Part shown: piece after piece, positions 1 through 64,000 of the stretch
Layout: each line of letters opens with the position of its first letter
Numbering within the stretch: position 1 is the first letter of the stretch
Assembly (NCBI GenBank): GCA_030639305.1
Contig: DAOWCY010000006.1
Coordinates: 16,563-80,562, forward strand
Length of the DNA stretch: 64,000 bases
Direction of reading: 5' to 3'
From: Candidatus Aminicenantes bacterium
Lineage (GTDB): Bacteria; Acidobacteriota; Aminicenantia; UBA2199
Translations under genes and position numbers: made by a program
The notes under the pieces: model-generated
Databases searched by the model: none
Told to the model about the DNA's origin: nothing
What the model saw: the letters and a program-made list of their open reading frames with translations, nothing else

Positions 1-988
1 CTATTTCCCTGGATATTTTAGTCAAAATATTGCCTCTAATAAATTCTTTACTGAGGTTGATGGCGTTCTTGACGGCGTTCTTACTGGACCTGCCGTGGCC
101 GATGATAACGATGCCGTTTACACCTAATAGTAATGCACCGCCATATTCGGTATAGTCGAGTTTCTTCTTGAGCCTTCGTAAAGAACTTTTCAAGAAGAAA
201 AAACCGACCCTGGCCAGCAGGTCGGACATGGTTTCCCGCTTCAACATAGAGTGCATGGCGGAGATAACGCCTTCGGAAACCTTTATCATTATATTGCCGG
301 TAAATCCGTCGGTAACGATCAAATCGGTTTCACCGGCATAGACATCCTTGCCTTCCACATTGCCGACAAAATTTATATCTAAGGATTTTAACAAGTTGTG
401 GGTCACTTTAGTTAATTCGTTACCTTTTACATCTTCTTCACCCACGCTCATCAAGCCGATACGGGGCCTCTTTATGCCGTGCATAGCCTCTAAATATACT
501 TTCCCCATTAAAGCGAATTGAACCAGGTTCTTCGGTGTCGAATCTACGTTTGCCCCCACGTCCACCAGCAGGGCATTGCTTTTAAGCGTGGGTATCATAA
601 CCGCTAAGGCCGGCCTGTCGATACTCTTCAACATGCCCAACACCGTTTTGGCAATGGCCATGACAGCGCCGGTATTACCGGCAGAAACCATGGCCTGGGC
701 TTTTTTTTGTTTAACCAGGTCTAAGGCTTTTTTTATCGACGTCCTCTCTCTTTTGCGCCAGTAGGAAAAGAATTGTTCCCGCATGGAAACAGCTTCCAGT
801 GCATTAACGATTTCGATTTTTTCCGCACCTAAAGAATTGTTTTTCCTTAATTCTTTTTTTATTTCTTTCTCTTTTCCTACTAAAGTCAGGCCGATATCTT
901 TATGATAATCTCTTAGATAGTCGATTGCTCCCTCGATAATCACTCCCGGGCCGGTATCGCCGCCCATGGCATCGATTGCAATCTTCAT
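1..988 (-). CDS. plsX: Phosphate acyltransferase PlsX. Partial: C-terminus runs off the window start. Start at ATG 988, alternative 997.
   Basis: Minus-strand translation begins MDNMKIAIDAMGGDTGPGVIIEGAIDYL and continues with typical PlsX sequence. It sits immediately downstream of rpmF in the conserved yceD-rpmF-plsX order. The +strand ORF 576..764 is antisense noise. Confidence 0.85.
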   Translation of the reverse strand, partial: MKIAIDAMGGDTGPGVIIEGAIDYLRDYHKDIGLTLVGKEKEIKKELRKNNSLGAEKIEIVNALEAVSMREQFFSYWRKRERTSIKKALDLVKQKKAQAMVSAGNTGAVMAIAKTVLGMLKSIDRPALAVMIPTLKSNALLVDVGANVDSTPKNLVQFALMGKVYLEAMHGIKRPRIGLMSVGEEDVKGNELTKVTHNLLKSLDINFVGNVEGKDVYAGETDLIVTDGFTGNIMIKVSEGVISAMHSMLKRETMSDLLARVGFFFLKSSLRRLKKKLDYTEYGGALLLGVNGIVIIGHGRSSKNAVKNAINLSKEFIRGNILTKISREI

Positions 989-1001
989 ATTATCCATATA
1001 A

Positions 1002-1184
1002 TTATTCTTCTTCGCCCTTTACAACCTGGCGGCCGTCGTAATAACCGCAATTCGTACACGCTCTGTGGGGAAGTTTAGCCTCGTTACACTGGGGACAACG
1101 TGATTGTCCCTCAACTTTTAGAGCTTGATGCGACCTTCTTTTATGTGACCTCTGATGCGAATGTCTTCTCTTTGGCAGTGCCAT
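1002..1184 (-). CDS. rpmF: 50S ribosomal protein L32
   Basis: 60 aa, MALPKRRHSHQRSHKRRSHQALK..., with a CPQC...CTNC zinc ribbon. Conserved position between yceD and plsX. Confidence 0.9.
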   Translation of the reverse strand: MALPKRRHSHQRSHKRRSHQALKVEGQSRCPQCNEAKLPHRACTNCGYYDGRQVVKGEEE

Positions 1185-1187
1185 TTT

Positions 1188-1694
1188 TCACCTCGTTATA
1201 TTGTTGAATAGAAAATTCATGCTATTTAATGAATTTTCACATTTACACTGATGATAGTTTAAATTTATCCCGCAATTGGGACAAATCCCTTTACAGTCCG
1301 GGCTGCACATCGGGTTAAAGGGAATAAAAAGATTTACCTGTTCCATCAGTATCTTAGATAAATCTATCTTGTCGCCTTCATAAAATATATATTCCATTTC
1401 ATCAGGATTAAGGGCTTTGTTCAGGTCCACCAAATCACCGGGAAATAAAATAATATCGAACTTAGAATTTATTTTCATCTCGAATTGTTCTAAGCAGTAC
1501 ACGCAGAGCAGGGAGACGGAAGTTATGATCCGTCCTTTGGCTTTGACCTGGCTGCCTTCACGTTTAAGAAAGATGTTATAAGCGATATCGCCAAGGAAAA
1601 AACTGCCGTCTTCGATCAGCATATTTTCATCTAACTCTACGCTGTCATCGAGCAAAAGCCCTTTTCCGCTTATCTTGTTTATATCAACGAGCAT
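1188..1694 (-). CDS. yceD: YceD/DUF177 family protein (large ribosomal RNA accumulation protein)
   Basis: 168 aa with a C-terminal Cys cluster (CSPDCKGICPNCGINLN...CKC) typical of DUF177. Canonical position upstream of rpmF-plsX. Confidence 0.75.
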   Translation of the reverse strand: MLVDINKISGKGLLLDDSVELDENMLIEDGSFFLGDIAYNIFLKREGSQVKAKGRIITSVSLLCVYCLEQFEMKINSKFDIILFPGDLVDLNKALNPDEMEYIFYEGDKIDLSKILMEQVNLFIPFNPMCSPDCKGICPNCGINLNYHQCKCENSLNSMNFLFNNITR

Positions 1695-1871
1695 GCGACA
1701 TTCCTCACAAATTTAAACTTGTTATCCTCTGATTTTTAAGTTAATTCATCAAATTACAGACTCTTTTTTAACATATTTAACGGCTAAAGTCAAGATGCGG
1801 CGAAAAATAAGTCGGTCTCGAATGTCGAATGTTAAGACATAACGCTGCTAATGTATTGTTGAATTCCAAAA

Positions 1872-3068
1872 CTAACCTCTATCCATATCACTTTTAAAAA
1901 CGATCTTAAAAACCGTCCCTTTGCTCCTGTCTAAAGAGATGCTGCCGTTTATCTTTTTGCACAGCAGCCTGACCAACTGCATTCCTAAAGCCTCGGATTT
2001 GCGGAAATCTAAATAGTCGGGGAAACCTTTGCCATTGTCACCTATAGTTAATACATAGGTGTTGTTCTTAGAAATAAAGTCGATGACAATTTCCCCTTTT
2101 TTCCCCGGCGGAAAAGCAAATTTCAAGGAGTTCGAGACCAGCTCATTGATAATCAGCCCGCAGGGGATGGCGGTATTGATTTCTAAGAATACATTGCTAA
2201 CATTCTTCTTGAGATTAATATCATCGGGACTGACGGCATAAGTGGTAAATAAATCGGGCAAAAGACTGTCTACATATTCGGAAAAATCAATACTGGAAAA
2301 ATCCCTGGAATTGTATAATTTCTCATGGATCAGGGCCATGGAGCGGATGCGGTTCCAGCTTTCCCGGAAAGCTTTTTTTGCTTTTTCGTCTTTTATTTGC
2401 AGTTCCTGGATGCTGAGCATGCTGGATATGATTTGCATATTGTCGTTAACGCGGTGGTGAATCTCTTTGAGCAGGAGCTCTTTTTCGCGCAGCGATGCTT
2501 TGGTATGCTCTTCCGCCCGTTTGCGTTCGACGATTTCCCGCTGCAGGTCGAAATTGGCTTCCGCCAATTTGGCGGTGCGTTCCCTGACCATCTCTTCTAA
2601 ATGGTCGCGGTGCCGCCGCAGTTCTTCTTCTATCCGGCGGCGCTCGGCCAACTCGCGCTGCAGTTCGTGCAGCAGCCGTTTGTTTTCTATTACCAAATGC
2701 TGCTTCTCTAAGCTCTCCTCGATAGTGGATAGTACTTCATCTATATCTAAGGGTTTGGTGATGTAAGAAGAAGCTCCTTCATTCATGGCCTGTACCGCGG
2801 TCTCTAAAGAAGCGTGACCGGTTACCATGATAATCACTATGTCGGGAAACATTTGTTTTAACAGCGGTATCAGTTCGATTCCCTCCATGTCGGGCAGTTT
2901 GATGTCCAACAGCGCCACATTAAAAAACCGTTCGTGAACTTTGCTGATGGCTTCCCGCCCTGTTTCCACCGCGATGGTTTCATAACCTTTCTTTTTAAAT
3001 ATTAACGATAGACTTCTGCGTGTGCTTTCGGAGTCGTCAACAATCAGGATACTCTCTTTCTCAGCCAT
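1872..3068 (-). CDS. Hybrid response regulator / histidine kinase: N-terminal REC, coiled coil, HisKA_2-like H-box and HATPase_c
   Basis: REC motifs ILIVDDSE...[11 protein letters not shown]...KPLD. A long charged coiled coil. H-box [17 protein letters not shown]. ATPase boxes [13 protein letters not shown] and GDNGKGFP. Start moved to MAEKES (ATG 3068), 2 nt after the stop of the upstream gene; the track start at 3101 overlaps that gene. Confidence 0.8.
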
Positions 3069-3819
3069 CTTTCTTTTCCTTTTTTCTTTCCAATATCTCA
3101 TTGGTGAGATTTAGCATTTCCTTCATGTTCAAGGGTTTGTAGAGACAGGCGTAGGCATTGTTATACAGGGCCGTTTCCACTAACTCGGCCATCTCCTGCC
3201 TGTAGCCAGTCATCATCACGGCCACTGCCCGGGGATTGACTTTTTTGATGGCCAAATAGGTCTCCAGGCCGTTTAAAGTGGGCAGCTTCATGTCGATGAA
3301 AATGATGTCGTAGGTTTCCTGTCCTGCTGTCTCTATGGCTTCTTCACCGGTGTGGGCGATACCTACCCGGAAACCCTTCTTGATCAAAATGTTTTTCAGG
3401 GTGGTGCAGGTACTGGGGTCGTCGTCAACAACCAGTATCAGCGCCCCTTCATTGTTCTGCCGGGCGGTTTCCACCAATTCCAGGATCTTTTCGATGTCTA
3501 TGGGTTTATAGATGATACCGAAGGCGCCCTCTTCTAAGGCCTGCTGCACTAAGTCTTCCACTGCGTAGGCTGTCATCATCATTACTTTGGTGTCCGGGCG
3601 GATCTTTTTGATTCTTTTGTAAGCTTCTACCCCGTTCATCAGGGGCATTTTGATATCCATGAAAATGATATCGAAAGGCTGCTTCTCTACCATTTCTATG
3701 GCTTGAGGCCCGTTCTCGGCAATGGAGACGGTGTAACCTTTGCGCTGCATGATAAAAGCCATGGTTTTACACTGGCTGACATTATCGTCCACTATCAAGA
3801 TATTTGCACTATCCGACAT
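3061..3819 (-). CDS. Response regulator with two tandem receiver (REC) domains and no output domain
   Basis: 252 aa with two complete REC domains (ILIVDDN...[14 protein letters not shown]...KPID and ILVVDDD...[14 protein letters not shown]...KPLN). Its start lies 2 nt from the upstream kinase stop, and 2 nt separate its stop from the downstream gene's start. Confidence 0.8.
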
Positions 3820-3820
3820 T

Positions 3821-5209
3821 TTATCCCTCCTGTAAACCGGTGGGCAGTTTTACCGTAAAGGTCGTGCCTACACCGGTCTCACTTTTTACTTCGATACTAC
3901 CTCCGTGCCCCTCTACAAAGGTTTTCGTGATGGCCATACCCAGGCCGATGCCTTTGGCTTTGCCGGTGAAGAGGGGTTCGAAGATTCTCTTCAGGTGTTC
4001 CTCGGGTATGCCCACTCCTGTGTCCGCAAAAGAGAGAGCCACCCAACCCGGGGCAGTAACCCGGTACTCGATTTGTAGACGTCCTCCTTCGGCCATGGCC
4101 TGGAAGGCGTTTTGTATGATATTGTCGAAAACCCTGGCCAGTTGGTCCGGATCAGCCATGACCAAAGGCAGAGCTTCGTCTAAGCGATTCTCTACTTCGA
4201 TGTTTTCCGCTTTTTTGACACGGTTGAGCGTTTCCCGGATGATGCGACCGAGCTCGATTTTGCGCTTGAGCGGGGGTTTGGCCCGGGCAAAATCCAATAA
4301 ACTGCTGATGATGCGCTCGGAACCATCGACTTCCTTTTCTAAGATAGTTAGCGTCTCCTTTATTTCGGGATCGGGATTCTCCAAAACCATGTTTAAGAAG
4401 TAAACGGAATTCTTTATGGCGCCTAAAGGGTTGCGCAGTTCGTGCCCCACACCGCCGGCCAATTGGCCGATCACGGCCAACCGCTCCTGGCGCATTTGTC
4501 TTTCCTCTTCCAACTGTTTGCGCTCGGTGATATCGTGGATTACACAGACGATTCCCTCTACCTGGCCGCCTTCTCCCTGCATTACCGAACCGGAAAAAGA
4601 GACCGGTATTTTGCGGCCATCTTTGGCTGCGCATATGGATTCCACACCGTTAATGACACCGGTTTTCAACAATTTATCGAAGCCTAATTCTGTGAAGGCC
4701 GGCGGGTCGAAAATTTCGCTTATATGCAGGCCTAACAGTTCGGCTTCCTTGTAGCCCAGCATGTGTGACGCAGCGAGATTCACTTTTTTGATTTTGGCCT
4801 GCGGGGTTAGCACAGTCAGGGTTTCGGACATGGATTGGATGATCTTGTCTAAGAAATCTACGGATACAGTGGAGGAGTGCAGCTCTTCGCCCAAAGCGTT
4901 CATGCCCGAAGCGATGGCGTCGAAGGTATCGCCTTTATCGCTGACAGGCACCCTTTTGCTGTAATCTAAGGTGGCGATGGCCATGATGACTGCCATGATC
5001 TCATCGAGCCTTTTTTCCGCTTCGGTCATGGAAATGAGTCGGTAGGTGAGTTCCTCGGCCAGCATGTTCAGCCCGATAATGATGCCGTCCAAATCATCGT
5101 CTTTCCCCGAGGGCATCTCCGTTTTGCTGAGATCGCCGGCGGCCAATCTCGTAATAAATTCGAGAATCCTGCCGATGCGATTATTGACAGGTGTTGTTTT
5201 TTTTGTCAT
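3821..5209 (-). CDS. Sensor histidine kinase: HAMP-like N-terminus, PAS, HisKA, HATPase_c
   Basis: H-box GHELRNPLGAIKNSVYFL. N/G boxes NIIQNAFQAM and DTGVGIPEEHLKRIFEPLFTGKAKGIGLGMAITK. A PAS-like core lies upstream. There is no evident TM segment, so it is probably cytoplasmic. Confidence 0.85.
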   Translation of the reverse strand: MTKKTTPVNNRIGRILEFITRLAAGDLSKTEMPSGKDDDLDGIIIGLNMLAEELTYRLISMTEAEKRLDEIMAVIMAIATLDYSKRVPVSDKGDTFDAIASGMNALGEELHSSTVSVDFLDKIIQSMSETLTVLTPQAKIKKVNLAASHMLGYKEAELLGLHISEIFDPPAFTELGFDKLLKTGVINGVESICAAKDGRKIPVSFSGSVMQGEGGQVEGIVCVIHDITERKQLEEERQMRQERLAVIGQLAGGVGHELRNPLGAIKNSVYFLNMVLENPDPEIKETLTILEKEVDGSERIISSLLDFARAKPPLKRKIELGRIIRETLNRVKKAENIEVENRLDEALPLVMADPDQLARVFDNIIQNAFQAMAEGGRLQIEYRVTAPGWVALSFADTGVGIPEEHLKRIFEPLFTGKAKGIGLGMAITKTFVEGHGGSIEVKSETGVGTTFTVKLPTGLQEG

Positions 5210-5284
5210 TTTTGAAATCCTCCCCGTTTTTTATTTGTCTCTTTTTTTGAAATTCTTTTCTTCAAGTTTACTCCTTTTATATAT

Positions 5285-5683
5285 CTAAGAATCGTCCTTT
5301 TCCGCGAAACCTTTCAACCAGGCTAAGGCTTTCTCTTCATCGGTAAAAAGTTTGGCATGATAGGCCGGTTTGCCTAATTTTATAAAAAGATTTCCGGTCA
5401 CTTTCGCCAAAGGGGAGACAGCGATTATGGCTGCGGCTTTCAGCAGCTTCGCTGCTTCTTCCGATGCGCCGTAATCCCGCGTTTTTTTGTCCGATGTTTT
5501 GATGCCTGCGATATCGAATAGCACCCGATTCTGATCATGGCCGCTTAACTGTTTATAAGACCTGGTAAGCTCCCGGATTTGTTCGATATTGATCCTTGTG
5601 TGGGGGGTGATCGATACCCGGATGATACCGTCTTCCCCTATCCAAAGTTTTGCGAAATCAAATTCGATTACTTTTTTCTTCAT
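5285..5683 (-). CDS. STAS/SpoIIAA-like domain protein, paralog 1 of 4 (the most divergent)
   Basis: 132 aa. Shares the ...SP(V/L)xKVxGNxF(L/I)xLxKP...KLFT(S/D)EEKAxxWL C-terminal signature with the three downstream paralogs. Family assignment is from recollection of the SpoIIAA-like STAS family. Confidence 0.55.
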   Translation of the reverse strand: MKKKVIEFDFAKLWIGEDGIIRVSITPHTRINIEQIRELTRSYKQLSGHDQNRVLFDIAGIKTSDKKTRDYGASEEAAKLLKAAAIIAVSPLAKVTGNLFIKLGKPAYHAKLFTDEEKALAWLKGFAEKDDS

Positions 5684-5704
5684 TTTTACACCTACTTATG
5701 TACT

Positions 5705-6103
5705 TTAAGACTCCTTTTTGTCGATAAATCCCCGCAGCCAGGATAATGCTTTTTCCTTCGAAGTGAACAACTTCGTGGGAAAGGGCGTCTTATTAATTCC
5801 TAAGAAAAAATTCCCGATCACCCTGCTTACCGGCGAACCGATTAAAAAAGCTTGAGCTAAAGCAGCTTTTAGGGCTTTCTCACTGGAAACATATGATCTC
5901 GCTTCCCGGGTTATATATTTCACTTCTCTTATATCCACAAGGACGGGAGATATTTTACCGCCAATAACATTATACACGGCTGCAGCGTTTTCTTTCATTT
6001 CGGCAAGCGCTATTTCAGCGTTAGGCGAATGCTCCACACAGCAGATATTTTCTTCGTTCAACCAAACCTTAGCAGTTTTTGTTTCGATTACTTCGCTCTT
6101 CAT
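5705..6103 (-). CDS. STAS/SpoIIAA-like domain protein, paralog 2
   Basis: 132 aa, MKSEVIETKTAKVWL...GSPVSRVIGNFFLGINKTPFPTKLFTSKEKALSWLRGF. Roughly 50–60% identical to paralogs 3 and 4. Confidence 0.6.
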   Translation of the reverse strand: MKSEVIETKTAKVWLNEENICCVEHSPNAEIALAEMKENAAAVYNVIGGKISPVLVDIREVKYITREARSYVSSEKALKAALAQAFLIGSPVSRVIGNFFLGINKTPFPTKLFTSKEKALSWLRGFIDKKES

Positions 6104-6128
6104 TCTCTCACATCCTTAATACAAACCA

Positions 6129-6530
6129 TTAGTTTTCCTCCTGCTCCAGGAATGTTTTTAACCATTCTACCGCTTTTTCCTCCGAAGTGAACAACTTAAT
6201 AGGATGGGTCGGGGGTTTATTTAATCCTAAGAAAAAATTCCCGACCACCTTGCTTACCGGCGAACCGGTTAAAAGGGCAGCGGCAGCAGTGACTTTTTCC
6301 ATTTCCCGGCCTGAAGGATATAATCTCGCCTCCCGGGTCATATATTTAACTTTTCTTATATCGATAAAGATAAGAGCTTTTTTGCCGCCAACGACGTTAT
6401 ACGTGGCAGCAACATTTTTTTTCATGTCATCGAGCGTTATTTCAACATCAGGCAATAGCTCCACATGACAGATATTGTCTCTACTCAACCAAATCTTAGT
6501 AGTGCTTGTCTCTGTCACTTCGTTCTTCAT
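6129..6530 (-). CDS. STAS/SpoIIAA-like domain protein, paralog 3
   Basis: 133 aa, MKNEVTETSTTKIWL...GSPVSKVVGNFFLGLNKPPTHPIKLFTSEEKAVEWLKTF. Confidence 0.6.
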   Translation of the reverse strand: MKNEVTETSTTKIWLSRDNICHVELLPDVEITLDDMKKNVAATYNVVGGKKALIFIDIRKVKYMTREARLYPSGREMEKVTAAAALLTGSPVSKVVGNFFLGLNKPPTHPIKLFTSEEKAVEWLKTFLEQEEN

Positions 6531-6555
6531 TCTCTCTCCTCCTTAATACAAACCA

Positions 6556-6951
6556 TTAGTTCTCCTCCTGCTCCAGGAACGATTTTAACCACGCGGTCGC
6601 TTTTTCTTCCGAATTAAACATCCTGGAAGGGAACCGGGGCTTGTTGATGGCCATGAAAAAATTCCCGATCACCTTGCTTACCGGCGAAGTCACCAGGAGA
6701 GCCAGGACTGTGTGAATCTTTTCCGCCTCCTCGCCGGATAAATGCCTCCTGGCGTCCCGGTCTATGGACTTAATAGTCCTGATATCGGTCAGCACCGGGG
6801 TTTTTTTGCCCCCGGTAAGTTTGGCATGGATTTTGAGATGTTCCCTGGCTAATCCGAGATCCATTTCGGCGTTGGGGTGGGTCTCGGAATGAAAAATACC
6901 GTCTTCCAACCACAGTTTGGCTCCTTTTGTTTCGATTACTTCGCTCTTCAT
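6556..6951 (-). CDS. STAS/SpoIIAA-like domain protein, paralog 4. The track start at 6975 adds MPKEEEKE; MKSEV at 6951 matches the paralogs and follows a GAGGAGG Shine-Dalgarno.
   Basis: MKSEVIETKGAKLWL...TSPVSKVIGNFFMAINKPRFPSRMFNSEEKATAWLKSF. Confidence 0.6.
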   Translation of the reverse strand: MKSEVIETKGAKLWLEDGIFHSETHPNAEMDLGLAREHLKIHAKLTGGKKTPVLTDIRTIKSIDRDARRHLSGEEAEKIHTVLALLVTSPVSKVIGNFFMAINKPRFPSRMFNSEEKATAWLKSFLEQEEN

Positions 6952-7185
6952 TTCTTTTTCCTCCTCTTTCGGCATAAATGCCGGACCGCATAAGAGAGCC
7001 GCTTAAGACTCTACATGGCACTCCTACCTCTACTGTTGGGTGAAAATCCTGTTCCGGTGTAACGATAATTTAGCGTTTTGGAGTGTACGACTCTATTTTA
7101 AAAGAAATCTTTCAAGAATTCAATATGTTTGTTGATTTTTTTTTCATAAACCGGTTTTTCTATCGCTTTTCCCCAAATTTGAATC

Positions 7186-7214
7186 TTGCATTTTTGAAAA
7201 AAATAAGGGATAAT
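7186..7214 (+). promoter_or_regulatory. Sigma70-like promoter: TTGCAT, 17 nt spacer, GATAAT. A GGAGG Shine-Dalgarno follows 6 nt before ATG 7231.
   Basis: Read directly: cTTGCATttttgaaaaaaataaggGATAATattagcGGAGGttattATG. Confidence 0.5.
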
Positions 7215-7230
7215 ATTAGCGGAGGTTATT

Positions 7231-8046
7231 ATGGAGTGTCCATATTGTCATAAAATTGCTCCGGACACTAATTATAAGTGTCCACACTGCCGCCAGGTTA
7301 TAAAAGATGGCCTCGATCCCCTCAGCCGGTACGAAAAACAAAAACAGGCTGAAAAAAACGATCATCCGCCAACCACAGGGTCACGACCTACAGGGAAACC
7401 CACGGCGGTGAAAACATACTATTTCGTTTTAGCTGCTGTTATTGTCGGTCTGGCTTTGATCGGTTTTTACATGTTACAGCAGAGTCAGGCGCCCAAAACC
7501 GGTAAAAGCAGCGATTCTTCCAGCTACTCACAGCAGTCCCAAAGCGGCGATGATTCTTATGGGAGCGGCACAGAGAGCGGGGAAACCGGCAGGAACTCCG
7601 GGGACAGCGAAGAACCGGAATGGTATGAACCGGAAGAACAACCCGGCGACAAGCCTGTAAGCTATGGATCGAAACCAAGTCGATCATATGAAGAACCGCC
7701 CCGGGTCGCTTATGAACCCGGACAGGAAGTAGAGATCGAAGACCTAATGCAAAGCGGTAAAATCAACATCTTTGATTTTTACAGTGAATTTTGTCCTCCA
7801 TGCCGGCGAATTTCTCCCAAGCTTGAACAGTTAGACCGGCGCAGGGACGACGTCGTGGTGATAAAGATCGATATCAACCGGGAAAATACCCGCGGCATCG
7901 ATTGGAAATCGCCGCTGGCCCGGCAGTATAATCTTTCCAGTATTCCCCATTTTATTATCTACGATGCCGAAGGCCGGCGCACCCACGAAGGCAACTCCGC
8001 TGCTACGCAGGTTATGCAAATGCTCAACAAGGAAGGGATTCGTTGA
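7231..8046 (+). CDS. Membrane-anchored thioredoxin-like protein: N-terminal zinc ribbon, one TM helix, Ser/Gly/Glu-rich linker, C-terminal thioredoxin fold with CPPC
   Basis: CPYCHK...CPHC zinc ribbon. Hydrophobic YYFVLAAVIVGLALIGFYML. Low-complexity SSDSSSYSQQSQSGDDSYGSGTESGETG. Thioredoxin-like FDFYSEFCPPCRRISPKL...IPHFIIYD. Confidence 0.6.
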   Translation: MECPYCHKIAPDTNYKCPHCRQVIKDGLDPLSRYEKQKQAEKNDHPPTTGSRPTGKPTAVKTYYFVLAAVIVGLALIGFYMLQQSQAPKTGKSSDSSSYSQQSQSGDDSYGSGTESGETGRNSGDSEEPEWYEPEEQPGDKPVSYGSKPSRSYEEPPRVAYEPGQEVEIEDLMQSGKINIFDFYSEFCPPCRRISPKLEQLDRRRDDVVVIKIDINRENTRGIDWKSPLARQYNLSSIPHFIIYDAEGRRTHEGNSAATQVMQMLNKEGIR

Positions 8047-8845
8047 TCCCATCCCAGGCATGGTTGATCACCCGGGTGGCTTCATCGAGCTGATGAGGGC
8101 TTTGCAGGGCGCCGGTGATATAAGTTTTGGCTTGCGATACCGCTTCTCTTAAACCCAATCCGCACGCCAACCGGGCAGTAATGGCAGCGGCAAAAGTACA
8201 TCCCGAACCGTGGTTGTTTACACCTTTTACTAAACCTGTTGAAAAAATCGCCGTGCCCCGGTTATCGCAGAGCACATCACAAGCGCTGCCTGGGAAATGA
8301 CCACCCTTCAACAGCACCGGGATTTTAAATTTTTTATATAATTCCACTGCCGCCTTTTCCAGCCCGGCTGGCGTTGTTATATCTATATTTATGTCACCCA
8401 GGATTTCAGCCTCCGCTATATTGGGGGTTACCAAAACAGATAGGGGAAAAAGTTCACGCTCGAGCAAAACAACAGCTTCTTCCCGGAGCAGTGTTCGACC
8501 CGATGTAGAAGCCAGCACCGGGTCGATAACTAACGGCAGGCCGGGGTACCGTTTGAGAATCCCGGCGGCGGTTTCGATAATTTCAGCGGAAAAAAGCATC
8601 CCGGTTTTGATCGCTTTAATTGGGAAACTTCCAAGCACCGCGATTAATTGTTTTTCTACTATTTCGGGGTCTATAGGCTGAACAGCAGTGACTTCCCGGA
8701 AATCCTGGGCGGTGACGGCGGTGATGACCGCAGTGCCGTAAACTCCTAAAGCAAAGAAAGTTTTCAGGTCCGCGTAGACCCCCGCACCCGCACCCGGATC
8801 AGAACCGGCAATCGTTAACGCTGCTATATTTTCTACCATCTTCAT
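8024..8845 (-). CDS. thiD: Hydroxymethylpyrimidine/phosphomethylpyrimidine kinase
   Basis: LTIAGSDPGAGAGVYADLKTF and ...NHGSGCTFAAAITARLA are ThiD hallmarks. The track N-terminal extension (MAPGRAAGGKNL...) is a translation of the repeat element at 8897-9015, so the start is set at MKMVEN (8845). Confidence 0.85.
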   Translation of the reverse strand: MKMVENIAALTIAGSDPGAGAGVYADLKTFFALGVYGTAVITAVTAQDFREVTAVQPIDPEIVEKQLIAVLGSFPIKAIKTGMLFSAEIIETAAGILKRYPGLPLVIDPVLASTSGRTLLREEAVVLLERELFPLSVLVTPNIAEAEILGDINIDITTPAGLEKAAVELYKKFKIPVLLKGGHFPGSACDVLCDNRGTAIFSTGLVKGVNNHGSGCTFAAAITARLACGLGLREAVSQAKTYITGALQSPHQLDEATRVINHAWDGINESLPC

Positions 8846-8896
8846 TTGCGCCTCAATCCCCATTATAGGAGAGCTTCCCCGGTTTGTCAAATTCTT

Positions 8897-9015
8897 ACCT
8901 CCGGCGGCCCTGCCGGGGGCCAAACTTTTGTAAAAGTTTGATCAAAACTTTTGATTAGCGATACGCTTTTCTGCTTTGAGGAACGTTCTTCGTTTGCACC
9001 GCGTCCCGGGGCCTA
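8897..9015. repeat. Intergenic modular repeat element, orientation 1 (GCCTCCGGCGGCCCTGCCGGGGGCCAAACTTTTG.AAAAGTTTGATCAAAACTTTTG...)
   Basis: Matches the family seen about 20 times in this window. Contains the GATC-centred palindrome AAAGTTTGATCAAAACTTT. Confidence 0.8.
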
Positions 9016-9113
9016 CAATTGACCGGTGGTAATAGCTGTATAGACTATATTAAAAACTACCCGCCCATCTTATACCGACCGGCAGCCCCTTATAGGCTCC
9101 CCGCACCGCGGGG

Positions 9114-9926
9114 TTAATAAAAGATAATGCCGACCTCCGCGCCGATGCGGGCTTGCAAGAGAGAGGCGGCAGAACCCCGGTTGACGGCGATCTCTAAGTT
9201 CCGGTGGCTGCCGATCAACATAAACGGCCCCGATCCGGCCAGGGCATAAGTTTTAAAAAAACCCTCGATCTCCCGGCCGTTAACTTCTACTTTAAAACCC
9301 CCCGCCCCCGCCTCCTCGAGAGCAGTATAAAGAAAATCTTCGCTCACATTAGTCATAATATTACCGAATTTGTCGATATAAGCCACCCGGGCGCTGATGG
9401 AGTTTTGAGTTTTTGTGGGCAAATAGGCGGCATCTACGATAAAATCACAGTAGGGGGAAGCGATTTCCTCCAGGGCGATGCCTGCCCCTAAGTAAGCTGC
9501 CGCAGGCGCCATCTTGTCCCGGGCTTCGAAAGTAGAATTACCGCGGATCAAAAAATATTTTTCCTTATCTAAGATAGAGACCGTTGTGTTTTCTTTTTGT
9601 AAGATAGGCGTCAGTACGCCGTTATCCGGGCCGATAAAATATCGCTCTTCGTGCCTGGCCAGGAGTATGCCGCGCCCAGTGCCCACACCCGGGTCCACCA
9701 CTACCAAAAAAATCGTCCCGGTGGGGAAAAAGGGGTAGGTTTTTTCTACTACGAAAGAGGCGGCTATAGTGCTGTATGAAGGGATTTCGTTGGTTATGTC
9801 GATGACTTCCATATGGGGATTTATTTGTTTGATTACCCCTTTCAGGACGCCGCTGAAGAAATCCTGATTGCCGAAATCGGTGATTAGCCCGCAGTAGGAT
9901 TTATTTGTTTTCCCGGTTTGCTTCAT
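9114..9926 (-). CDS. SAM hydroxide adenosyltransferase family protein (DUF62; fluorinase/chlorinase-like SAM hydrolase fold)
   Basis: N-terminal GLITDFGNQDFFSGVLKGVI matches the DUF62 LTTDFG..D.YVG.MKGVI signature. Length is 270 aa. Confidence 0.7.
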   Translation of the reverse strand: MKQTGKTNKSYCGLITDFGNQDFFSGVLKGVIKQINPHMEVIDITNEIPSYSTIAASFVVEKTYPFFPTGTIFLVVVDPGVGTGRGILLARHEERYFIGPDNGVLTPILQKENTTVSILDKEKYFLIRGNSTFEARDKMAPAAAYLGAGIALEEIASPYCDFIVDAAYLPTKTQNSISARVAYIDKFGNIMTNVSEDFLYTALEEAGAGGFKVEVNGREIEGFFKTYALAGSGPFMLIGSHRNLEIAVNRGSAASLLQARIGAEVGIIFY

Positions 9927-9951
9927 TTTTTGCTCCTTAGTTTAGAGTCGA

Positions 9952-10519
9952 TTATAAAATTTTTTCTAAGATTTTATAAACTTCGGTTGAGGTTCCTTTG
10001 AGTTTCCCCGACTTCTTGTTCTCTTCATCGAGCTTTTTGGCATTCTCTATCGCCTTGTTTAAATTCTTTTTTAACATTTCGTAGAAATTTTTCTTTTTTT
10101 GATAGTTTTGTGATTTTTGATAATCGGGGATATATTTCTTTAGTTCATGGGTGATGAGGCCGGCGCAGTTATTAAATTCTTTGGCTGTAAATTTATAATG
10201 CAGTAAGAACCATATCTCGAAGCAGGGAGTTGAGATAATAAATTCGATTTTAGGCCCTTGTTTTAAATCGCCTTGCTTTAATGCATCACCGTCTACAATA
10301 CAGAATGCCATGTCATAGTCCCGTTCTTTCTGTTTCTTTTTTGCATATTTCCGACGGCGTTGACCTTTTGGGATTGTATATGTCTATTTTTATATTTGAC
10401 AGCCTTTCCTTTCTTTTTAAATTCTCAAAGTAAATTTTTTCACATGAGCCTTCGCATACAACCAGGAAAGTACTCTTTAAAGGGCGATATTTCTTTCTTC
10501 TCTTAAAATCTTTACTCAC
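9952..10519 (-). pseudogene. RloB-like (AbiLii-like, TOPRIM-related) protein split by a 1-nt frameshift near 10311-10315
   Basis: Upstream piece (10313..10519) has LVVCEGSCEKIYF, an RloB-type CEGxxTExxYF N-terminus. Downstream piece (9952..10311) continues in another frame. Reading that frame upstream gives ERDYDMAFCIVDGD, which contains the family acidic motif, so the two ORFs were one gene. Confidence 0.55.
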
Positions 10520-11813
10520 TTAAAATATTCCCCAATACAGGCAGAGCACCGTAAGCACCGTTTAGATAACCGTTCTTAATGGATTTGTCTTTGCGCGGTT
10601 TCGGTTTAAAATCGGTAAGAGAGAATAACTCGGTGCTGCCGTCTTCTTTTTTTTCGGTAAACCAGATTTCGTCCCGGCGCAGCAACCTGTCTTCCAGCAG
10701 TTGGACATTATGGCTGGTAAATATAATTTGGGCTTCCGTTGAATTTTTAAAAAATTCCGCGAGCAATTTTTTTTGCAGGTCGAAATGGAGCGAGTCTTCG
10801 AGTTCATCGACAATTAAAACACCACCTTGCTCGATTATATCGAGCAGGGGGCCTGCCAATTCGAATATCCTGACGGTACCCTTGGATTCATTCATGAAGT
10901 CGATGTTTGCCGTGACTTCATTATTATCGGAAATCGCACTGTGGATCATTTCTATGTCGAAAATCTTGCCTTCTTCTACTTCTTTTTTTACTTCATCCGG
11001 AAATTTATCGAAATCGGTGAATTGTTCTTTTTTCAGTTTTTCAACTTTAACATCATTTATTCCTAAATCGGCTGATTTTAAGAGAGAAACGACTTTCTTT
11101 TTTTGATTATCGCTTTCTTCGATAAAATTCAAAGTGAATACAGTCAATCCCCTTGTCCCCTGAGCGATTCCCGGTCTCAAGAATCCCAAAAACCAGGAAA
11201 AAACTCTTTCAAGAATAGGGTGAGCAAATTGGGCGCCCACCGTTAAATATAAAGAATCCCGCCTGGTTAAGGACTCTATTTTTTTCTTTTCTCCTTTAAA
11301 ATTATTGCCGAATTTGTGGGTGTACCGGGGTTTTTTTTCTTCGGAAGCGGATAGCTCGAGGTTCTTTTCCTCAACTATCTTTCGCTCAAACAGGAGCACT
11401 TTTTTTTTACCAGGGTAAAAATAGAGCCACTCTTCTATTACTTTTTCCCTGTCTATCTTGAAACCATAAATATATTTTTTTTTCTTTAGGATAAAAGCGG
11501 CTTCAAAAAATCCCGGTTCATCCTGGGTCTTTCGATCTAACTTAAATGGCTCATGACCGGTTTTTTTTCTCATTTTTTCCCCGGAAGTAGACTCGATTAT
11601 AAAATTTCTCATGAAAAAAAGCGCCTGGAGTAAATTCGATTTGCCGGAAGCATTGGCGCCGAAAATAGCAGCAGACTTCAGGAGTTTTAGATTTACTCCA
11701 GTCGGTTCTATACAGTGGGTCTGCTCCATCTCTGTATCCTTGTCGGCAATCATACTCAACTGCTGCCTGCCTTTAAAAGACAAGAAATTCTCGACCTCGA
11801 ATCGAATCAACAT
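10512..11813 (-). CDS. AAA_21-type ABC/SMC-like ATPase (RloA/AbiLi-like)
   Basis: MLIRFEVENFLSFKG...FGANASGKSNLLQAL Walker A. C-terminal VLIVDELEDSLHFDLQKKLL...IIFTSHN Walker B/D-loop. Overlaps the RloB-like ORF start by 8 nt. Start set at ATG 11813 (MLIRFEV). Confidence 0.7.
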   Translation of the reverse strand: MLIRFEVENFLSFKGRQQLSMIADKDTEMEQTHCIEPTGVNLKLLKSAAIFGANASGKSNLLQALFFMRNFIIESTSGEKMRKKTGHEPFKLDRKTQDEPGFFEAAFILKKKKYIYGFKIDREKVIEEWLYFYPGKKKVLLFERKIVEEKNLELSASEEKKPRYTHKFGNNFKGEKKKIESLTRRDSLYLTVGAQFAHPILERVFSWFLGFLRPGIAQGTRGLTVFTLNFIEESDNQKKKVVSLLKSADLGINDVKVEKLKKEQFTDFDKFPDEVKKEVEEGKIFDIEMIHSAISDNNEVTANIDFMNESKGTVRIFELAGPLLDIIEQGGVLIVDELEDSLHFDLQKKLLAEFFKNSTEAQIIFTSHNVQLLEDRLLRRDEIWFTEKKEDGSTELFSLTDFKPKPRKDKSIKNGYLNGAYGALPVLGNILSE

Positions 11814-12033
11814 GATTCCTCCTTTTTTTATGGTATTATACACCATTTTTTGTGATTTTTCCACAAAAACAACCGTTTTTTTTGAGATTCGGGGCATTTT
11901 TTTTATTTCGTTGTCTTCATTTTTTTAATTCTTCGATATTCGATATTCGGAGTTCGCTGTTCGATATTCTACCCGGTGTTCACTTTTTACAGCCTCTTTT
12001 TTTACCGGGAAACAGGAATTTTTTCGATAACTC

Positions 12034-12062
12034 TTGACAAAGAGGGAATAATTTCTTATATT
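12034..12062 (+). promoter_or_regulatory. Sigma70-like promoter: TTGACA, 17 nt spacer, TATATT. An AGGAGG Shine-Dalgarno follows 8 nt before ATG 12090.
   Basis: cTTGACAaagagggaataatttctTATATTgtatactattaaccAGGAGGaaaaattATG. Confidence 0.5.
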
Positions 12063-12089
12063 GTATACTATTAACCAGGAGGAAAAATT

Positions 12090-14174
12090 ATGAAAAGTTT
12101 TTCAAGTGAACACTTAAGAAATATCGCTTTAATAGGACACGGCTCTACCGGGAAAACAAGCCTCGTTTCCGCTGTCCTTTTCAATACCCAGATGATCAAC
12201 AGGCTGGCTAAAGTTGAGCAGGGTAATACAGTTACCGACTACGACGAAGATGAAATCGAAAAAAAAATATCTATCCAGGCCGCTGTCGCCTTTGCCCACA
12301 AAGATAAATACAAAATCAATATGATAGACACACCGGGTTTTGCTAATTTTATCTGGGAAGCAAGGGTCGGTTTGAGGGCGGTTGAGACCGGGGTCATGCT
12401 GGTCAGCGCCACCGAAGGCGTGGAAGTGCAGACGGAAAAGATTTTCGAATACGCCGAAGAATTAAATAAATCGATGATCTTTGTGATTAATAAAATGACC
12501 AAAGAGTTTGCCGATTTCGACAAAGCCTTCGATTCCATCGTCGAGTCTTTCGGGAAGAACGCCGTGCCGGTGCAATACCCAATAGGCAGCGGAGCCGATT
12601 TTACCGGCGTCATCGACGTGATCGAGATGAAAGCTTATAAGTACAGCGGCGATGAAAAAGGCGATTTCGAAGAGACGGAGATTCCCGCTGACTTAAAAGA
12701 CACCCTGCAAGCAAAACGGGAAGAGTTGATCGAAAAAATTGCCGAAAATGATGAAGCATTAATGGAAAAATATTTCGAGGATGGCGATTTGAGTCTCGAA
12801 GATATCGCTGTCGGGCTAAAAGCGGGTATATTGAACAGGAATATTTTCCCGGTACTGGTTACCGACGCCCTGACCAATATCGGGGTCAACCACTTCGTTG
12901 ATTTTGTCACAAAGTATACTCCCTCTATAATCGACGTGGGAGAAACAGCGGCAGTAGAAGGAACCGTGAAACCGGACCAGGCAGCGCCTTTTTCGTCATT
13001 TGTCTTTAAGACCATCTCGGATCCTTATACCGGCAAAATATCGTTAATAAAAGTGCTCTCCGGTGTGTTTAAACCGGATAGTTCTTATGTGAATGTCAAT
13101 AAAGAGGCCAGCGAGAGAGTTGGCGGACTATTTTTCCTGCAGGGTAAAGAGCAGGCTTCGGGAGGAGACGTCCACCCCGGCGATATCGTAGCTGTGGCCA
13201 AATTAAAAGAGACCCAGACCGGCGATACTTTAACCGTTAAAGGCAATGATGTCCGTTTCCCGGAGATAAAATTCCCCATCCCCTCCATCTCTTTTGCAAT
13301 CGAACCCAAGACCCGTGAAGATGAGAACAAAATATCCGTGGCTTTCCAGAAAATTTGCGAAGAGGACCCCACGATTAAATCTTTAAGGGATCCCCAGACC
13401 AAAGAGCTGGTAATTTCCGGCAATGGTCAACTGCATGTGGAACTTGTGGTAAACAAGTTGAAAAAGAGGTACGGCGTAGAGGTAGAAATGAAACCGCCGC
13501 GTATTCCTTATCTGGAAACTATCAGCGGCAAAGCCGACGTCAATATAAAACATAAAAAACAGAGCGGCGGTCGCGGTCAATATGGCCATGTCATGATCAA
13601 GATGGATCCCCAGCCCAGGGGTTCCGGTTTCGTATTCGAGGATACCATTTTTGGCGGTTCTATCCCAAAGAACTATATTCCCGCTGTGGAAAAGGGGATC
13701 AGGGAAGTCATACACAGCGGCATTTTGGCCGGATACCAGGTGGTGGATTTCAAAGTTAATCTTTATGACGGCAGTTATCATGATGTCGATTCTTCCGATA
13801 TGGCTTTTAAGATTGCCGCTTCCAAAGCTTTTAAGCAAGGCATGAAAGAAGCCAAACCCACTTTATTGGAACCCATCGTAAAAGTAGAAGTTGTCACTCC
13901 CGAGGAATTTATGGGTGATATAAACGGTAATCTCAGCGGCCGGCGGGGTAAGATTCAGGGTATGTCGTCGAAAGGCAAGAATACTATAATCAACGCCATG
14001 GTGCCTATGGTAGAGATGTTGGATTTTAATCCCAACCTTATTTCCATCACCGGCGGCAGGGGTTCTTACTTCATGGAATTCGATCATTATGAAGAGGTCC
14101 CGGCCCATCTGCAGACCAGGATAATCGCGGATGCCAGGAAAGAAGGTCGCGTCAGGGAAGTTGAAGAAGAGTGA
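12090..14174 (+). CDS. Elongation factor G family GTPase (EF-G paralog with variant P-loop)
   Basis: 694 aa with EF-G domain order and motifs (DTPGFANF, INKMTKEF, ...). The G1 box is GHGSTGKTS rather than the canonical AHIDAGKTT, which suggests an EF-G2-type paralog. Confidence 0.8.
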   Translation: MKSFSSEHLRNIALIGHGSTGKTSLVSAVLFNTQMINRLAKVEQGNTVTDYDEDEIEKKISIQAAVAFAHKDKYKINMIDTPGFANFIWEARVGLRAVETGVMLVSATEGVEVQTEKIFEYAEELNKSMIFVINKMTKEFADFDKAFDSIVESFGKNAVPVQYPIGSGADFTGVIDVIEMKAYKYSGDEKGDFEETEIPADLKDTLQAKREELIEKIAENDEALMEKYFEDGDLSLEDIAVGLKAGILNRNIFPVLVTDALTNIGVNHFVDFVTKYTPSIIDVGETAAVEGTVKPDQAAPFSSFVFKTISDPYTGKISLIKVLSGVFKPDSSYVNVNKEASERVGGLFFLQGKEQASGGDVHPGDIVAVAKLKETQTGDTLTVKGNDVRFPEIKFPIPSISFAIEPKTREDENKISVAFQKICEEDPTIKSLRDPQTKELVISGNGQLHVELVVNKLKKRYGVEVEMKPPRIPYLETISGKADVNIKHKKQSGGRGQYGHVMIKMDPQPRGSGFVFEDTIFGGSIPKNYIPAVEKGIREVIHSGILAGYQVVDFKVNLYDGSYHDVDSSDMAFKIAASKAFKQGMKEAKPTLLEPIVKVEVVTPEEFMGDINGNLSGRRGKIQGMSSKGKNTIINAMVPMVEMLDFNPNLISITGGRGSYFMEFDHYEEVPAHLQTRIIADARKEGRVREVEEE

Positions 14175-14400
14175 TCTTTTTTACCACGAAGGACACGAAG
14201 GGCACGAAGCGGGATTGTGTCCGCAATTGGCGAAGAGTTTTTTGTAACGATGAACCGGGGCTTACCTGGCGCCGCAGGGAACGCTTTTGATTCTAAATTA
14301 TAAAAAGTTTTGATTAAACTTTTTCAAAGGTGCGGTGTGCCGCGGCCCCCAACTTCAATTTAATGGGGGCATCACCCGGCAGGGTCGCCGAAGGCAAGTA
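14170..14400. repeat. Intergenic modular repeat element, orientation 2 (...AAAAGTTTTGATTAAACTTTTTCAAAG...CCCGGCAGGGTCGCCGAAGGCAAG)
   Basis: Same family. Its 3' module creates the false N-terminal extension ...ASPGRVAEGK of ORF 14330. Confidence 0.75.
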
Positions 14401-14404
14401 TTAT

Positions 14405-15376
14405 ATGAAATTAAAATATAAAGAAGTAGCAGAAGGAATCTATGAAATAGAGACCCATTATTTAAACAGGGAGAAATTCGCCTGTTGTTACCTGATCGAG
14501 GATGGCGGTGAAGCCGCCGTAATCGAGACCAACACCAACAACGCCGTATCTCATATACTCCGCACTATCGACAATGTCGGCTTAGACAGGAAACAGGTAA
14601 AATATGTGATCGTCACCCACATCCACTTAGATCATGCCGGTGGCAGCGGTGAGTTGATGAGACACCTGCCTGGAGCCCGGTTCGTGGTTCACCCCAGGGG
14701 CAAACGTCATATGATAAACCCTGAGAAACTGATCGCCAGCGTCAAGCAGGTTTATGGCGAAGAGAAGTACCGCGAATATTACGGCGAAATCGTTCCGGTG
14801 GAGAAAAAACGGGTGCACACGGCGGTGGACGGCGAAATACTCCGCTTAGGCGGCAGGGAACTGCTGTTAGTGGAAACACCGGGCCATGCCAAGCACCACA
14901 TCGTTATCTTCGATAAAAAGACCGGGTCTCTTTTCAGCGGGGATGCTTTCGGTATCGGTTATCCCCGTTATGAACCGGGCAAACCGGGATTGATTTTCCC
15001 CTCTACTTCTCCTACCCAATTCGATCCCGAAGCAGCGCTCGAGACGCTGCGGAAAATTGTCGAGCTAAAACCGGCCCGCGTCCTGCGAACCCATACCGGG
15101 GCCATAGAAAGTGTCGCAGCCAATGCGCAGCGTTTGCAAGAGTGGATAGAGTTTTCGGTAAGTATTGCTGAAAAGAGATATGGCGAAGGATACCGGGACG
15201 ACGAATTAACCGGGAAGTTAACCGGCGACATCTGGGCGAAATTTGAAAAGACCTTAAAAGATGAGCTAAACCGCGGTTTAGATGAAGAGGAGCGGGAGTT
15301 TCTAAGCATCGACGCCGAACTGAATGCCCAGGGATTGGCCCATTACGTGACAAAGCTCAAAGCCGAAGACCAATGA
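14405..15376 (+). CDS. MBL-fold metallo-hydrolase
   Basis: HIHLDHAGG (HxHxDH) and downstream His/Asp ligands. Start set at MKLKYKE (14405); the upstream part is repeat-derived. Confidence 0.7.
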   Translation: MKLKYKEVAEGIYEIETHYLNREKFACCYLIEDGGEAAVIETNTNNAVSHILRTIDNVGLDRKQVKYVIVTHIHLDHAGGSGELMRHLPGARFVVHPRGKRHMINPEKLIASVKQVYGEEKYREYYGEIVPVEKKRVHTAVDGEILRLGGRELLLVETPGHAKHHIVIFDKKTGSLFSGDAFGIGYPRYEPGKPGLIFPSTSPTQFDPEAALETLRKIVELKPARVLRTHTGAIESVAANAQRLQEWIEFSVSIAEKRYGEGYRDDELTGKLTGDIWAKFEKTLKDELNRGLDEEEREFLSIDAELNAQGLAHYVTKLKAEDQ

Positions 15377-16050
15377 CCCGGACGATTTTATCAGCCGTTA
15401 ACATCAGCAAGAGTTTCCAGCAGCCCGACAAAAGCAAATTAGAGGTTTTACAGGACCTATCTCTCGACGTAGCGGAAGGCACTGTTATTGCCGTAACCGG
15501 CGCATCCGGTTCCGGGAAAAGCACCCTGCTTCATCTTCTCGGCGCTTTAGATGCTCCCGACCGGGGTGAAATATTATTCGACGGGGAAAGCATCCTGGGT
15601 TTCAAAGGAAAAAAAAGGGCTGCTTATCGCAATCGTTCCATCGGTTTCGTGTTTCAATTTCATTATTTGATGCCTGAATTGACAGTGTTGGAGAATGTTT
15701 CTTTTCCCGCCTTAATAAAAAATTTCAACAAAGAAGATGCCTATGAGCGAGCCGGTAAGCTCCTAAAAGATGTCGATCTGGGGGATAGAAAAGACAACAT
15801 GCCTTTTCATTTATCCGGCGGTGAGAGGCAGCGGGTTGCCATAGCCCGCAGTTTGATTAATTCTCCGCGGCTGTTGTTTGCCGACGAACCCACCGGCAAT
15901 TTGGACTGGAAAACCGGCCAGAAGGTATTCGGCGTATTCAGGGAGTTGATAAAGGAACGTAATTTAACCGCCGTTTTGGTGACTCACAACGAGCAGTTGG
16001 CCGATTTAGTAGACAGCAAGTACCATCTCCACGAAGGCAAACTAAGTTAA
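15373..16050 (+). CDS. ABC transporter ATP-binding protein (LolD/MacB-type)
   Basis: [15 protein letters not shown] Walker [16 protein letters not shown] signature. [12 protein letters not shown] Walker B. 4-nt overlap with the upstream gene. Confidence 0.85.
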
Positions 16051-16330
16051 CCTCACGGCGCACCCAGCCTATAAGCCGCTTCGCGGCAGGAGCCAACGAT
16101 GGCTGTTTATTGTGTAGAAAAACGTATCGCTCATAAAAAGTTTTGCCCCGTGCGCACGGGGAGGCGTTGAGCGGCTTCGCCGCAGGAGCCAACGATGGCC
16201 GTATATTGTGTAGAAAAGCGTATCGCTCATCAAAAGTTTTTGGAAGTCCAGAAACCTTTTTTCAAAAAAGTTTTTGGTCGCCGAAGGCAAAGCCCCCGGC
16301 AGGGTCGCCGAAGGCAAAGTAATTTCATAG
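16040..16330. repeat. Composite repeat block with an internal tandem duplication (two copies of about 100 bp containing GCCGCTTCGCGGCAGGAGCCAACGATGGC...TGTGTAGAAAA.CGTATCGCTCAT.AAAAGTTTT) plus hairpin module CCCCGTGCGCACGGGG and the terminal GGCAGGGTCGCCGAAGGCAAAG module
   Basis: Direct reading: the two copies at about 16070-16145 and 16170-16245 are nearly identical. ORFs 15938..16192, 16069..16317, 16195..16437 and 16230..16415 are translations of this repeat. Confidence 0.75.
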
Positions 16331-16408
16331 TAGTAGAGAGAGTTGGCAAAAAAGATAATCCTGTGATAAAATATAGTTTAATAGAGAAATTTAACAGGAG
16401 GTACGAAA

Positions 16409-16642
16409 ATGTCATTAACAGTGGATCAGATATATAATGAAGCGATTCAACTTCCTGATGAATCGAAGGTATTTTTGACTGAACGTCTTGTCGAATATTT
16501 GGAAACCAATATAGACCCTAACCTGGAACTCTTACATATAGAAACCGCAAAAAGGCGCAGGGATGACATTCGCTCAGGGCGGGTTCAACCGGTAGAGGGA
16601 AAAGAAGCGTTGGCCCATGTGCGGCGTGTAGTAAAGGGATGA
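16409..16642 (+). CDS. Putative addiction-module antitoxin (TIGR02574-like)
   Basis: 77 aa. A 4-nt ATGA overlap with the downstream ParE/RelE-like toxin. ...AIQLPDESKVFLTERLVEYLE...RRRDDIRSG pattern. Confidence 0.55.
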   Translation: MSLTVDQIYNEAIQLPDESKVFLTERLVEYLETNIDPNLELLHIETAKRRRDDIRSGRVQPVEGKEALAHVRRVVKG

Positions 16643-16938
16643 GATATATTTTTCACCCGGAAGCGCTCCGGGAATATGAGGAAACTGCTTTATATTATGG
16701 CGAAGTATCTGCTGCATTAGCTGAGGCTTTTATTAAATCCATGGAAAAGGGTATCGAGCAAATACTTGATTTCCCCGGAGCATGGCAGTTAGTTGAAGAA
16801 GATGTTCGCCGCCACCTGCTGCACCGTTTCCCTTTTGGGATATACTATACTATCGAAGAAGATTATATTATGATAGTGGCAGTAACGCACATGAGCCGCA
16901 ATCCAGGGTATTGGAAAAATCGTCTAAAAGCAAGATAA
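16639..16938 (+). CDS. Type II toxin-antitoxin system RelE/ParE family toxin
   Basis: 99 aa. ...FPGAWQLVEEDVRRHLLHRFPFGIYYTIEEDYIMIVAVTHMSRNP is typical of ParE/RelE plasmid-stabilization toxins. Confidence 0.65.
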   Translation: MRYIFHPEALREYEETALYYGEVSAALAEAFIKSMEKGIEQILDFPGAWQLVEEDVRRHLLHRFPFGIYYTIEEDYIMIVAVTHMSRNPGYWKNRLKAR

Positions 16939-16980
16939 GATAAAACAATTTAAACGTATAATATAGATATTCAAATGAGT

Positions 16981-17856
16981 CTATCCTGCCGCTTCGTCGT
17001 CGATTTCGGCTAAGATTTGCTCTAAATAATTAAGCCGCTTGCGGTCTCCTTTCTCCTGCCAGCGGTCCCCCGCCCGCAGCAATTCTTCGCGGATGATTCC
17101 CAACCCCCTTTCCAAATCAGCGCCGCTCAAATAACGCTTGCAAAAACGAACCCGGTTGCGTTGGAAATAAAAAGTCGTATAAAGCGGTTTTTTATGACAG
17201 GTTTGTCCTACACCGTGGGCTATTTTGGCTTCGTAACAGCGGGCCTGGGGGATATTTTCCCGGTGGGCGCGGAAACTCAGGTCTACATCTTCCCAGTAGG
17301 TAAAGTAAGATTCGTCCGTGCCGCCCAGGGCCTTAAAAGCATCCCGGTGAATCCACAAAGCGGTGCCGGGAATATAGTCTTTGCCCGGTTCCAACAGCAC
17401 AGGTAAATCCCGCTTTCGGTAGTGGTGAAGAGTGCAGCCTGTGGGGTCGAAATAACCGCCGCTGGAATCTATCTCAGCGGGCCGGGAAAGATAGGTAATA
17501 CAGGGCGCGATGATCCCGGCCCCGGTCTGCCGGGCGGTTTGCCGGCAGTTTTCCAGGGCAGAAGGATAAACCACAGTATCGTTGGTACAAAACAAAACAG
17601 AAGATACACCATCGGCAAAGACCGGTTCTAAAGCTTTGTTGAAACCGCCGGAAAAACCGCGGTTTTGTTCAGTCCGGTAATGCTGTACCCGGGGAAAGGC
17701 TTTTTGCAATTCCGCAAAAACTTCCGGTTTAGAACCGTTATCGAAACAAAACACCTGTTCCGCCGGGTACCCGGCCTGCAATATCGAAGTTACGCAGCTT
17801 TTAGTGAGACGGCTTTTGTTATAGTAGAGTACCACCAGAGCATCTTTCGGTTTCAA
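16981..17856 (-). CDS. Glycosyltransferase family 2
   Basis: VVLYYNKSRLTKSCVTSIL...CFDNGS...(GT-A fold DxD-type motifs). 291 aa. Confidence 0.7.
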   Translation of the reverse strand: MKPKDALVVLYYNKSRLTKSCVTSILQAGYPAEQVFCFDNGSKPEVFAELQKAFPRVQHYRTEQNRGFSGGFNKALEPVFADGVSSVLFCTNDTVVYPSALENCRQTARQTGAGIIAPCITYLSRPAEIDSSGGYFDPTGCTLHHYRKRDLPVLLEPGKDYIPGTALWIHRDAFKALGGTDESYFTYWEDVDLSFRAHRENIPQARCYEAKIAHGVGQTCHKKPLYTTFYFQRNRVRFCKRYLSGADLERGLGIIREELLRAGDRWQEKGDRKRLNYLEQILAEIDDEAAG

Positions 17857-18079
17857 ATCGGCCTCCTAAGGTCCCGTTCAACCGGGTTGGTCTATTATAC
17901 CATGAATCGCTCCCCTGTACTACTCATGGGGAAGTAACAATCCAGTTTTGGAAAAACCGGATTGTTACAGCCTTCAGCTTTCGGCCTTCAGCAAACGGGC
18001 ATTCGAGAACTCAAAGGGGTACGGAGCAGTCCGGCTGAATGCCGAATGCTGAAAGTTGCTATCGGCTGTTTTCTAATTT

Positions 18080-18475
18080 TTACTTTTGTCTTTTTTTGTC
18101 TTTGTCGGCGCTGTTTTTTAACTCTTTATATTTACCGGGAGATGCGCCGAAATATTCTCTGAAAACCCGGATAAAATAATCATAACAATAGTATCCGGTT
18201 TTTTCCGCTATCTCTCTTATCGATAAACCGGGTTCCTCTTGTAATAAAAAAGCAGCCTGGTTGATTTTTATCCTGAATATATATTCTTCGATGGTTATTT
18301 TTTTTTCTTTTTTGAAACTCCGCCATAATCGTGTTCGGCTAAGGCCTAATTCGCCGGCAATACTTTCAACCGAGAGAGTCTCCAGTTCTTCAAATTGTAG
18401 TGTTAATACATATTCTACGACAAGGTCGGATTCGGTTAAATTTTTTTCACTTAAATATATACCCATGGTGGCCAC
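18080..18475 (-). CDS. AraC-family helix-turn-helix transcriptional regulator (HTH domain only, 131 aa)
   Basis: ...LSIREIAEKTGYYCYDYFIRVFREYFGASPGKY AraC HTH_18 signature. Confidence 0.7.
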   Translation of the reverse strand: MATMGIYLSEKNLTESDLVVEYVLTLQFEELETLSVESIAGELGLSRTRLWRSFKKEKKITIEEYIFRIKINQAAFLLQEEPGLSIREIAEKTGYYCYDYFIRVFREYFGASPGKYKELKNSADKDKKRQK

Positions 18476-19134
18476 ATGTTTGTGTTAAAAAATAACGAAT
18501 TGGTTTCTTTTAGCCATTCTCAGGATTCATCTATCATAGTAACATTAATTGGATATAGAGAGCAACCATGAAAATTGTTACAATATATGCCCGGCGTTAA
18601 CCTTAGATACGGAAAGACTGTCTATAACAAGGTCTTCGTGGTTTGAGGGAGAGGTGCTGCCGCCTAAAATTCACCTTTTCTCAAAACCGGGGGAAAATTT
18701 TCAAGGCTGAAAAACCGCATCAGAAGAGGGTCTTGGGGAAAAATGCCCTTAACCCCGGATTGTAACAATTTTCATGGTTCCCGGCAGATATGGCTCCCGG
18801 TAATGGAATAATGGTATATTATTTCCCAGGCATAGGAAATCGAGCAAAAAGTGGGCGGCGCCCACAACCTATGAGGGGCTGGTCAATTAACATTTAAACA
18901 ATTAGCATTTAGCATGTTAAATCCGACAAAGGCTGGTGTTGTCGGATGCTAAATTTTCAATGTTAATTGCTAATTTTACAATGTTCCGCACCTTTCCGCG
19001 AACATCCCGAACATTTACTTTAAAACGCTTGACAAAGGATACTATTTCTGATATAAAGTTTTCCTGGACCTGTTAGTCCGTATCGGTAGCTAAGAACAAC
19101 GAAAACTACAGCAGCTAATCACCACAGCGAATTC

Positions 19135-19275
19135 TCACCCGGATACCGGGAAAAACAAAGCCCGCGGCGCGGGCACCCTATAAGCAGAACCGCGGGGGGA
19201 CGGCGTCCCCAGCCTATAAGCCGCTGCGCGGCAAAAACAGCAGCGGCGGGGAATCCAAAACCCGAAGTGTGATAA
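19135..19275. repeat. Repeat element of the hairpin sub-family (GCCCGCGGCGCGGGC...GGGACGGCGTCCCC...AGCCTATAAGCCGCTGCGCGGCAAAAACAGCAGCGGCGGGGAATCCAAAACCCG)
   Basis: The same module occurs in reverse orientation at 45880-45960 and inside CDS 22863..24470 (about 23522-23583). Confidence 0.7.
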
Positions 19276-19307
19276 AAAAAAACAAACTTTAAAATAGGAG
19301 GAAAAAT

Positions 19308-20177
19308 ATGACATCAACAAAAAAACTCTCTCACGGGAAAACTTTAAGTTTATTACTGGTGTTTTCCTTAGTATTAAGTGTTAGCCTCTCGGCCACTCCA
19401 CCACCGGTGCCGAAATTCGCTGTGGTGGTAGTAGGCGCCAATCAAGCCGACCCGGAAAGTATGCATATCGCTTTCGGGAATACCGGCGACCGGGTGTACA
19501 GCACCCTGAAAACAAAAGGCTTTACGGACGCCAACATTCTCTATTTAAGCTGGGATTTCGGCCCTAACCCGAATGTGGACGGTCTCTCCACGAAAGCCAA
19601 TATCTCCTGGGGTTTGCAAACCTGGCTGCGTAACAACCTCAACAACGGCCTGATGGACGAAACCGTGGTGATCTATTTTATCGATCACGGCGGTGTGAAT
19701 GTGGGCGGTTATTTTTTCGTACCCTTTGATAACCCCACCAATTTCGTTTATGATTGGGAACTCAGCAATTGGGTCAACATAGGGCTGTCCGAATGGGTTA
19801 TCACCACGAATTACAATGTTTGCAACATCGTTATCGAAACCTGTTTCAGCGGCAACCTCATCGGTTGGACCCCCACCGGCCTCAGCGGTCCGAACCGGAT
19901 CGTAGTTACCGCTACGGATACTATGCTGCAAGCCTATTCCTGGTGGATGCCGCCCCAGATATGGTATGACCAGCGCCCGGCAGATTCCAACGGGGAGGCG
20001 ATTTTTTCTTACTACTTCTTGAAGATGATCGGTGCCGGCAGAGATGTGCAGATGGCTTTTAACCGGTCTTTTATCCAGACGGTTAATGAAGTCCTTCGCC
20101 TGGCTTTACTCTCCGGGGGCAATGAGCAGCAGAATCCCATGATCGACAATCAATGTCCAGGTCAACTTTTCTGGTAG
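19308..20177 (+). CDS. Secreted clan-CD cysteine peptidase, legumain (C13)-like
   Basis: Signal peptide KTLSLLLVFSLVLSVSLSA. His-Gly and Cys catalytic dyad context (...VVIYFIDHGG... and ...IVIETCFSGNLIG) resembles the legumain HG / EACxSG arrangement. Confidence 0.5.
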   Translation: MTSTKKLSHGKTLSLLLVFSLVLSVSLSATPPPVPKFAVVVVGANQADPESMHIAFGNTGDRVYSTLKTKGFTDANILYLSWDFGPNPNVDGLSTKANISWGLQTWLRNNLNNGLMDETVVIYFIDHGGVNVGGYFFVPFDNPTNFVYDWELSNWVNIGLSEWVITTNYNVCNIVIETCFSGNLIGWTPTGLSGPNRIVVTATDTMLQAYSWWMPPQIWYDQRPADSNGEAIFSYYFLKMIGAGRDVQMAFNRSFIQTVNEVLRLALLSGGNEQQNPMIDNQCPGQLFW

Positions 20178-20329
20178 AGAATTAGCTATCCCGTTTTTCA
20201 ACAAGCAGCCCGGGAGTTGTTTTAATTCCCGGGCTGCCTGTTCTCCAACGTAACTATTCACCCGGTTGTTTATCGATTTGGGATATGGTATAGTGTTGCC
20301 TTCGACTTCGTCGTAAGAGGTAATCTATC

Positions 20330-20893
20330 ATGTCTAAAAAAAACAACGAAAATTCTCGATATACGGAAAAGAAGAGCCGCGGCGGTAGATATGTCGGCCT
20401 CAAAATATTTTCCGGTATCGTTTCGGTGGCCCTGATCGCAGCCACTATCCACATCCAGGGCGTAAAAAACGTTCATAAAAAAGAACTGGTAAAAATCAGT
20501 TTACAATTCCAGGATTTGAATGAACAGGTTTCCCAAATCGAAAATACCAAAAAGAAAAGAAGCGATTTTTTCAAAAACAAATTCCTGATCGACTATCCGC
20601 CGCGTTATTCTTTTGCAGTTTCCGATTTTACCCGGCGCTTAAGTTTGACCGCCCCAGGCGGCATGAAGTTCGACTCCATGGAGATAAGACCCGGGCCGCG
20701 GAATTTTACTTTTTCTCTCAGCGGCAGGGTAAAACCCGCCGAAAGTGGAAAAATGAACCGGCTGTTTTTCGAGTTTTACCGCGAATTAGAGAGTTTCGAC
20801 AACCTGATGCATGTTGTACCTTCTAAGAAAGAGGTCGATGCAGCGGGCCGGGGTTTGTTTTTTAGCATAGACGGGGAGGTGGAAGTAGAATGA
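20330..20893 (+). CDS. Membrane-anchored hypothetical protein (possible PilN/GspL-like assembly component)
   Basis: One N-terminal TM (LKIFSGIVSVALIAATIHI) followed by a coiled-coil segment. 4-nt overlap with the next gene. Family assignment is weak. Confidence 0.35.
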   Translation: MSKKNNENSRYTEKKSRGGRYVGLKIFSGIVSVALIAATIHIQGVKNVHKKELVKISLQFQDLNEQVSQIENTKKKRSDFFKNKFLIDYPPRYSFAVSDFTRRLSLTAPGGMKFDSMEIRPGPRNFTFSLSGRVKPAESGKMNRLFFEFYRELESFDNLMHVVPSKKEVDAAGRGLFFSIDGEVEVE

Positions 20894-21654
20894 AGAAAGG
20901 ACGCTTAATGGTTGGGATAAGCGGTATTTTATTAATTATCGCAGTAGTGTTTGTTTATTTATCGTTCTATTTTTTTCCCACTGTAGAAGACATCAACAAG
21001 TATAGACGGGAAGCAAAAGATATAAAAGCGCGGCTAGCTGATTTCGGGCAAGTGGAGAGAAATTTTTCTTTTCCCGACGAAAAAGAGGAAGATTATTTTG
21101 AAAAAGCGGGAAAGGAATTTAAAAATAAAATCCCCAAAATAAGGGGCAAAGGTGATTTAGCCCGGCTGCTGGACCCGGTTTCCGGTTATTTGCGGGAACT
21201 GGCCGGGGCAGATGGCATCGCAGCTCTTGTTATCGAGCCGGGCAGCGAAGAGGCTGGGAAAGAAGCAGCGGGTTTTTTAAAATACCGGGTTATGCTGCTG
21301 CGTTTTACCGGGGAATTAGGAAAAGGGCTTAATTTTATCAACCACATTCCCTGGGGTAAATATTACATAGGCGTGGATAAAATCACCCTATCCGGGAGCG
21401 GGGAGCTGCCCGGCTTCGGGGTTAAACTCAGGGTCTATTATTTCGCTACCGGAGGAGCTTCCGCGCAAACGGACGCAGCCCGGGATACTGCAAAAACCGG
21501 CGAAGGGGGTTTAGAGATCGATTTCGATTCGGAAATCTTATTGGAGCGGGTGTATTATAATGTACCCGAACGTTACATAAAAAGAGAACTGCCCACCGCC
21601 CCACTCGCGCCCCGTACGCAGGGGCAGCGTGTGAGCGCTTTTGATTTTAAATAA
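20890..21654 (+). CDS. Membrane-anchored hypothetical protein (possible PilO/GspM-like). The last 20 residues are encoded by a repeat element.
   Basis: N-terminal TM (MVGISGILLIIAVVFVYLSFYFF) then a coiled coil. The C-terminal ...PTAPLAPRTQGQRVSAFDFK is a translation of repeat module GGGGCAGCGTGTGAGCGCTTTTGATTTTAAA (21596-21655). Confidence 0.35.
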   Translation: MKKGRLMVGISGILLIIAVVFVYLSFYFFPTVEDINKYRREAKDIKARLADFGQVERNFSFPDEKEEDYFEKAGKEFKNKIPKIRGKGDLARLLDPVSGYLRELAGADGIAALVIEPGSEEAGKEAAGFLKYRVMLLRFTGELGKGLNFINHIPWGKYYIGVDKITLSGSGELPGFGVKLRVYYFATGGASAQTDAARDTAKTGEGGLEIDFDSEILLERVYYNVPERYIKRELPTAPLAPRTQGQRVSAFDFK

Positions 21655-21720
21655 ACAAAAGTTTTGATCAAACTTTTTCAAAAGTTTGGCCCCCGGCAGG
21701 GCCGCCCAATCCTGTGTCTT
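21596..21720. repeat. Modular repeat element (orientation 2) overlapping the 3' ends of two convergent genes
   Basis: ...CAGGGGCAGCGTGTGAGCGCTTTTGATTTTAAATAAACAAAAGTTTTGATCAAACTTTTTCAAAAGTTTGGCCCCCGGCAGGGCCGCC. Confidence 0.8.
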
Positions 21721-21865
21721 TAGCGATTTCCTGACATTTTTGCAGGGCTTCCCTGGCATATTCTATGCCTAATTTCTCTTTTAATTCGGAGAATGAAATC
21801 TTTGCTTTTTTAAATCCATGCTTAACAAAATCAACCTCGTTAATAGAAACGCTTAAAGTCCTCAT
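21668..21865 (-). CDS. Small hypothetical protein, possibly ribbon-helix-helix-like. The C-terminal 14 aa are repeat-derived.
   Basis: MRTLSVSINEVDFVKHGFKKAKISFSELKEKLGIEYAREALQKCQEIAKDTG, then GLGGPAGGQTFEKV from the repeat. Confidence 0.25.
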   Translation of the reverse strand: MRTLSVSINEVDFVKHGFKKAKISFSELKEKLGIEYAREALQKCQEIAKDTGLGGPAGGQTFEKV

Positions 21866-21994
21866 AAATTTTTCCTCGTTATAAATATATAGTATAAATC
21901 GCCGCAAAAATCAACCCCGGCAAAAAAAATCATGCCTTTACTCCTTGCCGGAGGCCCCGCGGCGCGGGGAGAGGAAATTCCTGAACGCAGCCAA

Positions 21995-22786
21995 CTAAAT
22001 TTCGATGATTTTGCCGGTTCCTAAAGTGACGAAATTTTCCCCGAAGGCCGCTTTGATCGCTGCGATGGCCTTATCACCGGTACAGTGAGTAGCACCGATT
22101 TTTTTTATGCCTAACTCTTTGAAACGCTCGATAATTTTTTCTAATTCCACCGCGGATTTTCTCATCAGGTGAAAACCCCCGAAAACAAAGTAAACCTCTT
22201 TGTTTTTAAACATCTTTTTGGCCTGTTCTACTATTTCGACGATTCCCGGGTGGGCGCAGCCGGTCAAGACGATTAGTCCTTTGGGACTGTCTATAACCAG
22301 GGACTGTTCTTTTATTTTATCTCCCATTTCCCCGGTCAGGAATACATGTTTGCAAATTTCTTTGGGCTTTGCTTCACGAAAAGCCGCAGCCCCGGTTTTT
22401 TCGATTTTTTTTATATATTTGTCCGGGGTGGAAGCCGGCATGTAGACCGGGACATCGTTCTTCACCTTCAGCGCTTCGAAAAGTCCGCCGGTGTGGTCAT
22501 AGTGATTGTGTGAGATGGCGATGATTTCCATTTTTTGTAGGTTGACGCCCAATTTTTGTAGGTTGTGGAGTAGAATCGGGGGTTTGGTGCCCGTATCGAA
22601 TAGGATGGTTTTTTCCGTACCTTCGATCAAACAGGCGAAACCCCAATCTGCTTTGGTTCCTTCGCTAAACACATAGTTATCGTAGAGGATGGTTATTGTG
22701 AGGGAAGGGGCGTCCCCGGCGTTAAGCATCCCCCCTGAAGCAAAAACAAAAGACACACCCATTACTAAAGAAACTAAATTTTTCAT
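21995..22786 (-). CDS. Secreted MBL-fold metallo-hydrolase
   Basis: Signal peptide MKNLVSLVMGVSFVFASGGMLNA. ISHNHYDHTGG motif. Confidence 0.65.
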   Translation of the reverse strand: MKNLVSLVMGVSFVFASGGMLNAGDAPSLTITILYDNYVFSEGTKADWGFACLIEGTEKTILFDTGTKPPILLHNLQKLGVNLQKMEIIAISHNHYDHTGGLFEALKVKNDVPVYMPASTPDKYIKKIEKTGAAAFREAKPKEICKHVFLTGEMGDKIKEQSLVIDSPKGLIVLTGCAHPGIVEIVEQAKKMFKNKEVYFVFGGFHLMRKSAVELEKIIERFKELGIKKIGATHCTGDKAIAAIKAAFGENFVTLGTGKIIEI

Positions 22787-22862
22787 TGAATACCTCCGAA
22801 ATTAAATATCCTTATATTATTATACTATTTGTCGGCGTATTTGGTTTTCTCTCTCTTTTTCA

Positions 22863-24470
22863 TTGAAATCCGGCTGTTTTTTGTATAAAATAAACAATGG
22901 TAAAAAAAACGATATGAATAAATTGCAAAACGAAATCCCAGGCAGCCGGGCAAAACTATATATGTACCTCTATATTATTATTACCTGCCTGCTCTGTTTC
23001 GGGGCAACCGTTTTCCTGCCCTTAGATCCGGGCTATAAAAGACTGCTGGAACAACCGACTAAAATCCTGTTGAAAACTCCGATGGCGGCGCTCTTTTTTA
23101 CTTTTTGTTTTGTGATGCTGTTCTTTTTGCAATTCAAACTGACTGAAACTATTAATAAGAAAAAAGCCGTCCTGATCTTAATTATCGTGGGAATTATTTA
23201 TTTTGTTTCCATGCCTTTTTTCTCATCGGATATTTTCCTGTATACTTTCAAAGGAAAAATACAAGCCGAACTTTCTCTTAATCCTTACGAATTCGTGAAA
23301 TATTTCGATACCCCTTACCAATACCTGTCGCCCTGGGTTTTCGTGCCCCTGGCCTACGGCCCTTTGACCAATTTGGTTTTTAAAACTTTTTATTTCCAGG
23401 GCCTTTCGCCGGTGGCAAATATGTATGTCCTGAAAGCTGTTTTCCTGCTCTTTTATGCAGGCACCGTCCTAATGGTCTACAAATATCTACAGCGGGAAAA
23501 CAAGCCCAGCACCCAGCGGGTGCACCCTATGAGCCGCGGCGCGGCAAAAACAATAGACGACGGGGAATCCAAAACCCGCAGTTTGCTAAACAAGCAGAGC
23601 CTAAACGACGAAACGGGGAAAAATTTCGTGTTTTTTGCTCTTTCACCGCTGCTCCTCATCGAAGGTCTCCTCTGCGCCCACTTAGATGTGATGCCGCTTT
23701 TTTATTTTATTCTTTCGCTTATTTTTTTACAGAGTGGAGCTTCAGAAATCATCAAAAACGTGCCTCCGGCGGCCAAAAACCTTTTTGAAAAAAGGTTTCC
23801 GGACTTCCAAAAACTTCTGTTGAGCCGCTTCGCGGCAAATGTTTTTTTTCCGCTCAGTTTTTTCTGCCTGGGGATGGCCGCCGCATTCAAAGTAAACTAT
23901 GCCATTTTTATGCTTCCCTTCCTGATCGAAAGCATGAGAAAAAATAAATGGCACTTCCTGCACGGCGCTTTTTTTGTCCTGCCGGTGGCTGCTTCCATGA
24001 TATTCTATCCCGATATTAACAAATATATCGGCTCTATTAAATACGTGGCCTCGCTGACCGGCGTCTCCTGTATAAAACTTTTCGATAAAATCAAACCGCT
24101 GCAGTACCTGTTTCTTGTTTTAATCGCAGCGGCATTCGTTTACTTTCTTTATCTCTACCTCAAAAAAAGAATCGACGTTTTTCGATTCTCTTTTATTTTT
24201 TTTATGATCTTCCTGTTTTTTAACAAAATTTTCCAACCCTGGCATATTTTCCCCATCTACGGGCTGCTCCTATTCCTAAAACCGCGAAAATTCGATTATT
24301 TCGGTTTGCTGTCCATGACAGGGATATATTCGGTGTATTTTATTTTTTACCAGTGGAATGAGATGCAGAACTTTATCGCATCTGTAATAATCCTGTGCGC
24401 AATCGGTTATACGGTTATTTCAGAATTAATCGCCGTCAAAAAAACAGCAGGGAGGCAGAGTGCAAGATAA
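22863..24470 (+). CDS. Polytopic membrane protein (GT-C / DUF2029-like glycosyltransferase candidate) with two in-frame repeat-element-derived segments
   Basis: More than 12 hydrophobic helices. Residues ...VHPMSRGAAKTIDDGESKTRSLL... (about 23522-23583) and ...PPAAKNLFEKRFPDFQKLLLSRFAAN... (about 23762-23843) are translations of repeat modules also seen at 19160-19270 and 16230-16270 (revcomp). The ORF stays open across both. Confidence 0.45.
   Translation: MKSGCFLYKINNGKKNDMNKLQNEIPGSRAKLYMYLYIIITCLLCFGATVFLPLDPGYKRLLEQPTKILLKTPMAALFFTFCFVMLFFLQFKLTETINKKKAVLILIIVGIIYFVSMPFFSSDIFLYTFKGKIQAELSLNPYEFVKYFDTPYQYLSPWVFVPLAYGPLTNLVFKTFYFQGLSPVANMYVLKAVFLLFYAGTVLMVYKYLQRENKPSTQRVHPMSRGAAKTIDDGESKTRSLLNKQSLNDETGKNFVFFALSPLLLIEGLLCAHLDVMPLFYFILSLIFLQSGASEIIKNVPPAAKNLFEKRFPDFQKLLLSRFAANVFFPLSFFCLGMAAAFKVNYAIFMLPFLIESMRKNKWHFLHGAFFVLPVAASMIFYPDINKYIGSIKYVASLTGVSCIKLFDKIKPLQYLFLVLIAAAFVYFLYLYLKKRIDVFRFSFIFFMIFLFFNKIFQPWHIFPIYGLLLFLKPRKFDYFGLLSMTGIYSVYFIFYQWNEMQNFIASVIILCAIGYTVISELIAVKKTAGRQSAR
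23522..23583. repeat. Repeat module inserted in-frame inside CDS 22863..24470
   Basis: CACCCTATGAGCCGCGGCGCGGCAAAAACAATAGACGACGGGGAATCCAAAACCCGCAGT versus 19215-19265. Confidence 0.65.
23762..23843. repeat. Second repeat module inserted in-frame inside CDS 22863..24470
   Basis: GCCTCCGGCGGCCAAAAACCTTTTTGAAAAAAGGTTTCCGGACTTCCAAAAACTTCTGTTGAGCCGCTTCGCGGCA. Confidence 0.65.
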
Positions 24471-25281
24471 ATCGAAAGAAAAAGCCTTTTTCGACCGTTT
24501 TTCCGCTGTCAAAGAGTACGATGTGTTTACGCCCTACGGCTATAGATCGATCATCGAAGATTATCTAAAGTTAATCGGCAGCCGAGTTGCTAAAAAGGGT
24601 ACACCTGGGGAAACTAAACAAAAGTTTTTTGGGGGGTCCAGGGGGGCGATTTTTCAAAAAAGCCCCCCTGGTCGCCGAAGGCAAGAAAAGATAATCGACT
24701 TAGGCTGCGGCACCGGGAATTTTACTCGCAGGTTCGCCGCATCTTACGAAGCCCGTTTTTTCGGCCTCGATATTTCGCAAAAATCGGCGGCCCTGGCTGC
24801 CCGGTTGGACCCGGGGATAAACTACTGCGCCGGGGATATCGAACATTGTTGTTTTAAAAAGGAAAACTTCGACATAGTGCTTTTTTCCGGCGTACTGCAT
24901 CATTTCGAGGATTACGAAACCTGCCTGCGGGAAGGTTTCCGTTTATTAAAAAAAGGCGGCTGTATGCTCTCTTATGACCCCAATATTAAGAATCCCGCTA
25001 TGTGGCTCTACCGCCACCCGGCCTCTCCTTTTTTCTCGAAAAAAGGCAAAACCGACAACGAACAACTGCTCTCGGTTTCCCAATTAGCGTTATCTTTGCA
25101 AAAAACAGGCTTTACGAATATAGACGTCCACGGCATCGGCGGCGTCACTTTCAAGTATGTAGAATCGCGTGTAGGGCGGCTTTTACTGCCTTTTTACAAC
25201 CTTTTCGAAGCGCTGTTGGGACTCATTCCCCCGGCCAAAAAATACGGTTCTTTTGTTATCGCCTATGGAGAGAAAGCATGA
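24460..25281 (+). CDS. Class I SAM-dependent methyltransferase with a repeat-derived in-frame insertion just before motif I
   Basis: Motif I IIDLGCGTGNFT; acidic/post-I motifs follow. Residues KGTPGETKQKFFGGSRGAIFQKSPPGRRRQEK (about 24618-24695) are translated from the repeat module AAAAGTTTTTTGGGGGGTCCAGGGGGGCGATTTTTCAAAAAAGCCCCCCTGGTCGCCGAAGGCAAG (compare 46690-46765). Confidence 0.7.
   Translation: MQDKSKEKAFFDRFSAVKEYDVFTPYGYRSIIEDYLKLIGSRVAKKGTPGETKQKFFGGSRGAIFQKSPPGRRRQEKIIDLGCGTGNFTRRFAASYEARFFGLDISQKSAALAARLDPGINYCAGDIEHCCFKKENFDIVLFSGVLHHFEDYETCLREGFRLLKKGGCMLSYDPNIKNPAMWLYRHPASPFFSKKGKTDNEQLLSVSQLALSLQKTGFTNIDVHGIGGVTFKYVESRVGRLLLPFYNLFEALLGLIPPAKKYGSFVIAYGEKA
24618..24695. repeat. 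Repeat module inserted in-frame in the methyltransferase gene
   Basis: See the CDS 24460..25281 evidence. Confidence 0.65.
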
Positions 25282-26669
25282 AAATAGTCCTGATAGTTCC
25301 CCCCAGCCACACTCATTATGTGGTCCAGCCCCTGGGTCTAGGTTACTTAGCCACTGCTCTGCGCAGGGCCGGGTTCGACGATGTTTCGATTTTAGACAGC
25401 TTAAAGGAAAACCTCGATTTCGACAGCCTGCAGGAACGGCTTTTACAGATGCAGCCCGCGGTTGTTGGTTTTCAAGCCTATTCTTATGACTTTTCGCTGG
25501 TTGCCCGCAGCATTAGCGCCATAAAAAAGAAACTCCCCGATACCCTGACTGTATTGGGCGGACCGCATGTATCGGCCACCGGCGCTCTTGCCATGGAAGA
25601 ACTGCCCGCTTTAGATTTTGCTTTTGGGGGCGAAGGGGAAACCGGGCTGCCCCTATTAATGAAACGAATTCTGCAGGACGAAGAAATTCCCTACCGGGAA
25701 ATTCCCGGGCTCATTTACCGGGAAAGCGGCAAGGTACAGCAGGTGCCGCGAGCTGTGATCGAGGAGATAGACTCATTGGGTTTCCCCGCCTGGGATTTGA
25801 TGGTTCCCGGGGAGTATCCCGACAGTCCCCAGGGCGGGTTTTACAAGCAGTTTCCCATAGCTTCTATATCTACAACCCGCGGCTGTCCTTATTTGTGCAC
25901 TTTTTGTGGCAGCGCAGTCAACATGGGCAGGAAGCTGCGTTTCCGGGATATTTCCAGGGTACTTGAAGAGATTCGATTATTATATAACGATTACGGGGTA
26001 CGTGAATTTCATATTATCGACGACATGTTTAACGCCAAAAAGGAGCGGGTAGTGGAGTTTTGCGAAGGTATCCGCAAGTACAAGTTGGACATTAATTACA
26101 CCTTTCCCAATGGGCTGCGGCTCAACCTATTGGATTTAGAGATGCTGCGAATGATGAAAGAAACCGGCGCATATTCGTTTAATGTCGGCATCGAAAGCGG
26201 TTCGCAGCGTATTTTAGACAAGATGAAAAAGAACCTCACCTTACAGTTGATCGAAGAGAAAGTCGATTTGATCGTAGAAGCCGGTTTAGAACCCTGCGGA
26301 TTTTTTATAATCGGGTTCCCCGGCGAAACCGAGGAGGACATAAAAGCTACTATTAAATTTGCCAAAAAGTTAAAATTAAAGCGTGCTCATTTCAGTAATT
26401 TTCTGCCGCTGCCCGGTACGGAGGCCACCCGGGAGTTGTTGGCAAGCAAAGAGATATCGAAACTTTCCTGGGAGGAAATGTTTTATTCGAAGGTGCCTTA
26501 TGCGCCCAGGGGAATATCTAAGAAAAGGTTAAAAGCCTTACAGCGGCGGGCGTATCTTGAATTTCATTTACGGCCCTCGATATTGTTTAAGGTGGTTCGT
26601 GACATAAAGAGTCTCAATCATTTGAAGTTAACTTTGAAAAGGATAAAAGACTACCTCTTCAAACGATAA
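25278..26669 (+). CDS. B12-binding-domain radical SAM protein
   Basis: Start MKIVLIVPP (ATGA overlap with the methyltransferase stop). The N-terminal Rossmann-like B12-binding region has ...VVGFQAYSYDF. The radical SAM CxxxCxxC is TTRGCPYLCTFCGS. The track start at 25002 is an out-of-context upstream extension overlapping the methyltransferase gene. Confidence 0.8.
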   Translation: MKIVLIVPPSHTHYVVQPLGLGYLATALRRAGFDDVSILDSLKENLDFDSLQERLLQMQPAVVGFQAYSYDFSLVARSISAIKKKLPDTLTVLGGPHVSATGALAMEELPALDFAFGGEGETGLPLLMKRILQDEEIPYREIPGLIYRESGKVQQVPRAVIEEIDSLGFPAWDLMVPGEYPDSPQGGFYKQFPIASISTTRGCPYLCTFCGSAVNMGRKLRFRDISRVLEEIRLLYNDYGVREFHIIDDMFNAKKERVVEFCEGIRKYKLDINYTFPNGLRLNLLDLEMLRMMKETGAYSFNVGIESGSQRILDKMKKNLTLQLIEEKVDLIVEAGLEPCGFFIIGFPGETEEDIKATIKFAKKLKLKRAHFSNFLPLPGTEATRELLASKEISKLSWEEMFYSKVPYAPRGISKKRLKALQRRAYLEFHLRPSILFKVVRDIKSLNHLKLTLKRIKDYLFKR

Positions 26670-26800
26670 GCCCCACATGCGTGGGGGAGCGTTGAGCCGC
26701 TTCGCGGCAGAGCAGCGTTTTTGATTCTAAATTATAAAAAGTTTTGATCAAACTTTTTCAAAAGTTTGGCCCCCGGCAGGGTCGCCGAAGGCAAAGAAAT
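26670..26800. repeat. Full-length modular repeat element (orientation 2), reference copy
   Basis: CCCCACATGCGTGGGGG-AGCGTTGAGCCGCTTCGCGGCAGAGCAGCGTTTTTGATTCTAAATTATAAAAAGTTTTGATCAAACTTTTTCAAAAGTTTGGCCCCCGGCAGGGTCGCCGAAGGCAAAG. Confidence 0.85.
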
Positions 26801-26815
26801 TAAAAGAAAATAAAA

Positions 26816-28174
26816 ATGACTAAAACAAAAAAAATTGCCATTTGTGGAGCCGGCATCATGGGGCTTACGGCCGCCCATGAATTATTAAGGAAGGGCTTCG
26901 ACGTTACTATATTTGAGAAAGACGACCGGGTAGGTGGTATGTCTGCTTCTTTTGATTTCGACGGTTTAAAGATCGAGCGGTACTATCATTTTTTTTGTAA
27001 GCCGGACGCCCCGGTTTTTGAGATGTTGGCGGAGTTCGGTCTTTCCGGGCGATTAAAGTGGGTAGAAACCAAAATGGGTTTTTTTTACCGGGGCGAGCTT
27101 TTTAAATGGGGCAACCCTATTGCTCTTTTACTGTTCCCGCACTTAGGTTTTTTGTCGAAAATTCGTTTCGGCTTACAGGTATTTCTTTCTATCAGGCGGA
27201 AGAACTGGGATAAGTTAGACAGGGTAAGCGCCCTTCGTTGGATTAAAGATTTTACCGGTGAGAAAACCTACGAAGTATTGTGGGAAAGTTTGTTGGATTT
27301 GAAATTTCACCGGTATAAAGACCGATTGTCTGCTGCCTGGGTAGGGCGGCGGTTGAAGCGGGTCGGTTTATCGAGAAAAAATATTTTGACTGAAGAGTTG
27401 GCTTATTTGGAAGGAGGTGTGGAAGTGCTGCTCGATGCCCTAACAGCGCGGATAAAAGAACTGGGCGGCAGGATTTTTTTGAATGCCGAAGTCACCCGGA
27501 TCAGCCGCGGAAAAGAAACCCTCAGTCTAGCTGTAGATGACCGGGAGTTGTCTTTCGATAAGGTTCTTTCTACCATGCCGCTGCCTTATATTCCCCGAAT
27601 GGTTCCCGGGCTGCCCGGCGGGGTGCTGGAGAAGTATAAGCAGTTGGAGAATATCGGCGTCGTTTGTGTGATCTTGAAGTTGACCGGGTCTTTGACGGAG
27701 AATTTCTGGTTAAATATAAGTGACCCGGAGATCGCGCTGCCCGGCATCATCGAATTTTCCAATATTCGTCCTTTGCCTGACAAAGTGGTTTATTTTCCTT
27801 TTTATTTACCCCGCGACCACGGGAATTTTTCCAAATCCGACGATTATTTTCTCGCGGAAGTTAAAGCTTACTGTAAAAAGATCAACCCTAATTTTGAAGA
27901 GAATTGGGTTTTGGCTGCCGGGGTTCACCGTTATGAATATGCCCAGCCCGTGTGTCCGCCCGGATTTTTGGGAATGCTGCCGCCCATCGAAACCGGGTTA
28001 GAGGGTTTTTACGCGGTAGATACTTCTTATTATTATCCTGAAGACCGGTCTATTTCCGAGAGCATCCTGATGGGCAAAGGGGCGGCGAATCTTCTTTTAG
28101 GAGACAAAAAATTGCAGCAAGAGGGGCAAAAAAAATACGTTACACTAATGCGTTTAAAAACCGCGAAGCGCTGA
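26816..28174 (+). CDS. NAD(P)/FAD-dependent oxidoreductase (amine oxidase / phytoene-desaturase-like fold)
   Basis: N-terminal dinucleotide-binding IAICGAGIMGLTAAHELLRKGFDVTIFEKDDRVGG (GxGxxG...E...GG). Confidence 0.7.
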   Translation: MTKTKKIAICGAGIMGLTAAHELLRKGFDVTIFEKDDRVGGMSASFDFDGLKIERYYHFFCKPDAPVFEMLAEFGLSGRLKWVETKMGFFYRGELFKWGNPIALLLFPHLGFLSKIRFGLQVFLSIRRKNWDKLDRVSALRWIKDFTGEKTYEVLWESLLDLKFHRYKDRLSAAWVGRRLKRVGLSRKNILTEELAYLEGGVEVLLDALTARIKELGGRIFLNAEVTRISRGKETLSLAVDDRELSFDKVLSTMPLPYIPRMVPGLPGGVLEKYKQLENIGVVCVILKLTGSLTENFWLNISDPEIALPGIIEFSNIRPLPDKVVYFPFYLPRDHGNFSKSDDYFLAEVKAYCKKINPNFEENWVLAAGVHRYEYAQPVCPPGFLGMLPPIETGLEGFYAVDTSYYYPEDRSISESILMGKGAANLLLGDKKLQQEGQKKYVTLMRLKTAKR

Positions 28175-29321
28175 TCACCCGGATTTCATCACTCATGAAA
28201 TCGACATCCTCTTCCATCACGACCTGGAATAAAAACGGGATATCCATTCGATCCGAAAAATATTTCAAATGTTTGGAGACATTTTTCCCCGACCGTTTTA
28301 CTTCTACGGCAAACCAGGGTTTTTCGCCCACAGTGATAATAAAATCGATTTCCCTGCCTTCCCTGTCCCTGAGAAAATAAACTTTGGTGTTGTATCCTTC
28401 GGTATCGGTCAAAAAATGACAAAACTTCAACAGGTGAGAAGCCACGATATTTTCAAGTTTTGCTCCTATATTGTCTTCGATTTGGGACCAGTCCCAGAGG
28501 AATAGTTTCGGCATTTTTTTTAGTGATTTTACCGGGCTGCGGGAAAATGGGTAAACCCGGAAATGGTAATAGAAATTTTCGAGGATTTCCAACCAGCGCT
28601 GTATGGTTTTATGGGAGACAGACAAATCCTCCGTCAGAGAATTCACGGACAGTAGTGACGCCACCTTACCGGGCAGGTTGTCTGCCAGTACCTGGAGGCT
28701 CGACAATTCGCTAATAGTTTCTAAGTCGTTAATATCTTCCCGGGTAATACGTTCCAGGCGCATATGGTGCCATCTTCTCAGGGTCCGTTCGTTTTGTTTC
28801 AACAGCGGCTCAGGAAATCCGCCAAATTTTAGCAGGAGATTAAAAAATTCTATCCCGCTTTTAGCAGTAGGTGGAATCTCCAGTTCCTTCATGACCTGGA
28901 TTTTTTTTTTTGAATTCATAAGTTCAGCGAGCGAAAAAGGATGCAGCCTGTAATAATAATCTCTACCCATCAAAGAGTCTCCGCCTTTGCGGAAAACATT
29001 TAGCCGGGCGCTGCCGGTAACCAATAGCTTAAACCGGTCTTTTTTTTTATCGAAAATACCTTTGATGAAGTTTTTCCAGTGTTTGTATTTGTGAATTTCG
29101 TCGAGAATGATCAATTGGCTGTCCGGGCTGAAGCGAAGATCTAATATTTTTTTCCTGTCTTCGCCGAAGTCCCAGTTCAGATAGGTAATATTAGAGAATT
29201 TTTTCCCGACGATATCCCGGGCCAGGGTGGTTTTTCCCACTTGCCGGGGACCGCTCATCAGTACCATTTTTTCTTCCAGGTCTTCGAACACATAATTGAA
29301 AAGGTATCTATTTTCTATCAT
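28140..29321 (-). CDS. AAA-family ATPase with C-terminal DUF4143 (archaeal-ATPase-like, PF13173-type)
   Basis: Walker A MSGPRQVGKTTLARDI. Walker B LIILDEIH. C-terminal region with ...HLLKF...EGREIDFII, as in DUF4143. Confidence 0.7.
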   Translation of the reverse strand: MIENRYLFNYVFEDLEEKMVLMSGPRQVGKTTLARDIVGKKFSNITYLNWDFGEDRKKILDLRFSPDSQLIILDEIHKYKHWKNFIKGIFDKKKDRFKLLVTGSARLNVFRKGGDSLMGRDYYYRLHPFSLAELMNSKKKIQVMKELEIPPTAKSGIEFFNLLLKFGGFPEPLLKQNERTLRRWHHMRLERITREDINDLETISELSSLQVLADNLPGKVASLLSVNSLTEDLSVSHKTIQRWLEILENFYYHFRVYPFSRSPVKSLKKMPKLFLWDWSQIEDNIGAKLENIVASHLLKFCHFLTDTEGYNTKVYFLRDREGREIDFIITVGEKPWFAVEVKRSGKNVSKHLKYFSDRMDIPFLFQVVMEEDVDFMSDEIRVISASRFLNALV

Positions 29322-29499
29322 ATTTGCTCCTTAAAAAAAACACGAACAAATTATACCACACTCCAAAAAAATGGCAAACTTTTTGGAGTCCTCTCCAAAA
29401 AAGTCGTGTTTTGGGGGATTTTTTTTGAACTGTTGGCAGGGTGATTTTTTTCTCCTTTTGCCGGTCGCTGCAGCCCTTGAGAAAAATATTTGTTTATTG

Positions 29500-29528
29500 T
29501 TGATAAATTTGGCAAATGTGATTATAAT
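29500..29528 (+). promoter_or_regulatory. Sigma70-like promoter: TTGATA, 17 nt spacer, TATAAT, upstream of the STAND NTPase gene
   Basis: gTTGATAaatttggcaaatgtgatTATAATagattataacgaattgccgcagtaaaggccGGAGGTGatcttttATG. Confidence 0.5.
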
Positions 29529-29572
29529 AGATTATAACGAATTGCCGCAGTAAAGGCCGGAGGTGATCTTTT

Positions 29573-32338
29573 ATGAAGAAAAAAGTATTTGTAGGCCGCG
29601 AGAATGAGCTGGAACAATTTAGACAGGCCATGCGCAAGCTGCTGGAAGAGCAGCAGAAAGAAGAGAACTGGGGCAATACTTTCCTGGTTTGCGGAGTGGG
29701 CGGGATGGGCAAAACCACCCTGTGCGAAAAATTTAAAGAAATTACGGGAAACGAATTCCCCGGTGTGGGGATCATCAGTATAGATTGGGACTTGTGCAAA
29801 AGCCGGGGTTCTACTTTTACGCCCGAAGAGTTGTTGGACACGGTTGCGCGTGAGTTTAAAGGGTCTTTTCCTAAAGAGATGAAGCCCTACCTAAATGCCA
29901 AAAAAGACATCCGCAAAGTACAGGAACAGGTCGAAAAACTGCTGGAACAAAAGCGGCAGGCTTTAGGCCCGGTTTCCGAACTGGCCGGTGAAGCAGCGGC
30001 AGTTACAAGCGGCATTCCAATTTTAGGCACGGTGGTTAAGACAAGTTTGGGATTGATCGGAAAAGCCTTGAGCAAATCAAATGTGAAGTTTTTGAAAGAG
30101 AGAGCCGGGGTGAGCGAAGAGAAGCTGCTGCTCTACACCGACCCGCATATCGCCCTGGCTCGCCACCTGCGGGATTGTATCCACGCTGTTACGGGCAATA
30201 AAAAGAAAAACAAAATACTGCTGCTTTTCGATACTTGCGAATTAATCGTTTACGTGGAACAATGGTTTACCGACCATTTCCTGATACCGCTAATGAATGG
30301 GAACCGTGATGTCGCACTGGTTTTTTCAGGGCGCTATTATCCTTATGCCCAGCGCACGGTAGTGATAGACGGCAGGGCCATCGACATTCGCGGCATGGCC
30401 GACCGCATGTCTTTTCCGCCGCAGGTGATCGACATGAAGCTGTTCAGCCGCCCCGATATAGAAAAATACCTGCGGGAATCGGGCTGTGACGGCGGCGAAG
30501 ACAAGGTGGCCGACTTTGTGCAGTCATATTCCCGCGGAGTGCCTTTTGCGGTTGACCTGCTGACAAATGCTTTGCAGAGAATCGGCCCGGATTGCATCTT
30601 GCAAGATTTTGCCGGGGCGGATTTTGAAAAACAATTAAAAGAAGCCGAATCCAATGAAGAAGTGATTCGCTGCGTATCGCGGCGTTTCCTGAAATACTGC
30701 CTGGATGAAAGGGGGAACAGTTTAGACCGGCAGCGGATTTTTAGCATCGCGGTTTTGGGCGATACCGGCCCGGAGATTTTAAGAGAGGTCTGGCAGGTAG
30801 GGAATAGCGGTGCAGTCCTGGAAGAACTGCAAGCCAAATACGCGCTTTTTACCGGCAGAGGCAAGCTGCACGATGTGGTGAAAGATTTCCTGGTGGATCA
30901 TATATTGGAAGATGACAGCCTGCGTTTGGAGACTGCCGCGCCTTTTGCTCAAAAAGCGCTGCCCCTGTACGAGAAAAAGTATGCAGCGGAATGTGAAGAG
31001 GAACCGGTGTGGGCAGAGCGGTTCCGCGAAGATATCTGGAAAGAGGCGCTGCTGCATTTGATGAACGTTAAGACCTGGATCGACCCCAATGAAGCGGTTG
31101 ATTTTTTTATCCGGCGCGGCATCGAGTTGTTTCTTTTTAGTCCTGCCTTAGTGCGGCAGATGAAGGGGCTTTTGGACAGGTTTTTAAAATTGGAAAATGT
31201 GGTGCGGCGCAGGAAACGGCGCAAAATAAACGCCCTGATTGAGGCTTTGGATGCTTTTAGTTGGACTATATGGTCCGATAAAAAGCGAGAAGGATTAACC
31301 CAAGTGCTTTCTTTTTGCCGGGAGGCCTTAGATGACTGGGAGTTGGACCCGGTTCATCAGGCAGTTATCCAGCTTCTCAAAGGCCGCACTGAGTACCTGC
31401 AAAAGAATTACGACGCCGCTTTAAAAACCCTGTTAGAACAGGTAGACGATACCCGGTTCGACAAAAGTTTGAAAGACAGGTTAGCCGAAGCCTTAGATGA
31501 AGTGGGGACAAAATTCTGTTTAGATGAGAGCAATAGTTTTTTCTTTTCCGGGAAAGCGTTACAGGCTTTCGAGAAGGTGGTGCAATTGAACGACAAAAAA
31601 TCATCCTATTTGTACCACCTGGGTGCGATGATCTATTTAAGCGGCAATCCCCAAGAAGCCCTGTCTTATTACTTGAAAGCGATAGAATTAGACCCAAAGA
31701 ATAAATATATGATAAATGGTTTAGGCATTGTTTACCGGCAATTAGCCGATTACGACAAAGCCATCGAAATGTATGAAAAAGCGATAGCCCTGGATGCAAA
31801 ATATGCTTCGCCTTACAATGGCTTAGGTGCGGTTTATCAGACCTTTGGAGAATACGATAAAGCCATCGCGATGTATGAAAAAGCGATAGACCTGGATGAA
31901 AAATATATTCCCCCAATCAATGGCCTGGGATACCTGTATCTTTGCCGGGGGCATTACCGGGAGGCCATTCCCTACCTGCTAAAAAGTATAGAAATCGAAC
32001 CGCATATTGTTACCTACGTGAATTTAGGCATTGCCTATTATAGTCTGGATGAAGTAAAAAAGGGCAAAGATTGTTTTGAAAAAGGGCTGTCCTGTAAGCA
32101 TAAGGGCGAGAATCTTTACGATCGCTTGAACGAAGTAACCGCACTTTTAGGTTCAGAAAAAAAAGATGAAGCGTTAAGTCTGCTGGGAAAGATCGCCGAG
32201 AAACCTCTGCCGGGAGGTCTTTTGAAAGACTTTTTTACAGATTGGAATATCCTCGCCTCCGCGCCCCACCCGCCCCCGGGCAGCGCCGATTTTATTACAC
32301 AAGCGCGGCACATGTTGAAATATGAGGAAAAGGATTAA
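29573..32338 (+). CDS. STAND-class P-loop NTPase (NB-ARC-like) with C-terminal TPR repeat array
   Basis: Walker A LVCGVGGMGKTTLCEKF. Walker B KILLLFDTCE. C-terminal tandem TPRs (AIELDPKNKYMINGLGIVYRQLADYDKAIEMYEKAIALDAKYASPYNGLGAVYQTFGEYDKAIAMYEKAIDLDEKY...). No recognisable N-terminal effector domain. Confidence 0.7.
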   Translation: MKKKVFVGRENELEQFRQAMRKLLEEQQKEENWGNTFLVCGVGGMGKTTLCEKFKEITGNEFPGVGIISIDWDLCKSRGSTFTPEELLDTVAREFKGSFPKEMKPYLNAKKDIRKVQEQVEKLLEQKRQALGPVSELAGEAAAVTSGIPILGTVVKTSLGLIGKALSKSNVKFLKERAGVSEEKLLLYTDPHIALARHLRDCIHAVTGNKKKNKILLLFDTCELIVYVEQWFTDHFLIPLMNGNRDVALVFSGRYYPYAQRTVVIDGRAIDIRGMADRMSFPPQVIDMKLFSRPDIEKYLRESGCDGGEDKVADFVQSYSRGVPFAVDLLTNALQRIGPDCILQDFAGADFEKQLKEAESNEEVIRCVSRRFLKYCLDERGNSLDRQRIFSIAVLGDTGPEILREVWQVGNSGAVLEELQAKYALFTGRGKLHDVVKDFLVDHILEDDSLRLETAAPFAQKALPLYEKKYAAECEEEPVWAERFREDIWKEALLHLMNVKTWIDPNEAVDFFIRRGIELFLFSPALVRQMKGLLDRFLKLENVVRRRKRRKINALIEALDAFSWTIWSDKKREGLTQVLSFCREALDDWELDPVHQAVIQLLKGRTEYLQKNYDAALKTLLEQVDDTRFDKSLKDRLAEALDEVGTKFCLDESNSFFFSGKALQAFEKVVQLNDKKSSYLYHLGAMIYLSGNPQEALSYYLKAIELDPKNKYMINGLGIVYRQLADYDKAIEMYEKAIALDAKYASPYNGLGAVYQTFGEYDKAIAMYEKAIDLDEKYIPPINGLGYLYLCRGHYREAIPYLLKSIEIEPHIVTYVNLGIAYYSLDEVKKGKDCFEKGLSCKHKGENLYDRLNEVTALLGSEKKDEALSLLGKIAEKPLPGGLLKDFFTDWNILASAPHPPPGSADFITQARHMLKYEEKD

Positions 32339-32436
32339 TTTTTATTTTTTTGTTGAAATCGCAACCTTTTTCTAATAAAATATAGTTGAGAGCAAGACGA
32401 AACTTGTTCTCGAAAGATAGATTACGGAGTCAAACT

Positions 32437-32709
32437 ATGGCTACATTAAACGAAACACTAAGAACGCTGCCGGAAAACGCCAAGCAGGAGGTGATCGATT
32501 TCGCGGAATTTATAGCGCAAAAGTACCGGAAAAAACAAATAAAAACCGCTGCTTCCACCAAAAGGGTATTAAGATTTGCCGGGGTCTGGAAAGACATGAA
32601 AGAAAAGGATTATCAAGGCTTAATAGATGATGTCTACGCCAGACGGGAAAAAGCCTTCTCACAAAGACGTAACACATTTCTCAAGAATCAAAGAAATCGA
32701 AATTTTTAA
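32437..32709 (+). CDS. DUF2281-like small protein (putative antitoxin-type)
   Basis: MATLNETLRTLPENAKQEVIDFAEFIAQKY... resembles the DUF2281 LPeevkqEVlDFveFL motif. Start set at 32437 after a GGAG Shine-Dalgarno; the track start at 32386 is less likely. Confidence 0.4.
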   Translation: MATLNETLRTLPENAKQEVIDFAEFIAQKYRKKQIKTAASTKRVLRFAGVWKDMKEKDYQGLIDDVYARREKAFSQRRNTFLKNQRNRNF

Positions 32710-32740
32710 CTGGAGTCTTTAATATTTAAGGAGAAATTAA

Positions 32741-32947
32741 ATGACCGGTAGAATGCAAGGTCGAAAAATAACCGTGGAATTCGATGTAGGCGAATATAAT
32801 CCCGATATCATAGATTTTCTTACCCTATTGGACATCACGTCAAAAAGTAAAGCAGGCGACCGGGACATAAAAAATCTATCGGATGAGATCGGTAAAAACT
32901 GGTGGGCAGAGAATAAAGAAAAACTGTTAAATGAAAGCCATCATTGA
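32741..32947 (+). CDS. Hypothetical small protein (68 aa)
   Basis: ORF follows the DUF2281-like gene with a GGAG Shine-Dalgarno (aaGGAGaaattaaATG). No recognisable motif. Confidence 0.25.
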   Translation: MTGRMQGRKITVEFDVGEYNPDIIDFLTLLDITSKSKAGDRDIKNLSDEIGKNWWAENKEKLLNESHH

Positions 32948-33404
32948 AAATGAGGAAAAGGGGCCAGGCTAATTTTTTCCTGACTCCAATTTTTTTTCGC
33001 AGGACTGACGAACCCTGATCGTACAGGAAAAGGTTGCCTAATCGTAAAGTTTTGCCATTTCCCGGCAAAAAATTTTTTTTCAAGCCTGGAAACTGTTTGT
33101 TATAGAGCGCTTACAGGGCAAAACAATATAAACGATTATTGATTGACCGGCCAAAATTCCCCTCTTCGAGAGGGGTGGCGCTGAGGGGCTTTTTTGCTTT
33201 TTGCCCCGAAGCGACGGGGTGTGTTAGCTCGGTGAATAGCACGTTCGACAATCTTATAATTTTTTCCCAAAGACGTAAAACATGAAAAAGTATTAATGCT
33301 GTAACCGGAAAAGAAAAATCACAATTTTAAGCTCAATATCATCTAAAAATTGAGCGTTTTCTTCTAAATACTGCGTGATGGTTCCAAATATTGGAAGATA
33401 AAGC

Positions 33405-33680
33405 GCTCTTGCCTCCGGCGGCCCCTGCCGGGGAGGCCAAACTTTTAAAAAAGTTTGATCAAAACTTTTTATAATTTAAAATCAAAAGCGCTCACACGCT
33501 GCCTCTTGCGGCGAAGCCGCTTATACCCTGCCCACGTGGTGGGGTGCCTCCGGCGGCCCTGCCGGGGGCCAAACTTTTGAAAAAGTTTGATCAAAACTTT
33601 TGTTTATTTAGAAGCAAAAGCGCTCACACGCTGCGAAGCGGCTTATCGCCTCCCCGTGCGCACGGGGTTAAAATCCAAAG
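33405..33680. repeat. Two tandem copies of the modular repeat element (orientation 1)
   Basis: GCCTCCGGCGGCCC.TGCCGGGG.GGCCAAACTTTT.AAAAAGTTTGATCAAAACTTTT...AAAAGCGCTCACACGCTGC...GCGAAGC(C/G)GCTTAT appears twice in a row, ending in the CCCCGTGCGCACGGGG hairpin. Confidence 0.8.
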
Positions 33681-33689
33681 CGCCCCTTA

Positions 33690-36600
33690 CTACCTCTTAA
33701 ATTTCCAGCGGAAACGCGTCCGCAAACCGCTGTCCTCAAACTGCATCGAAACCCCAAGAAAAGTAAATCCGGCTAATAATCCAAATTCCCGGTCACCCTC
33801 CCTATACGCGGGCTGCCTCTGCTTGAAAACCGTGCCGTAAACAGAACTCCCGATATGGAAGTTTTCCCATACAAAATGACCTTCACCGGGATGCCTGGGC
33901 GTGAAACCGAATAACTGCGCGTGCTTCGCCGCCGCTCCCTCTATAGACGCGCTGCCACTAAGCACAATAGGAAATAAATGACCGGCGCCTTCAAAAGCTT
34001 CAAACAATTTACCGTCCTGGTGGGCTTCAAATAACCCGGGCAATTGCAGTTCACAAGCATCAGGATAAGCCCGCAGAGAAAATCCCTGTAAACTGCCCTG
34101 ATCCACGGCGGTAATCTTCTCCCGGTGCGACCAGGGTATATTCCGTATGAGCAAAAAGCGGTCCTGTAACTCGACGCCGAATCGAAGCTTGATAATCCCG
34201 GCTATGCCAAAAGAAAAAACCCACTGGTCGCGGTTTTCCACCTGGTGCACCCGCACCTGTAATTCGCGCCAGCGATCGCGCTGCCTGAGCGCAGGCACGG
34301 ACCTCTTCAAAAAACTGAGGGTGCGCCCCGGGTCCCGGGTCTCTATAATCAAGGTGCAGGGCCGGGTGAGCACCGAAAGCAAAACCGGCAGCGAAAGCAT
34401 CCCGCTGGCTGACGACCCGCCGAAATTAGCATCGAATATCCCCAACAAGTCGCCACTGCCTAAAGCGATGACCGGGTCGGCGTCATGTACGGTTAGATGC
34501 AGCCCGGGCCCGAAATCCTCGAATATGGCGGGGTGTATAGGCAAATATCGCGATAATAAACTGTAACCGTCTTTGACAATGCCCCGCCAGGCTTCCTCGC
34601 CAAGATTGAGCGAAAGCATAAGCACCGGGTCCCGGGACAAGCGCGGGATATTTAACGGTTCATTGTCCGTTTTGCTTTTTAATGCGCCTTTTAAAGAGTT
34701 ATAAATAGTGTTATCCACCAGCGGCAGGATAAAAATTTCCGCTTCCAAAAAACCGTCCTCAGCTTCATCTAAACGCAGCGCTATAGGATCGAAATACTCC
34801 CGCCAATAACTGGAATACTGATCTACATAACCTTTGTAAGCCTTTTTTTCCTTTTCCGAGACGCGCTGCACCGGAGCTTGCGAGATGGGCTTCATATGAG
34901 CCAGGGTGCCGTAGGTTTTGGAGTGCAAGATGTGATCCTTATCGAAATAATATTCCCCGCCCGGGCTGCCGTCCCGCGCAGATACCGCTGCTTCGCCCTT
35001 TACAGTTGGGGCTGGACGCGCCGCCGCCCTCCTGGAAATATAGCCGTAATCTATCAGGCTTTCGATGGAAAAGGGGGATCCTCTGCCGTCCAATTGGGCC
35101 AGCAGGGAGCGGGAAGTGAGGTATTCCATGTAGGCCCGGGCCCGGATGCGCCGCAGTTGGCCGATCTTAACCGCGGGCCCCACTAACCGGCGAATAAAAG
35201 GATCGGAAAAATAAACGTAACCCCAGGTGGATTTTTTAAGCGGCAGCTTGCTTAACATGTAACGAAATTCATCGCTAAGCCCTAAACTGCCTTTACCGCC
35301 GCTGTTCTTTAACTGTAAAATTTTCGCCACTTCATTTTTATTAGTGCCGATTAGCAGCAGGTCGTCCCAAAAAGACCAGTAGACGTTGGCACCGTTCTTT
35401 GATCGGAAAGCGGTTATGCGTTTTTCGGCCAGCTCTTTTTTACCCAGCAGTTGCAGCAGGGATTTTATCGCGCCGGGTTTGCTCAAACGCGCGGCCACAG
35501 TGACGTCGGTGCCGTCGATAAAAAAAAGATCGGGAAAAATCAGGGCGCACTCTTTAATGATCCCGGCTTCTAATAATGTGCGCAGCAGCTTGCGGTCGAA
35601 TCCTAAACGGGCGGGGTATTTCTTGTCTAATTCGTAATCCACGCCATTGCCGGTAAAGGCGGTGCCCATGCGGTGCAAAAAACCGCAGCCCTGGTCCAAA
35701 AAAGCAAGAATGTCGCGGGGATTGGCTATGTAAACGAAAAAACGGTTTTGGGGCGTCACATCGGCCAGGGGCAGCGTGCCGCTTTTGCCACTGCTTTTTT
35801 TTAACATTTCCCGGAAAGGGTGGGATTCGACTTGTACGCCTGCTATAGATTCCACGTCGATGACGTAGTCCGCGGGCCGCTCCCCCGCGGCGTTTGCCCC
35901 GCCTGCCAGCACCTGCATTTGCAGGGTTTCCCGCACCGCGGCCCGGCCTCCCAATATATCGAAAACCGAGAGACTTTTCCCCCGCCTGTCCCAGCGCTCC
36001 CACGAGAAAAAGAAATCATCGTCGTCTCCTTCTTTTAGGGCTGTCAACCAGGTGGTCAACAGCGGCGATTGAGAAAGCCCGGCATAGGGTAACCAGGTGG
36101 CGAAACGCTGCTTATCAATGTCGATATGTTCACCTTCTTTTGCCTGGACGGCTCTGCGCATATCCCATTTTATTTCCATGGTATCGCCGGAATAGGCATT
36201 CTCCACAGTGAGCAGCAGCGGTTTTCCCGGTTTTGCTTTACATACCGCGGTCAGGGTATAGGAGTGCTTATCCGGTTCTATTACCGGCATCTCTTTTTTT
36301 TTCGGGATAACCGGATGAATGGTCTGTTTATATTTTTTAAGCAGCTTTTTGTCTACCGGCAGGCGCTGGCAGGAGCCGCCGGTATCGAGCACCCAATGTT
36401 TGCCGTCATCCACGTAGGGCCGCAGTTCGAAGGCTAATGTCTCTTTATCTTTTGCCCGGACGAATCTGTCTTTTTCCTGGAAACGGAAATTTGCCCGGGG
36501 AACCAGGAAGATAAAAGGCCCTTTTATATCCTGCCCGGCAGGGGAATCATAAGGCGACCGGGCAAGATTTTTTTGCAGGTATTTATATCTTTTTTCTTCA

Positions 36601-37022
36601 ATAATATCTTGGATGGATGAAGGCCCTGTATTACCGTGTTTCCCGGCGTATTCGGCGCAGGGCCAATAAAGGCGCTGCAAAAAGTGGCGTCCTTTCGTTA
36701 TTTGTTTTTTTTCCGTGATGGCTTTTAAACGTCCGCCCTGCCGGTCATTGTGCAGCGGCGTCGTGGGCTGCAGGTACAGTTCCGTGATATTTTTTTTAGC
36801 TGCGCCGCCGGAATCGACGATCTGCCAATATCCCTGCACCGGGAGCTGCACTTCGCCCCGGTATTTAGTATAGAACGAACCGGGCTGCCGGAAAAAAAGG
36901 CTTTTTTTTACACTCAGCGGGGCCAGTTTATTCAGCGCCCCGTAAGTTAGGACAAAAAATAATCCCAAAACCGCCGCCCACTTGACATATGATGAAATGT
37001 TTTTTATTTTTTTCTTTTCCAT
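33690..37022 (-). CDS. Large secreted hypothetical protein (1110 aa)
   Basis: N-terminal signal/anchor VKWAAVLGLFFVLTYGALN. A long uninterrupted ORF with no motif I can assign. The antisense ORFs 34147.., 34878.., 35386.., 35554.., 35820.., 35894.. and 36126.. are shadows of it. Confidence 0.5.
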   Translation of the reverse strand: MEKKKIKNISSYVKWAAVLGLFFVLTYGALNKLAPLSVKKSLFFRQPGSFYTKYRGEVQLPVQGYWQIVDSGGAAKKNITELYLQPTTPLHNDRQGGRLKAITEKKQITKGRHFLQRLYWPCAEYAGKHGNTGPSSIQDIIEEKRYKYLQKNLARSPYDSPAGQDIKGPFIFLVPRANFRFQEKDRFVRAKDKETLAFELRPYVDDGKHWVLDTGGSCQRLPVDKKLLKKYKQTIHPVIPKKKEMPVIEPDKHSYTLTAVCKAKPGKPLLLTVENAYSGDTMEIKWDMRRAVQAKEGEHIDIDKQRFATWLPYAGLSQSPLLTTWLTALKEGDDDDFFFSWERWDRRGKSLSVFDILGGRAAVRETLQMQVLAGGANAAGERPADYVIDVESIAGVQVESHPFREMLKKSSGKSGTLPLADVTPQNRFFVYIANPRDILAFLDQGCGFLHRMGTAFTGNGVDYELDKKYPARLGFDRKLLRTLLEAGIIKECALIFPDLFFIDGTDVTVAARLSKPGAIKSLLQLLGKKELAEKRITAFRSKNGANVYWSFWDDLLLIGTNKNEVAKILQLKNSGGKGSLGLSDEFRYMLSKLPLKKSTWGYVYFSDPFIRRLVGPAVKIGQLRRIRARAYMEYLTSRSLLAQLDGRGSPFSIESLIDYGYISRRAAARPAPTVKGEAAVSARDGSPGGEYYFDKDHILHSKTYGTLAHMKPISQAPVQRVSEKEKKAYKGYVDQYSSYWREYFDPIALRLDEAEDGFLEAEIFILPLVDNTIYNSLKGALKSKTDNEPLNIPRLSRDPVLMLSLNLGEEAWRGIVKDGYSLLSRYLPIHPAIFEDFGPGLHLTVHDADPVIALGSGDLLGIFDANFGGSSASGMLSLPVLLSVLTRPCTLIIETRDPGRTLSFLKRSVPALRQRDRWRELQVRVHQVENRDQWVFSFGIAGIIKLRFGVELQDRFLLIRNIPWSHREKITAVDQGSLQGFSLRAYPDACELQLPGLFEAHQDGKLFEAFEGAGHLFPIVLSGSASIEGAAAKHAQLFGFTPRHPGEGHFVWENFHIGSSVYGTVFKQRQPAYREGDREFGLLAGFTFLGVSMQFEDSGLRTRFRWKFKR

Positions 37023-37039
37023 GATCCTATTTTAAAAAA

Positions 37040-37320
37040 AAATAAAAGAAATTGCAAGCCTCCGGCAGGGGGGCAGCGCGCCCAACATCTTAGCCTCCGG
37101 CGGCCCTGCCGGGGGCCAAACTTTTGAAAAAGTTTGATCAAAACTTCTTATGATTTAGAATCAAAAGCGCTCACACGCTGCTTCTTGCGGCGAAGCCGCT
37201 TATTGCCTCCCCACGCAGTGGGGCTTTTGAAAAAGTTTGATCAAAACTTCTTATGATTTAGAATCAAAAGCGCCTCTTGCGGCGAAGCGGCTTATTGCCT
37301 CCCCGTGCGCACGGGGTTAG
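37040..37320. repeat. About 1.5–2 tandem copies of the modular repeat element (orientation 1)
   Basis: GCCTCCGGCGGCCCTGCCGGGGGCCAAACTTTTGAAAAAGTTTGATCAAAACTTCTTATGATTTAGAATCAAAAGCGCTCACACGCTGC..., then a second partial copy ending CCCCGTGCGCACGGGG. Confidence 0.8.
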
Positions 37321-38561
37321 TGAGGTTTTATCACTAAAATGATTTCGTCTACTTTCCGCTTTCCCATCTGCCTGACAATTAGCTGATAGTCTTTGATTTT
37401 TATCTTTGTTCTTACCCTGGGGAATTTCCCGAAGAAATAGATAAACATGCCGGACATTATAGTGTACTCTTTTTTGACAGGCAGTTCGATGCCTAACCGG
37501 GCATTCACTTCTTCCACCGGGACACTTCCTTTTATAAAATACGTATGCTTGTCTACTTTTTTTATGGGCTGTTGGGCAATATTAAGCCCGCCGAATATTT
37601 CTTTAAAAATATCGTTCAACGTCAGGATACCGATGGTTGTGCCGTATTCATCGAGAACCACGGCAATGTTTACATCATACTTTTTGAATTCTTTTAATAC
37701 GTAATTTAAAGAAGAAAACTCGGATACGAAAACCGGTTTGTCGGCAATTTCTTTTAGGTTTAAATCTTTGAATTCTTTGTCCAATAAAAGAGCGGCGATA
37801 TCCCTCGTGTGGATGATGCCCGTAATGTTATCGAGAGTGCCTTTGTATATAGGAATCTTATAAACGCCCTTTTCGCGGATGATTTTTTTCAAACCGGCAA
37901 TGTCTGAATTTTCCTCCAGGGCGATTATATTAGGCCGCGGTTTCATCAGGCTTTTAATATCTTTCTCCGCCGTATCTATAAGCTCATGTAACATGCGCAG
38001 GGTCTCCGGGATATAGTGAAAAAGTTTCGTCTCCGAGGATAAAAGATGTTTGATCTCCTCGATATTAAGTTCTTTTTTATCGCCGGCCGACCCCTTCTTT
38101 CTAAAGAGTAAATTGGAAAGAGCCGAGAGAACTTTAACAAAAGGAAAAAATAGGTAGGTGAAAAACTTAATCGGGTAAGCATAAATAAAGGACATCTTTT
38201 CACTGTGCCTGAAGGCATAGGATTTGGGGATAACTTCGGCAAATATCAAAATGATAATAGTTGTGGCCAATGTGGTAGCCAGTAAAGCCAACTGCTCACT
38301 GCCTGCGAAAATCTTTGCGAACAGGATGGCCGATATGGAGGCTGCCGCAATATTTACCAGGTTATTCCCGATCAGGATAGTTGAAAAGAATTCGTCCGGT
38401 TCCGCCAATAATTTATTTAGGAATATGGCCTTCTTATTTTTCTTGTTTGCTTTGAGGTTCAGCTTAATCTTGTTTAAGGACAGCAGCGAAGTCTCGGCGG
38501 AAGAAAAGAAAGCGCTGAATAGGATTAAAACAAAAAAAATGATTAGATATAACACTAACAT
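37317..38561 (-). CDS. CNNM/DUF21 transmembrane domain, CBS pair and CorC_HlyC domain protein (hemolysin-family / Mg-Co efflux CorC-type)
   Basis: N-terminal four-TM DUF21 (MLVLYLIIFFVLILFSAFFSSAETSL...). Tandem CBS domains. C-terminal transporter-associated domain. Start set at MLVLY (38561). Confidence 0.8.
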   Translation of the reverse strand: MLVLYLIIFFVLILFSAFFSSAETSLLSLNKIKLNLKANKKNKKAIFLNKLLAEPDEFFSTILIGNNLVNIAAASISAILFAKIFAGSEQLALLATTLATTIIILIFAEVIPKSYAFRHSEKMSFIYAYPIKFFTYLFFPFVKVLSALSNLLFRKKGSAGDKKELNIEEIKHLLSSETKLFHYIPETLRMLHELIDTAEKDIKSLMKPRPNIIALEENSDIAGLKKIIREKGVYKIPIYKGTLDNITGIIHTRDIAALLLDKEFKDLNLKEIADKPVFVSEFSSLNYVLKEFKKYDVNIAVVLDEYGTTIGILTLNDIFKEIFGGLNIAQQPIKKVDKHTYFIKGSVPVEEVNARLGIELPVKKEYTIMSGMFIYFFGKFPRVRTKIKIKDYQLIVRQMGKRKVDEIILVIKPH

Positions 38562-38611
38562 CTTAACCGCTCCCCGCACCGCACAGCCGCGGAGCAAAAC
38601 AAAAAAAACGC

Positions 38612-39277
38612 TTATTTATGATAAATTTGATATACCACTTTATACAAAGAGGCGCCGATACAATCATTGACTAATTGAACGCCCTTTATTCCCTTAGCAA
38701 GTTTCAGTATCCTGGGGGAATAGTTTACGATACCTTTAATCCCTAATTCTACCAGTTTGTCGAGTATTTCCTGGGCCACGCTCTCCGGTACGGTTAACAG
38801 GGCTATCTTTACATGTGTGTTTTCCTTTACATATTCTTCAAGACGCTCGATGTGGTAGATAGGCGTTTTCCTCCCTTTTATATCGACTATTGTGCCTACC
38901 AGGTCCGGTTTTACATCGAAGAGCGCCGTCACATGGATGTTCCTGATTTTGAATAACTTGTACTCGGAAAGGGCCCGCCCCAATCTACCTGCTCCTACAA
39001 CAATGACTTCCGCGCCTCGATCTACCGATAAAACCCTCCTTAAAGCACGGAAAAGTTTTTCTACATGGTAACCTTTTTTTTGCTTGCCGATGGAGATGCC
39101 GAGATAGAAAAAATCCTGTCTGACCTGGTTGCATGACACCCCGGTTATCTCTTCCAACTTTTTGGAAGAGATAAAGGAATCCTGGGGCAGGTCTAATTTT
39201 AGCAGCGCTTCATAGTAGAATGATACCCTGGTTATCACTCTCAAGCTCATCTTCTTCTCTTGTTTGTCGTTTTTCAT
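38612..39277 (-). CDS. rex: Redox-sensing transcriptional repressor Rex
   Basis: N-terminal winged-helix (...RVSFYYEALLK...GVSCNQVRQDFFYLG). Rossmann NADH-binding VIVVGAGRLGRALSEY. Start set at MKNDKQ (39277); the alternative is 39331. Confidence 0.75.
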   Translation of the reverse strand: MKNDKQEKKMSLRVITRVSFYYEALLKLDLPQDSFISSKKLEEITGVSCNQVRQDFFYLGISIGKQKKGYHVEKLFRALRRVLSVDRGAEVIVVGAGRLGRALSEYKLFKIRNIHVTALFDVKPDLVGTIVDIKGRKTPIYHIERLEEYVKENTHVKIALLTVPESVAQEILDKLVELGIKGIVNYSPRILKLAKGIKGVQLVNDCIGASLYKVVYQIYHK

Positions 39278-39569
39278 GTACGCCTCGAAAATATCGTTTA
39301 CTTTTAAACTATATATTACTTGAGAAATCATTCAATGTCAAGTTAAAATATGACCTTTTAGGTATTTTAAATAATACTTCGCCAGGGTTTGCTAAAAAAA
39401 CAAGCTTTTTGGTCGATCCGGTCGGGTATGCGGCTTCCAGGTCCCTCATAGGGTGCGAACGCCGTCCGCTTTTAAAAAAATTAAAAAAAATTGATTTTTT
39501 GCTTGACTTTTGTTTTTTGTTAATGGTAAAATTACGGTGCAACTAAAATTAATCTTCACGGAGGAAGAT

Positions 39570-39785
39570 ATGGAAAAATTAAACAGTATTGAAGTAACAC
39601 CGAATGTGGAATTTAGTCTGAAAATTTTGGGCGATTCCCTGGAAAGCATCCCGGAAGGCGAAAAAAGAGAGAATGCGAAAAAGGCGCTGGGTTATTTGCA
39701 AACGGTTGCTGCGGGCGAAAATCCTAAAGCGGTTAAAAGGTGTTTTGTGCCCAAATTATTTTACCCGAACGATTCGGTAGGATAA
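39570..39785 (+). CDS. Small hypothetical protein (71 aa), candidate precursor peptide for the downstream radical SAM pair
   Basis: GGAGGAagatATG start. MEKLNSIEVTPNVEFSLKILGDSLESIPEGEKRENAKKALGYLQTVAAGENPKAVKRCFVPKLFYPNDSVG. Acidic, helical leader-like N-terminal part and a C-terminal tail (CFVPKLFYPNDSVG) that could serve as a core. Assignment is inferential. Confidence 0.35.
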   Translation: MEKLNSIEVTPNVEFSLKILGDSLESIPEGEKRENAKKALGYLQTVAAGENPKAVKRCFVPKLFYPNDSVG

Positions 39786-39892
39786 ATTTAGCACTTCATT
39801 TGCGCTTTAAAAACCTGTGCAGATATGGCGCTGCATTTAAAGAAAGTAGAGGTATATCGTAATTTGAGGAGGCGAATGAAAGAGGTGAAAAA

Positions 39893-41269
39893 GTGAAATT
39901 TTTATTGATCCAGCCGCCATTATCGGATGCCGGTTATAATGAGTTTAATTTCTCCCCAGGCCATCTGTTCACCCTTTTTTCTTACTTAAAGCACAATAAT
40001 CCCGGCTTACAGGTGGATGTACTGGATTGGCCGCGCGCCCATGTCGAAGAGCCGGAAACGACAGCAGAGCGCGGCGATTTGCTGTTTTCCAATAGATTAA
40101 AAAAACAATTGAAAAAATATGCCCCGGATGTCATCGGTATTTCCTGTTACACCAGTATGCATTATATCATTACACAGTTGGTGGCGCTCATCTACAAGGA
40201 AGAAAACCCGGATGGAATCGTGATTGTCGGCGGTTTTCATCCCACTTTTGTACCTGACGATTTTACCGCCCCGGCAGCCCCTTACGATTATATCATACAG
40301 GGTGAAGGCGAAGTAGCCCTGTCCAGGTTGTTAAAGCAGCCGCTTCGTCCCCGGCAGCGGGCAAAAGTGGTGCCGGGAATTCCCTTAGACTTAGAAACAG
40401 AAGTATTAATGTGGGATGATTATCCTTATTTCGATAAGGGGGCAAAAGTGACCCTATTTTTTAGCCGCGGTTGTCCTTTCGAGTGCAATTTCTGCGTAGA
40501 ACCGAACCGGCTGCGAAATCCCGGTGCGCGCTACCGGGTTTATTCCTCGACCAAAGCCCGCCGCACTATCGAGACCCTAATTAAAAGATTAACCCCGGAG
40601 GGTATTTTCTTTGGGGAAGCTGCCTTCGGTTTGAATCCCCAATGGCGCCGGCAATTTTTAAAAGACCTGGCGGAAGTGGCGCCGGGTATCCTTTTTTGGG
40701 GGGAAACCCGGGTGGACACGTTCTCTAAAGAGGATGTAGATTTACTGAAACCGCTTCGTTTCCGGTTAGACTTAGGACTCGACGCCATTGTGCCGGATAA
40801 TATCCTCAGGCAGAATAAATCACGTAACCCCGAGGAATATATCCGCCGTTTTACCGCATTGGACGACTATATGAACGAGCAGGAATTGCCTCATTCAATT
40901 TTTATACTGCACAATTTTCCCGGCGAGACGCCGCGCACCTATGCGCAGACAAAACAAAGACTGTTGGACATTGCCGGGAAACGCAGCTATAATTATTCTT
41001 GTTTCGGGCCGCAGCCCTATTGTTTATATCCCGGCTCGTCGGCCTACCGCGATATGAAACACTATGAGGAAAAATACGGCAGCCGGTTTCCTAATGACGG
41101 TTGGTGGCGGGAGATCAGCGATGACCGCAATGCCCTTGCCAGGGCGATCGTTGCCGGTAAGGAAATGGAAGGCAAGGATATCGACTTTTTGGCGGAGGCC
41201 AAACAATTAATGGATAAAATTATCCCGGATAAGAAATTGCTCCATTGGCCTTTCCGATGGGGTTCGTGA
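39893..41269 (+). CDS. B12-binding-domain radical SAM protein (class B radical SAM methyltransferase-like)
   Basis: GTG start after a GAGGTG Shine-Dalgarno. N-terminal B12-binding-like Rossmann region (...DVIGISCYTSMHY...IVIVGGFHPT). Radical SAM FFSRGCPFECNFCVEP (CxxxCxxC). Confidence 0.75.
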   Translation: MKFLLIQPPLSDAGYNEFNFSPGHLFTLFSYLKHNNPGLQVDVLDWPRAHVEEPETTAERGDLLFSNRLKKQLKKYAPDVIGISCYTSMHYIITQLVALIYKEENPDGIVIVGGFHPTFVPDDFTAPAAPYDYIIQGEGEVALSRLLKQPLRPRQRAKVVPGIPLDLETEVLMWDDYPYFDKGAKVTLFFSRGCPFECNFCVEPNRLRNPGARYRVYSSTKARRTIETLIKRLTPEGIFFGEAAFGLNPQWRRQFLKDLAEVAPGILFWGETRVDTFSKEDVDLLKPLRFRLDLGLDAIVPDNILRQNKSRNPEEYIRRFTALDDYMNEQELPHSIFILHNFPGETPRTYAQTKQRLLDIAGKRSYNYSCFGPQPYCLYPGSSAYRDMKHYEEKYGSRFPNDGWWREISDDRNALARAIVAGKEMEGKDIDFLAEAKQLMDKIIPDKKLLHWPFRWGS

Positions 41270-41272
41270 GAA

Positions 41273-42352
41273 ATGGCCGCGCTTATTTCGGATATGAAAC
41301 TACCTGCTCTCCTGTTAATGGTAACCGATGATTGCAATTTCGGGTGTAAATACTGTTACCAGACCAAAGGGAATCGATATATGAGCTGGGAGACGGCAAA
41401 AAAAACACTGGATTTTTTCCTGCCCCGGTTGGGAAAAAATTATCGTCTCGCTTTTTTGGGAGGCGAACCTTTTCTCGCTTTCGACTTGATAAAAGAGGCA
41501 GTCGCTTATTTAAAAATAAAAAATAAAGAACTGTCTAAGACCGTGCATTATGCGGCCAATAGCAACGGCAGCCTGTTAGATGACGCTGTACTCGATTTTT
41601 TGCAGCAAAATAATTTTACGCTGGCCGTCAGTTTCGATGCGTTTAAACAGGATTGGGGACGAAAAAAAAATAGTTTTAACCTGGTCCAGGCTGCTGTTAA
41701 AAAGGCGCTGGCCCGGCCCGGCATTCGCCTGGAAATCGCCAGTACATTTACTCCCGGCACTGTGGCCGGTTTGTGTGAATCTTTAGAATATATCATCGGT
41801 TTAGGAGTGCCGAAAGCGTCGTTTTCCTTAGATATGACCGTGGCATGGGACCGGGCGTCCTTAGACCGGTTGGCCCGGGAACTTGCCTCTCTAAGAAAGT
41901 TCCTCTTAAAGAATTATCCCGACGGCAAAAAAACACCGGTGCGTTTTTTTAGTGAAGGAGAGTGGAGCGGCATCTGGCAGTGTGCCGCGGGTCTTACCCA
42001 ATTACTGGTTACACCCACCGGGCAAATATGGGGCTGTCCTCTTTTTTACGAATTCTTTAAAGGAAAAGAGTCGAGCCCGGCTTACGGGGAGTATTGTTTC
42101 GGCGGACTACCGGATTTCGTAAACACTTACCGCCGGGTGCCGGCAAATTACGCCCGTTTCAGGATGGACAATTTTCACCGGTCAAATTCTCCCTGTTTTT
42201 TGTGTCCTTTAGTAGAAAAATGCATCATCTGCCCGGTCAGCAGGCCGGAGGGGGATGCCCCCCGTCTTTTGGTGGCCTCTTATTTATGTGAAATGAGTAA
42301 AATCCTCATCGCCGAGAAAGAAAAATTCGCCCGTGGCACGGGCACCCTATAA
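41273..42352 (+). CDS. Radical SAM protein with C-terminal SPASM/twitch Cys-rich domain (peptide-modifying maturase-like)
   Basis: CNFGCKYC radical SAM cluster motif. C-terminal auxiliary-cluster cysteines ...CAAG...GQIWGCP...CFLCPLVEKCIICP. Confidence 0.75.
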   Translation: MAALISDMKLPALLLMVTDDCNFGCKYCYQTKGNRYMSWETAKKTLDFFLPRLGKNYRLAFLGGEPFLAFDLIKEAVAYLKIKNKELSKTVHYAANSNGSLLDDAVLDFLQQNNFTLAVSFDAFKQDWGRKKNSFNLVQAAVKKALARPGIRLEIASTFTPGTVAGLCESLEYIIGLGVPKASFSLDMTVAWDRASLDRLARELASLRKFLLKNYPDGKKTPVRFFSEGEWSGIWQCAAGLTQLLVTPTGQIWGCPLFYEFFKGKESSPAYGEYCFGGLPDFVNTYRRVPANYARFRMDNFHRSNSPCFLCPLVEKCIICPVSRPEGDAPRLLVASYLCEMSKILIAEKEKFARGTGTL

Positions 42353-42458
42353 GGGGCTGCCTATCGAGATATGATAGCCGGGTAGTTTCTACTATTGGTT
42401 ATACAGTACAATTACAACCGGTCATTTGTAAGCCCCGGGGCGCGGCATTGAAGATCGA

Positions 42459-45400
42459 TCATTGATTATTGTTCAGGCGCTGTAGTTGTGTGTGGGCGTC
42501 TTCTATTTCGATTTGGCCGGGGTCTGCTTTTTCCCACAAACGGAGGAATTCTTTATAATTTTCCAGCGCCTCTTTTTCCCGGCCTAATTCTTGATAGATT
42601 TTCCCCAGGTAATAGAAACTCTTAACATAGACGTCCCCGAAATAGAACCGCCCTAAAGTTAAAGCCGTTATCTTATCGAATTGCCGGCCGGCCTTTTCCC
42701 AGGAACCCTTTTTATAATATGTGAGAGCCAGTTCAAACAAGCACATAGCCTGCTGGTTTGAAAAAAAACTCTCCTTATACTCATGAGGGCCGTATGACAG
42801 CGCCTTTTTCAAATAGGAAACCGCCCGGTCGAAGTTTTTGTTTTCTCTTTCGAGCCTACTTTTAGCAAGATAATAATACCTGTAATCTTTTTTGAAGGGG
42901 CTTTTTTTGCAGTTGCCTTCTAATTCTTTGATCGTTTTTCCGGCTTCCCGGTTTTGCCCTAATTTAAGATACGCCAGGGCTTCGTAGAAAAGTTTTCTGC
43001 CCAGGAAGTAAACGGGCCAAGGCGTTTCATCTAACTTTATATAATTTTTTATGGCCGCCAGCGCCCGGTGCGGTTTACCCAACCTTAAATAGAGATGAAC
43101 CAATTCGTATGCAGTGAGCAGTTTATCTTCTTTGTCTTTCATCCCGGCAAAATTTTCTTTTAGGAGCTTAATGGATTCAGCAAACCTGCCCTGGTGCAGG
43201 TACAGGAGTCTCAGGTTTCTAATTCTATCGGAATAATATCTTTCATCTTTTTCGTCCCGCGGCATATTTTTAAATTCTTGTTCGGCTTTTTCTAAATCTC
43301 CGCGGTATAGATAAATTTTCCCTTTATTGAATTTGAAAATCGCAAGTTTGTTATCTTCCGCGGCGATCTTTTCATTCACTTCCCAGGCCAGGAGGAAAGC
43401 TTTTTTGATAAGATGTATGTCGAATACTAAACCGTACAGCATCGGCCTTATTTTCCCCGGGAAGTTACGGTGGTAATTTTTCTCCACTGCCACTGCTTTA
43501 TCGTACCTCCCTTCCGCCATGTAAGTCCAGGTAAGGAATATATAGGGCATCTGTTCATCGTTGATCCCGTCTGCTGCCCGTTCTAAATATGGAAGCGCAC
43601 GCCGCCAATCTTGCAGTAACGTAAGCAGCCCTCCAAAGTGGGTGTTGGCTTCATAATTACCGGGATATATTTTTAGAAGTTTTTTAAAAGACGAGACCGC
43701 TTTTTTAAAGGTTTCTTCAGCGTTGCTGAAAAAACCTGCTTCCAGCAGTAATCTTTTTTTTGCAGATAAATGCTGCCTGTACTGCATGGCTTTATCGTAA
43801 TATTTTTTCTTTTGGTCCTCTTTTTGCAGTACAGCATATGCCAGGGCTATCTCTTTATAAACTAAGGCATAACCGGGATCCAATTCAATGGCTTCCTTGA
43901 ACAAAAGAATACTTTCTTCATATTTTTCTTCGTTGAATTTCAGTTTGCCCGCACTGTATCGTTCTAATGCCTCGCGAGAAGAAGTGGTAATGGTTTCGAT
44001 GTTTTCGTCCACATCCGCTTCAAGTTTATCATGGGGGATATTGAAGGCTGCTTTGATATCCGGGGTCAAACTGTCTACAATGGAAAATATCGCTTCCTCC
44101 TCCTTCATGTCTTCTGTGAAAGTAGAGAGATTTTCCCCACTCCGCGGATTCAGAATTCTTACGGTGACTCGCATCTTGCCCCCGGAAGTCATATAGCTGC
44201 CGATTAAAAAGTAATCGATATTTTCTTCCGAAGTAATTTTTTTATATACTTCAGTGGTGTAGGGGCTGCCTATTTTATGTTTTATTTTACCGAATATGTC
44301 GAGCAGGCGGTTCTCCGGCAGCACCCAAAAAAATTTGGATTGTTCCAGGTCTGTTGTCAATAGGTGAAAAAAAGTAAACTCCAGGTTGTTTTGGAGTGGT
44401 TGTCCGGTTAGTTCCGTGAAAGGCAGCACTGCCACCCGTATCTTTTTTGGGGGAAAGATTTCTTCTTCTTTTAAAAGTTCCGCTAACTTGAATGCCCCAA
44501 ATAAAGCCAATAGAATAAATATAAATATGGCAGTTAGGCGGGGCAGCCGGTTCTGTTTAAACCGCTGCAGGAAAGGGCCTTTAAAGATGGCGCTGGAATC
44601 CATATCCACCAGCAGGTCTGTAATACATTGGTAGCGGTACTTTCTTTTTTTCTCCAGGCATTTTTTCACGATATTTTTAAGGTAAGTGGGAATTTTTTTC
44701 CCCGGTTTATCAGGGAAAACCGGTTTGGCTCTTAAATGTTTATGCAGGTAGCCGAGATCTGTTTCGGACACAAAGGGATGCTCTCCGGTTATCATTTCGA
44801 ATATGATGATGCCCAACATATAGATGTCCACACGGTTGTCTACTTTCTCTCCCAACCACTGCTCCGGAGCGATATAGCGGGGGGTGCCGACCAACGCCCC
44901 GGAATGAGTGATACCTGTGCTGTCAGCCGATTTTGCCAGGCCGAAATCGGTGATATATACATTGTTTCCCTTATCGATCATAATATTGTTGGGGTTTAAA
45001 TCGCGGTGTACTATTCCCTTCTTATGAGCCGCCAGCAGCCCCATACAGATTTGTTTTAAGATAGCTTTTGTTTTCTCGATAGGCAGCGGGCCTGATTCGG
45101 CCAGCATATCTTTTAGACTTATTCCTTCGATATACTGCATGGAGATAAACTTCACTTCCCCCACTTCGCCGAAATCATAGATGCGCACCACATTTTCGTG
45201 GGCGATTTCCCTGGCCAGCCGTATCTCCTCTTTAAACCGGCTTATCATCCGCTGGTCCGTAAGGAATTCAGGCTTGATGGTTTTTAATGCCGCGGTGGTA
45301 TTTAAAACTTTGTCTTCGGCTTTGTAGACTATCCCCATGCCGCCTCTGCCGAGTTCCTCGATTATCTTATAGCGGCTGCCGAAATCATCGCCCGGGGAAA

Positions 45401-45539
45401 ATATAAAGGGGTTGTCTTCGCTAAAGTCTTTAGTAGTTTCCGCCGGGTGGTTAGCTTTTTTGTCCCGCAGGGAACTGCCGCACTTATGGCAGTAAAAATT
45501 ATCGGCAGGGACTTCGGTTTTACATTTCGGACAATTCAT
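42459..45539 (-). CDS. Serine/threonine protein kinase with N-terminal zinc ribbon, single TM and a long C-terminal TPR-repeat region
   Basis: CPKCKTEV...CHKCG zinc ribbon. Kinase subdomains GRGGMGIVYKA, HRDLNPNNIMI, DFGLAK, GTPRYIAPE. Hydrophobic LTAIFIFILLALFGAF. Many TPR-like helices follow. Confidence 0.8.
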   Translation of the reverse strand: MNCPKCKTEVPADNFYCHKCGSSLRDKKANHPAETTKDFSEDNPFIFSPGDDFGSRYKIIEELGRGGMGIVYKAEDKVLNTTAALKTIKPEFLTDQRMISRFKEEIRLAREIAHENVVRIYDFGEVGEVKFISMQYIEGISLKDMLAESGPLPIEKTKAILKQICMGLLAAHKKGIVHRDLNPNNIMIDKGNNVYITDFGLAKSADSTGITHSGALVGTPRYIAPEQWLGEKVDNRVDIYMLGIIIFEMITGEHPFVSETDLGYLHKHLRAKPVFPDKPGKKIPTYLKNIVKKCLEKKRKYRYQCITDLLVDMDSSAIFKGPFLQRFKQNRLPRLTAIFIFILLALFGAFKLAELLKEEEIFPPKKIRVAVLPFTELTGQPLQNNLEFTFFHLLTTDLEQSKFFWVLPENRLLDIFGKIKHKIGSPYTTEVYKKITSEENIDYFLIGSYMTSGGKMRVTVRILNPRSGENLSTFTEDMKEEEAIFSIVDSLTPDIKAAFNIPHDKLEADVDENIETITTSSREALERYSAGKLKFNEEKYEESILLFKEAIELDPGYALVYKEIALAYAVLQKEDQKKKYYDKAMQYRQHLSAKKRLLLEAGFFSNAEETFKKAVSSFKKLLKIYPGNYEANTHFGGLLTLLQDWRRALPYLERAADGINDEQMPYIFLTWTYMAEGRYDKAVAVEKNYHRNFPGKIRPMLYGLVFDIHLIKKAFLLAWEVNEKIAAEDNKLAIFKFNKGKIYLYRGDLEKAEQEFKNMPRDEKDERYYSDRIRNLRLLYLHQGRFAESIKLLKENFAGMKDKEDKLLTAYELVHLYLRLGKPHRALAAIKNYIKLDETPWPVYFLGRKLFYEALAYLKLGQNREAGKTIKELEGNCKKSPFKKDYRYYYLAKSRLERENKNFDRAVSYLKKALSYGPHEYKESFFSNQQAMCLFELALTYYKKGSWEKAGRQFDKITALTLGRFYFGDVYVKSFYYLGKIYQELGREKEALENYKEFLRLWEKADPGQIEIEDAHTQLQRLNNNQ

Positions 45540-45659
45540 GTTTAGTTATAAGCTCGGTGTGCTGAAGAATTTTTCAACATCTATAACATTATATCATAGT
45601 GCAGCCGTTGGTTGCAAATAAAAAAATCGTAACTATTCAGTTCTGTAAAAAATTAAAAC

Positions 45660-45745
45660 AGACTTGCCTCCGGCGGCCCTGCCGGGGGCCAAATTTTTGA
45701 AAAAGTTTGAACAAAACTTTTGTTTAAAAAAGCGAAAAACCCCCT
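45660..45745. repeat. Partial modular repeat element (orientation 1)
   Basis: GCCTCCGGCGGCCCTGCCGGGGGCCAAATTTTTGAAAAAGTTTGAACAAAACTTTTG. Confidence 0.75.
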
Positions 45746-45869
45746 ATAAAAGCTTTGAATTTTTCTTTTTCCAAAACTGAACACTTACAAAAAATCGTAA
45801 CGATTCAATTTTGGAGAAATCGATATCTACGCAGTTCATATTCCGCTCACGTCCCTATCTCCAAAGTTT

Positions 45870-46080
45870 TTTTTTTCACACTGCGAGTATTGGATTCCCC
45901 GGCTGCTGCTGTTTTTGCCGCGGAGCGGTTTATAGGGTGCCCGCGCCGCGGGCTTTTACAGGATAATAATATAATGGTATAATGTTTTTTCAAGAGCGGA
46001 CGGCGTCCGCAGCTTATGAGGGGCCTGGGCGGGCGGCGTCCGCACCCCCGTGCCACGGGCCTGCTCGCCGAAGTTAGGAG
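45870..46080. repeat. Hairpin sub-family repeat block (reverse orientation of the 19135-19275 type). Contains GGTGCCCGCGCCGCGGGC and AGCGGACGGCGTCCGC hairpins.
   Basis: GGATTCCCCGGCTGCTGCTGTTTTTGCCGCGGAGCGGTTTATAGGGTGCCCGCGCCGCGGGC..., matching the revcomp of 19200-19265. ORFs 45755..45982 and 45847..46056 are translations of it. Confidence 0.7.
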
Positions 46081-46089
46081 AAGTAAATT

Positions 46090-46626
46090 ATGAAATTTAT
46101 CGAATTAGTAAAAAAAAGAGAAAGCACCCGCGGTTATTCATCCCGGCCCGTGCCCCGGGAGATCATCGACCAATGTTTAGAAGCAGCCCGGTTAGCGCCC
46201 TCCGCCTGTAATTCGCAGCCCTGGTCTTTTATTGTTTTAGACGATGAAGAGACGAAGAATCGAGTAGTAGAAAAGTCCCTGACCGGTATTTACCGCATGA
46301 ATAATTTTGTCAAAGAAGCCCCCGTACTTATCGTTGTTGTCACTGAACGCTCAACATATATTGCCCGGATGGGCGGCATGTTAAGACATGTAAAGTACAA
46401 CCTGATAGATATCGGCATCGCCTGCGATCACCTGACGCTGCAGGCCGAAGATTTGGGATTGGGCACCTGCTGGCTCGGATGGTTCGATGAGAAAGCAGTC
46501 AAAAAAGTACTCAACCTACCTCAAAAAACCAGGATCGACGTCATGATTTCTTTAGGTTATCCTGAGGAAGGCGAGGTGAGAAAGAAGCTGCGCAAACCAT
46601 TGGACAAAGTAAGAAAGTACTATTAG
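46090..46626 (+). CDS. Nitroreductase family protein
   Basis: RESTRGYSSRPVPREIIDQCLEAARLAPSACNSQPWSFIVL, the typical NfsB/NfnB-like N-terminus. Confidence 0.75.
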   Translation: MKFIELVKKRESTRGYSSRPVPREIIDQCLEAARLAPSACNSQPWSFIVLDDEETKNRVVEKSLTGIYRMNNFVKEAPVLIVVVTERSTYIARMGGMLRHVKYNLIDIGIACDHLTLQAEDLGLGTCWLGWFDEKAVKKVLNLPQKTRIDVMISLGYPEEGEVRKKLRKPLDKVRKYY

Positions 46627-46765
46627 GCCCACCACGTGGGCAGGGTATAAGCTGCTTCGCAGCAGGGGCAGCGGGTGAGCGCTTTTGATTTTCACTCATA
46701 AAAAGTTTTTTGGGGGTCCAGGGGGCAATTTTACAAAAACGCCCCCTGGCCGCCGGAGGCAAGGC
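46625..46765. repeat. Modular repeat element (orientation 2, GGGGGTCCAGGGGGC variant)
   Basis: CCCACCACGTGGG hairpin ...GCTGCTTCGCAGCAGGGGCAGCGGGTGAGCGCTTTTGATTTTCACTCATAAAAAGTTTTTTGGGGGTCCAGGGGGCAATTTTACAAAAACGCCCCCTGGCCGCCGGAGGCAAGGC. Confidence 0.8.
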
Positions 46766-46810
46766 TCGATTTTCTCTTGAGGGCCGCCGTTATTCATGAT
46801 ATAATAATTT

Positions 46811-48517
46811 GTGGGAAAAATAAAAGAATTAGAAGCTGAAGTATTCCGTAAGATCGCTGCCGGGGAGGTAGTGGAACGTCCCCTCTCCGCGGTCAAGGAA
46901 TTGGTGGAAAATTCCATAGACGCCGGGGCCGGTGAGATCAAAGTCGAAGTCCGCGACGGCGGCAAAAGATTTATCAAAGTTACCGACAACGGCGACGGCT
47001 TCGAACCCGACGATATCGAAAAAGCCTTCAAAAGACACTCTACTTCGAAATTAAACCGGTTAGAGGATTTTAACAGTCTCGACACCCTGGGGTTCCGTGG
47101 TGAAGCGCTGCCCTCGATTTTGGAAGTCTCGAAAATCCTCTTGAAGACTTCTTCTAATACTGAAGGAAAGGGCACCTTTTGTACTTTTGAGGAGGGCAAA
47201 TTAGTCGAACGGGAGGAAATCGCTTTTAATAAAGGCGCAGCCATCGAAATCCAGGACCTTTTTTATAATTTCCCCGTCAGGAAAAAATTTTTAAAAAGCG
47301 AAAGGAGCGAATTAAACCAGGTTATCGCTTTTCTCGAGCAGACTGCCCTGTCTAACTTTCACATCGCCTTTTCTTTGAGCAATAATGACCGGCTAATCTT
47401 TTTTTACAATAAAGCCGCCACTTTGAAAGAGAGAATCTACCAGGTATTCGGCAAAGAATTTCTCGACGGTCTGCAGGAAGTGAATTTCGAGTATGGTCAA
47501 TATAAACTAAACGGTTTTATCTCGAAGATCAATACCGGCGTCGCAGTCAAGAAGTACCAGCATTTTTTTGTCAACAAACGGCCTATCCGGGAGAGAACCC
47601 TCTTCGCCGCCCTAAACAACACCTTCCGGCGTTTCCTCGAAAAGAGCAAGAATCCCGTCGGCATATTGTCTTTAGAAGTACCGCCCCGGGAGATCGACGT
47701 GAACGTCCACCCCATGAAATTAGAGATCAAATTCGAGGATTCCAGCGCCATCTATCAATTAGTAAAACGGGGTATAGAGAGTACTTTCGGCAGCAGCGGC
47801 GGCGCAGCCGCGGACAGGTCTTTAGATTTTCTTTACCGGGATAAGAGCAGCCCGGAACAGCCCCCCGACGCTTTCACCGCCTCCCCCGGTCAAACCGCCC
47901 CCGGACCTGGATTCGCCCAGGCGCAGTTATTCAGCGGTGAGATAGCTCACATCGAGGAAGGGTTTTACCTGATCGGGCAGTACCTGAACTCTTACATCCT
48001 GGTAGAGAAAGAAGGCGCACTGTTGGTCGTTGACCAGCACAATGCCGACGAGCGGGTGAATTTCGATCACCTAAAAAAAGAGTACCGGGAGAACAAAGTG
48101 GTATCTATTACGCCTCTTTTCCCTATCATCATCGAGCTGACCCACTCGGAAGTATCCCGTTTAGATGAGCGCAAGCAGGAGATGCTCAGCAAAGTCGGTT
48201 TTGATTTACGGCCTTTGAGTGGAAATTCGTATGATGTGAAATCTTTTCCCCAGGTATTGGATGAGAGAAGCATTAAGGATGCTGTTTTGACTATATTGCA
48301 TTTGCAGCAAGGGGATGTAGATTTCGAGGACAAGGTTTTGGCTGAGGTTGCCTGCAAGAGTGCGATAAAGGTGAATCACCGGCTTTCCCCCGAGAAAATG
48401 AGGAGTATAGTCAAGGATTTATTTCGTTCTACTAATGCGTATTTTTGTCCTCACAAGCGGCCGATTATAGTGGAGTTTGGCCGGGAGCAGATCGAGAAGC
48501 TTCTCAAGCGCAAGTGA
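46811..48517 (+). CDS. mutL: DNA mismatch repair protein MutL
   Basis: N-terminal GHKL ATPase IAAGEVVERPLSAVKELVENSIDAGAGEIKVEV...DNGDG. C-terminal dimerization region. Confidence 0.85.
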   Translation: MGKIKELEAEVFRKIAAGEVVERPLSAVKELVENSIDAGAGEIKVEVRDGGKRFIKVTDNGDGFEPDDIEKAFKRHSTSKLNRLEDFNSLDTLGFRGEALPSILEVSKILLKTSSNTEGKGTFCTFEEGKLVEREEIAFNKGAAIEIQDLFYNFPVRKKFLKSERSELNQVIAFLEQTALSNFHIAFSLSNNDRLIFFYNKAATLKERIYQVFGKEFLDGLQEVNFEYGQYKLNGFISKINTGVAVKKYQHFFVNKRPIRERTLFAALNNTFRRFLEKSKNPVGILSLEVPPREIDVNVHPMKLEIKFEDSSAIYQLVKRGIESTFGSSGGAAADRSLDFLYRDKSSPEQPPDAFTASPGQTAPGPGFAQAQLFSGEIAHIEEGFYLIGQYLNSYILVEKEGALLVVDQHNADERVNFDHLKKEYRENKVVSITPLFPIIIELTHSEVSRLDERKQEMLSKVGFDLRPLSGNSYDVKSFPQVLDERSIKDAVLTILHLQQGDVDFEDKVLAEVACKSAIKVNHRLSPEKMRSIVKDLFRSTNAYFCPHKRPIIVEFGREQIEKLLKRK

Positions 48518-48665
48518 CCCCGTGCGCACGGGGAGGCGATAAGCGGCTTCGCCGCATGGGGCAGCGTGTGAGCGTTTTTGATTCTAACTCATAAAAAGTT
48601 TTGATCAAACTTTTTCAAAAGTTTGGCCCCCGGCAGGGCCGGCGGCGGCGGTGAATTCTGGATAA
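48515..48665. repeat. Full modular repeat element (orientation 2)
   Basis: CCCCGTGCGCACGGGGAGGCGATAAGCGGCTTCGCCGCATGGGGCAGCGTGTGAGCGTTTTTGATTCTAACTCATAAAAAGTTTTGATCAAACTTTTTCAAAAGTTTGGCCCCCGGCAGGGCCGGCGG. Confidence 0.85.
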
Positions 48666-48789
48666 AAAGCTGTCTTGATTTTTTTTGAGAAAAAGGTATA
48701 ATATAGGAATGGAATACTGCAACATGAATTGCCTGCAAGTCAGGAGAACAAGACCGGGGTTTTGCCGGGATTCCGGGAAATGCTGAACT

Positions 48790-49404
48790 ATGAATAAAAT
48801 CGGCTTAACAGGAGGAATTTGCGCGGGAAAAACTTTTGTACTCAACCTCCTTAAAGAACTGGGCTGTTACACCCTGAGAGCGGACGATATCGCTAAAAAT
48901 ATAATATTTTCCGGGAATTCTAAAATTTCGCAAGAGATTATAAAAGTTTTTGGCCCGGATATTTACGATGATAAGCAGGGCTTAAAAAAGGAAGAATTCA
49001 CGAAAATTTTATTCGAAGACGCGGAAAAACGAAATTTTATCAACAATATCGTTCATCCCCTGGTCACCGCTGAGAGAAATAAAATCTATGAAGATTTAAA
49101 CATCACCAAAGCCTTCCATTTTTTTATATATGAATCGGCGCTGTTGGTGGAAGCGGGGATTTATAAAGATTTCGACAAAATAATACTGGTCTATACCACC
49201 CATGAAGAGCAGTTGAAGCGGCTGATGGCCAGGGACGGTATAAAAAAAGAGGAAGCTGAAGCAAGGATAAAAGCCCAGTTTCCTATAAGTGAAAAGTTAA
49301 AGGTGGCGCACTATACGATAGATACCAGCGATACCTTTGAGAATGCAAAAGCGCAGACTTTAGAAACTTTTCACCTGATGAAAAAAGATTTTAAAGTGCC
49401 CTGA
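48790..49404 (+). CDS. coaE: Dephospho-CoA kinase
   Basis: MNKIGLTGGICAGKTFV P-loop at the N-terminus. About 200 aa. Confidence 0.8.
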   Translation: MNKIGLTGGICAGKTFVLNLLKELGCYTLRADDIAKNIIFSGNSKISQEIIKVFGPDIYDDKQGLKKEEFTKILFEDAEKRNFINNIVHPLVTAERNKIYEDLNITKAFHFFIYESALLVEAGIYKDFDKIILVYTTHEEQLKRLMARDGIKKEEAEARIKAQFPISEKLKVAHYTIDTSDTFENAKAQTLETFHLMKKDFKVP

Positions 49405-49536
49405 AATGAGCAGAAATTATATTAATCTATTGACATATTATAAGATTTTATTTAATATATTATTTTAAACATATGGGTTTTCTTAATAGCTCTTTCCAGC
49501 TTGACCGGATGGGAATGGCTGTAAAAGGAGGTAAAC

Positions 49537-52500
49537 ATGTTAGGCACAGTTATTTCGCACTACAAAATATTTGAGAAAATCGGCGAAGGTGGCATGGGAG
49601 TCGTTTACAAAGCCGAAGACACCAAGCTTAAACGCACAGTTGCCCTAAAATTCCTCCCCAAAGATTTGACCCGTAACCAGGAAGCCAGGGAACGGTTCCA
49701 GTTGGAAGCCCAGGCAGCCGCCTCATTAAACAACCCCAATATCGTCACCATCCACGAAATAGACGAATATGACGGCCGCGTATATATAGCCATGGAATAC
49801 GTTGAAGGCGACACCCTGAGAGACAGGATGCCCTACACCTGGGAACAGCGCGATACCCCCTTAGAAGATTTCGACGATTTTAAAACCAGGAAAATTTCCC
49901 CCGGCCCCGCAGCGGAACCCGAAGTTAAACCCATGGACATAAACGAGGTGCTCGACATCGCTATCCAGGTTTGCCGGGGGTTGAAAGCAACCCATAAGTT
50001 GGGAATTATCCACCGGGACATTAAACCCCAGAATATAATCCTCAATCCTGAAGGTGTAGTTAAAATATTGGATTTCGGTGTTGCCAAACTCACCCGGGGC
50101 ACCAATGTCACCAAAGAATTCGCCACTGTAGGCACTGTGCACTACATGTCACCCGATCAACTGACCGGCAAAGAGATAGATCAACGCACCGACATCTGGT
50201 CTTTGGGCGTGGTGCTTTATGAAATGCTGACCGCCAACTTACCTTTTAAACAGGACTCCATGCAGTCGATCATGTATTCTATCGTAAATGACAACCCGCT
50301 TCCCCCCTCGGAACTAAGCGACGACGTGCCCCGGCCTTTGGAAAGAATCATATTAAGGTGTTTACGAAAAGAGCAGGAAGATCGCTATCAATCGGTAGAG
50401 TTTCTCCTTAAAGACCTTAAAAAAATATTGGACGGCCTGCGCAAAGATTCCCAGGAATTGAAAATAAAGAAAAAAGCATCGCTCCGCAAAGAGAAGGAAC
50501 GCCGCACTGCCACGGTAATCTCCGCGGAAATCAGCGGGTACGGCGAAATGATGGAAACCTTAGACGCGGAAGAAGTGGCCACCACCATGAGTGATTATTC
50601 CGATATGTTCACTGCCGCCGCCGCAAAATATGAAGGCACTTTAGATAAAACATCAGGCAGTACGTTTACGGTTCTTTTCGGCGTCCCCCTGGCAGTGGAA
50701 AATGGGCCGGTAAAAGCAGTGCAGGCCGCGGTGGAGATGCGTCGTCAATTGGAGCAGTACCTGCGCAGGAGAAAACTCGAGGTTCCGCTAAACATTCGTA
50801 TCGGCGTCAACACAGGGGTGGTGATTGCCGGTGTGATGGGCAAGGACGAGGAAAAATATTCGGTGATCGGCGACGCCGTCAACCTGGCTAATCAATTGAA
50901 AGACGCAGCGCCGAAAGGAAAAATCTATATAGGCGCCCAAACCCAAAAAACTACCAAAAATAACTTCGAATATAAGGAACTCAAACCTATCACCCCAAAA
51001 GGTAAAAAACAGCCTATCACAGCCTATGAGTTTTTATCCGTAAAGTCGAAATCGGATCAGGCCCGCAAAGGCGCTGAACGAATGATCTTTGCCGGGATGG
51101 TGGGCCGGGATAGGGAATTAGACAAATTACAACTGCACCTGCTCAAGCTTGTCAACGGCGAAGGCTCTATTATCAACATTATCGGCGAAGCCGGTATCGG
51201 CAAGTCGCGCTTAATCGGCGAACTCCGTGCTAAAGATGCCTTTAAACGGGTGAAACTCCTGGAAGGCAGGGCATTGTCTATGGGCAAGAACCTCAGTTTT
51301 CACCCCCTGATCGCCATCATCAAAAATTGGGCGCAAATAACTGAGAAAGACACTGCCCAGGAAGCCTACAATAAGCTGGAGAAAACCGTCAAGGATGTCT
51401 ATCCCGAAGCTGTGGGTGAAATTTTCCCCTTTATCGCCACCCTGATGGGCATGAAACTAAGCGGCCAATACGCCGAACGGCTCGAAGGCATCGAAGGAGA
51501 CGCTTTAGAAAAACTGATGAAGAAGAATTTCCGCGAACTCATCATGAAAGCAGCCGAACAACAGCCGCTGGTTTTTTTGATCGAAGACCTGCACTGGGCG
51601 GACATAAGTTCTATCGAATTATTGGAATCCCTTTCCCGGCTGGTGAAAGAGAGTTCCATATTATTCATTAATATTTTCCGTCCCGGCTACGAAGAAACCG
51701 GGGAACGGCTGCTGCTCACCATTAAAGAGAGGTATCCCGGTCTTCATGCCGAAATTTACCTGAAATCTTTAGATGAAAGCGAAACCAAAAAACTCATCGT
51801 CGGTCTTCTAAAAGTGAAGGGCCTGCCGGCCAACATCCTGGGTCTTATCATCAAAAGAACCGGCGGAAATCCCTTTTTTATCGAAGAGATTATTCGTTCT
51901 TTTATCGACGACGGCATCGTGGAACTCAAAAACGGCCATTTTAAAGTGACCGACAAAATCGAAAATGTGGTAATCCCGGAAACCATAAACGATGTGTTGA
52001 TGGGACGCATAGATAAATTAGAGGATGATACGCGGTCGCTGCTGAAAGTTGCCGCCGTCATCGGCAGGAACTTTTTTTATAAAGTCTTAGCCCGGGTGGC
52101 CCTGAATATCGACGAAATAGACGAGCGCATCGAATTTTTAAAAGATACGGAACTCATCCGCGAACGCACCCGCATGGACGAACTGGAATACGTCTTTAAA
52201 AACACCCTGATCCAGGAAGCCGCCTATAGTTCTATCCTGATGAAAAAACGGAAAGAACTCCACGGCAAGGTAGCAACCGCTATAGAGGGAGCTTTTTCAG
52301 AAAAACTGCGTGAATTTTACGGTATGCTGGCGCTGCATTACAGTATGGCCGAAGACCTGGAAAAAGCGGAGAAATACCTCACCAAAGCCGGGGAAGAAGC
52401 ATTAAAAGCCGCTGCATCCAGCGAAGCGCTGCATTTTTACCGGGAAGCATTGAGTCTCTACCTCAAGCAGCATAAGGACGGCGGGGACCCCGACACCGTA

Positions 52501-53895
52501 GCTAACTTTGAAAAAAACATCGCCGCGGCTCTTTATAATAAAGGCGCTATGAAAGAATCCGTAGAGCACTGTAATAAAGCCCTGCGTTTATTGGGAGAGA
52601 AGTTACCCGCCAATAAGTTTGTCGAATCCGTCAAGCTTGCCCTCGATTTATTTAAACTGTTGAAAGGACTCTACTTTCCTCCCAAAAAACCCAAAATAAA
52701 CATGGTACCGCGAGTGAATGATATCATCGAATTGACCATTTTCCGGGGCACAGCCCAGGCAACTTTCGACAATTACCGGATGTTTATGAGTAACGTAGAG
52801 ACACTGGCCAGGCTGCACAAACTCGACCTATCCAAAATCCCCAAAGCACTGCCGTTGTATTTGCAAGCCAGTCTCTTATTTTCTTTTATGGGTTGGTTTA
52901 ATGTCGGTAAGAAGATACTCGACTACCACAAAGTCAAAAAATATGTAGGCACAGGGCACCCGCGGGCCATTTTCGACTATAGGTATGCGGACATAATGCA
53001 TGGTTTTTTATCCGGCGATTGGCGGGAAGAACTCGATCATGGCGATGAGGGCGTAGTCGATATTTGTTTAAAACAAGGCGACACCTTTTCCGCCCTGGTA
53101 TACTTGCTCTGGCGCGGAATCTTTATGGAGGAGAAAGGTAATTTCGAATCGGCGAAAAAGTGTTCCGATCAACTGCTGGAGATGAGCGAAGTGTACGAAA
53201 GCGATTATCCCACCGCCGTAGCCTATATTGTCTCTTCGCGGAGCAAGTTGAAACGCCGGCAGATATCCGACGCTTTAGCCGACACCGAATCCAGTTATTT
53301 TTATTCCGACAGCGTCGATCAGCACCTGATGTGTTTAAATTCTAAAGGGCTGAGAGCCAACGTGCAGATATTGTCAGGCGATATCGAAGGAGCTGAGAAA
53401 TCGTTAGAGGAAGCCGGTGAAATCGCCTCCCGCGAGAAGATGATTGTGGCCTGGCATATCAGCAGTTTTCGTTTAAGCAGTTTTTTGCTCGATCTGTATT
53501 ATTTAAAGAAAAATATAGAAATGGACGATAAACCCTATATCAAGAAATACAGTAAAGCCGCTGCCCGCACCGGCAATTTAGCTTTAAAAAATGTGGCCCA
53601 CTATGCTGCTAACCGCACGGAAGTATACCGCCAGATGGGGAATTATTCCTGGTTGTTGGGCAAGCAGGCCAAAGCCTTTTCCTGGTATACGAAGAGCGGC
53701 GCCGCGGGTGAGAAGATGGGCGCCCGTACCGAGCTTGCCCGCACTTACCGGGAGATCGGTAACCGGCTCCAGGAAGACGGTTGTAAGATCGGGCATTTGA
53801 ATAATCTCGACAGTGAACAATATTTAAAGAAAGCCCGTGCCATGTACGACGCCATCGGCCTTGTTTGGGAATTAGACAGTCACCCCGTGGTTTAG
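49537..53895 (+). CDS. Multidomain signalling protein: Ser/Thr protein kinase, class III adenylate/guanylate cyclase, AAA/STAND ATPase and TPR-like C-terminal region
   Basis: Kinase motifs GEGGMGVVYKA, HRDIKPQNIIL, DFGVAK. Cyclase homology domain (TATVISAEISGY...FTVLFGVP...IGVNTGVVIAGVMG...YSVIGDAVNLANQL). P-loop IIGEAGIGKSRLIGEL. Helical repeats downstream. Confidence 0.8.
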   Translation: MLGTVISHYKIFEKIGEGGMGVVYKAEDTKLKRTVALKFLPKDLTRNQEARERFQLEAQAAASLNNPNIVTIHEIDEYDGRVYIAMEYVEGDTLRDRMPYTWEQRDTPLEDFDDFKTRKISPGPAAEPEVKPMDINEVLDIAIQVCRGLKATHKLGIIHRDIKPQNIILNPEGVVKILDFGVAKLTRGTNVTKEFATVGTVHYMSPDQLTGKEIDQRTDIWSLGVVLYEMLTANLPFKQDSMQSIMYSIVNDNPLPPSELSDDVPRPLERIILRCLRKEQEDRYQSVEFLLKDLKKILDGLRKDSQELKIKKKASLRKEKERRTATVISAEISGYGEMMETLDAEEVATTMSDYSDMFTAAAAKYEGTLDKTSGSTFTVLFGVPLAVENGPVKAVQAAVEMRRQLEQYLRRRKLEVPLNIRIGVNTGVVIAGVMGKDEEKYSVIGDAVNLANQLKDAAPKGKIYIGAQTQKTTKNNFEYKELKPITPKGKKQPITAYEFLSVKSKSDQARKGAERMIFAGMVGRDRELDKLQLHLLKLVNGEGSIINIIGEAGIGKSRLIGELRAKDAFKRVKLLEGRALSMGKNLSFHPLIAIIKNWAQITEKDTAQEAYNKLEKTVKDVYPEAVGEIFPFIATLMGMKLSGQYAERLEGIEGDALEKLMKKNFRELIMKAAEQQPLVFLIEDLHWADISSIELLESLSRLVKESSILFINIFRPGYEETGERLLLTIKERYPGLHAEIYLKSLDESETKKLIVGLLKVKGLPANILGLIIKRTGGNPFFIEEIIRSFIDDGIVELKNGHFKVTDKIENVVIPETINDVLMGRIDKLEDDTRSLLKVAAVIGRNFFYKVLARVALNIDEIDERIEFLKDTELIRERTRMDELEYVFKNTLIQEAAYSSILMKKRKELHGKVATAIEGAFSEKLREFYGMLALHYSMAEDLEKAEKYLTKAGEEALKAAASSEALHFYREALSLYLKQHKDGGDPDTVANFEKNIAAALYNKGAMKESVEHCNKALRLLGEKLPANKFVESVKLALDLFKLLKGLYFPPKKPKINMVPRVNDIIELTIFRGTAQATFDNYRMFMSNVETLARLHKLDLSKIPKALPLYLQASLLFSFMGWFNVGKKILDYHKVKKYVGTGHPRAIFDYRYADIMHGFLSGDWREELDHGDEGVVDICLKQGDTFSALVYLLWRGIFMEEKGNFESAKKCSDQLLEMSEVYESDYPTAVAYIVSSRSKLKRRQISDALADTESSYFYSDSVDQHLMCLNSKGLRANVQILSGDIEGAEKSLEEAGEIASREKMIVAWHISSFRLSSFLLDLYYLKKNIEMDDKPYIKKYSKAAARTGNLALKNVAHYAANRTEVYRQMGNYSWLLGKQAKAFSWYTKSGAAGEKMGARTELARTYREIGNRLQEDGCKIGHLNNLDSEQYLKKARAMYDAIGLVWELDSHPVV

Positions 53896-53899
53896 ATAA

Positions 53900-54060
53900 G
53901 GTTGTTTTTTTTGGTCGATCCCCACTCGCGTGGGGAGGCTATGAGCGGCTTCGCCGCAAGAGGCAGCGTGTGAGCGCTTTTGATTTTAAATAATAAGAAG
54001 TTTTGATCAAACTTTTACAAAAGTTTGGCCCCCGGCAGGGCCGCCGGAGGCAAGGATGGG
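53900..54060. repeat. Full modular repeat element (orientation 2)
   Basis: CCCCACTCGCGTGGGGAGGCTATGAGCGGCTTCGCCGCAAGAGGCAGCGTGTGAGCGCTTTTGATTTTAAATAATAAGAAGTTTTGATCAAACTTTTACAAAAGTTTGGCCCCCGGCAGGGCCGCCGGAGGCAAGG. Confidence 0.85.
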
Positions 54061-54072
54061 GCTGAATGCTTA

Positions 54073-56001
54073 TTATACCCACAGCAGCAGTTCGGTTAGT
54101 TCTTTTTTTCCTAACTGCGCCTTCGGCCCCAAACGCACCTGCACTACCCCTTCTTTGTCTTCAGATACGATGCGGCGCAGTTCGGTGGTCACCACCCGCA
54201 TACGGTCATAAGTAGATAAATCAAAACTGCGCCGCCTATCGAAAGCACTCTTCCTATATCCCGGCGGCGGCGGCAGTTCTACCGCTTCGTTAATATTTCC
54301 GGCAAAATCTTCACGGCTGCTGATTTGCCCGCCTTCGAAGCAGAGCAGGATTCGCTTTTTTTCTTTGCCCACCGACTCCTGCCAAAAGAGTGTCGATTCG
54401 CTCAAAAGAGAAAACCAGCGCGAACGCCGCAGCAGGTGAGCGCCATGGCGGATAATGCCTTCCAGCATCGACGCTGCCGCTTCAGGCGTCCAAACTTTCT
54501 CTTCTTTTTCATCCTCCGCGGAGCTGCCGTTCTCATCTATTTCCGTGCTGTTTTTTCCCTCTTCTTCGAGCCCGGCTGCGGCCAGTTCTTTTAATTTGCG
54601 GCGGCTCAGTTCCTTGCCCAAAAGCAGCACCCTGTTAACAATATTCCCCGGAGGTATCATACTTGTCTGTCCCTGTTTAGCCTCATCAAATTGGCCTGTC
54701 CCCAAAAACTCATCATGCTCCCGGTAAAACAACTCGACCCCCTGCAAAAAAACCTCCAAACCGGGGGCATACTCTTCGGGAATCCCCAATAATTCAGCAC
54801 AAAAATTATTTTTTGCCTCCGGCGGCCTTGCCGGGGGCCAAACTTTTGAAAAAGTTTGAACAAAACTTTTATTTAATTTAGCCTGAAATTGGCCTGTCCC
54901 CTTTTCGAGCAACTCGATAATACCGGCCAGGGATTGCAGCGTTTGTACCGAAACTACCGGGCCAAGACGGTACACCTTATCCACTCCGGGAGCAGATTGT
55001 CGCAAATCCGAAGAAAAATAAAAAAGCCGCCGCTCCCCTTTCCGCAACGCTGCATTATAAGGCGGCGAGTGTTTTTTGATCTCATCAGATTCCAGCAAAG
55101 CAGCTTCTAAAGCCGATCCGGTCACCGTAATATCTAATTTATTGGCCTGGGTCAACATCTCTAAAGTGCGTTCAGAATGTTTGGCGCTCTTACGGAAATA
55201 ACTACCCACCCGCTGCTTCAAAGACGTTGCTTTGCCGATATAAAGCAGGTCGCCGTTGGAACGCAGCATCCGGTAAACACCGGGCAAGCCGGGCAAACCG
55301 CTTCGTTCCTTCGCCGCCATGGGGTAAACCCTTCCGGCGGAACCGGCCCCGGAAACAGCGGGTGGAGCTTCCAGCCATTCCCGCAGTTCCGGCAAGGTGC
55401 GGACGCCCCGCTGCTCTAAAAGTTTAACCGTTTCTTTCCAGGTGAAATTAGTGGCTTCGATGTGAGAGGCGCTGCGGCGCAGTTCAGGCACCGAATACCC
55501 CAAATAACCGGCTGCTGCCCGCAGACCTTTGCGAGGCAATTGAGGCAGCAGGCGTTTGATCACCCGGTGGGTACAAATAATCTCGAAAGGAAAAGGTTTT
55601 CCGGGCGACCATTTTTGATGCATTTCCCTGAGATAAGGTTCCTCGAAACGGGCAAAATGAATCACCGTAGGGCATAGTCCTCTTTTATTGGCTGCCGCTG
55701 TTCTTTTTACCGCCCGAAACAGTTTTTTCCAAGCTTTTTTGGGGGGCAGGCCGCGGGCCGCGTCCTCCGCAGAAATGCCGGTGATGCGTTTTACCGCGGT
55801 AGGGATGATTTCGTCATGCGGCAGTTTGATGAGATAAGAGGTGATTTTTTCGTTATTTTCCCGGCTTGAAGCCCGCACCCTGGCCCAGCCGATTTCCAGC
55901 AGACGCCCTTTTGCCGGGTTAGAACCGGTAGCCTGGCAGTCTACTATTAATACTTCCAGGCTGGATAACAGGTTTTCTTTTTTGAGATTCGATACTCGCA
56001 T
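54073..56001 (-). CDS. DnaQ-like 3'-5' exonuclease domain fused to a GIY-YIG (Cho/UvrC-like) nuclease domain. Carries an in-frame repeat-derived segment.
   Basis: N-terminal LEVLIVDCQATGSNPAKGRLLEIGW (DEDD exonuclease motif I). GIY-YIG GVYRMLRSNGDLLYIGKATSLKQRVGSYF. Residues ...LNKSFVQTFSKVWPPARPPEAKNNF... are the translation (revcomp) of repeat module 54815-54880. Confidence 0.65.
   Translation of the reverse strand: MRVSNLKKENLLSSLEVLIVDCQATGSNPAKGRLLEIGWARVRASSRENNEKITSYLIKLPHDEIIPTAVKRITGISAEDAARGLPPKKAWKKLFRAVKRTAAANKRGLCPTVIHFARFEEPYLREMHQKWSPGKPFPFEIICTHRVIKRLLPQLPRKGLRAAAGYLGYSVPELRRSASHIEATNFTWKETVKLLEQRGVRTLPELREWLEAPPAVSGAGSAGRVYPMAAKERSGLPGLPGVYRMLRSNGDLLYIGKATSLKQRVGSYFRKSAKHSERTLEMLTQANKLDITVTGSALEAALLESDEIKKHSPPYNAALRKGERRLFYFSSDLRQSAPGVDKVYRLGPVVSVQTLQSLAGIIELLEKGTGQFQAKLNKSFVQTFSKVWPPARPPEAKNNFCAELLGIPEEYAPGLEVFLQGVELFYREHDEFLGTGQFDEAKQGQTSMIPPGNIVNRVLLLGKELSRRKLKELAAAGLEEEGKNSTEIDENGSSAEDEKEEKVWTPEAAASMLEGIIRHGAHLLRRSRWFSLLSESTLFWQESVGKEKKRILLCFEGGQISSREDFAGNINEAVELPPPPGYRKSAFDRRRSFDLSTYDRMRVVTTELRRIVSEDKEGVVQVRLGPKAQLGKKELTELLLWV
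54815..54880. repeat. Repeat module (orientation 1) lying in-frame inside CDS 54073..56001
   Basis: GCCTCCGGCGGCCTTGCCGGGGGCCAAACTTTTGAAAAAGTTTGAACAAAACTTTT. Confidence 0.7.
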
Positions 56002-56018
56002 CTTTTGTTTTTATTAGT

Positions 56019-56342
56019 TTAGTCTACAATCTTCTCTAATTTATCAGGATTCTGCCGGACATCGAAAACAGTAGCTATAATGACTCTTCTACCTTTTACT
56101 CTATAAATAATTTTATAATTCCCTTCCACAAGATACCTGTATACATCAGGCTTATGTTCTAACAAAGGTTCCTGTTGCCCTATCTCAGTAAAACCTTCTT
56201 CAAGCAGTTCTACTTTATCTAAAATTTTATTAATAACGCGCAGTGCTGCATTTTTAGAAAATTGAGAGAGATATTCAAAAATGTTTCGTAAATCTTTTTT
56301 AGCCGGGTTTGTCCATTTAGTTTTTTTTATGCTTTTTTCCAC
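56019..56342 (-). CDS. Type II toxin-antitoxin system RelE/ParE family toxin
   Basis: 107 aa. ...YRYLVEGNYKIIYRVKGRRVIIATVFDVRQNP, the typical ParE C-terminus. Overlaps the upstream antitoxin ORF by 16 nt. Confidence 0.6.
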   Translation of the reverse strand: MEKSIKKTKWTNPAKKDLRNIFEYLSQFSKNAALRVINKILDKVELLEEGFTEIGQQEPLLEHKPDVYRYLVEGNYKIIYRVKGRRVIIATVFDVRQNPDKLEKIVD

Positions 56343-56620
56343 GTTCTAACTTCTTCTCTCAATTCCTCTTGTGTGATAAAATCACCCCTTTCTGCGGCAC
56401 GCTCAGATTCTTCTATCTTTTCATAAAAAGACTCGAGACTCATTGGTGGCAGTGACTCTTCCGGCTTTTTCTTACTTACGCTTTCTATTAAACCCTTAAT
56501 TCGCTGTAGTATAATTTCATCCTGTATTTTCAGCAGATGTTCGATTAACCAGAGTTTTTCGGCTCTTATATCCATTTTTTCACTCAATCCTATATTAGCA
56601 GATTTTTCTCTATTTTTCAA
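56327..56620 (-). CDS. Putative antitoxin partner of the ParE-like toxin
   Basis: 97 aa, directly upstream of and overlapping the toxin. Its C-terminal region (...MSLESFYEKIEESERAAERGDFITQEELREEV) has a degenerate paralogous copy at 60769-60880. Confidence 0.45.
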   Translation of the reverse strand: MKNREKSANIGLSEKMDIRAEKLWLIEHLLKIQDEIILQRIKGLIESVSKKKPEESLPPMSLESFYEKIEESERAAERGDFITQEELREEVRTWKKA

Positions 56621-56639
56621 ATAAAATTATAATTTTTGC

Positions 56640-56830
56640 CCCATGCCTTCGGCGACCCTGCCGGGGGGGGCGGCGCACCTATGGATTATTTTTTTCTTGC
56701 CTTCGGCGACCCTGCCGGGGGCCAAACTTTTGAAAAAGTTTGAACAAAACTTTTTATAATTTAAAAGCAAAAGCACCAGCCTGCCGCGAAGCGGCTTATT
56801 GCCTCCCCACGCGAGTGGGGCCACGCCGCG
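56640..56830. repeat. Modular repeat element, about 1.5 copies (orientation 1)
   Basis: GCCTTCGGCGACCCTGCCGGGGG appears twice, then CCAAACTTTTGAAAAAGTTTGAACAAAACTTTTTATAATTTAAAAGCAAAAGCACCAGCCTGCCGCGAAGCGGCTTATTGCCTCCCCACGCGAGTGGGG. Confidence 0.8.
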
Positions 56831-56833
56831 GGC

Positions 56834-57991
56834 CTACGGTTGGGGCGGCCTGGGGATAACAACCTTGAACTGCTCTCCCTCGATGTCATTGTAAAACTCG
56901 ATGTCGGGCTGCTCTTTCAGCGCTTTAATTATTCCCGAACCCAATCCCCGGTACGGCAGCATCTTACTGGCAAAAGATGCGATTAACGAATTCCTTATGG
57001 CTGAATTACCATACTTTATGTTTTCAACTGTTAGAGAATTGGGCAGCGCTCCGGGGCTTATTATTTCGATGCGATTATCGAAAATCAATAACCTTATGGA
57101 GGCAACCTTAAAGTAATCCCGGTGAATGAGTGCATTCTGTAATAACTCCTGGAGAGCAACTTTAGAAACTTCCAGGATGCCCAGGCTGTTGAAATCCTGC
57201 CCCTGCTGAGTTTTATGCAAATTTTTTAATAAAAAAGACATCACTTTTTCAAATTGACTGCCGATGTCACCTTCGATATCTTCACTGTCCCTGTATTCCG
57301 TATCAGCCAGGGAATTACCGAAAAAACTGACCGCTTTTATAATAAAAACACGTAAGAACCTCGCCGGTTCTTTGCCGAAAAGAAGCAGCCCGGCCAGGTT
57401 AAGATTGCCGTCCCTGGCTAAATGGAGATTTTCCAGTAATTTCTCCATGGGGATTTCCATCTCGTCAAGTGTTTTCTCATACACTTTCTTGAAATAATTG
57501 TTGAATTTTTCCCGGTCTAAATCGTTAATAGTTGCGCCTTCTACAGGCATATGATCCGCCAATAATTTCCTGCTTTGCTGGAACAAACGCTGCATCTCCT
57601 CCGGCGCGGTAACTTTGCGTTTATCCGAACCGTTTTTGACCCAGTAAATGCCGTCGTTATCGCAGTAAGGCTTATTGACGCCTTCCCGGACATACACAAC
57701 GATCAATTTTTCCCCTTCGATGGTAAAGTTTTCAGTGATTACATTGACGGCCGGCCTGATATTATTGGTAGTGGCATTGGCGATATATTGATTAATCCGG
57801 CCTATTTCCACGGCACTTAGACCTTTTATCCCCCCTCTATCTGTAACCCCGATAATAATTTTCCCGCCCCGGGAATTGGAAAAGGCTGCGATTTCCTCGC
57901 CCAACTTTTTTGCGCCGGTTATTGTCTCTTTAAACTGGTGCCTACTGTCTTCACCGTTGTCTATTATTTCAAGTAATTCTAATTCTTCCAT
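56834..57991 (-). CDS. AlbA_2 (Schlafen-like divergent AAA) plus HATPase_c_4 domain protein (often annotated as an ATP-dependent DNA-binding/transcriptional regulator)
   Basis: N-terminal ...EDSRHQFKETI...EIAAFSNSRGGKIIIGVTDRGGIKGL (AlbA_2 signature). C-terminal ...LQELLQNALIHRDY (HATPase_c_4-like). Its start overlaps the stop of the upstream PHP-ATPase gene by 13 nt. Confidence 0.65.
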   Translation of the reverse strand: MEELELLEIIDNGEDSRHQFKETITGAKKLGEEIAAFSNSRGGKIIIGVTDRGGIKGLSAVEIGRINQYIANATTNNIRPAVNVITENFTIEGEKLIVVYVREGVNKPYCDNDGIYWVKNGSDKRKVTAPEEMQRLFQQSRKLLADHMPVEGATINDLDREKFNNYFKKVYEKTLDEMEIPMEKLLENLHLARDGNLNLAGLLLFGKEPARFLRVFIIKAVSFFGNSLADTEYRDSEDIEGDIGSQFEKVMSFLLKNLHKTQQGQDFNSLGILEVSKVALQELLQNALIHRDYFKVASIRLLIFDNRIEIISPGALPNSLTVENIKYGNSAIRNSLIASFASKMLPYRGLGSGIIKALKEQPDIEFYNDIEGEQFKVVIPRPPQP

Positions 57992-60615
57992 AGTTCGTAT
58001 ATCCTTTTTCTTTTGTCAAATGCCTCTTCGCCGCCTTCCATTACGTTTACGATTTCATCTTGAATGGATTTCCTATCGATGCTGCCTGTTTTTAAGTGGA
58101 TGGAATTTTCCGAATAACTGCATTGTAGAACTTGCTCGCACTCACCCAGCACCGGGATGTTGGGGTTATGCGTGGCGAAAATAAATTGAGTTTGCTGTTT
58201 CAGCTTGGTCAATTCTTTGATAACGTCATTATAAAGAGACTGGTTGTCCAGGTCGTCTTCGGGCTGGTCGATTATAATAATCTCGTGGTCTTTCTTTGCC
58301 AGGATAAAAACAATAAATGCAGACGCCCGCTGACCTAAAGAATGCTTGCTTAATTCCTTTTGATTATAATATAGTTCTACTTTATCCGGTACCCGGAAAG
58401 TTAAAAAATGGTCGCGTATGTCTTCAATACGTTCCTTGAACCGGAGCAGCAAGCTGCCTTCCGTTCCGGTTAGTATTTTTTCCAAAGAGCTATCCTTTTT
58501 AAAAAGATCGTCGTAAATGTCAATGGGGTCCCGGTAAGATTCACAAATTTTTTTTATATGGTTCGCCGACAGGTAGGTGCCTTTAAAATTATTTTTAAAA
58601 AAGTTCTCGAAAGCCTCTTTGTCCTCTTTGAATTCGATTTTTATCTTAATCGATAAATCCTTCTCTTTCAATCGGTCGGTCTCTTCTTTTAATAACAGAA
58701 ATTCCTTGTGCCGGAGGTCTTTCAAGTCCTGAAGGGAATCCTGAAGCCATCTTTTTAATCGGCTGAGTTCTTGCGATTTTTTCTCCAACTGCGATAGAGT
58801 GGCCTTAACGATAGTCAGCCTGTTGTTGAAATTTATAAAATCGTCGGCATTCAATGTGGGCAAATCGATTTTTCGTCTGATTTGGGCAAATTCTTCCTGA
58901 AGTTCGGCATTTAACCGGTGAAATTCCTCTTTGATTTCTTTTAATTTCGTGAGATATTCTTTTCCCTGGTGGGCAAGGCTGTCGATCTCAATGAATTTTT
59001 TATGGAATGCACGCAAGCTTTTTTTTATCTTTTCAAACAGGCTTTCATTGCCGGGACTTTTGTATTCCAAGTAGTGATCGAAACTTCCTTTATGCTCATC
59101 TATAATCCCGGTTAGGTCGTCAACTATTGTTTGTAGAAAATCGATTATCTCTTCGAGTTTATCCCGATCCCGGTTAAAATCAACCTGCCGCTGCAGTTTC
59201 TCGTCAACTTTATGTTCCTTGAATTTTCTTAATTTTTCTTCAATATTACTTTTTTCTTCCAGCAATTCATCTCTCTTCTTTATTTTTTCTTTCAGGATAT
59301 TTATGCTGTTTAAGGTTCTTATAATATCTTGTTCTTTATCGAAAACCTGTTTCCTCACCTCTTTGACTTCATTTTTATCTCCGAAAAACTTTTCGATCAA
59401 ATCCCCGGCAAACCCTTTGCCGCCGATTTCCGACAGGTCCTTCTGGCCGAAATATAGAACATCGACAAGCCCACCGGCTATCTTCATGGTGGGCACCCTA
59501 TTCTCACCGCGAAATATTTGCGGTTTCTCTTTGTGAATTTTTTCAATCCTATATTTTTCTCCATGTCGATCGACGATATTAACTACTATTTTTCCACCGC
59601 TGCCGAGTAGGTTGTTTACTAAATCATCTTTATACTCTTTGTCTTTCGATTGTTTGTCAAATTTGTAGTCCAGGGCGCACCGTATCGCTTCCAGCAGAGT
59701 CGATTTACCGCTGCCCCTTATGCCGATCAAGTTGTTCATATCGGGATTCAAATGAACGGTCTGCCCGTCTAACATCCCGCCGACAAATGAAATATCTTTT
59801 ATGTAACCGTTTTTACGCTTCGGAAAAGATTTCTTAATTCTCGTGGAATTGGCCAGCAGGGCATATTTGACGGCTTCGAAATTAAAATCTCCAATTTTTA
59901 TATAGGTGACTGAATCTCTTTGCCCGATATCATCGAGCGTTTTGGGATCGGAGCCATCCAAAAAGGCAGGTAATTTGTCGCTTCCATAGATTTCGATAAT
60001 CTCTTCCTTTGATTTGTCACTCTCCAGCTTTTGGAAGCCGATTACATGGTCCTTAAACAGGGGTTCACTGTAGATACCTCTCTCCCTGATCCCCCTGGCG
60101 GTTTCCTTGAAGAACCCTTTATCCCGGTCCACATGAGCCAAAATGATAAAATAACCGGCACGGAATTCATTTAACCTTTTAATAGTTTGCATCAATTTCT
60201 CTTCTGTGTTTCCGTCAGGTTTAATCGGTTTTGTTCCGAATGTTCCATTAAGAAATTTTTCGATATTGTTGATGTTTTTCTTATCGTCTACCCACGCTTC
60301 ATAATCGAAAACAACTAAAGTATGAATCCCGTTTTTTCCGTCCCCCACGTTCAATTCTACACCGGGTAATAGGAAAACGTCTCTTTTCCAGGCTTTTTTT
60401 CTCAATTCTTTAAATTCATCGTGGTAAAAACGATTGTGATTGGTGATTACCCCGACATTGATTTTTTGTTCTTCCAGCTTATCTAAAAAACGATTAAAAA
60501 AATCATTGGGATTATCCTCAAATTTTATGCCCAAAGGATCTGAAACTGTATGTAGGTGAAAATCAGCCCTCAGCCATTTGCTGCCGGTCTCGAAAAATTT
60601 AATTGTATTTTTCAT
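57979..60615 (-). CDS. PHP-family phosphoesterase domain fused to a RecF/SMC-like ABC ATPase with a long coiled-coil insert
   Basis: N-terminal RADFHLHTVSD and ...ILAHVDRDKG (PHP metal-binding His motifs). Walker [15 protein letters not shown]. About 350 aa of coiled coil. C-terminal Walker B/D-loop IIIIDQPEDDLD and ATHNPNIP. Confidence 0.7.
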   Translation of the reverse strand: MKNTIKFFETGSKWLRADFHLHTVSDPLGIKFEDNPNDFFNRFLDKLEEQKINVGVITNHNRFYHDEFKELRKKAWKRDVFLLPGVELNVGDGKNGIHTLVVFDYEAWVDDKKNINNIEKFLNGTFGTKPIKPDGNTEEKLMQTIKRLNEFRAGYFIILAHVDRDKGFFKETARGIRERGIYSEPLFKDHVIGFQKLESDKSKEEIIEIYGSDKLPAFLDGSDPKTLDDIGQRDSVTYIKIGDFNFEAVKYALLANSTRIKKSFPKRKNGYIKDISFVGGMLDGQTVHLNPDMNNLIGIRGSGKSTLLEAIRCALDYKFDKQSKDKEYKDDLVNNLLGSGGKIVVNIVDRHGEKYRIEKIHKEKPQIFRGENRVPTMKIAGGLVDVLYFGQKDLSEIGGKGFAGDLIEKFFGDKNEVKEVRKQVFDKEQDIIRTLNSINILKEKIKKRDELLEEKSNIEEKLRKFKEHKVDEKLQRQVDFNRDRDKLEEIIDFLQTIVDDLTGIIDEHKGSFDHYLEYKSPGNESLFEKIKKSLRAFHKKFIEIDSLAHQGKEYLTKLKEIKEEFHRLNAELQEEFAQIRRKIDLPTLNADDFINFNNRLTIVKATLSQLEKKSQELSRLKRWLQDSLQDLKDLRHKEFLLLKEETDRLKEKDLSIKIKIEFKEDKEAFENFFKNNFKGTYLSANHIKKICESYRDPIDIYDDLFKKDSSLEKILTGTEGSLLLRFKERIEDIRDHFLTFRVPDKVELYYNQKELSKHSLGQRASAFIVFILAKKDHEIIIIDQPEDDLDNQSLYNDVIKELTKLKQQTQFIFATHNPNIPVLGECEQVLQCSYSENSIHLKTGSIDRKSIQDEIVNVMEGGEEAFDKRKRIYELWKN

Positions 60616-60744
60616 ATTATTAATATATATACCGAAATGACCTTAAAATCAATACTTTTTATTAATATTATCCGATTTTTTCTAAATCATTGAACGATCC
60701 GCCGTTATTCAGCGGGATTTTGTTTAATTTAAATCCTCTGCTTC

Positions 60745-60880
60745 TATTAATTCTCTTGTTTTCCACGTCTAAACTTTTTCTCGCAATTCCGCTTGTGTAA
60801 TAAAATCACCTCTTTCCAGGGCACACTCGGATTCTTCTATCCTTTCATAAAAGGATTCAAAGTTCATTGGCGGCATAGTA
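60745..60880 (-). pseudogene. Degenerate remnant of an antitoxin gene 3' end plus the first nucleotides of a parE-like gene. About 80% identical over roughly 115 bp to 56325-56445.
   Basis: Direct alignment of TTCCACGTCTAAACTTTTTCTCGCAATTCCGCTTGTGTAATAAAATCACCTCTTTCC...GATTCTTCTATCCTTTCATAAAAGGATTCAAAGTTCATTGG with 56334-56450. The translated remnant ...FESFYERIEESECALERGDFITQAELREKV parallels the 56327..56620 protein. Confidence 0.5.
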
Positions 60881-60908
60881 TATAAAGGTGCGGAATCAGG
60901 CTTCATTT

Positions 60909-61841
60909 TCATTTTATATTGTGAGTCAAAAACGTGGGCCAGGACTTCACATGCCATGGGAGTATCTTTATATTAGACACTTCATAGGCGTAGTAATTTA
61001 TGGGGGCGGTTGAAGCTTTTGATCTCACTAAAACCGCAAATCGAAACTCTTTGGAGGGGAATTCTTTTCTGAAGAAATTAAGGGCCATTTGGGGTCTTTC
61101 ACCGATGGGAGTTGCCCCCTCTACAAGGAGGATTTTTTTCTGATCCTGCTCAATTGTGATGGTTTTATCATATATATGTTCGCGGTTTTTTACTCCATTG
61201 TGCTCTACATCTAAAAAATTCCAATTAAATCCCCTAAATGGTTTTGCCCCCAAATACCCGGCAATTAGCCCACCTATAATGCCCCCGCTTCTACCGATCC
61301 CGATCACTAAATCAGGATTATATGTCTCTTCTTCCATTTGGGAGACAATTCTGCCTATCCCTTTCTCTACATCCGGCCAGGTGAATTCGGATCTGTCTTC
61401 ATCCATGTCGGTGCAATAAACTTCGGTATTTTGGAGCCATTCTTTTATATCTTTCTCAGAATTTTCCCTGTTGTTTTTACTAATATCTATGGTTAAAATA
61501 CCGGTGAGATCTGTTGATATCTTCGGCTTCCCATCCACACATATGATCGCCTTTTTAATTCCTAATCGACCGGCAAATAATCCATACTCAATAAGGACAT
61601 TATCGCGGGGTTGCTTCGTGCTTTCGCTGCGGTTCTCTATAAGATCATCCTCCGAAAAAATAAAAACAGCCGCATCTATATTTTTACTAATCTCAATTAG
61701 TCGGGGAAAAGTGTATTCTCCCGGTGAAAAGAGAGATTTTTTGTCCCACCTGAGAGGTTTGTGACCAGCGGCCTTGATGCTTTTTTCGACCCAGCTTAAC
61801 GCTTCTGAAGATTCGGTTGAACTGCCGATAAATACTATCAT
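60909..61841 (-). CDS. Fusion protein: N-terminal TIR-like nucleotide-binding domain (PF10137 / CAP12-type) and C-terminal type-I phosphoribosyltransferase (PRTase)-like domain
   Basis: N-terminus MIVFIGSSTESSEALSWVEKSIKAAGHKPLRWDK...AVFIFSEDDL...DNVLIEYGLFAGRLG matches the TIR-like 'predicted nucleotide-binding protein' pattern (IFIGSS...FVF.pDD...NVifElGlf.G.LG). C-terminus has DLVIGIGRSGGIIGG and KILLVEGATPIGE, resembling the PRTase PRPP-binding loop. Confidence 0.5.
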   Translation of the reverse strand: MIVFIGSSTESSEALSWVEKSIKAAGHKPLRWDKKSLFSPGEYTFPRLIEISKNIDAAVFIFSEDDLIENRSESTKQPRDNVLIEYGLFAGRLGIKKAIICVDGKPKISTDLTGILTIDISKNNRENSEKDIKEWLQNTEVYCTDMDEDRSEFTWPDVEKGIGRIVSQMEEETYNPDLVIGIGRSGGIIGGLIAGYLGAKPFRGFNWNFLDVEHNGVKNREHIYDKTITIEQDQKKILLVEGATPIGERPQMALNFFRKEFPSKEFRFAVLVRSKASTAPINYYAYEVSNIKILPWHVKSWPTFLTHNIK

Positions 61842-61853
61842 GTTACCTCCTTT

Positions 61854-62195
61854 TCAAAGATGCACGGTCAACTTCCCGGACGCATACTGATGCACCAATG
61901 AACCGATAATTGTTTGATAAGGAATACCGACTTCCGATGCTCTCATTCGCAGCCTTTCCAGGTCTTGCTCCGTTAACCTGATACTGATACGCTTTGTCTT
62001 CGGCGCAGTATTCCAGACCGCCTCTATTAATTCTCTTTTTTTCTTTTCTCCGTCATCTACAGGTATAAGCTCACCCCTTTCATAAGCTTCCAATATTTCT
62101 TTTTCTTCATCGGGATCATCTATCAGTCCTATTTTCCCGCTTTCTAAAGCGTCTATAATAGCTTTTTTATCCTTAAATTTTTTTTTATTTTCCAT
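61854..62195 (-). CDS. brnA: BrnA-type antitoxin (ribbon-helix-helix-containing)
   Basis: 113 aa. ...KTKRISIRLTEQDLERLRMRASEVGIPYQTIIGSLVHQYASGKL matches the BrnA C-terminal signature. Immediately downstream of and overlapping the BrnT-like gene. Confidence 0.55.
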   Translation of the reverse strand: MENKKKFKDKKAIIDALESGKIGLIDDPDEEKEILEAYERGELIPVDDGEKKKRELIEAVWNTAPKTKRISIRLTEQDLERLRMRASEVGIPYQTIIGSLVHQYASGKLTVHL

Positions 62196-62475
62196 TTTTG
62201 TCCTCCTTTTTTAGATATTTCTTTGTGGCCTTCCTGCTCCTAAAAATTGTTTTCAAAAAATATTTTTCTTCGGCTTCTATAAAAGGAACAAGATAAGCAC
62301 TACCTTTGATTTCCACTACCATTATCTCCTGGTGTGGGTACTTTTTTTCATTCGAGTGTTTATACCTATCTAATAATTTTCCTTCTTTCAATGCAGTGAT
62401 GATTTCTTCAGAAGAAATTTCTCTCTTTTTTTTTAGCAGCTCATTTTTTTCTGCATTCCACTTGTATCGTTTCAT
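62185..62475 (-). CDS. brnT: BrnT-type ribonuclease toxin (DUF497)
   Basis: 96 aa. MKRYKWNAEKNELLKKKREISSEEI...MVVEIKGSAYLVPFIEAEEKYFLKTIFRSRKATKKY resembles the DUF497/BrnT pattern (f.WD..Kn..N..KHG.sFeE......RiISARkAt..E...Y). Confidence 0.6.
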   Translation of the reverse strand: MKRYKWNAEKNELLKKKREISSEEIITALKEGKLLDRYKHSNEKKYPHQEIMVVEIKGSAYLVPFIEAEEKYFLKTIFRSRKATKKYLKKEDKNGK

Positions 62476-62519
62476 GCTAATATTATATCCAAAACAGGCA
62501 CAATGTCAATACTTTCGCA

Positions 62520-62670
62520 CCAAGTTTTGCTTGCCTCCGGGGTGCGACGCACCCAGCCTTTTTGCCTCCCCGTGCGTACGGGGGCCGCGGGCTTGCAAAA
62601 ATGATACACTTCCTTTATAATCGAAATTTAAAAAGCGGACGGCGTCCGCACCCTATTGGACGGCAAAACC
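62520..62670. repeat. Partial repeat elements (hairpin modules GGTGCGACGCACC, CCCCGTGCGTACGGGGG, AGCGGACGGCGTCCGC)
   Basis: TTGCCTCCGGGGTGCGACGCACCCAGCC...GCCTCCCCGTGCGTACGGGGGCCGCGGGC...AAAAAGCGGACGGCGTCCGCACCCTATTGG. Confidence 0.6.
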
Positions 62671-62741
62671 TGAGCCATGTATAGACGGTTTGTTTTGGCA
62701 TACTTTTAGGGATAAAAATCAACAGGAAAAGGAGACTTGAA

Positions 62742-63569
62742 ATGCGTGATTTTGCAGGAAAAAATGCTTTAATTACAGGCGGAGCCAGCGGCATCGGTTT
62801 GGCCGCGGCAAAAGAATTGATTCGCAGCGGTGCGAATGTAACGATTTTCGACTTGAACGGCGAGGCGTTGGGCAGCGCTGTAAAAGAACTGGAAGCTTTT
62901 GCCGGTGAAGTGAATGCGGACGTGCGCTGTGAAGGCGAAACCGGTGATGTTACCGATTTCGAAGCCCTTAAAAAAGTTGTAGACAGCATGGAGGAAAAAG
63001 GTAACCCGGTGGACCTTTTATTAACTTGCGCCGGGATAGCACATCCCACTGCGCTGGCGGAATTAGATCTCGACATCATCAAAAAAACGGTAGATATAGA
63101 TTTATTGGGCACTATTTATTCCTGTCGCGCCGTATTGCCCGGTATGATAAAAAGGGACGGCAGAGGTCACATTGCCTTAGTCAGTTCTTTGGCCGGGATT
63201 CTCGGTGTTTATGGGTATTCCGCTTATGGAGCCGCCAAGTTCGGCGTCCGCGGGTTAGGCGAGGTGCTGCTCCAGGAATTGAAACCCTACGATATTAACG
63301 TCACTATTTTGTTTCCCCCGGATACGGACACCCCGCAGTTTGAATATGAGAACCGGTTCAAACCCGAAGCCACGAAAGCCATCGCCGGGACGATTAAGCC
63401 GGTTTCCGCCGAATATGTGGCCCGCTGTTTAGTAAAGGGGATCCGGAAGAACCGTTTCCAGGTGATACCTACTTTTACCGGCAAAGTTACGAATATGGCG
63501 TCTAAACTTTTTGCGCCTATCTTGCGTTGGGCCCTAGTCGGTGTGGTAAAGAAAGCAGTTAGAAAATAG
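62742..63569 (+). CDS. SDR-family NAD(P)-dependent oxidoreductase
   Basis: ALITGGASGIGLAAAKEL (TGxxxGxG). Catalytic SSLAG...YSAYGAAK (YxxxK). Confidence 0.85.
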   Translation: MRDFAGKNALITGGASGIGLAAAKELIRSGANVTIFDLNGEALGSAVKELEAFAGEVNADVRCEGETGDVTDFEALKKVVDSMEEKGNPVDLLLTCAGIAHPTALAELDLDIIKKTVDIDLLGTIYSCRAVLPGMIKRDGRGHIALVSSLAGILGVYGYSAYGAAKFGVRGLGEVLLQELKPYDINVTILFPPDTDTPQFEYENRFKPEATKAIAGTIKPVSAEYVARCLVKGIRKNRFQVIPTFTGKVTNMASKLFAPILRWALVGVVKKAVRK

Positions 63570-63660
63570 GCCCGCGGTCCGAGCACCCTAATTAAAAGTT
63601 TTGATCAACCCCACTGCGTGGGGAGGCGTTTAGCTGTTTCGCAGCAGGGAGGTGTTTTTG
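63570..63660. repeat. Short repeat element (AAAAGTTTTGATCAA, CCCCACTGCGTGGGG hairpin, GCTGTTTCGCAGCAGGG)
   Basis: CCTAATTAAAAGTTTTGATCAACCCCACTGCGTGGGGAGGCGTTTAGCTGTTTCGCAGCAGGGAGG. Confidence 0.65.
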
Positions 63661-63860
63661 GTTTCTCATACGTACACCACGTTTTCCAGTATATTTTTCT
63701 TTATCGTACTCTTCAGGGCGTTGGGGGTTACCAGGTCTACCGCCGTTCCTAATTGGTCTGTCAAAAAAGATTTTAACCTGGAGAATTCAAATAGATTCAC
63801 CGGGCGCATCCTTGTTTTGGCACCAATGTTGCACTCTATAATACAGGTAAGAAAAACTAT

Positions 63861-64000
63861 TCTTCCTTTTTCATATATTTTTCTTTATATTCATCCACTG
63901 CCTCTGTGATTTCCGGCGGCGCGTTACGCACCCTGGAAAGATACAGGTAAGCCCTAAAACGCACCCGGTGCTCCTTATCGTTTATAAAGGGGATCAGCAG
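63861..64000 (-). CDS. Partial CDS (C-terminal 46 codons plus stop; the gene runs off the window end), possibly HEAT-like repeat protein
   Basis: Minus-strand frame reads ...LLIPFINDKEHRVRFRAYLYLSRVRNAPPEITEAVDEYKEKYMKKEE* with stop at 63861-63863. Not in the ORF track because it is truncated. Confidence 0.2.

Follow-up and report, generated by a model that had tools for sequence, protein, structure and literature searches.

In-Frame Copies of a Modular Hairpin Repeat in Conserved Genes of a Candidatus Aminicenantes Genome

Results

The Locus and Its Repeat

The DNA analyzed here (the window) is a stretch of 64,000 nt from a Candidatus Aminicenantes MAG. Self-BLAST of these 64 kb reveals a modular repeat, built of hairpins and 60–135 nt long, at ~24 loci, and repeat finding combined with an nhmmer profile built from seven full copies gives at least 16 strong copies (E from 1e-6 to 3e-46). 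In the full element, up to six short hairpins follow one another, and interchangeable modules are joined to an M1-M2 core of ~60 nt (TGCCTCCGGCGGCCCTGCCGGGGGCCAAACTTTTGAAAAAGTTTGATCAAAACTTTT). About 20 of the ~24 loci are extragenic, many of them 0–25 nt from a stop codon. The intragenic share is 4 of ~24 loci, all in frame, within three conserved genes:

22863..24470, + strand: host gene 1, polytopic membrane protein (535-aa ORF; 518 aa from the annotated start)
23499..23618, + strand: insert 1 of the membrane protein, residues 213–252, NKPSTQRVHPMSRGAAKTIDDGESKTRSLLNKQSLNDETG, 120 nt
23739..23843, + strand: insert 2 of the membrane protein, residues 293–327, ASEIIKNVPPAAKNLFEKRFPDFQKLLLSRFAANV, 105 nt
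24460..25281, + strand: host gene 2, class I SAM-dependent methyltransferase (Methyltransf_11/25), 273 aa
24598..24684, + strand: methyltransferase insert, residues 47–75, GTPGETKQKFFGGSRGAIFQKSPPGRRRQ, 87 nt
54073..56001, − strand: host gene 3, fusion of a DnaQ-like exonuclease and a GIY-YIG nuclease, 642 aa
54805..54897, − strand: nuclease insert, residues 369–399, TGQFQAKLNKSFVQTFSKVWPPARPPEAKNN, 93 nt

A first-pass annotation of this DNA had placed repeats in frame inside the membrane protein (twice), the methyltransferase, and the nuclease. The observation is confirmed and its interpretation supported: the quoted peptides are present, and so are the three ORFs as described, save that the minus strand of the third had gone unstated.

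The Inserts Are Clean, Frame-Preserving Indels

Insert limits were set from the gaps in ortholog alignments alone, independently of the repeat, and the DNA of each insert was then compared with the window with its own position masked. The closest orthologs used are ~50–63% identical (BLASTP). Limits obtained in this way fall ~15 nt or less from the module coordinates given earlier. Relative to the aligned orthologs, the four inserts are clean extra segments of 29–41 residues, i.e., the indels of repeat length that had been predicted, and homology to the orthologs continues in frame 3′ of all four. All four lengths are multiples of 3 and all four inserts are stop-free; from length alone, this has a probability of (1/3)^4 ~0.012 under neutrality. 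Neither self-BLAST nor Pfam showed a repeat-disrupted or out-of-frame gene in the window. Orthologs with the same peptide segments, proposed earlier as a sign of coincidental similarity, were not seen; repeat-derived 7-mers occur in 0 of 244 fetched homologs. The syntenic membrane protein–methyltransferase–radical-SAM–AmOx operons of three related genomes have zero repeat copies in genes or spacers; therefore, the copies are gains in the lineage of the window.

The membrane protein belongs to a faintly recognizable MptA_B/GT-C-like family (Pfam tag PF26314), and its six orthologs have 399–453 aa, with 47–51% identity in BLASTP and 54–60% in the alignment. The ~40 and ~35 extra residues are missing from all six. 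Insert 1 is a mosaic of a hairpin (GCACCCAGCGGGTGC), ACCCTATGAG, a second hairpin (CCGCGGCGCGG), and a CAAAAACA...GGGGAATCCAAAAC module, the hairpins being read in the same sense as in copies located past stop codons. It matches positions 19213–19264 (88.7% over 53 nt, E 6e-9) and 45880–45940 (82% over 61 nt). This insert is hydrophilic (mean KD −1.32) and flanked by hydrophobic segments (residues 184–207 and 253–277). Insert 2 combines a consensus-oriented variant of the M1-M2 module with a GCCGCTTCGCGGC hairpin, and its reading frame (PPAA...) is the sole stop-free frame in the consensus sense. It matches positions 16225–16289 (90.8% over 65 nt, E 1.5e-18) and 26691–26709 (19/19 nt), is also flanked by hydrophobic segments according to hydropathy, and lies where 6/6 orthologs have a loop of 4–5 residues. 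Three contigs carry the membrane protein with its two inserts.

The methyltransferase (Pfam E 7e-21, domain starting at ~residue 78) was aligned with 17 orthologs of 243–281 aa, all of which have a 29-residue gap opposite the insert. This insert is a reversed variant module (M2-M1) with a perfect 10-bp GC hairpin (CCAGGGGGGC...GCCCCCCTGG). It is 87.7% identical to 46701–46762 over 65 nt (E 1e-6), and shares exact runs of 15–16 nt with five other copies at their M1 end. Motif I (IIDLGCGTG) begins two codons past it. The earlier suggestion that inserts map to surface loops stands for this protein, where the insert is a low-confidence loop: in the AF2 model (pLDDT 82.8, pTM 0.84) the sole segment below 50, residues 49–70, lies between helix 25–42 and strand 77–81. 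The model is thus confident throughout apart from the insert, a loop that precedes SAM motif I. For the membrane protein the same check gave a model (mean pLDDT 51) too poor for placing the inserts. Four contigs, belonging to no fewer than two assemblies (NCBI GCA_023135565.1, ENA ERZ23498442), encode the identical 273-aa methyltransferase together with its insert.

The nuclease (RNase_T at residues 19–168, GIY-YIG at residues 241–316) has hundreds of orthologs, of ~585–605 aa versus 642 aa in the window. Its ~28–31 extra residues are missing from 13/13 aligned orthologs, at a site that the alignment identifies as a variable, indel-rich linker past the GIY-YIG domain. The insert is an M1-M2 core on the + strand, so that the gene reads the reverse complement, in the frame KSF.QTFSKVWPPA.PPEA. 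It shows 93–96% identity over 48–64 nt to nine other copies (nhmmer E 3.8e-20), the best match with its own position masked being 95.3% over 64 nt (E 3.5e-25).

Copies Outside the Host-Gene Interiors

8891..9112, + strand: M1-M2 copy (8896–8959; nhmmer E 6.5e-20) and hairpin module (9036–9112), the latter adjoining the stop of a SAM hydroxide adenosyltransferase gene
14270..14416, − strand: copy between EF-G and an MBL-fold gene (E 1.6e-18)
16051..16324, − strand: two degenerate or variant copies directly past an ABC ATPase stop codon, containing the variant M2 module matched by insert 2 of the membrane protein
19157..19281, + strand: hairpin-module copy, the best match to insert 1 of the membrane protein
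21590..21712, − strand: copy donating two gene 3′ ends (E 1.5e-29)
26671..26794, − strand: full-length intergenic copy 1 nt past a radical-SAM stop codon (E 3e-38), in the same operon as the membrane protein and methyltransferase genes
33409–33544 and 33545–33667, + strand: two tandem full-length copies (E 3.5e-42 and 1.8e-40), the pair 33409..33667 lying 22 nt past the stop of a minus-strand 1110-aa gene
37091..37316, + strand: 1.7 tandem copies (E 2.6e-46 and 7e-27), adjoining the stop codon of a CNNM/CorC gene (37317, minus strand)
42329..42445, + strand: hairpin-module copy overlapping the final codons and the stop codon of radical-SAM gene 41273..42352
45663..45954, divergent promoter region: M1-M2 copy 45664–45737 (+) and hairpin-module copy 45869–45954 (−)
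46628..46762, − strand: copy 1 nt past a nitroreductase stop codon (E 2.8e-22), holding the variant module closest to the methyltransferase insert
48518..48649, − strand: full-length copy directly 3′ of the MutL stop codon (E 1.3e-43)
53920..54053, − strand: full-length copy (E 2.6e-46) between the DnaQ/GIY-YIG gene and a convergent kinase/cyclase gene
56643..56820, + strand: isolated M1 module (56643–56667) and full-length copy (56697–56820; E 5e-39), 13 nt past the stop of a Schlafen/AlbA_2 gene
63570..63664, − strand: partial copy directly past the stop of ORF 62742..63569

Some of these copies overlap the ends of genes. The convergent ORFs 20890..21654 (+) and 21668..21865 (−), to which repeats had been said to give C-termini, both end within copy 21590–21712, which encodes the last ~21 codons and stop of the former and the last ~15 codons and stop of the latter. 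The false N-terminal extensions proposed for thiD and for the MBL-fold gene (ORF 14330..15376) are likewise borne out. The N-termini of the longest ORFs, LAPGRAAGG... in thiD and ...SPGRVAEGK in the MBL gene, are encoded by the repeats at 8891..9112 and 14270..14416, upstream of the Pfam domains and of plausible ATGs (8845/8863 and 14405, respectively). The spacer matching copy 26671..26794 is 27–60 nt long and repeat-free in the syntenic loci L122 and L123.

Architecture of the Element

The core includes an AT-rich palindrome (CAAACTTTT GA AAAAGTTTG). The tandem copies at 37091..37316 fold into a string of six hairpins, with z = −5.2 as DNA and −4.0 as RNA. Terminal inverted repeats were not found, as the core ends (TGCCTCCGG... 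and ...CAAAACTTTT) and the full-element end (...CCCCACGCAGTGGGG) are not mutually inverted; all palindromes of the element are internal hairpins. Inspection of the junctions gives only low-complexity candidates for target-site duplications (CGGGAAAA/CGGGGAAAA at insert 1, AAAAG at the methyltransferase insert) and none that is consistent across copies, and no GTAG-like head was seen at the copy ends. Of the six reading frames of the core, three contain no stop codon. The frame used by most in-frame copies is stop-free in 62 of 122 copies, whereas the two remaining frames are stop-free in 24 and 1. Because the commonest in-frame frame is the one most often stop-free, no special frame selection is needed.

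Recurrence in Other Populations

Other MAGs of Aminicenantes/Acidobacteriota, as well as 107 metagenome stretches, also contain a 31-nt core of the repeat. Among 123 core copies elsewhere, nine lie within long open frames, which supports, for related populations, the earlier proposal of a phenomenon extending beyond these few genes. Pfam domains are present in five of the nine frames (L013, L015, L025, L039, and L107). The in-frame hosts include a PKS (ACP-KS linker), an AMP-binding enzyme (AMP-ligase), an enoyl-CoA hydratase-like protein, a Reg_prop/Y_Y_Y/AraC hybrid regulator, and BACON/Ig surface proteins, the PKS frames having 1600–1900 aa. In the diverged orthologs L039 and L084, the element occupies the same site and both frames are open. 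This is the only diverged orthologous pair, the others being too similar to inform on element conservation. At L070, no transposase was recognizable by eye, without a Pfam scan, among the ORFs between its two copies.

Discussion

Relation to Known Repeats

Palindromic elements of Rickettsia, RPE-1 to RPE-10, were reportedly described by Ogata et al. in 2000 and 2002, and are said to have a Wolbachia counterpart, WPE. Among bacterial MITEs, in-frame fusion is said to concern intragenic ERIC/YPAL (by Delihas in 2007), pneumococcal BOX/RUP/SPRITE (by Croucher in 2011), and Anabaena MITEs. The first-pass annotation regarded in-frame insertion as documented mainly for Rickettsia. This is too narrow, as reviews call in-frame repeat fusions "not unusual" and also list ERIC, BOX/RUP/SPRITE, QMITE, and cyanobacterial MITEs (PMC10969869, PMC3184786), and Coxiella QMITE1/2 are fused with host ORFs (PMC5896051 Table 2). 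The same kind of event is on record for RPE, ERIC, BOX/RUP/SPRITE, and QMITE (PMC10969869, PMC3184786, PMC3767692, PMC5896051). The in-frame, tolerated hairpin repeat, found here outside Rickettsia, is a phenomenon already known from Rickettsia and some other bacteria.

RPEs are short, genome-scattered palindromic repeats of ~100–150 nt (PMC3767692, PMC10969869), and the repeat of the window is similarly dispersed and hairpin-forming. In both, a sizeable fraction of copies lies in frame in unrelated conserved genes that remain unbroken; here the segment is missing from 17, 6, and 13 aligned orthologs of the methyltransferase, membrane protein, and nuclease, respectively. In both, the encoded segments fall in solvent-exposed loops, a position indicated here by AF2 for the methyltransferase, by hydropathy only for the membrane protein, and by a variable linker only for the nuclease. 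Orthologs may carry an insert at the same site, and the peptide recurs because the same frame is used. Yet, the host belongs to an unrelated and presumably free-living environmental lineage, the Aminicenantes/Acidobacteriota, whereas RPE hosts are obligate intracellular alphaproteobacteria. An RPE is also a single palindrome of 100–150 nt; the present element is mosaic, its 60-nt core being combined with interchangeable hairpin modules. Furthermore, most copies here are extragenic and hug stop codons, and stop-codon content suffices to explain the frame bias. The RPE family proper (RPE-1 to RPE-10 and WPE of Rickettsiales) was rejected as an assignment: membership by descent is implausible because the host belongs to Aminicenantes, and the likeness described here is one of features.

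REP/BIME elements of Enterobacteria and Pseudomonas are mosaics of GC-rich imperfect hairpins of 20–40 nt in 3′ flanks and operon spacers, near stop codons, lack TIRs and TSDs, and reach hundreds of copies (PMC3184786). The present repeat also forms mosaics of GC-rich imperfect palindromes, mostly extragenic and at gene 3′ ends. However, REPs are by definition almost solely extragenic, whereas 4 of ~24 loci here are in frame in genes; the core contains an AT-rich palindrome; and neither a conserved GTAG-type head nor, in Pfam scans of the 64-kb window, a RAYT (Y1 transposase) gene was found. MITEs are small non-autonomous repeats that on occasion become part of a host ORF, in its interior or at either end, and donate C-termini and stops (PMC3184786 section 15), as do the repeats within which 20890..21654, 21668..21865, and 41273..42352 end. 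Classical MITEs differ in having TIRs and target-site duplications, and conserved enzymes with internal in-frame copies are less common in MITE systems than in this window. Pfam scans of the 64-kb window gave no transposase that would mark a related autonomous IS.

Origin of the Intragenic Copies

The repeat is probably an expanded non-coding family of modular palindromes, whose intragenic copies are survivors of selection and likely loop insertions. The element would have spread through the genome by transposition or recombination, in the manner of REP/BIME or MITEs, and most surviving copies would lie in spacers, typically directly past stop codons. Selection would purge intragenic copies unless they add a multiple of 3 nt, are stop-free in the frame that is read, and fall in a permissive loop or linker; the four copies described here would be those that escaped. 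Judging from the sequences, they are most likely translated as largely disordered loops of 29–41 residues that spare the host folds. We read the element as a REP/MITE-like selfish or 3′-end element, and we infer that it is mobile, that the proteins with inserts are expressed and functional, and that the peptides are neutral passengers. Two observations point the other way. The excess conservation of the element in L039/L084 is not predicted for a neutral passenger, barring gene conversion or independent insertions, and the source is a MAG, repeats being known to break or confuse assemblies.

Alternatively, the element could be a functional nucleic-acid motif and more than selfish DNA, such as a REP/BIME-like 3′-end hairpin cassette (terminator, mRNA stabilizer, or translation modulator) or a protein-binding site, its intragenic copies being kept, beyond mere tolerance, for a role in DNA or RNA and its sequence maintained by selection or gene conversion even inside genes, e.g., for pausing at domain boundaries. 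We consider this unlikely, although it is compatible with the main explanation of how the copies arose. Location speaks for it: full-length copies in the window start 0–25 nt past stop codons, with the M6 end facing the gene in 7/7 co-directional spacers, and elsewhere, of 28 copies that have a neighboring gene on the M1 side alone, 13 are within 9 nt of that gene's stop codon. However, the orientation rule is not general elsewhere (44 vs 28), and the syntenic operons fare well without any copy. H1 followed by CAAACTTTTG scores as terminator-like, and intragenic copies retain hairpins (RNA fold z = −3.2 for the methyltransferase insert and −3.5 for the nuclease insert), but terminator-like sites in the scanned region are no commoner than in shuffles (24 vs 20.3 ± 4.3), the strong GC hairpin has no U-run after it in the orientation of the window, and the repeat matches no Rfam family. 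The 31-nt core is exactly conserved across populations whose orthologous proteins are only ~50–60% identical, and the element of L039/L084 is ~94–96% identical versus 70–77% for the flanking coding DNA, an excess that comes from this one diverged pair only.

That the host genes are pseudogenes or decaying, with frames open by chance, is very improbable. The organism is known solely as a MAG, which leaves some room for this idea, but the ORFs are open over 535, 273, and 642 codons, the four inserts are stop-free and multiples of 3 in length, as noted above, invariant residues including SAM motif I and GIY-YIG are kept on either side of the inserts, and no out-of-frame insertion was seen in the window. 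Moreover, the element is in frame in the long PKS frames and in two diverged orthologs. Hardly more credible is an origin of the intragenic repeats in faulty metagenome assembly, through chimeric joins or through collapse of repeats. Repeats of ~130 nt with roughly 90–95% identity are hard for short-read assemblers, and the 1869-nt NCBI contig of nuclease P0128 (partial, 386 aa) stops inside the repeat, but this partial protein still reads into it (...KSFVQTFSK). Both flanks of every insert are colinear with the same ortholog, and therefore a chimeric join of unrelated contigs is excluded. The occurrence of the methyltransferase and membrane protein inserts on several contigs, and of in-frame copies in independent metagenomes, also argues against artefacts.

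The preferred reading, tolerated insertion of a dispersed repeat, leaves place for a more speculative and rather improbable one, in which the 60-nt core is a DNA or RNA motif actively maintained even where translated, the in-frame copies serving both as hairpin signal and as linker peptide. A recombinase or nucleoid protein could bind or cleave the core, or the core could act as a structured signal for 3′ ends or translational pausing. The L039/L084 pair is the sole direct hint, and the 31-mer, identical in diverged populations, agrees with it. If so, in-frame copies would be more than tolerated junk and would be placed preferentially at domain boundaries. Examples of copies at such boundaries are those in the ACP-KS linker, before SAM motif I, and before the AMP-ligase P-loop.

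Repeat insertions within genes

The first-pass annotation held that repeat elements lie in frame inside genes of the window, and comparison with orthologs confirms it. With limits set from gaps in ortholog alignments, independently of the repeat, there are four inserts in three genes:

22863..24470 (+), membrane protein: residues 213-252 and 293-327 missing in 6/6 orthologs
24460..25281 (+), methyltransferase: residues 47-75, GTPGETKQKFFGGSRGAIFQKSPPGRRRQ, missing in 17/17 aligned orthologs
54073..56001 (-), DnaQ/GIY-YIG nuclease: residues ~369-399 missing in 13/13 aligned orthologs

The methyltransferase orthologs have 243-281 aa and share 51-63% identity by BLASTP (51-71% in the alignment); the insert ends two residues before SAM motif I. 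In the nuclease, the insertion site is an indel-rich linker C-terminal to the GIY-YIG domain. Homology, including invariant residues, picks up in frame behind every one of the four inserts. When each insert was compared with the repeat family, its own position being masked, all four matched intergenic repeat copies, which identifies them as repeat DNA and supports the reading as insertions. That the orthologs might carry the same peptides is excluded, as none of the 244 other fetched homologs contains a repeat-derived 7-mer. The density is high: four inserts in three of the ~45 window genes, three of them in one operon.

Matches of the in-frame inserts to intergenic repeat copies (insert; position; length; best match)
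Membrane protein, insert 1; 23499-23618; 120 nt; 88.7% over 53 nt, E 6e-9
Membrane protein, insert 2; 23739-23843; 105 nt; 90.8% over 65 nt, E 1.5e-18
Methyltransferase; 24598-24684; 87 nt; 87.7% over 65 nt, E 1e-6
Nuclease; 54805-54897; 93 nt; 95.3% over 64 nt, E 3.5e-25 (twelve more matches)

Three related genomes (L122, L123, and L124) have the syntenic operon coding for the membrane protein, the methyltransferase, a B12-radical SAM protein, and an amine oxidase, and neither the genes nor the spacers of these operons contain a copy of the window repeats. The spacer between the radical-SAM and oxidase genes has 27-60 nt in the related genomes versus 146 nt in the window, where it is filled by a 124-nt element. 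The four copies in the operon are thus gains in the lineage of the window.

AlphaFold2 models the methyltransferase well (pLDDT 82.8, pTM 0.84), and pLDDT falls below 50 only at residues 49-70, between the helix 25-42 and the first Rossmann strand (77-81). Hence, the insert is predicted to be an unstructured loop that leaves the fold undisturbed. The model of the membrane protein was unusable (mean pLDDT 51, seven sequences in the alignment), and hydropathy was taken instead. Hydrophobic segments flank each of the two inserts, at places where the orthologs have short loops; insert 1 itself is hydrophilic, and insert 2 is amphipathic. A methyltransferase ortholog from another MAG (P0008, GCA_024224895.1; locus L014, 1618-1680) has an unrelated 17-residue insertion, EGASPRLSLSPPGQGEA, in almost the same loop, and in one nuclease ortholog (P0171) the linker that takes the insert also holds an insertion. 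These insertions mark the methyltransferase loop and the nuclease linker as permissive sites. The P0008 insertion was rejected as a member of the repeat family: its DNA is GC-rich, with no significant hairpin (z = 0.0) and no clear similarity by eye.

Architecture of the repeat family

The repeat search showed that many direct and inverted repeat families of the window are fragments of one modular element. Seven aligned full copies give a consensus of ~130 nt: TGCCTCCGGCGGCCCTGCCGGGGGCC AAACTTTTGAAAAAGTTTGATCAAAACTTTTT ATAATTTAGAATCAAAAGCG CTCACACGCTGCC.. TGCGGCGAAGCCGCTTAT TGCCTCCCCACGCAGTGGGG. A profile built from them finds at least 16 strong copies in the window (E 1e-6 to 3e-46), and self-BLAST finds ~24 loci. 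Each full copy folds into six separate hairpins in a row (z = -5.2 as DNA, -4.0 as RNA). Modules are interchangeable between copies; some window copies have variant M2 modules, and some have an alternative set made up of two GC hairpins and, after them, CAAAAACAGCAGC..GGGGAATCCAAAAC. Terminal inverted repeats were not found in the copies, nor was a consistent target-site duplication, the only candidates being of low complexity. Neither the window nor L070, a locus from another population, has a match to an Rfam family.

The window itself is ordinary chromosome, with EF-G, MutL, CoaE, ThiD, two-component systems, Ser/Thr kinases, and radical-SAM enzymes, a few defence-like genes, and no transposase or tRNA found. 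Integron attC sites and CRISPR were both dismissed, as the genes are housekeeping ones on both strands and there is neither an array nor an R'/R'' core.

The core in other populations

Exact copies of the 31-nt core GGCCAAACTTTTRWAAAAGTTTGAWCAAAAC are present in several further Aminicenantes/Acidobacteriota MAGs and in a MAG under the label Deferrimicrobium that may be mis-binned; 107 stretches of JGI metagenomes carry the core as well. The part common to 113 core copies is only ~60 nt (M1-M2), with AT-rich flanks. Nine of 123 copies lie within long open frames (>=40 codons on either side). Seven of these nine frames code for credible proteins, six of them checked by Pfam or orthology.

Core copies within coding sequences of other populations
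PKS (two near-identical contigs): in the ACP-KS linker, read as LPPAALPGAKLLKKFDQNF
AMP-binding enzyme: directly before the TSGS..PKG motif
Enoyl-CoA hydratase-like protein: in frame
Reg_prop/Y_Y_Y/AraC regulator: directly after the TM helix
Two orthologous BACON/Ig surface proteins (L039 ~690-720, L084 ~11576-11606): same site, in frame

The AMP-binding enzyme, the enoyl-CoA hydratase-like protein, the regulator, and both surface proteins read the core as ..IKSFDQTFSKVWPPAGPPEA, the frame of the nuclease insert in the window. A selected reading frame or a conserved functional peptide was considered and rejected. The ...KSFDQTFSKVWPPAGPPEA frame is stop-free in 62 of 122 copies, and the other two in 24 and 1 (101-nt span). 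Because that frame is the one most often stop-free, the frame bias among in-frame copies is expected (P about 0.1).

In the two surface proteins, the element is ~94-96% identical versus 70-77% for the flanking coding DNA, and a 12-nt (3n) indel lies just upstream of the core. This excess conservation, seen in one pair, suggests gene conversion among copies, constraint at the nucleotide level, or independent hits at a hotspot.

Five loci (L057, L067, L070, L089, and L104) have a longer right flank in common past the core. In L070 (8947-9180 and 11594-11830), the core is followed by an extra module, GCCACAAAGAGACGGCGCACCAAG...CTTGGTG...GCCTTGGTGGC, and a duplicated gene end. A parent IS behind this flank was rejected: on inspection, the ORFs between the two L070 copies include no recognisable transposase, and the flank is just another hairpin module with the duplicated gene end.

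Copies at gene ends and in spacers

The repeat was also said to donate C-termini and to create false N-termini, and both statements hold. The convergent ORFs 20890..21654 and 21668..21865 both take their final codons and stop from copy 21590-21712, and gene 41273..42352 terminates in a repeat as well. In thiD and the MBL-fold gene, the first residues of the maximal ORF come from the repeat and precede both the Pfam domain and a plausible ATG start. The M1 end of the element holds GGAGG/GAAGG (14385-14407, also 54028-54060), and GAAGG lies ~10 nt upstream of ATG 14405, the likely true start of the MBL gene, the Shine-Dalgarno sequence of which may be supplied by the repeat copy.

Full-length window copies begin 0-25 nt past stop codons, with the M6 hairpin (CCCC..GGGG) first. 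In the following junctions, the copy starts 0-2 nt past the stop of a gene transcribed towards it.

Junctions between stop codons and repeat copies (stop/copy)
MutL, 48517/48518
Nitroreductase, 46626/46628
Radical SAM, 26669/26671
CNNM, 37317/37316
SAM_HAT, 9114/9112
Further junctions, 16050/16051 and 63569/63570

The M6-first orientation is found in 7/7 copies of co-directional spacers in the window. Stop-codon hugging is also seen in other populations, in either orientation (44 versus 28). A rule by which the M6 end points to the upstream gene was thus not retained: it has no exception in the window, but elsewhere the trend is weak.

A 67-aa query that is purely repeat-encoded (33475-33675) gave 14 matches among representative proteins and no new in-frame case. 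Twelve matches are tiny ORFs of 35-95 aa, and the remaining two are long proteins, probably repetitive or of low complexity. The 35-95-aa "proteins" in public collections (P0249-P0261) are probably spurious gene calls, i.e., translations of the repeat.

Origin of the in-frame copies

The account with the best support is that a REP/MITE-like hairpin mosaic expanded specifically in this lineage. Selection would filter the intragenic copies, so that those persisting are of 3n length, stop-free, and in loops; the survivors are presumably translated as disordered loop segments. The affected genes are unlikely to be pseudogenes, as the frame is intact in 4/4 inserts, each insert is flanked by conserved motifs, and disrupted genes were not seen. 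If the insertion shared by the two surface proteins is ancestral, its frame was held while the sequences diverged substantially, a strong argument against pseudogenes. The repeats do fragment the short-read assemblies of this organism, as shown by the NCBI nuclease protein P0128 (386 aa, "partial"), whose 1869-nt contig ends within a repeat (...KSFVQTFSK), and one could suspect that the intragenic copies are assembly artefacts. This is unlikely, as the two flanks of every insert align in order with one and the same ortholog, and several contigs code for the proteins with their inserts; the methyltransferase of 24460-25281 is identical to a protein of a Candidatus Aminicenantes MAG that is encoded on four contigs, which belong to at least two assemblies (NCBI GCA_023135565.1, ENA ERZ23498442).

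A functional role of the repeat at 3' ends is a rival that does not exclude expansion of the mosaic. The placement of extragenic copies next to stop codons resembles REP/BIME biology. Compared with shuffles, terminator-like sites show no enrichment. A maintained dual-use DNA/RNA signal within coding sequence seems an improbable role of the core.

Relation to known repeats

In-frame insertion had been presented as documented mainly for Rickettsia, and it is less exclusive than that. The RPEs of Rickettsia and the WPEs of Wolbachia (100-150 nt) insert in frame in genes; RPE-1 to RPE-3 are common in ORFs, and inserts are found at the same site in orthologs and are solvent-exposed (PMC3767692). 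Other cases are the QMITEs of Coxiella (PMC5896051) and intragenic ERIC, pneumococcal BOX/RUP/SPRITE, and cyanobacterial MITEs (PMC10969869, PMC3184786). No account of such repeats in Aminicenantes came up in a full-text literature search. The element works like an RPE but is not classed as one, on the grounds of its unrelated host and modular architecture. Apart from the in-frame copies it largely fits the description of REP/BIME, and REP/BIME mosaics are nearer in architecture than a classical MITE, whose terminal inverted repeats it lacks.

The presence of repeats in genes is not a new kind of biology; the window adds a clean, dense, cross-population case in a presumably free-living uncultured lineage. 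Protein-coding palindromic repeats are not confined to reduced intracellular genomes like those of Rickettsia; their local density is comparable or higher in this sediment lineage. With the core in frame in at least five other protein families, there is a natural set of loop insertions in known folds, and a second system for studying the movement of such elements and their possible role as a source of new protein segments. For work on MAGs, the repeats matter because they break assemblies, make false N-terminal extensions and small spurious ORFs, and donate C-termini and stops.

Other repeats in the window

A 117-nt stretch occurs in two spacers (56335-56451 and 60759-60875, 82% identical), each read as a small ORF on the minus strand (MSLESFYEKIEESERAAERGDFITQEEL...). 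These may be paralogous small antitoxin-like genes. The stretches flank defence-like genes:

56834-57991, Schlafen/AlbA_2
57979-60615, SMC/AAA_23-like
60909-61841, CAP12/Pycsar-type TIR and phosphoribosyltransferase

Two tandem 102-nt units (31715-31918, 75% identical) within the AAA_16-TPR gene 29573-32338 are an ordinary TPR-repeat duplication, with no relation to the hairpin family. Four tandem paralogs of 132-139 aa (5285-6975, minus strand; DUF7793 / SpoIIAA-like, 66-82% DNA identity) adjoin two-component system genes.

Follow-up and report, generated by a model that had tools for sequence, protein, structure and literature searches.

A single-gene STAND NTPase with a TPR sensor and a plausible Avs-like defence role in Candidatus Aminicenantes

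The window, a 64,000-nucleotide stretch of a Candidatus Aminicenantes genome, encodes a real, uncharacterised NLR-like "switch" of a known protein class, in which an ATPase is joined to a TPR repeat sensor and no enzyme domain is present. The gene is a solo unit that moves alone between variable genome islands, and the neighbouring DUF4143 ATPase gene and DUF2281 gene pair are not its partners but accessory modules of their own, present in the same island by chance. Taken by themselves, the STAND architecture and the solo-unit character are highly probable. The whole statement, namely a STAND NTPase of the NLR/Avs/MalT type that works as a self-contained single gene and serves island defence or conflict sensing in an Avs-like manner, is evenly poised. 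The protein is most likely a ligand-gated, oligomerising Avs/NLR-like sensor that does not act through a fused enzyme, and a role in defence is plausible.

Architecture of the STAND protein

The protein runs from an NTPase domain through a helical lid and a winged helix to an alpha-solenoid of ~470 residues that ends in canonical TPRs (Table 1), and AlphaFold models (pLDDT 83.8 and 81.8) predict the same NBD-lid-WH-solenoid order. A Pfam AAA_16 match starts at residue 6 and exceeds its cut-off (34.6 versus 32.6 bits, E 3.5e-8), while the modelled parallel sheet is built from strands 36–40, 65–71, 214–220, 247–253, and 284–287. The initial annotation had placed essentially nothing before the P-loop; in agreement, the ~35 residues preceding strand beta-1 form the STAND N-terminal helix carrying FVGRENEL. 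With Walker A already at residue 41, a search for domains before and after the STAND core found none, and the C-terminus is modelled as a helical solenoid cap. Furthermore, HTH, GerE, and BTAD domains were absent from the N-terminal 650 aa even at E <= 10 and did not appear in a full-length scan, and no LuxR or MalT-type DNA-binding domain, the mark of the transcriptional regulator raised at first as an alternative, was found. Since the protein is fused to neither an enzyme nor a DNA-binding domain, its output would have to be non-enzymatic.

Motif invariance was judged mainly on an alignment of 20 homologs, in which both Walker motifs of the P-loop reading are preserved. The Walker A pattern GxGGxGK[ST] is kept in nearly all superfamily members, and the Walker B equivalent reads LDTCEL in a SIR2-fused relative and LDTLEV in an HD-CE-fused relative. 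RGVPFAV is the counterpart of the NB-ARC GLPLA and aligns with GVPLAL and GVPFGV in distant relatives. As judged, like the other motif assignments, by position and pattern, KLHD is the apparent counterpart of the STAND "MHD" histidine, and its D434 is invariant in an 8-sequence alignment. In the AlphaFold models, the sensor-1 Arg, GxP, and winged-helix His motifs occupy the expected structural positions. The first description of the protein as NB-ARC-like holds for the motif set but not for the Pfam NB-ARC score (PF00931), which stays at 18.7–20.4 bits against a gathering threshold of 23.5 and covers residues 19–128 only.

The predicted helical arm and at least five C-terminal TPRs were both recovered. 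Pfam TPR_1 matches five stretches (E 5e-31, residues ~660–850), AlphaFold places 5–6 helix pairs in that region, and the arm appears in the model at residues 448–655. TPR copy number differs among the homologs, and the 102-bp TPR units are 90–92% identical in DNA within the L001 homolog and within the L002 homolog. In the gene of the window, a DNA-level tandem repeat was sought and not found, its TPR units being diverged.

The promoter assigned to the gene at the outset is present as a consensus match. However, the region contains 14 promoter-like sites where shuffled sequence gives 7.5 +/- 2.4, so such a match says little by itself, and conservation of TTGATA-17-TATAAT was looked for in the upstream regions of the homologs and not found. 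A GGAGG box is retained upstream of the homologs in L001, L010, and L018.

Table 1. Features of the STAND gene and its neighbours (window coordinates; residues refer to the STAND protein)
Feature	Position	Strand	Details
DUF4143 ATPase gene	28140..29321	-	393 aa; AAA_14 (E 9e-27) and DUF4143 (E 3e-26)
Sigma-70-like promoter of STAND gene	29500..29528	+	TTGATA-17-TATAAT; 11/12 positions match consensus
Ribosome-binding site of STAND gene	29559..29565	+	GGAGGTG, 7 nt 5' of ATG; read directly
STAND NTPase-TPR gene	29573..32338	+	921 aa, ATG start; identical to NCBI MCK4764377.1 (Candidatus Aminicenantes MAG)
FVGRENEL motif	29588..29611	+	Residues 6-13, helix preceding beta-1; F6, G8, R9, E12 invariant
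Walker A / P-loop GVGGMGKTT	29693..29719	+	Residues 41-49; G41, G43-G46, K47 invariant (20 homologs)
Helical insertion, ~140 aa	29786..30211	+	Residues 72-213, between beta-2 and Walker B strand; AlphaFold and alignment
Walker B LLLFDTCE	30218..30241	+	Residues 216-223; D220, T221, E223 invariant; modelled strand 214-220
Sensor-1 FSGR	30323..30334	+	Residues 251-254, end of strand 247-253; S252, R254 invariant
GxP motif RGVPFAV	30533..30553	+	Residues 321-327, helical lid; R321, G322, V323, P324, A326, V327 invariant
KLHD	30863..30874	+	Residues 431-434, winged helix; L432, H433 invariant, K431, D434 nearly so
Alpha-solenoid arm	30914..31537	+	Residues 448-655; TPR-like, under Pfam thresholds; continuous helical arm in AlphaFold
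TPR array	31550..32152	+	Residues ~660-860; 5-6 near-consensus 34-aa units; Pfam TPR_1, AlphaFold
Conserved helical C-terminal cap	32153..32335	+	LLASAP-PP-G motif region; alignment and AlphaFold; without Pfam match
Promoter-like site of DUF2281 + 68-aa gene pair	32353..32381		Promoter scan
DUF2281 gene (VapB-like antitoxin)	32437..32709	+	DUF2281 E 6.5e-12
68-aa ORF	32741..32947	+	Downstream of DUF2281 gene

Family, genomic context, and biological role

The close family is rare, forming ~25 clusters in a set of 5.8 billion proteins and occurring at 7 loci in 185,579 species genomes, and its hosts are patchy: Aminicenantes, Zixibacteria, Kapabacteria, and one ANME-1 (archaeal) bin. It belongs to a larger superfamily of 868 clusters at 50% identity, whose NTPase domains share a helical insertion of roughly 115–140 aa. 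About 90% of the superfamily members have no N-terminal extension, so that the effector-less form is the norm and demands no local partner. Any extension occurs in ~9% of the sampled members and a recognised defence effector in only ~2%, both below the 10% effector criterion of Lee et al. 2026 (PMC13581612). Rare profile-level relatives carry an N-terminal SIR2_2 domain (E 2.6e-20; matching the LmuA, ThsA, and Dsr1 models) or an HD-CE domain (E 5e-28); these align with the STAND family at an hhalign probability of 99.8–99.9% and contain the same NBD insertion. The family was sought in viral contigs and PHROGs, where it is absent, and in plasmids, which gave one weak partial match only. PADLOC matched the protein to no Avs, NLR, or other defence model, returning only generic TPR models and mad8 (E 0.011).

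Across 23 related loci from ~10 independent lineages, the flanks of the STAND gene differ in every lineage, and toxin–antitoxin genes lie within ~3 kb of it in 6 of the ~10. Matches to defence models near family members include AbiU (E 3e-37), a STAND protein with a ThsB-like TIR (E 2e-50), chat, PDC-S31, and PDC-S01. Established defence families stand within 5 kb in two of the ~10 lineages (AbiU and the ThsB-like TIR-STAND), and candidate models occur nearby in two further lineages (PDC-S01; chat/PDC-S31). Against the defence-association null of 0.0153 in Lee et al. 2026 (PMC13581612), the two lineages give a binomial P of ~0.01, far from the cut-off of 1e-4 used there, in a small sample whose HMM hits do not equal system calls. 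The distant relatives P0036 and P0064 (loci L023 and L024) have contexts without recognisable defence genes. Meanwhile, a conserved metabolic operon, the context named in the initial annotation as speaking for another role, was looked for around the homologs, and none was found.

The rare and patchy family, the differing flanks, the toxin–antitoxin and defence neighbours, the variable TPR number, and the SIR2/HD-CE relatives are together suggestive of conflict-type evolution, and the protein is most likely an Avs-like pattern-recognition receptor that acts in defence or senses conflict within variable genome islands. The Avs-like reading proposed at first stands in part: the SIR2/HD-CE distant relatives and the defence and toxin–antitoxin loci favour it, but the protein has no N-terminal effector and no PADLOC Avs match. 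Also against a defence role are the lack of any PADLOC defence model, the absence from viral contigs, and the few superfamily effectors; in Lee et al. 2026 (PMC13581612), 391 of the 589 STAND clades had no confident link to defence.

Judging from the family, the resting protein would be an ADP-bound closed monomer, in which the GxP lid motif and His433 of KLHD hold the nucleotide. The TPR solenoid would presumably bind a ligand, either a protein or a peptide, whereupon ATP would replace ADP and the NTPase domains would oligomerise. As a speculative output, the bound ligand might be sequestered, or, equally speculatively, a new surface arising in the oligomer, for example from the conserved helical stalk, might recruit an unlinked host factor or effector.

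A possible but rather doubtful alternative is that the STAND has a non-immune housekeeping or regulatory function, as an ATP-gated TPR scaffold that controls proteolysis, envelope function, development, or the like through protein–protein interaction, comparable to MalT-type regulators minus the DNA-binding domain or to TPR adaptor proteins. Such a role would suit the missing effector domain and defence HMM match, the ~90% effector-less superfamily, the contexts of P0036 and P0064, and the lack of a defence association in most STAND clades (PMC13581612). It would also suit the protease genes beside some homologs, with PrsW and Trypsin_2 genes immediately upstream and co-oriented in L010/L011, further such genes close by in L001, and a CHAT protease gene immediately upstream in L006. 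However, these protease neighbours amount to lineage synteny, because they are limited to closely related contigs that also share a downstream acyltransferase gene. A housekeeping protein would predict vertical inheritance and conserved synteny, whereas this family is rare and scattered, its flanks vary by lineage, its usual neighbours are toxin–antitoxin and defence-type genes, and its SIR2/HD-CE-fused relatives are typical of immune STANDs.

The helical insertion and the neighbouring genes as candidate outputs

The insertion in the NTPase domain is modelled by AlphaFold as a long stalk helix (104–146), a Gly/Ala/Thr-rich tip of low pLDDT (130–167), and return helices. It is conserved across the superfamily in position and length (~105–135 aa), and W72, G79, E86, L87, Y106, G152, and L174 are conserved. 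The stalk with its Gly/Ala/Thr/Val-rich tip (~130–167) could itself be a built-in effector, membrane-active or otherwise toxic on oligomerisation, in the manner of the transmembrane insertions of KAP NTPases or the ZAR1 funnel, but this is improbable. In its favour are the superfamily-wide position and length, the strong conservation inside the close family, a tip of small and hydrophobic residues (47–62% G/A/S/T/V) modelled at low confidence, and the lack of an alternative candidate output element. Nevertheless, Kyte–Doolittle hydrophobicity over 19 residues peaks at 0.7–1.7 among close family members (1.47 in the protein of the window) and at lower, variable values in distant ones, for the most part short of what a typical transmembrane helix shows, and the tip sequence is not conserved over the superfamily. 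The insertion is, moreover, retained in the SIR2- and HD-CE-fused relatives, which argues for a role in the NTPase switch or in oligomerisation, not as an effector.

The genes next to the STAND gene are those first described, as Pfam confirms (AAA_14, DUF4143, and DUF2281). The DUF4143 ATPase, which also matches PADLOC PDC-S01 (E 3.6e-54), a single-gene defence candidate, had been called convergent; since its gene starts at 29321 on the minus strand and the STAND gene at 29573 on the plus strand, the two are in fact divergent, and their 251-bp intergenic region holds one promoter-like site per strand, the DUF4143 gene having its own. An amine oxidase gene (26816..28174) converges on the DUF4143 gene with an overlap of 35 bp. 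The DUF2281 protein scores 38 bits against the NCBIfam VapB model, below the cut-off of 60, and the 68-aa ORF has no match in Pfam, NCBIfam, PADLOC, or PHROGs. A type II toxin–antitoxin pair was considered for these two genes and is not supported, as no recognisable toxin (e.g. PIN/VapC) follows the antitoxin.

Conserved partner genes, which the initial annotation had suggested surveying, did not emerge. Used as tblastn queries, the three neighbouring proteins (DUF4143 ATPase, DUF2281 protein, and 68-aa ORF) gave zero matches in the 23 related loci, and the closest homolog (L018, Aminicenantes, 70% identity) has an MNT/HEPN pair and none of the three proteins. All-against-all BLASTP found common neighbours only among closely related contigs (L002/L007/L008; L001/L010), with the exception of a CNNM-type housekeeping gene found in the window and L004, away from the STAND gene. 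Together with the promoter-like site and ribosome-binding site of the gene, this lack of a conserved neighbour is the basis of the solo-unit reading. The earlier proposal that an effector-less STAND signals through the DUF4143/AAA_14 ATPase or the DUF2281 and 68-aa pair, as a two- or three-gene system, could draw on the adjacency of the genes, on possible DUF4143/STAND co-regulation from the divergent promoter region, on the PDC-S01 match, and on the recurrence of small toxin–antitoxin-like genes beside family members, but it is very improbable and largely refuted, as the STAND gene and its proposed partners do not co-occur, the adjoining toxin–antitoxin families differ by lineage (PIN, PhdYeFM, BrnT/CopG, ParE, MNT/HepT, and SymE), PDC-S01 is defined as a single-gene candidate, and the DUF2281 gene is preceded by a promoter-like site of its own.

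Comparison with known systems

Fungal and multicellular-bacterial NLR-like STANDs contain highly conserved TPR/WD40/ANK repeats, usually with an N-terminal effector or adaptor domain. The present family shares with them near-identical TPR DNA units in variable number, whereas the copy in the window has diverged units without a DNA-level tandem repeat. In the case of MalT-type regulators (AAA_16, SUPR/TPR-like sensor, and LuxR HTH), the likeness lies in an AAA_16 NTPase without an N-terminal domain, followed by an arm and a TPR-like sensor. The STAND protein differs from them in its canonical 34-aa TPRs, in having no LuxR/GerE or other HTH anywhere, and in a gene that is not associated with a regulated operon.

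The NB-ARC/AP-ATPase clade (Apaf-1, CED-4, plant NLRs such as ZAR1, and bacterial AfsR-type proteins) shares the GxGGxGKT P-loop, the hhhhD Walker B, the sensor-1 Arg, the GxP lid motif (GVPFAV here, GLPLAL there), and the winged-helix His (LHD here, MHD there). However, the STAND protein scores under the Pfam NB-ARC gathering threshold, its Walker B reads DTCE and not DD, and it carries no CARD, TIR, CC, or BTAD N-terminal domain. It also carries the large insertion at a place where, in the NB-ARC fold, a much shorter segment joins strand 2 to Walker B.

Compared with the Avs proteins (Avs1-5, Gao et al. 2022; Avs7-21, Lee et al. 2026, PMC13581612), the STAND protein lacks the N-terminal effector that tested Avs proteins need for cell death, matches no PADLOC Avs model, and contains the ~140-aa helical insertion in its NTPase. 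Simultaneously, both combine a STAND NTPase with a C-terminal TPR-like helical sensor in a single gene, both have a scattered phyletic distribution in variable islands, and the profile-level relatives of the STAND protein carry an N-terminal SIR2 domain, as in Avs5, or an HD-type domain.

Domain organization and helical insertion of the STAND protein

In the STAND protein, a complete STAND NTPase is joined to a TPR sensor, and neither an effector nor a DNA-binding domain is present. In the domain scan, AAA_16 scored above the cut-off and NB-ARC below it, and the TPR signal was strong over residues ~660–850. An alignment of 20 full-length homologs (36–65% identity) contains six invariant or near-invariant motifs (Table), which, judged by their pattern and their position in the structural model, together constitute the STAND motif set. 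The AlphaFold2 model computed from this alignment is confident (mean pLDDT 83.8), and a separate model of residues 1–655 agrees with it (pLDDT 81.8). In the model, one N-terminal helix is followed by a five-stranded P-loop domain, a helical lid (residues 293–346), a winged helix (about 380–446), a helical arm (448–655), 5–6 canonical TPR pairs (660–860), and a conserved helical cap. Foldseek returned only weak matches of the same kinds, and a PDB sequence search with the N-terminal 650 residues gave no match. An N-terminal domain is absent, and an enzymatic or HTH fold was found nowhere in the protein. By its modelled fold, the protein would belong to the ORC/STAND branch of AAA+; the assignment to STAND itself is based on the motifs, not on fold scores.

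The unusual feature of the model is an all-helical insertion of ~140 residues (72–213), situated after strand 2 and before the Walker B strand of the NTPase domain (NBD) and composed of a 43-residue stalk helix (104–146), a tip (about 130–167), and return helices. The tip is rich in Gly, Ala, Thr, and Val and is modelled with low confidence. Across the whole superfamily of wider relatives the insertion is kept, typically at a length of 105–135 aa, and this conserved insertion is the one distinctive trait of the STAND protein. A transmembrane insertion of the KAP-NTPase type was considered and rejected; a membrane-active tip is unlikely because the hydrophobicity is mostly sub-threshold, conservation of the tip does not extend to distant members, and effector-fused relatives also retain the insertion.

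The TPR count varies widely among the 20 aligned homologs. In two homolog loci (L001, 10041–10546; L002, 10138–10555), 102-bp tandem DNA units are present in 4–5 copies that are 90–92% identical, and this near-identity indicates a recent repeat expansion. In the window copy, the TPR units are diverged and the 102-bp tandem DNA repeat is absent. Repeats that are both labile and internally conserved are known from NLR-like receptors.

Gene layout and other features of the window

The domain scans bear out the initial annotation of a STAND protein with TPRs, a DUF4143 ATPase, and a DUF2281 small gene, and the promoter proposed there for the STAND gene is present (Table). The DUF4143 gene had been described as convergent with the STAND gene; the pair is instead divergent across an intergenic gap of 251 bp, and the converging gene is that of the amine oxidase. 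Two overlapping inverted repeats are located between the two divergent promoter-like sites and could represent an operator or merely AT-rich symmetry. Domain scans of the 68-aa ORF gave no match, and RNA elements and tRNAs were not found at 26–38 kb of the window. Directly downstream of the island lies a large orphan protein of 1110 aa, which matched nothing in Pfam or PHROGs and, by tblastn, had no homolog in any of the 23 related loci.

A repeat with a palindromic core is scattered through the window, mostly between genes, in 11 copies at ≤3 mismatches, with 0 expected, and looks like a REP/MITE-type element. Its larger units, two of ~130 nt in tandem, are situated downstream of the small-gene pair. 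Copies border the block at 26.7–33.6 kb, yet numerous other intergenic stretches of the window contain them too. Elsewhere in the window, another large TPR signalling protein, a fusion of a Ser/Thr protein kinase and a long TPR array, contains an N-terminal zinc ribbon and weakly matches the ternary-complex-associated domain TCAD9, and a 289-aa protein matches Peptidase_C13 (legumain/caspase-like).

Table. Motifs of the STAND protein (residue numbers) and features of the window (nucleotide positions)
Feature	Position	Strand or direction	Basis or remark
FVGRENEL, helix preceding strand beta-1	residues 6-13		alignment
GVGGMGKTT, Walker A	residues 41-49		alignment
LLLFDTCE, Walker B	residues 216-223		alignment
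FSGR, sensor-1 Arg	residues 251-254		alignment
RGVPFAV, GxP motif of lid	residues 321-327		alignment
KLHD, winged-helix His, 'MHD'-type	residues 431-434		alignment
Peptidase_C13 protein, 289 aa	19308..20177	+	E 1e-5
Amine oxidase gene	26816..28174	converges on DUF4143 gene	35-bp overlap with its 3' end
Left neighbour, 393-aa ORF, AAA_14 + DUF4143	28140..29321	-	ORF list, domain scan
Promoter-like site TTGCCA-16-TATAAT with TG extension	29377-29350	-	match equal in quality to STAND-side site
Inverted repeats (TTTTTGGAGTCCTCTCCAAAAA and others)	29380-29417	+	9-bp stems
Promoter TTGATA-17-TATAAT	29500-29528	toward STAND gene	11/12 positions match
Ribosome-binding site GGAGGTG	7 nt upstream of STAND ATG	+	read from sequence
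STAND gene, 921-aa ORF	29573..32338	+	ORF list
First small ORF right of STAND gene, DUF2281	32437..32709	+	ORF list, domain scan
Second small ORF, 68 aa	32741..32947	+	ORF list
Larger units of repeat CCAAACTTTTGAAAAAGTTTGATCAAAACTTTT	33391-33634		
1110-aa ORF	33690..37022	-	
Kinase-TPR protein, 1026 aa	42459..45539	-	
33-nt repeat core CCAAACTTTTGAAAAAGTTTGATCAAAACTTTT	8920, 21657, 26737, 33437, 33569, 37116, 45689, 48594, 53996, 54838, 56722	both strands	

Genomic context, relatives, and distribution

The neighbourhoods of 11 family members, 2 distant relatives, and the closest Aminicenantes homolog (L018) were read, and the core flanking genes differ between all lineages. The DUF4143 ATPase, the DUF2281 protein, the 68-aa ORF, the amine oxidase, and the 1110-aa ORF, used as tblastn queries against 23 loci, gave zero matches. 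In an all-against-all BLASTP comparison of genes within 6 kb, neighbours are held in common by just two groups of closely related contigs, apart from one CNNM-type housekeeping gene common to the window and L004 and located away from the STAND gene. One group (L002, L007, and L008) shares a PhdYeFM and PIN pair; the other (L001 and L010) shares PrsW and Trypsin_2 on the upstream side and an acyltransferase on the downstream side, an arrangement that amounts to ordinary synteny. A conserved partner was therefore rejected, and since the flanks differ, tblastn gave no match, and sharing is confined to related contigs, the STAND gene is a single-gene (solo) unit. The proposal that the DUF4143 ATPase or the DUF2281 pair serves as its signalling partner is unsupported, both being absent from 23/23 loci; the DUF4143 ATPase and the VapB-like small gene belong to the cargo of the island and are independent of the STAND gene. 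The locus does not constitute a multi-gene system, and annotating it as one should be avoided.

Protease genes were observed upstream of several family members. In L010 and L011, PrsW and Trypsin_2 are on the same strand as the STAND gene and end 60 bp upstream of it (L010, 5078–7940); in L006 (6887–7900), a 337-aa CHAT protein on the same strand ends 100 bp upstream; in L001 (1501–4304), the upstream protease genes are likewise on the same strand. Because their sharing is confined to related lineages, a functional link of the protease genes to the STAND gene is unproven.

The family is rare and patchily spread, within a larger superfamily marked by the NBD insertion. The STAND protein is identical to MCK4764377.1. 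A word-indexed search of 5.8 billion proteins gave only ~25 clusters with the N-terminal module, all of 800–1100 aa and of one shared architecture, from Aminicenantes, Kapabacteria, 'bacterium', and one Methanophagales bin. The last, P0016 (MCK4734298.1), is labelled Methanophagales archaeon (ANME-1); its contig is just 3.6 kb, so short that the binning is uncertain and the apparent bacterial-to-archaeal spread could be an artefact. A one-genome-per-species scan (185,579 species) contained only 7 loci, including one in a Zixibacteria MAG. A phage or plasmid origin was rejected: family members or relatives were not found in IMG/VR, the protein had no match in PHROGs, and the plasmid search gave one weak partial match (25% identity over 39% of the query).

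A profile search of the word-indexed database gave only the same family, and distant relatives required a full profile scan with HMMER over 1.84 billion representatives, which delimits the superfamily at 868 clusters (E ≤ 1e-3), 110 of them at E ≤ 1e-30. Most matches span the whole 650-residue module and begin within about 15 residues of the N-terminus. N-terminal extensions of at least 80 aa are present in 12 of the 133 distant representatives that contain the module start (9%). One extension is a SIR2_2 domain (E 2.6e-20), to which the defence models LmuA, ThsA, and Dsr1 match as well, one is Pfam HD-CE (E 5e-28), a name for which a literature search gave nothing relevant, and one weakly matches an alpha/beta-hydrolase; the others have no recognisable domain. 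For the SIR2- and HD-CE-fused proteins, hhalign confirmed a true relationship that spans the NBD, the insertion, the lid, and the winged helix (probability 99.8–99.9%).

Defence association and possible function

The recurrent element across loci is the type of neighbourhood. In 6 of ~10 lineages, toxin–antitoxin genes of many different families are present at a distance of ~3 kb or less. PADLOC models matched AbiU in L012, at 1.2 kb upstream, and a ThsB-like TIR in L002, where it is part of a separate STAND protein. In L006 the matches were to the CHAT protease directly upstream and to PDC-S31, and in L010 to a fragment of an AriA/GajA-like ATPase. In the window, the DUF4143 ATPase itself matches seven PDC-S01 models (best E 3.6e-54) and may be a single-gene defence candidate. 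Established defence families alone are found within 5 kb in 2 of ~10 lineages; against the 1.53% null of Lee et al. 2026 (PMC13581612), this gives P about 0.01, the measures not being strictly comparable, which is far short of the 1e-4 threshold of that survey, and the defence association is suggestive. The contexts of two distant superfamily members are without recognisable defence genes.

The case for a defence (Avs-like) role is about evenly balanced. A non-immune regulatory or scaffold role is rather unlikely. The majority of STAND clades are not confidently defence-associated, and in effector content the present superfamily would fall short of the criterion applied in the survey (PMC13581612). 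It is quite improbable that the family and its ~870-cluster superfamily are 'sensor-only' immune STANDs, acting in defence without a fused or linked enzymatic effector. Under that proposal, the labile TPR array would capture a phage protein stoichiometrically, or the inserted helical stalk would give an oligomerisation-dependent output (e.g., membrane perturbation or recruitment of an unlinked host factor), and the rare relatives fused to SIR2 or HD-CE would have elaborated later on a self-sufficient core.

By analogy with other members of the STAND family, the resting state would be ADP-bound, the solenoid would bind a ligand, and oligomerisation would be ATP-dependent. Speculatively, output without an attached enzyme could arise by ligand sequestration or from an oligomer-built surface, possibly formed by the inserted stalk. 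If such a STAND–TPR protein acts in defence, it would bear on how the many effector-less STANDs, among the bacterial NLR-like proteins, yield an output, and the conserved helical insertion would be a concrete testable element. The present practical value is mostly corrective, in treating the gene as solo and its neighbours as separate cargo. The STAND superfamily has recently been catalogued at scale (PMC13581612). The effector-less AAA_16/TPR STAND is a known and common architecture, of which the protein in the window is an uncharacterised member.

Follow-up and report, generated by a model that had tools for sequence, protein, structure and literature searches.

Two overlapping genes, on the minus strand of a contig from an uncultured Aminicenantes bacterium, are best explained as a mobile two-gene module that probably acts against phages. 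The genes encode a TrlF-family protein of 878 amino acids (57979..60615) and a 385-amino acid protein with Schlafen (AlbA_2) and GHKL ATPase (HATPase_c_4) domains, which we refer to as the partner (56834..57991). Positions are those of the window, meaning the whole 64,000-nucleotide stretch of DNA analysed. A preliminary description had placed the pair within a run of minus-strand genes, and every open reading frame listed there was found at its given position. We consider a role for the pair in defence very likely, and functional coupling of its two products likely. We further infer that the proteins interact physically and divide the labour between them.

The larger protein matches the full length of the NCBIfam TrlF model (NF045780) with 493.5 bits, where the cut-off is 350. 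The name TrlF, suggested with reservation in the preliminary description, is upheld. The same description proposed a PHP phosphoesterase joined to an SMC-type ATPase. Pfam identifies the ATPase (SMC_N, AAA_21, and AAA_23) but makes no PHP call on the protein. Instead, the PHP domain is assigned from the TrlF model, invariant residues, a weak match to CehA/McbA metallohydrolases (residues 13-89), precomputed PF02811 matches on two homologues, and Foldseek. In the latter case, the N-terminal third of the AF2 model matches PHP domains of Pol III alpha, RNase AM, and BAD_1165. The invariant PHP residues, among TrlF homologues, are H20, H22, H60, E87, H98, H161, and D223; these comprise an HxH motif along with other His, Asp, and Glu side chains. 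According to the AF2 model, which is of moderate confidence only (pLDDT 72), the PHP domain spans residues 13-260, approximately. The N-terminal half of the ABC-ATPase head follows (271-395; Walker A GIRGSGKS, 298-305), then an antiparallel coiled coil (approximately 402-650), and the C-terminal half of the head (656-877). The latter carries the signature SLGQRA (759-764), Walker B IIIDQPEDD (780-788), and H-loop ATHN (814-817). Walker A, Q391, the signature motif, Walker B, and H816 are all invariant. Foldseek matches for the ATPase and coiled coil are JetC, MukB, SMC, Rad50, and LmuB. The coiled-coil apex has conserved F512, Y518, S520, and N523, and no CxxC zinc hook. The protein also matches models for Ppl, an anti-phage protein, with 171 bits for NCBIfam NF042955 (cut-off 1000) and 121 bits for the PADLOC model (E 1e-35, residues 10-658). 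By these scores, it is a sibling of Ppl that falls under the Ppl cut-off. No experimental work on any TrlF was found in the searched literature.

The partner contains both domains attributed to it previously: SLFN_AlbA_2 at residues 14-127 (PF04326, 76.8 bits) and HATPase_c_4 at residues 298-361 (PF13749, 49.9 bits). It is a stand-alone 'Schlatpase' that lacks an HTH domain, and it has no NCBIfam model. The AF2 model has a pLDDT of 89.4 and its best Foldseek match is 3lmm, followed by Schlafens, SAMD9, PDK4, and histidine kinases. Note that PF04326 with PF13749, the 'HisKinase' fusion, is the commonest architecture of prokaryotic Schlafens (34% of pSlfn), and that prokaryotic Schlafens are validated defence effectors (PMC13056530). 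However, alignment to SLFN14 and SLFN13 shows that the partner reads E14-x4-Q19-x-K21, unlike the E-x4-(E/D)-x-K of Schlafen nucleases. Gln replaces the second catalytic glutamate in 72 of 74 TrlF-linked partners and in 118 of 120 homologues from the database. In place of an acidic triad the site reads E-Q-D/N, with Asn at the third position in 11-16% of sequences. Two SLFN14 entries named as an E211A mutant (9jr9 and 9uie) have Ala at the position of the partner's Gln (ESTHVAFK, compared with wild-type ESTHVEFK). In RzAgo, one substitution, D32A, at the presumed active site of the Schlafen domain is enough to abolish cleavage of tRNA; going by residue numbering, D32 probably occupies the same motif position as Q19. 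Hence, the motif makes nuclease activity of this partner subfamily doubtful. Conversely, E14, K21, and a SAFAN-like box (E33, A36, N39, G42, and G43) are invariant, or nearly so, indicating that the pocket is under selection. The GHKL N-box (E282 and N286) and G2 box (G349, G351, and G353) are invariant. In SLFN-pAgo, this same Pfam domain (HATPase_c_4) binds ATP and drives oligomerisation (preprint 10.64898/2026.05.29.728809). Two Schlafen-'HisKinase' systems, which may belong to another subfamily, gave no protection in the panel of Perez Taboada et al. (PMC13056530). We found no experimental work on the present Schlafen subfamily in the searched literature.

We looked for co-occurrence of the genes beyond the window, as the preliminary description had advised, at 80 TrlF loci in other genomes. 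In 77 of these, from more than 15 phyla, a co-oriented partner gene directly follows TrlF; of the three loci without it, two stop at a contig end. In the window, the partner start overlaps the TrlF stop by 13 nt. Elsewhere, start-stop offsets of -13 nt (31 loci), -22 nt (17), -19 nt (9), and -4 nt (4) occur; nearly all 77 paired loci have overlaps of 4-22 nt. The reverse relationship is looser. Only 44 of 78 decidable partner loci (approximately 56%) have TrlF upstream, and about 49 of 212 plasmids with full-length TrlF also carry the partner, TrlF being solo on many plasmids. On the partner tree, paired and solo states interleave, requiring at least 19 switches. No motif distinguishing solo from paired TrlFs was found. 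We conclude that the link is one-sided: the partner is near-constant beside TrlF in the 80-locus set, while each gene also occurs solo. Hence, neither protein strictly needs the other. The pair is absent, as a system, from PADLOC-DB 2.0.0, where a match of the ATPase to Ppl, at sub-family level, was the only hit. This agrees with the original impression that it lies outside named systems. Similarly, no paper describing TrlF and Schlafen-GHKL as a pair was found in the searched literature, and the Schlafen literature examined does not mention a separate PHP-ABC protein coupled to Schlafen.

The pair recurs across many bacterial phyla, often within restriction-modification operons. A type III Mod gene is directly upstream in 16 of the 80 loci, and Res directly follows the partner in 15; both flank the pair in 12 and either does so in 19. 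Small XRE-type HTH genes precede the pair in 14 loci. In E. coli and Klebsiella, a type I operon holds the pair, with hsdR on one side and hsdS on the other. The gene order HTH-hsdR-TrlF-Schlafen-hsdS-AAA_13-hsdM, adjoining Tn7-like genes, is present on IncC plasmid pNDM-1_Dok01 and a Klebsiella plasmid. Among 5426 complete E. coli genomes, 38 carry the hsd-TrlF-Schlafen cassette at 99% identity or more. A solo TrlF (locus L070) is flanked by putAbiC and Septu-like genes. Embedding in restriction-modification operons supports a defence context, although the window copy is not so embedded.

The preliminary description regarded the entire gene run as one anti-phage defence island. While the contexts above favour defence, the island is a composite, and the BrnTA-like, ParE, and rare TIR-PRTase genes are modules separate from the pair. 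Beside TrlF in the other 80 loci, none of the other genes of the run was found, save ParE in one. In three related contigs (L168, L169, and L170), an orthologue of the TIR-PRTase gene (60909..61841, minus strand) directly adjoins an orthologue of the gene for a DEDDh exonuclease and GIY-YIG protein (54073..56001, minus strand). The latter, correctly called a DnaQ-GIY-YIG nuclease (Pfam RNase_T and GIY-YIG; NCBIfam PRK07883-type matches), is 47% identical to L168:7093-8871, which comes directly after the TIR-PRTase orthologue. At the orthologous site, these relatives lack the pair. Hence, the 4.9 kb separating the two genes in the window is an insertion, holding the pair and a ParE module between resident flanks. 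G+C content is 0.38-0.42 across 56-63 kb, covering the insertion plus the TIR-PRTase and BrnTA genes, and 0.52 on the GIY-YIG side. At the opposite end of the insertion, 60759..60875 (minus strand) is a 117 nt direct repeat of 56335-56451, with 82% identity. This remnant, recognised earlier as such, derives from the 3' part of a ParD-like antitoxin gene and has decayed, with a premature TAG in place of the intact copy's AGA. Between the partner and antitoxin genes is a dispersed, REP/MITE-like palindromic repeat (56640..56820), also noted before, made of inverted and direct repeat families D2, D4, I1, I4, and I5. The core of this repeat occurs 12 times in the window, compared with 0 expected.

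The remaining genes, all minus strand, are as follows. The ParE/RelE-family toxin (56019..56342) scores 52.7 bits for Pfam ParE_toxin (cut-off 23) and 37 bits for TIGR02385. Its antitoxin (56327..56620) overlaps it by 16 nt, likely starts at the ATG at 56575, and has no Pfam, NCBIfam, or PADLOC match. The fusion of TIR to PRTase was confirmed by Pfam: a TIR domain of CAP12/PycTIR type (93 bits, residues 3-121), with the conserved NVLIEYG glutamate, and Pribosyltran (31.7 bits), the PRTase-like domain covering residues 155-302. PADLOC models for CBASS and Pycsar TIR effectors match the TIR part only (60-102 bits). The fusion is rare, with 12 full-length homologues found in total, and is a resident gene unlinked to the pair elsewhere. 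The proposed brnT-brnA assignment stands in part. The CopG/BrnA-type antitoxin (61854..62195; CopG_antitoxin 32.2 bits, cut-off 28) overlaps the upstream gene (62185..62475) by 11 nt. Since the latter scores 24.9 bits for BrnT_toxin (cut-off 34.5), and 22.5 bits for DUF4258, it can be called only BrnT-like. A sigma-70 consensus promoter, TTGACA-16-TATAAT (62482..62509, minus strand, 12/12 match), lies 7 nt upstream of the brnT start, in a region where the total count of promoter-like sequences is not above chance.

How might the pair work? We suggest that the Schlafen-GHKL gene is translationally coupled to TrlF, so that its product would be made in fixed proportion. TrlF would dimerise via its ABC heads and, in the way reported for Ppl, keep track of DNA ends or of nucleotide levels. 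By the same analogy, its PHP domain may be a 3'-5' exonuclease that degrades invading DNA. The Schlafen-GHKL protein could then be an ATP-gated, nucleic-acid-binding accessory, serving as sensor or regulator of TrlF, or as a second, non-canonical RNA-directed effector. This allocation of roles, with TrlF as main nuclease and the Schlafen protein as accessory, is tentative and we place it slightly below an even chance. Within type I or III restriction-modification operons, the pair might provide a second line of defence once restriction fails.

A rather less probable scheme reverses these roles, in the manner of PARIS- or PrrC-like abortive infection. Here, TrlF would be mainly an ABC-ATPase sensor or scaffold, and the Schlafen-GHKL protein would stay inactive under its control. 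A phage cue (for example, DNA ends, depletion of nucleotides, or an anti-restriction protein) would release the Schlafen domain to cleave tRNA, and translation would stop. Pairing of an ABC ATPase with a separate nuclease does recur, in Gabija, Septu, PARIS, Lamassu, and HEC-01 to HEC-03 (preprint 10.1101/2024.01.29.577857). Furthermore, characterised prokaryotic Schlafens cleave tRNA, the Schlafen-GHKL module of SLFN-pAgo included (PMC13056530; 10.64898/2026.05.29.728809). The type I operon embedding mirrors the classical PrrC arrangement, and the selected pocket of the partner is also in keeping with this scheme. Against it stand the Gln at the second catalytic glutamate, the SLFN14 E211A entries with Ala at that motif position, loss of tRNA cleavage in RzAgo D32A, at what is probably the same position, and the Asn found at the third acidic position. 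In addition, the PHP metal site of TrlF is fully conserved, which a pure sensor would not need.

It is improbable that the pair consists of two single-gene defence genes, independent of one another, that only happen to be neighbours in defence hot spots. The many solo copies, in genomes and plasmids, and the interleaved partner tree are what this would predict. However, random co-location in islands does not produce a constant overlapping arrangement, with order and strand fixed across so many phyla, nor does it explain how both genes move together into type I and type III operons. Finally, a housekeeping DNA-repair ATPase (SbcC/Rad50/RecN-like), beside a COG2865-type transcription regulator, is largely refuted and scarcely credible. 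The TrlF fold does resemble SMC/Rad50 heads with a coiled coil by Foldseek, and homologues are annotated 'chromosome segregation protein' or 'ATP-dependent DNA helicase RecG'. Yet TrlF scores only 27.8 for Rad50 (cut-off 700) and 17.3 for SMC (cut-off 567) among NCBIfam models, and has no Mre11/SbcD neighbour; membership of a housekeeping family, raised at the outset as a possible refutation, was not found. The patchy distribution, carriage on plasmids and a Tn7-like element, absence from the orthologous site in related contigs, and a partner without the HTH of longer COG2865-type proteins are similarly at odds with housekeeping. We therefore favour the anti-phage module.

Several known systems share parts of this design. 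Lamassu and Wadjet provide the best structural matches to the TrlF ATPase and coiled coil (JetC, E 8e-9; LmuB, 7e-6), but these are at the level of fold only, with 11-13% identity. The pair has no kleisin/KITE or LmuA/LmuC partners, and the PHP fusion is absent from Lamassu and Wadjet. PARIS (AriA and AriB), Gabija, Septu, and HEC-01 to HEC-03 resemble the pair in joining an ABC ATPase to a nuclease-family protein in two genes. The PARIS effector (AriB, a TOPRIM tRNase) is described as cleaving tRNA, triggered by an anti-restriction protein. TrlF resembles AriA, GajA, and PtuA only over short segments of Walker A, the signature, or the C-terminal ABC part (20-45 bits). Moreover, the partner is Schlafen-GHKL, rather than TOPRIM, HNH, or PIN, and TrlF has its own PHP nuclease domain. 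The anticodon nucleases PrrC and RloC link an ABC-type ATPase to an RNA-targeting module, are encoded inside hsd operons, and provide a fallback against phages that counter restriction. The hsdR-TrlF-Schlafen-hsdS-AAA_13-hsdM order shares this hsd-embedded layout. Unlike PrrC/RloC, to which it has no sequence relationship, the pair splits function over two proteins plus a PHP domain, lacks the zinc hook, and, in the window, lies outside any restriction-modification operon; a PrrC/RloC-type domain occurs nearby only in the separate AAA_13 gene of the hsd operon. The partner's domains match the 'Schlatpase' supradomain of SLFN-pAgo, which is driven to form tetramers when its GHKL domain binds ATP (preprint 10.64898/2026.05.29.728809). 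The partner differs from pSlfn and SLFN-pAgo proteins in its E-x4-Q-x-K motif, in having no fused Argonaute, Ig-like, DUF262, or HTH domain, and in being coupled to a separate PHP-ABC protein. Ppl (Gao_Ppl, E. coli) shows clear sequence homology to TrlF and is built alike, with a PHP domain at the N terminus and, after it, an ABC/SMC-like ATPase containing a coiled coil. Its mechanism, as reported in a review (PMC12904381), is that of a 3'-5' exonuclease on ssDNA, inhibited by NTPs and sensing 3'-OH ends. Ppl is known as a system of one gene; the TrlF clade has its overlapping Schlafen-GHKL gene in 77 of the 80 loci, and the window protein belongs to a separate family by the Ppl equivalog cut-off. 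The mechanism of Ppl is the best available model for TrlF.

The minus-strand gene at 57979-60615 encodes an 878-residue protein that matches the NCBIfam TrlF model (NF045780, TrlF family AAA-like ATPase) end to end. The score is 493.5 bits, against a curated cut-off of 350 bits, and residues 11-873 align with profile positions 2-943 of 944. A protein entry at NCBI, derived from a MAG of Candidatus Aminicenantes, is 100% identical, and PGAP uses the TrlF name for plasmid homologues with 35-39% identity. Pfam matches are to ABC/SMC-type ATPase families only. Note that the N-terminus is predicted to be a PHP phosphoesterase. This is supported by the full-length TrlF model, by matches to sibling families (Ppl, 171.1 bits with a cut-off of 1000; Spaf_1101, 184 bits; PADLOC Ppl, 121 bits), and by the PHP ligands H20, H22, H60, E87, H98, H161, and D223, invariant in 15 diverse sequences. 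The same 15 sequences share invariant ABC motifs: Walker A (G298-S305), Q-loop (Q391), signature (S759-R763), Walker B (D783-D788), and H-loop (H816). In an AlphaFold2 model of moderate confidence (pLDDT 72), residues ~13-260 form a PHP barrel, the ABC head is split, and a coiled coil spans ~402-650. Foldseek matches to the ATPase and coiled coil were JetC, MukB, SMC, Rad50, and LmuB; for the N-terminal part they were the PHP domains in Pol III alpha, RNase AM, and BAD_1165. Searching the PDB by sequence, we found no relatives with TrlF alone and only marginal Rad50/SMC stretches with a profile.

Downstream, the start of a second minus-strand gene (56834-57991) overlaps the TrlF stop by 13 nt. 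Its 385-residue product, hereafter the partner, has an SLFN_AlbA_2 (Schlafen) domain (PF04326, 76.8 bits against a Pfam threshold of 25.3) followed by a HATPase_c_4 GHKL ATPase domain (PF13749, 49.9 bits). To understand how general this pairing is, we scanned one genome per species, for 185,579 species, with a TrlF alignment. At least 582 relatives were confirmed and the best 80 loci were fetched. These 80 derive from Bacteroidota, Ignavibacteria, Calditrichota, Planctomycetota, Nitrospirota, Bacillota, Campylobacterota, Gamma- and Deltaproteobacteria, Spirochaetota, KSB1, Marinimicrobia, Cloacimonadota, a CPR lineage, and others. In 77 of the best 80, TrlF is directly followed by a co-oriented partner homologue (41-59% identical), and two of the three remaining loci are contigs ending right after TrlF. 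In 31 loci the offset between start and stop equals that of the window (-13 nt); other values are -22 (17 loci), -19 (9), and -4 (4). Such fixed overlaps are the signature of a translationally coupled operon. Hence, the overlapping PHP-ATPase and AlbA_2 pair singled out in the preliminary description does recur across genomes.

The relationship is less strict in the reciprocal direction. For this comparison, we used 80 metagenome loci, found with a partner alignment, and four look-ups of the closest database homologues of the partner. TrlF was directly upstream in 44 cases, absent in 34, and undecidable in 6, where absence was scored only if at least 600 nt of upstream sequence was present. 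The closest relatives of the window partner (60-67% identity) are themselves solo copies. In a neighbour-joining tree of 153 partner sequences, there were at least 19 switches between paired and solo states (shuffled labels gave a mean of 31 and a minimum of 24). Full-length TrlF occurs in 212 plasmid records and the partner subfamily in 49, nearly always adjoining TrlF. Solo TrlF is found on Listeria, Citrobacter, and Serratia plasmids and on many E. coli plasmids, including pMAR7, where it sits between ccdAB and vapB. No N- or C-terminal motif separates solo from paired TrlF; all motifs are common to both. Since each gene also occurs alone, and motifs are shared, each protein is probably functional alone. 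We conclude that the clade containing the window TrlF has repeatedly acquired, and kept, a Schlafen gene in fixed overlapping order.

We then considered the sites of the partner. A profile of the partner family matched SLFN14, 13, 12, 11, and 5 in the PDB, and Foldseek agrees. The partner model is confident (pLDDT 89.4), and the closest structure to it is 3lmm (an AlbA_2-HATPase_c_4-HTH protein), ahead of mammalian Schlafens and SAMD9, which are followed by PDK4 and histidine-kinase ATP-binding domains. The GHKL N-box (E282, N286) and G2 box (G349, G351, G353) are invariant, so the partner has probably retained ATP binding. According to the Schlafen literature (PMC13056530 among others), the catalytic motif is E-x4-(E/D)-x-K. 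The partner has E14-x4-Q19-x-K21, and so departs from the canonical acidic triad of pSlfn. Glutamine occupies this position in 72 of 74 TrlF-linked partners and 118 of 120 database homologues. Among metagenome copies, it does so in 41 of the 44 that are paired with TrlF and in 30 of the 34 that are solo. At the third acidic position, D51, 11-16% of sequences have Asn instead. In profile alignments, Q19 corresponds to the second motif Glu in SLFN14 (ESTHVEFK) and SLFN13 (ESASIEFK); SLFN14 entries named as the E211A mutant have Ala at the equivalent position (ESTHVAFK). Judged from these alignments, the Schlafen pocket is under selection yet departs from the canonical acidic triad. A second, longer Schlafen-family protein (573 residues, Schlafen-GHKL-HTH) is encoded at one TrlF locus (L034, 4128-5849, minus strand), ~1.1 kb upstream of TrlF and on the opposite strand. 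This protein retains a canonical ESKTIEFK, a contrast showing that the glutamine is particular to the 385-residue subfamily.

Clustering all ORFs neighbouring TrlF, in the best 80 of at least 582 loci, revealed a recurrent context. A type III Mod methyltransferase gene is directly upstream of TrlF in 16 of these loci, and type III Res (ResIII and RE_endonuc) directly follows the partner in 15. Both are present in 12, and one or the other in 19, giving the order Mod-TrlF-Schlafen-Res. In 14 further loci of this set, a small XRE-type HTH gene is directly upstream of TrlF. Other recurrent neighbours are type I HsdR and HsdM, Eco57I-type enzymes, and SNF2 helicases. On the IncC plasmid pNDM-1_Dok01 (L172), the order is HTH, hsdR, TrlF, the Schlafen partner (annotated as an 'RNA-binding domain-containing protein'), hsdS, an AAA_13 ATPase, and hsdM. 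Neighbours overlap by 4-19 nt, and genes for Tn7-like transposition lie next to the operon. This arrangement recurs on a Klebsiella plasmid. The AAA_13 ATPase (371 residues, L172 11435-12550, between hsdS and hsdM) belongs to the family that includes PrrC/RloC-type proteins. Thus, this single hsd operon holds two different embedded candidate defence modules. Among 5426 complete E. coli genomes, 38 (0.7%) contain copies of the 3.8-kb pair that are at least 99% identical, mostly on the chromosome and always between hsdR and hsdS. In a Prevotellaceae MAG, solo TrlF is flanked by a putative AbiC gene and Septu-like AAA_15/21 and HNH genes. Carriage by phages is rare. Only 2 of 2.9 million viral contigs had a proper TrlF, one with the partner, and among GenBank phages only 2 unannotated 'Listeria phage' records carried TrlF.

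Our best-supported reading is that 56834-60615 constitutes a mobile two-gene anti-phage module, consisting of a Ppl-like PHP-ABC protein and a co-translated Schlafen-GHKL protein. We infer the defence role from homology to validated defence proteins and repeated embedding in RM operons, from plasmid carriage, with Tn7-like transposition genes adjoining on one plasmid, and from patchy distribution with local insertion polymorphism. A housekeeping role is essentially excluded. For the large ATPase, Rad50 and SMC scores are far below their cut-offs (27.8 bits against 700, and 17.3 against 567, respectively), and we rejected an SbcC/Rad50/RecN identity. Recurrent neighbour clusters of the best 80 of at least 582 TrlF loci include no Mre11/SbcD-type partner. 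It is also unlikely that two independent genes are merely co-located; both can be found alone, and the fixed, overlapping gene order argues otherwise.

How labour might be divided between the two proteins is a separate matter. We favour TrlF as the engine, which would sense and degrade DNA by analogy with Ppl, while the Schlafen-GHKL protein would be an ATP-gated, nucleic-acid-binding accessory. Judged by residue conservation, the PHP metal site of TrlF is complete, while the Schlafen site is non-canonical. The main rival is a scheme like that of PARIS or PrrC, where TrlF would sense and the Schlafen domain would cleave tRNA; this is plausible if the glutamine is tolerated. A broader proposal is tentative and, in our judgement, less likely than not. 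Here, TrlF and the Gln-variant Schlafen-GHKL protein would form a distinct, widespread two-component immune system. The naturally 'active-site-rewired' Schlafen would serve a Ppl-like SMC-PHP exonuclease, either as a nucleic-acid sensor or switch gated by ATP or as an RNase of unusual chemistry. The RM-embedded forms, including those on IncC NDM-1 plasmids and in E. coli, would guard type I/III enzymes against phage anti-restriction.

Turning to the surroundings of the pair, all nine ORFs that the preliminary description assigned to this region were recovered at the same coordinates, on the minus strand. Beyond the pair, they include genes for a BrnT-like or DUF4258 protein (62185-62475), a CopG/BrnA antitoxin (61854-62195), a 310-residue fusion of a CAP12/PycTIR-type TIR domain and a PRTase-like domain (60909-61841; 93 and 31.7 bits), an unclassified antitoxin (56327-56620), a ParE toxin (56019-56342), and, from domain scans, a DEDDh exonuclease-GIY-YIG protein (54073-56001). 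In two independent related contigs, a TIR-PRTase orthologue (68-70% identical) is followed by a DEDDh-GIY-YIG orthologue (46-47%), a direct succession seen in L168, L169, and L170. The gap between these genes is 139-180 nt in the relatives versus 4907 nt in the window. Within the longer interval lie TrlF and the Schlafen gene, together with a decayed antitoxin fragment, a REP-like copy, and the antitoxin-ParE module. The related contigs also lack the BrnTA-like pair. The G+C content is 0.38-0.42 across 56-63 kb, including the TIR-PRTase and BrnTA genes, and 0.52 on the GIY-YIG side. The island is thus best explained as a composite, with the pair and ParE module inserted between two resident genes. 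We also considered a single system including TIR-PRTase, BrnT, BrnA, ParE, and DEDDh-GIY-YIG. This was rejected because their homologues are near-absent from TrlF loci: among the best 80 of at least 582, ParE was found at one and the others at none.

The TIR-PRTase fusion is rare, with 12 full-length homologues (54-100% identical) in a collection of 5.8 billion proteins; all other matches cover only the TIR or only the PRTase domain. The glutamate motif of the TIR domain, NVLIEYG, is kept in all 12. In the PRPP-binding loop (residues ~236-246), the window protein has VEGATPIGERP, and 9 of the 11 other full-length homologues have VEGATTTG(Q/K/E)TP. The exceptions are two homologues with VKGATTAGQTP (P0248) and VLGATTNGERP (P0252). 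Given this divergent loop, the window PRTase site may be weakened. In relatives, its neighbours are the GIY-YIG gene and one for either a DEAD_2 helicase or a Trp dioxygenase. The TIR-PRTase and GIY-YIG proteins may act together, or their genes may simply be syntenic among close relatives. On one further contig (L171), the TIR-PRTase gene adjoins Septu-like HNH and AAA_15/21 genes instead of a GIY-YIG gene.

The toxin-antitoxin assignments differ in score. ParE scored 52.7 bits (cut-off 23) and its upstream antitoxin gene overlaps by 16 nt, in keeping with a ParDE-type module. For the BrnTA-like pair, CopG_antitoxin exceeded its threshold (32.2 against 28 bits), and BrnT (24.9 against a Pfam cut-off of 34.5) and NCBIfam BrnA (18.4 against 60) did not. 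The gene order and 11-nt overlap fit a toxin-first BrnT/BrnA arrangement. The suspected antitoxin-gene remnant is a 117-nt direct repeat with a premature stop, 82% identical to the 3' portion of the intact gene. We rejected a target-site duplication as the origin of these flanking repeats: their length and divergence are both too great for that, and one of them is a degenerate antitoxin gene. They resemble a pair of related toxin-antitoxin loci, of which one has decayed.

The repeat element reported here proved to be one copy of a dispersed palindromic repeat. Its core, GGCCCCCGGCAGGGYCGCCGRAGGCA, occurs 12 times in 64 kb (positions 8896, 14371, 16291, 26768, 33545, 37092, 45665, 48625, 54027, 54814, 56644, and 56698), and shuffled sequences gave an expectation of 0. 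Longer units of 65-80 nt form inverted pairs. There was no Rfam match, and the repeat is probably a genome-specific REP or MITE family. One copy (54806-54878) lies in frame within the DEDDh-GIY-YIG gene, which stays open. It encodes an insert of ~20 amino acids (…QTFSKVWPPARPPEAKNN…) missing from the orthologue at L168:7093-8871.

Remaining genes of the window encode MutL, CoaE, a Rex-like protein, CNNM, radical SAM enzymes, and kinase-TPR proteins. As these are housekeeping and signalling functions, the island is a small patch within ordinary chromosome. Two very large Ser/Thr-kinase proteins adjoin it: a kinase-guanylate cyclase-AAA_16-TPR protein (49537-53895, 1452 residues) and a kinase-TPR protein (42459-45539, 1026 residues). 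Both are probably ordinary signalling proteins. A 1110-residue ORF (33690-37022, minus strand) matched no Pfam family at E <= 1e-5. The window contained no Rfam RNA families and no tRNAs, and promoter and terminator predictions were no more frequent than expected by chance. The sole standout was a 12-of-12 site, a perfect TTGACA-16-TATAAT consensus at 62482-62509 (minus strand), ending 7 nt ahead of the brnT start codon. With this spacing, the transcript of the BrnTA-like pair would have no leader or a very short one. Possibly, the same promoter also serves the TIR-PRTase gene, 13 nt downstream of brnA.

Both protein families of the pair are known by name, and an ABC ATPase with a nuclease is a familiar defence design. 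What appears to be undescribed is the pairing of TrlF with Schlafen, its occurrence inside RM operons of types I and III, and the Gln-variant Schlafen subfamily. As previously suggested, the pair appears to fall outside the named systems; it is not, as a pair, in PADLOC-DB 2.0.0, and NCBIfam has no model for the partner. PHP or TrlF together with Schlafen is unmentioned in the papers searched, which dealt with Schlafen defence, SLFN-pAgo, 'embedded defences', modularity networks, serine recombinases, nuclease-NTPases, and a survey of BREX. Full-text searches for TrlF returned unrelated uses only (TRLFS spectroscopy, tumour-related liver failure, and a tropolone gene). As to the suggested link between TrlF and TerY-P, the name is absent from an H. 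pylori paper on the TerY-P triad, and TerY, PP2C, or a kinase triad adjoined TrlF at none of the best 80 of at least 582 loci.

If confirmed, a common two-gene system, also on many plasmids, would join the catalogue of bacterial immunity, with a TrlF relative in at least 582 of 185,579 species genomes. Two separate lines of research, on Ppl-type PHP-ATPase nucleases and on prokaryotic Schlafens, would be linked, and the change of the second catalytic glutamate to glutamine would be a natural test of Schlafen domain function. Because cassettes at least 99% identical are found in 38 complete E. coli genomes and pNDM-1_Dok01, the system is directly testable in E. coli, and may affect phage susceptibility of clinically relevant strains. 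Annotation tools overlook the unit where they call the ATPase alone 'Ppl' or 'AAA ATPase' and name the Schlafen protein 'RecG helicase' or 'RNA-binding protein'.

Comparison with known systems places each component. The TIR-PRTase protein shares the PF10137 TIR domain (93 bits), with the conserved glutamate, of CBASS Cap12 and Pycsar PycTIR. It misses the Cap12 equivalog level (NCBIfam scores of 76 and 67 bits, cut-off 450, TIR part only). Its window neighbours are BrnA and the antitoxin remnant, with no CD-NTase or Pycsar cyclase alongside. The only cyclase domain in the window is in the 1452-residue kinase protein, on the other strand, and the arrangement is not Pycsar-like. The partner fits the 'Schlatpase' supradomain, a Schlafen domain then a GHKL ATPase with intact ATP-binding boxes, and residues 28-347 match the PADLOC Schlafen-pAgo model. 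In SLFN-pAgo, the corresponding GHKL domain binds ATP and drives the formation of tetramers, through which the Schlafen nuclease is assembled (preprint 10.64898/2026.05.29.728809). For TrlF the comparison is with Ppl, a PHP exonuclease-NTPase of E. coli. A review describes Ppl as inhibited by NTPs, bound to the PHP and NTPase domains, and activated by 3'-OH ends (PMC12904381). The PHP metal site is conserved in TrlF, and a Ppl-type, NTP-inhibited, ssDNA 3'-5' exonuclease activity is predicted by analogy. TrlF nevertheless falls well below the Ppl equivalog cut-off (NF042955, 171.1 versus 1000 bits, residues 11-659 only), and the PADLOC Ppl match spans profile positions 3-651 of 894. Moreover, Ppl is a single-gene system, whereas TrlF is accompanied by an overlapping partner gene, both here and in 77 of the best 80 of at least 582 loci.
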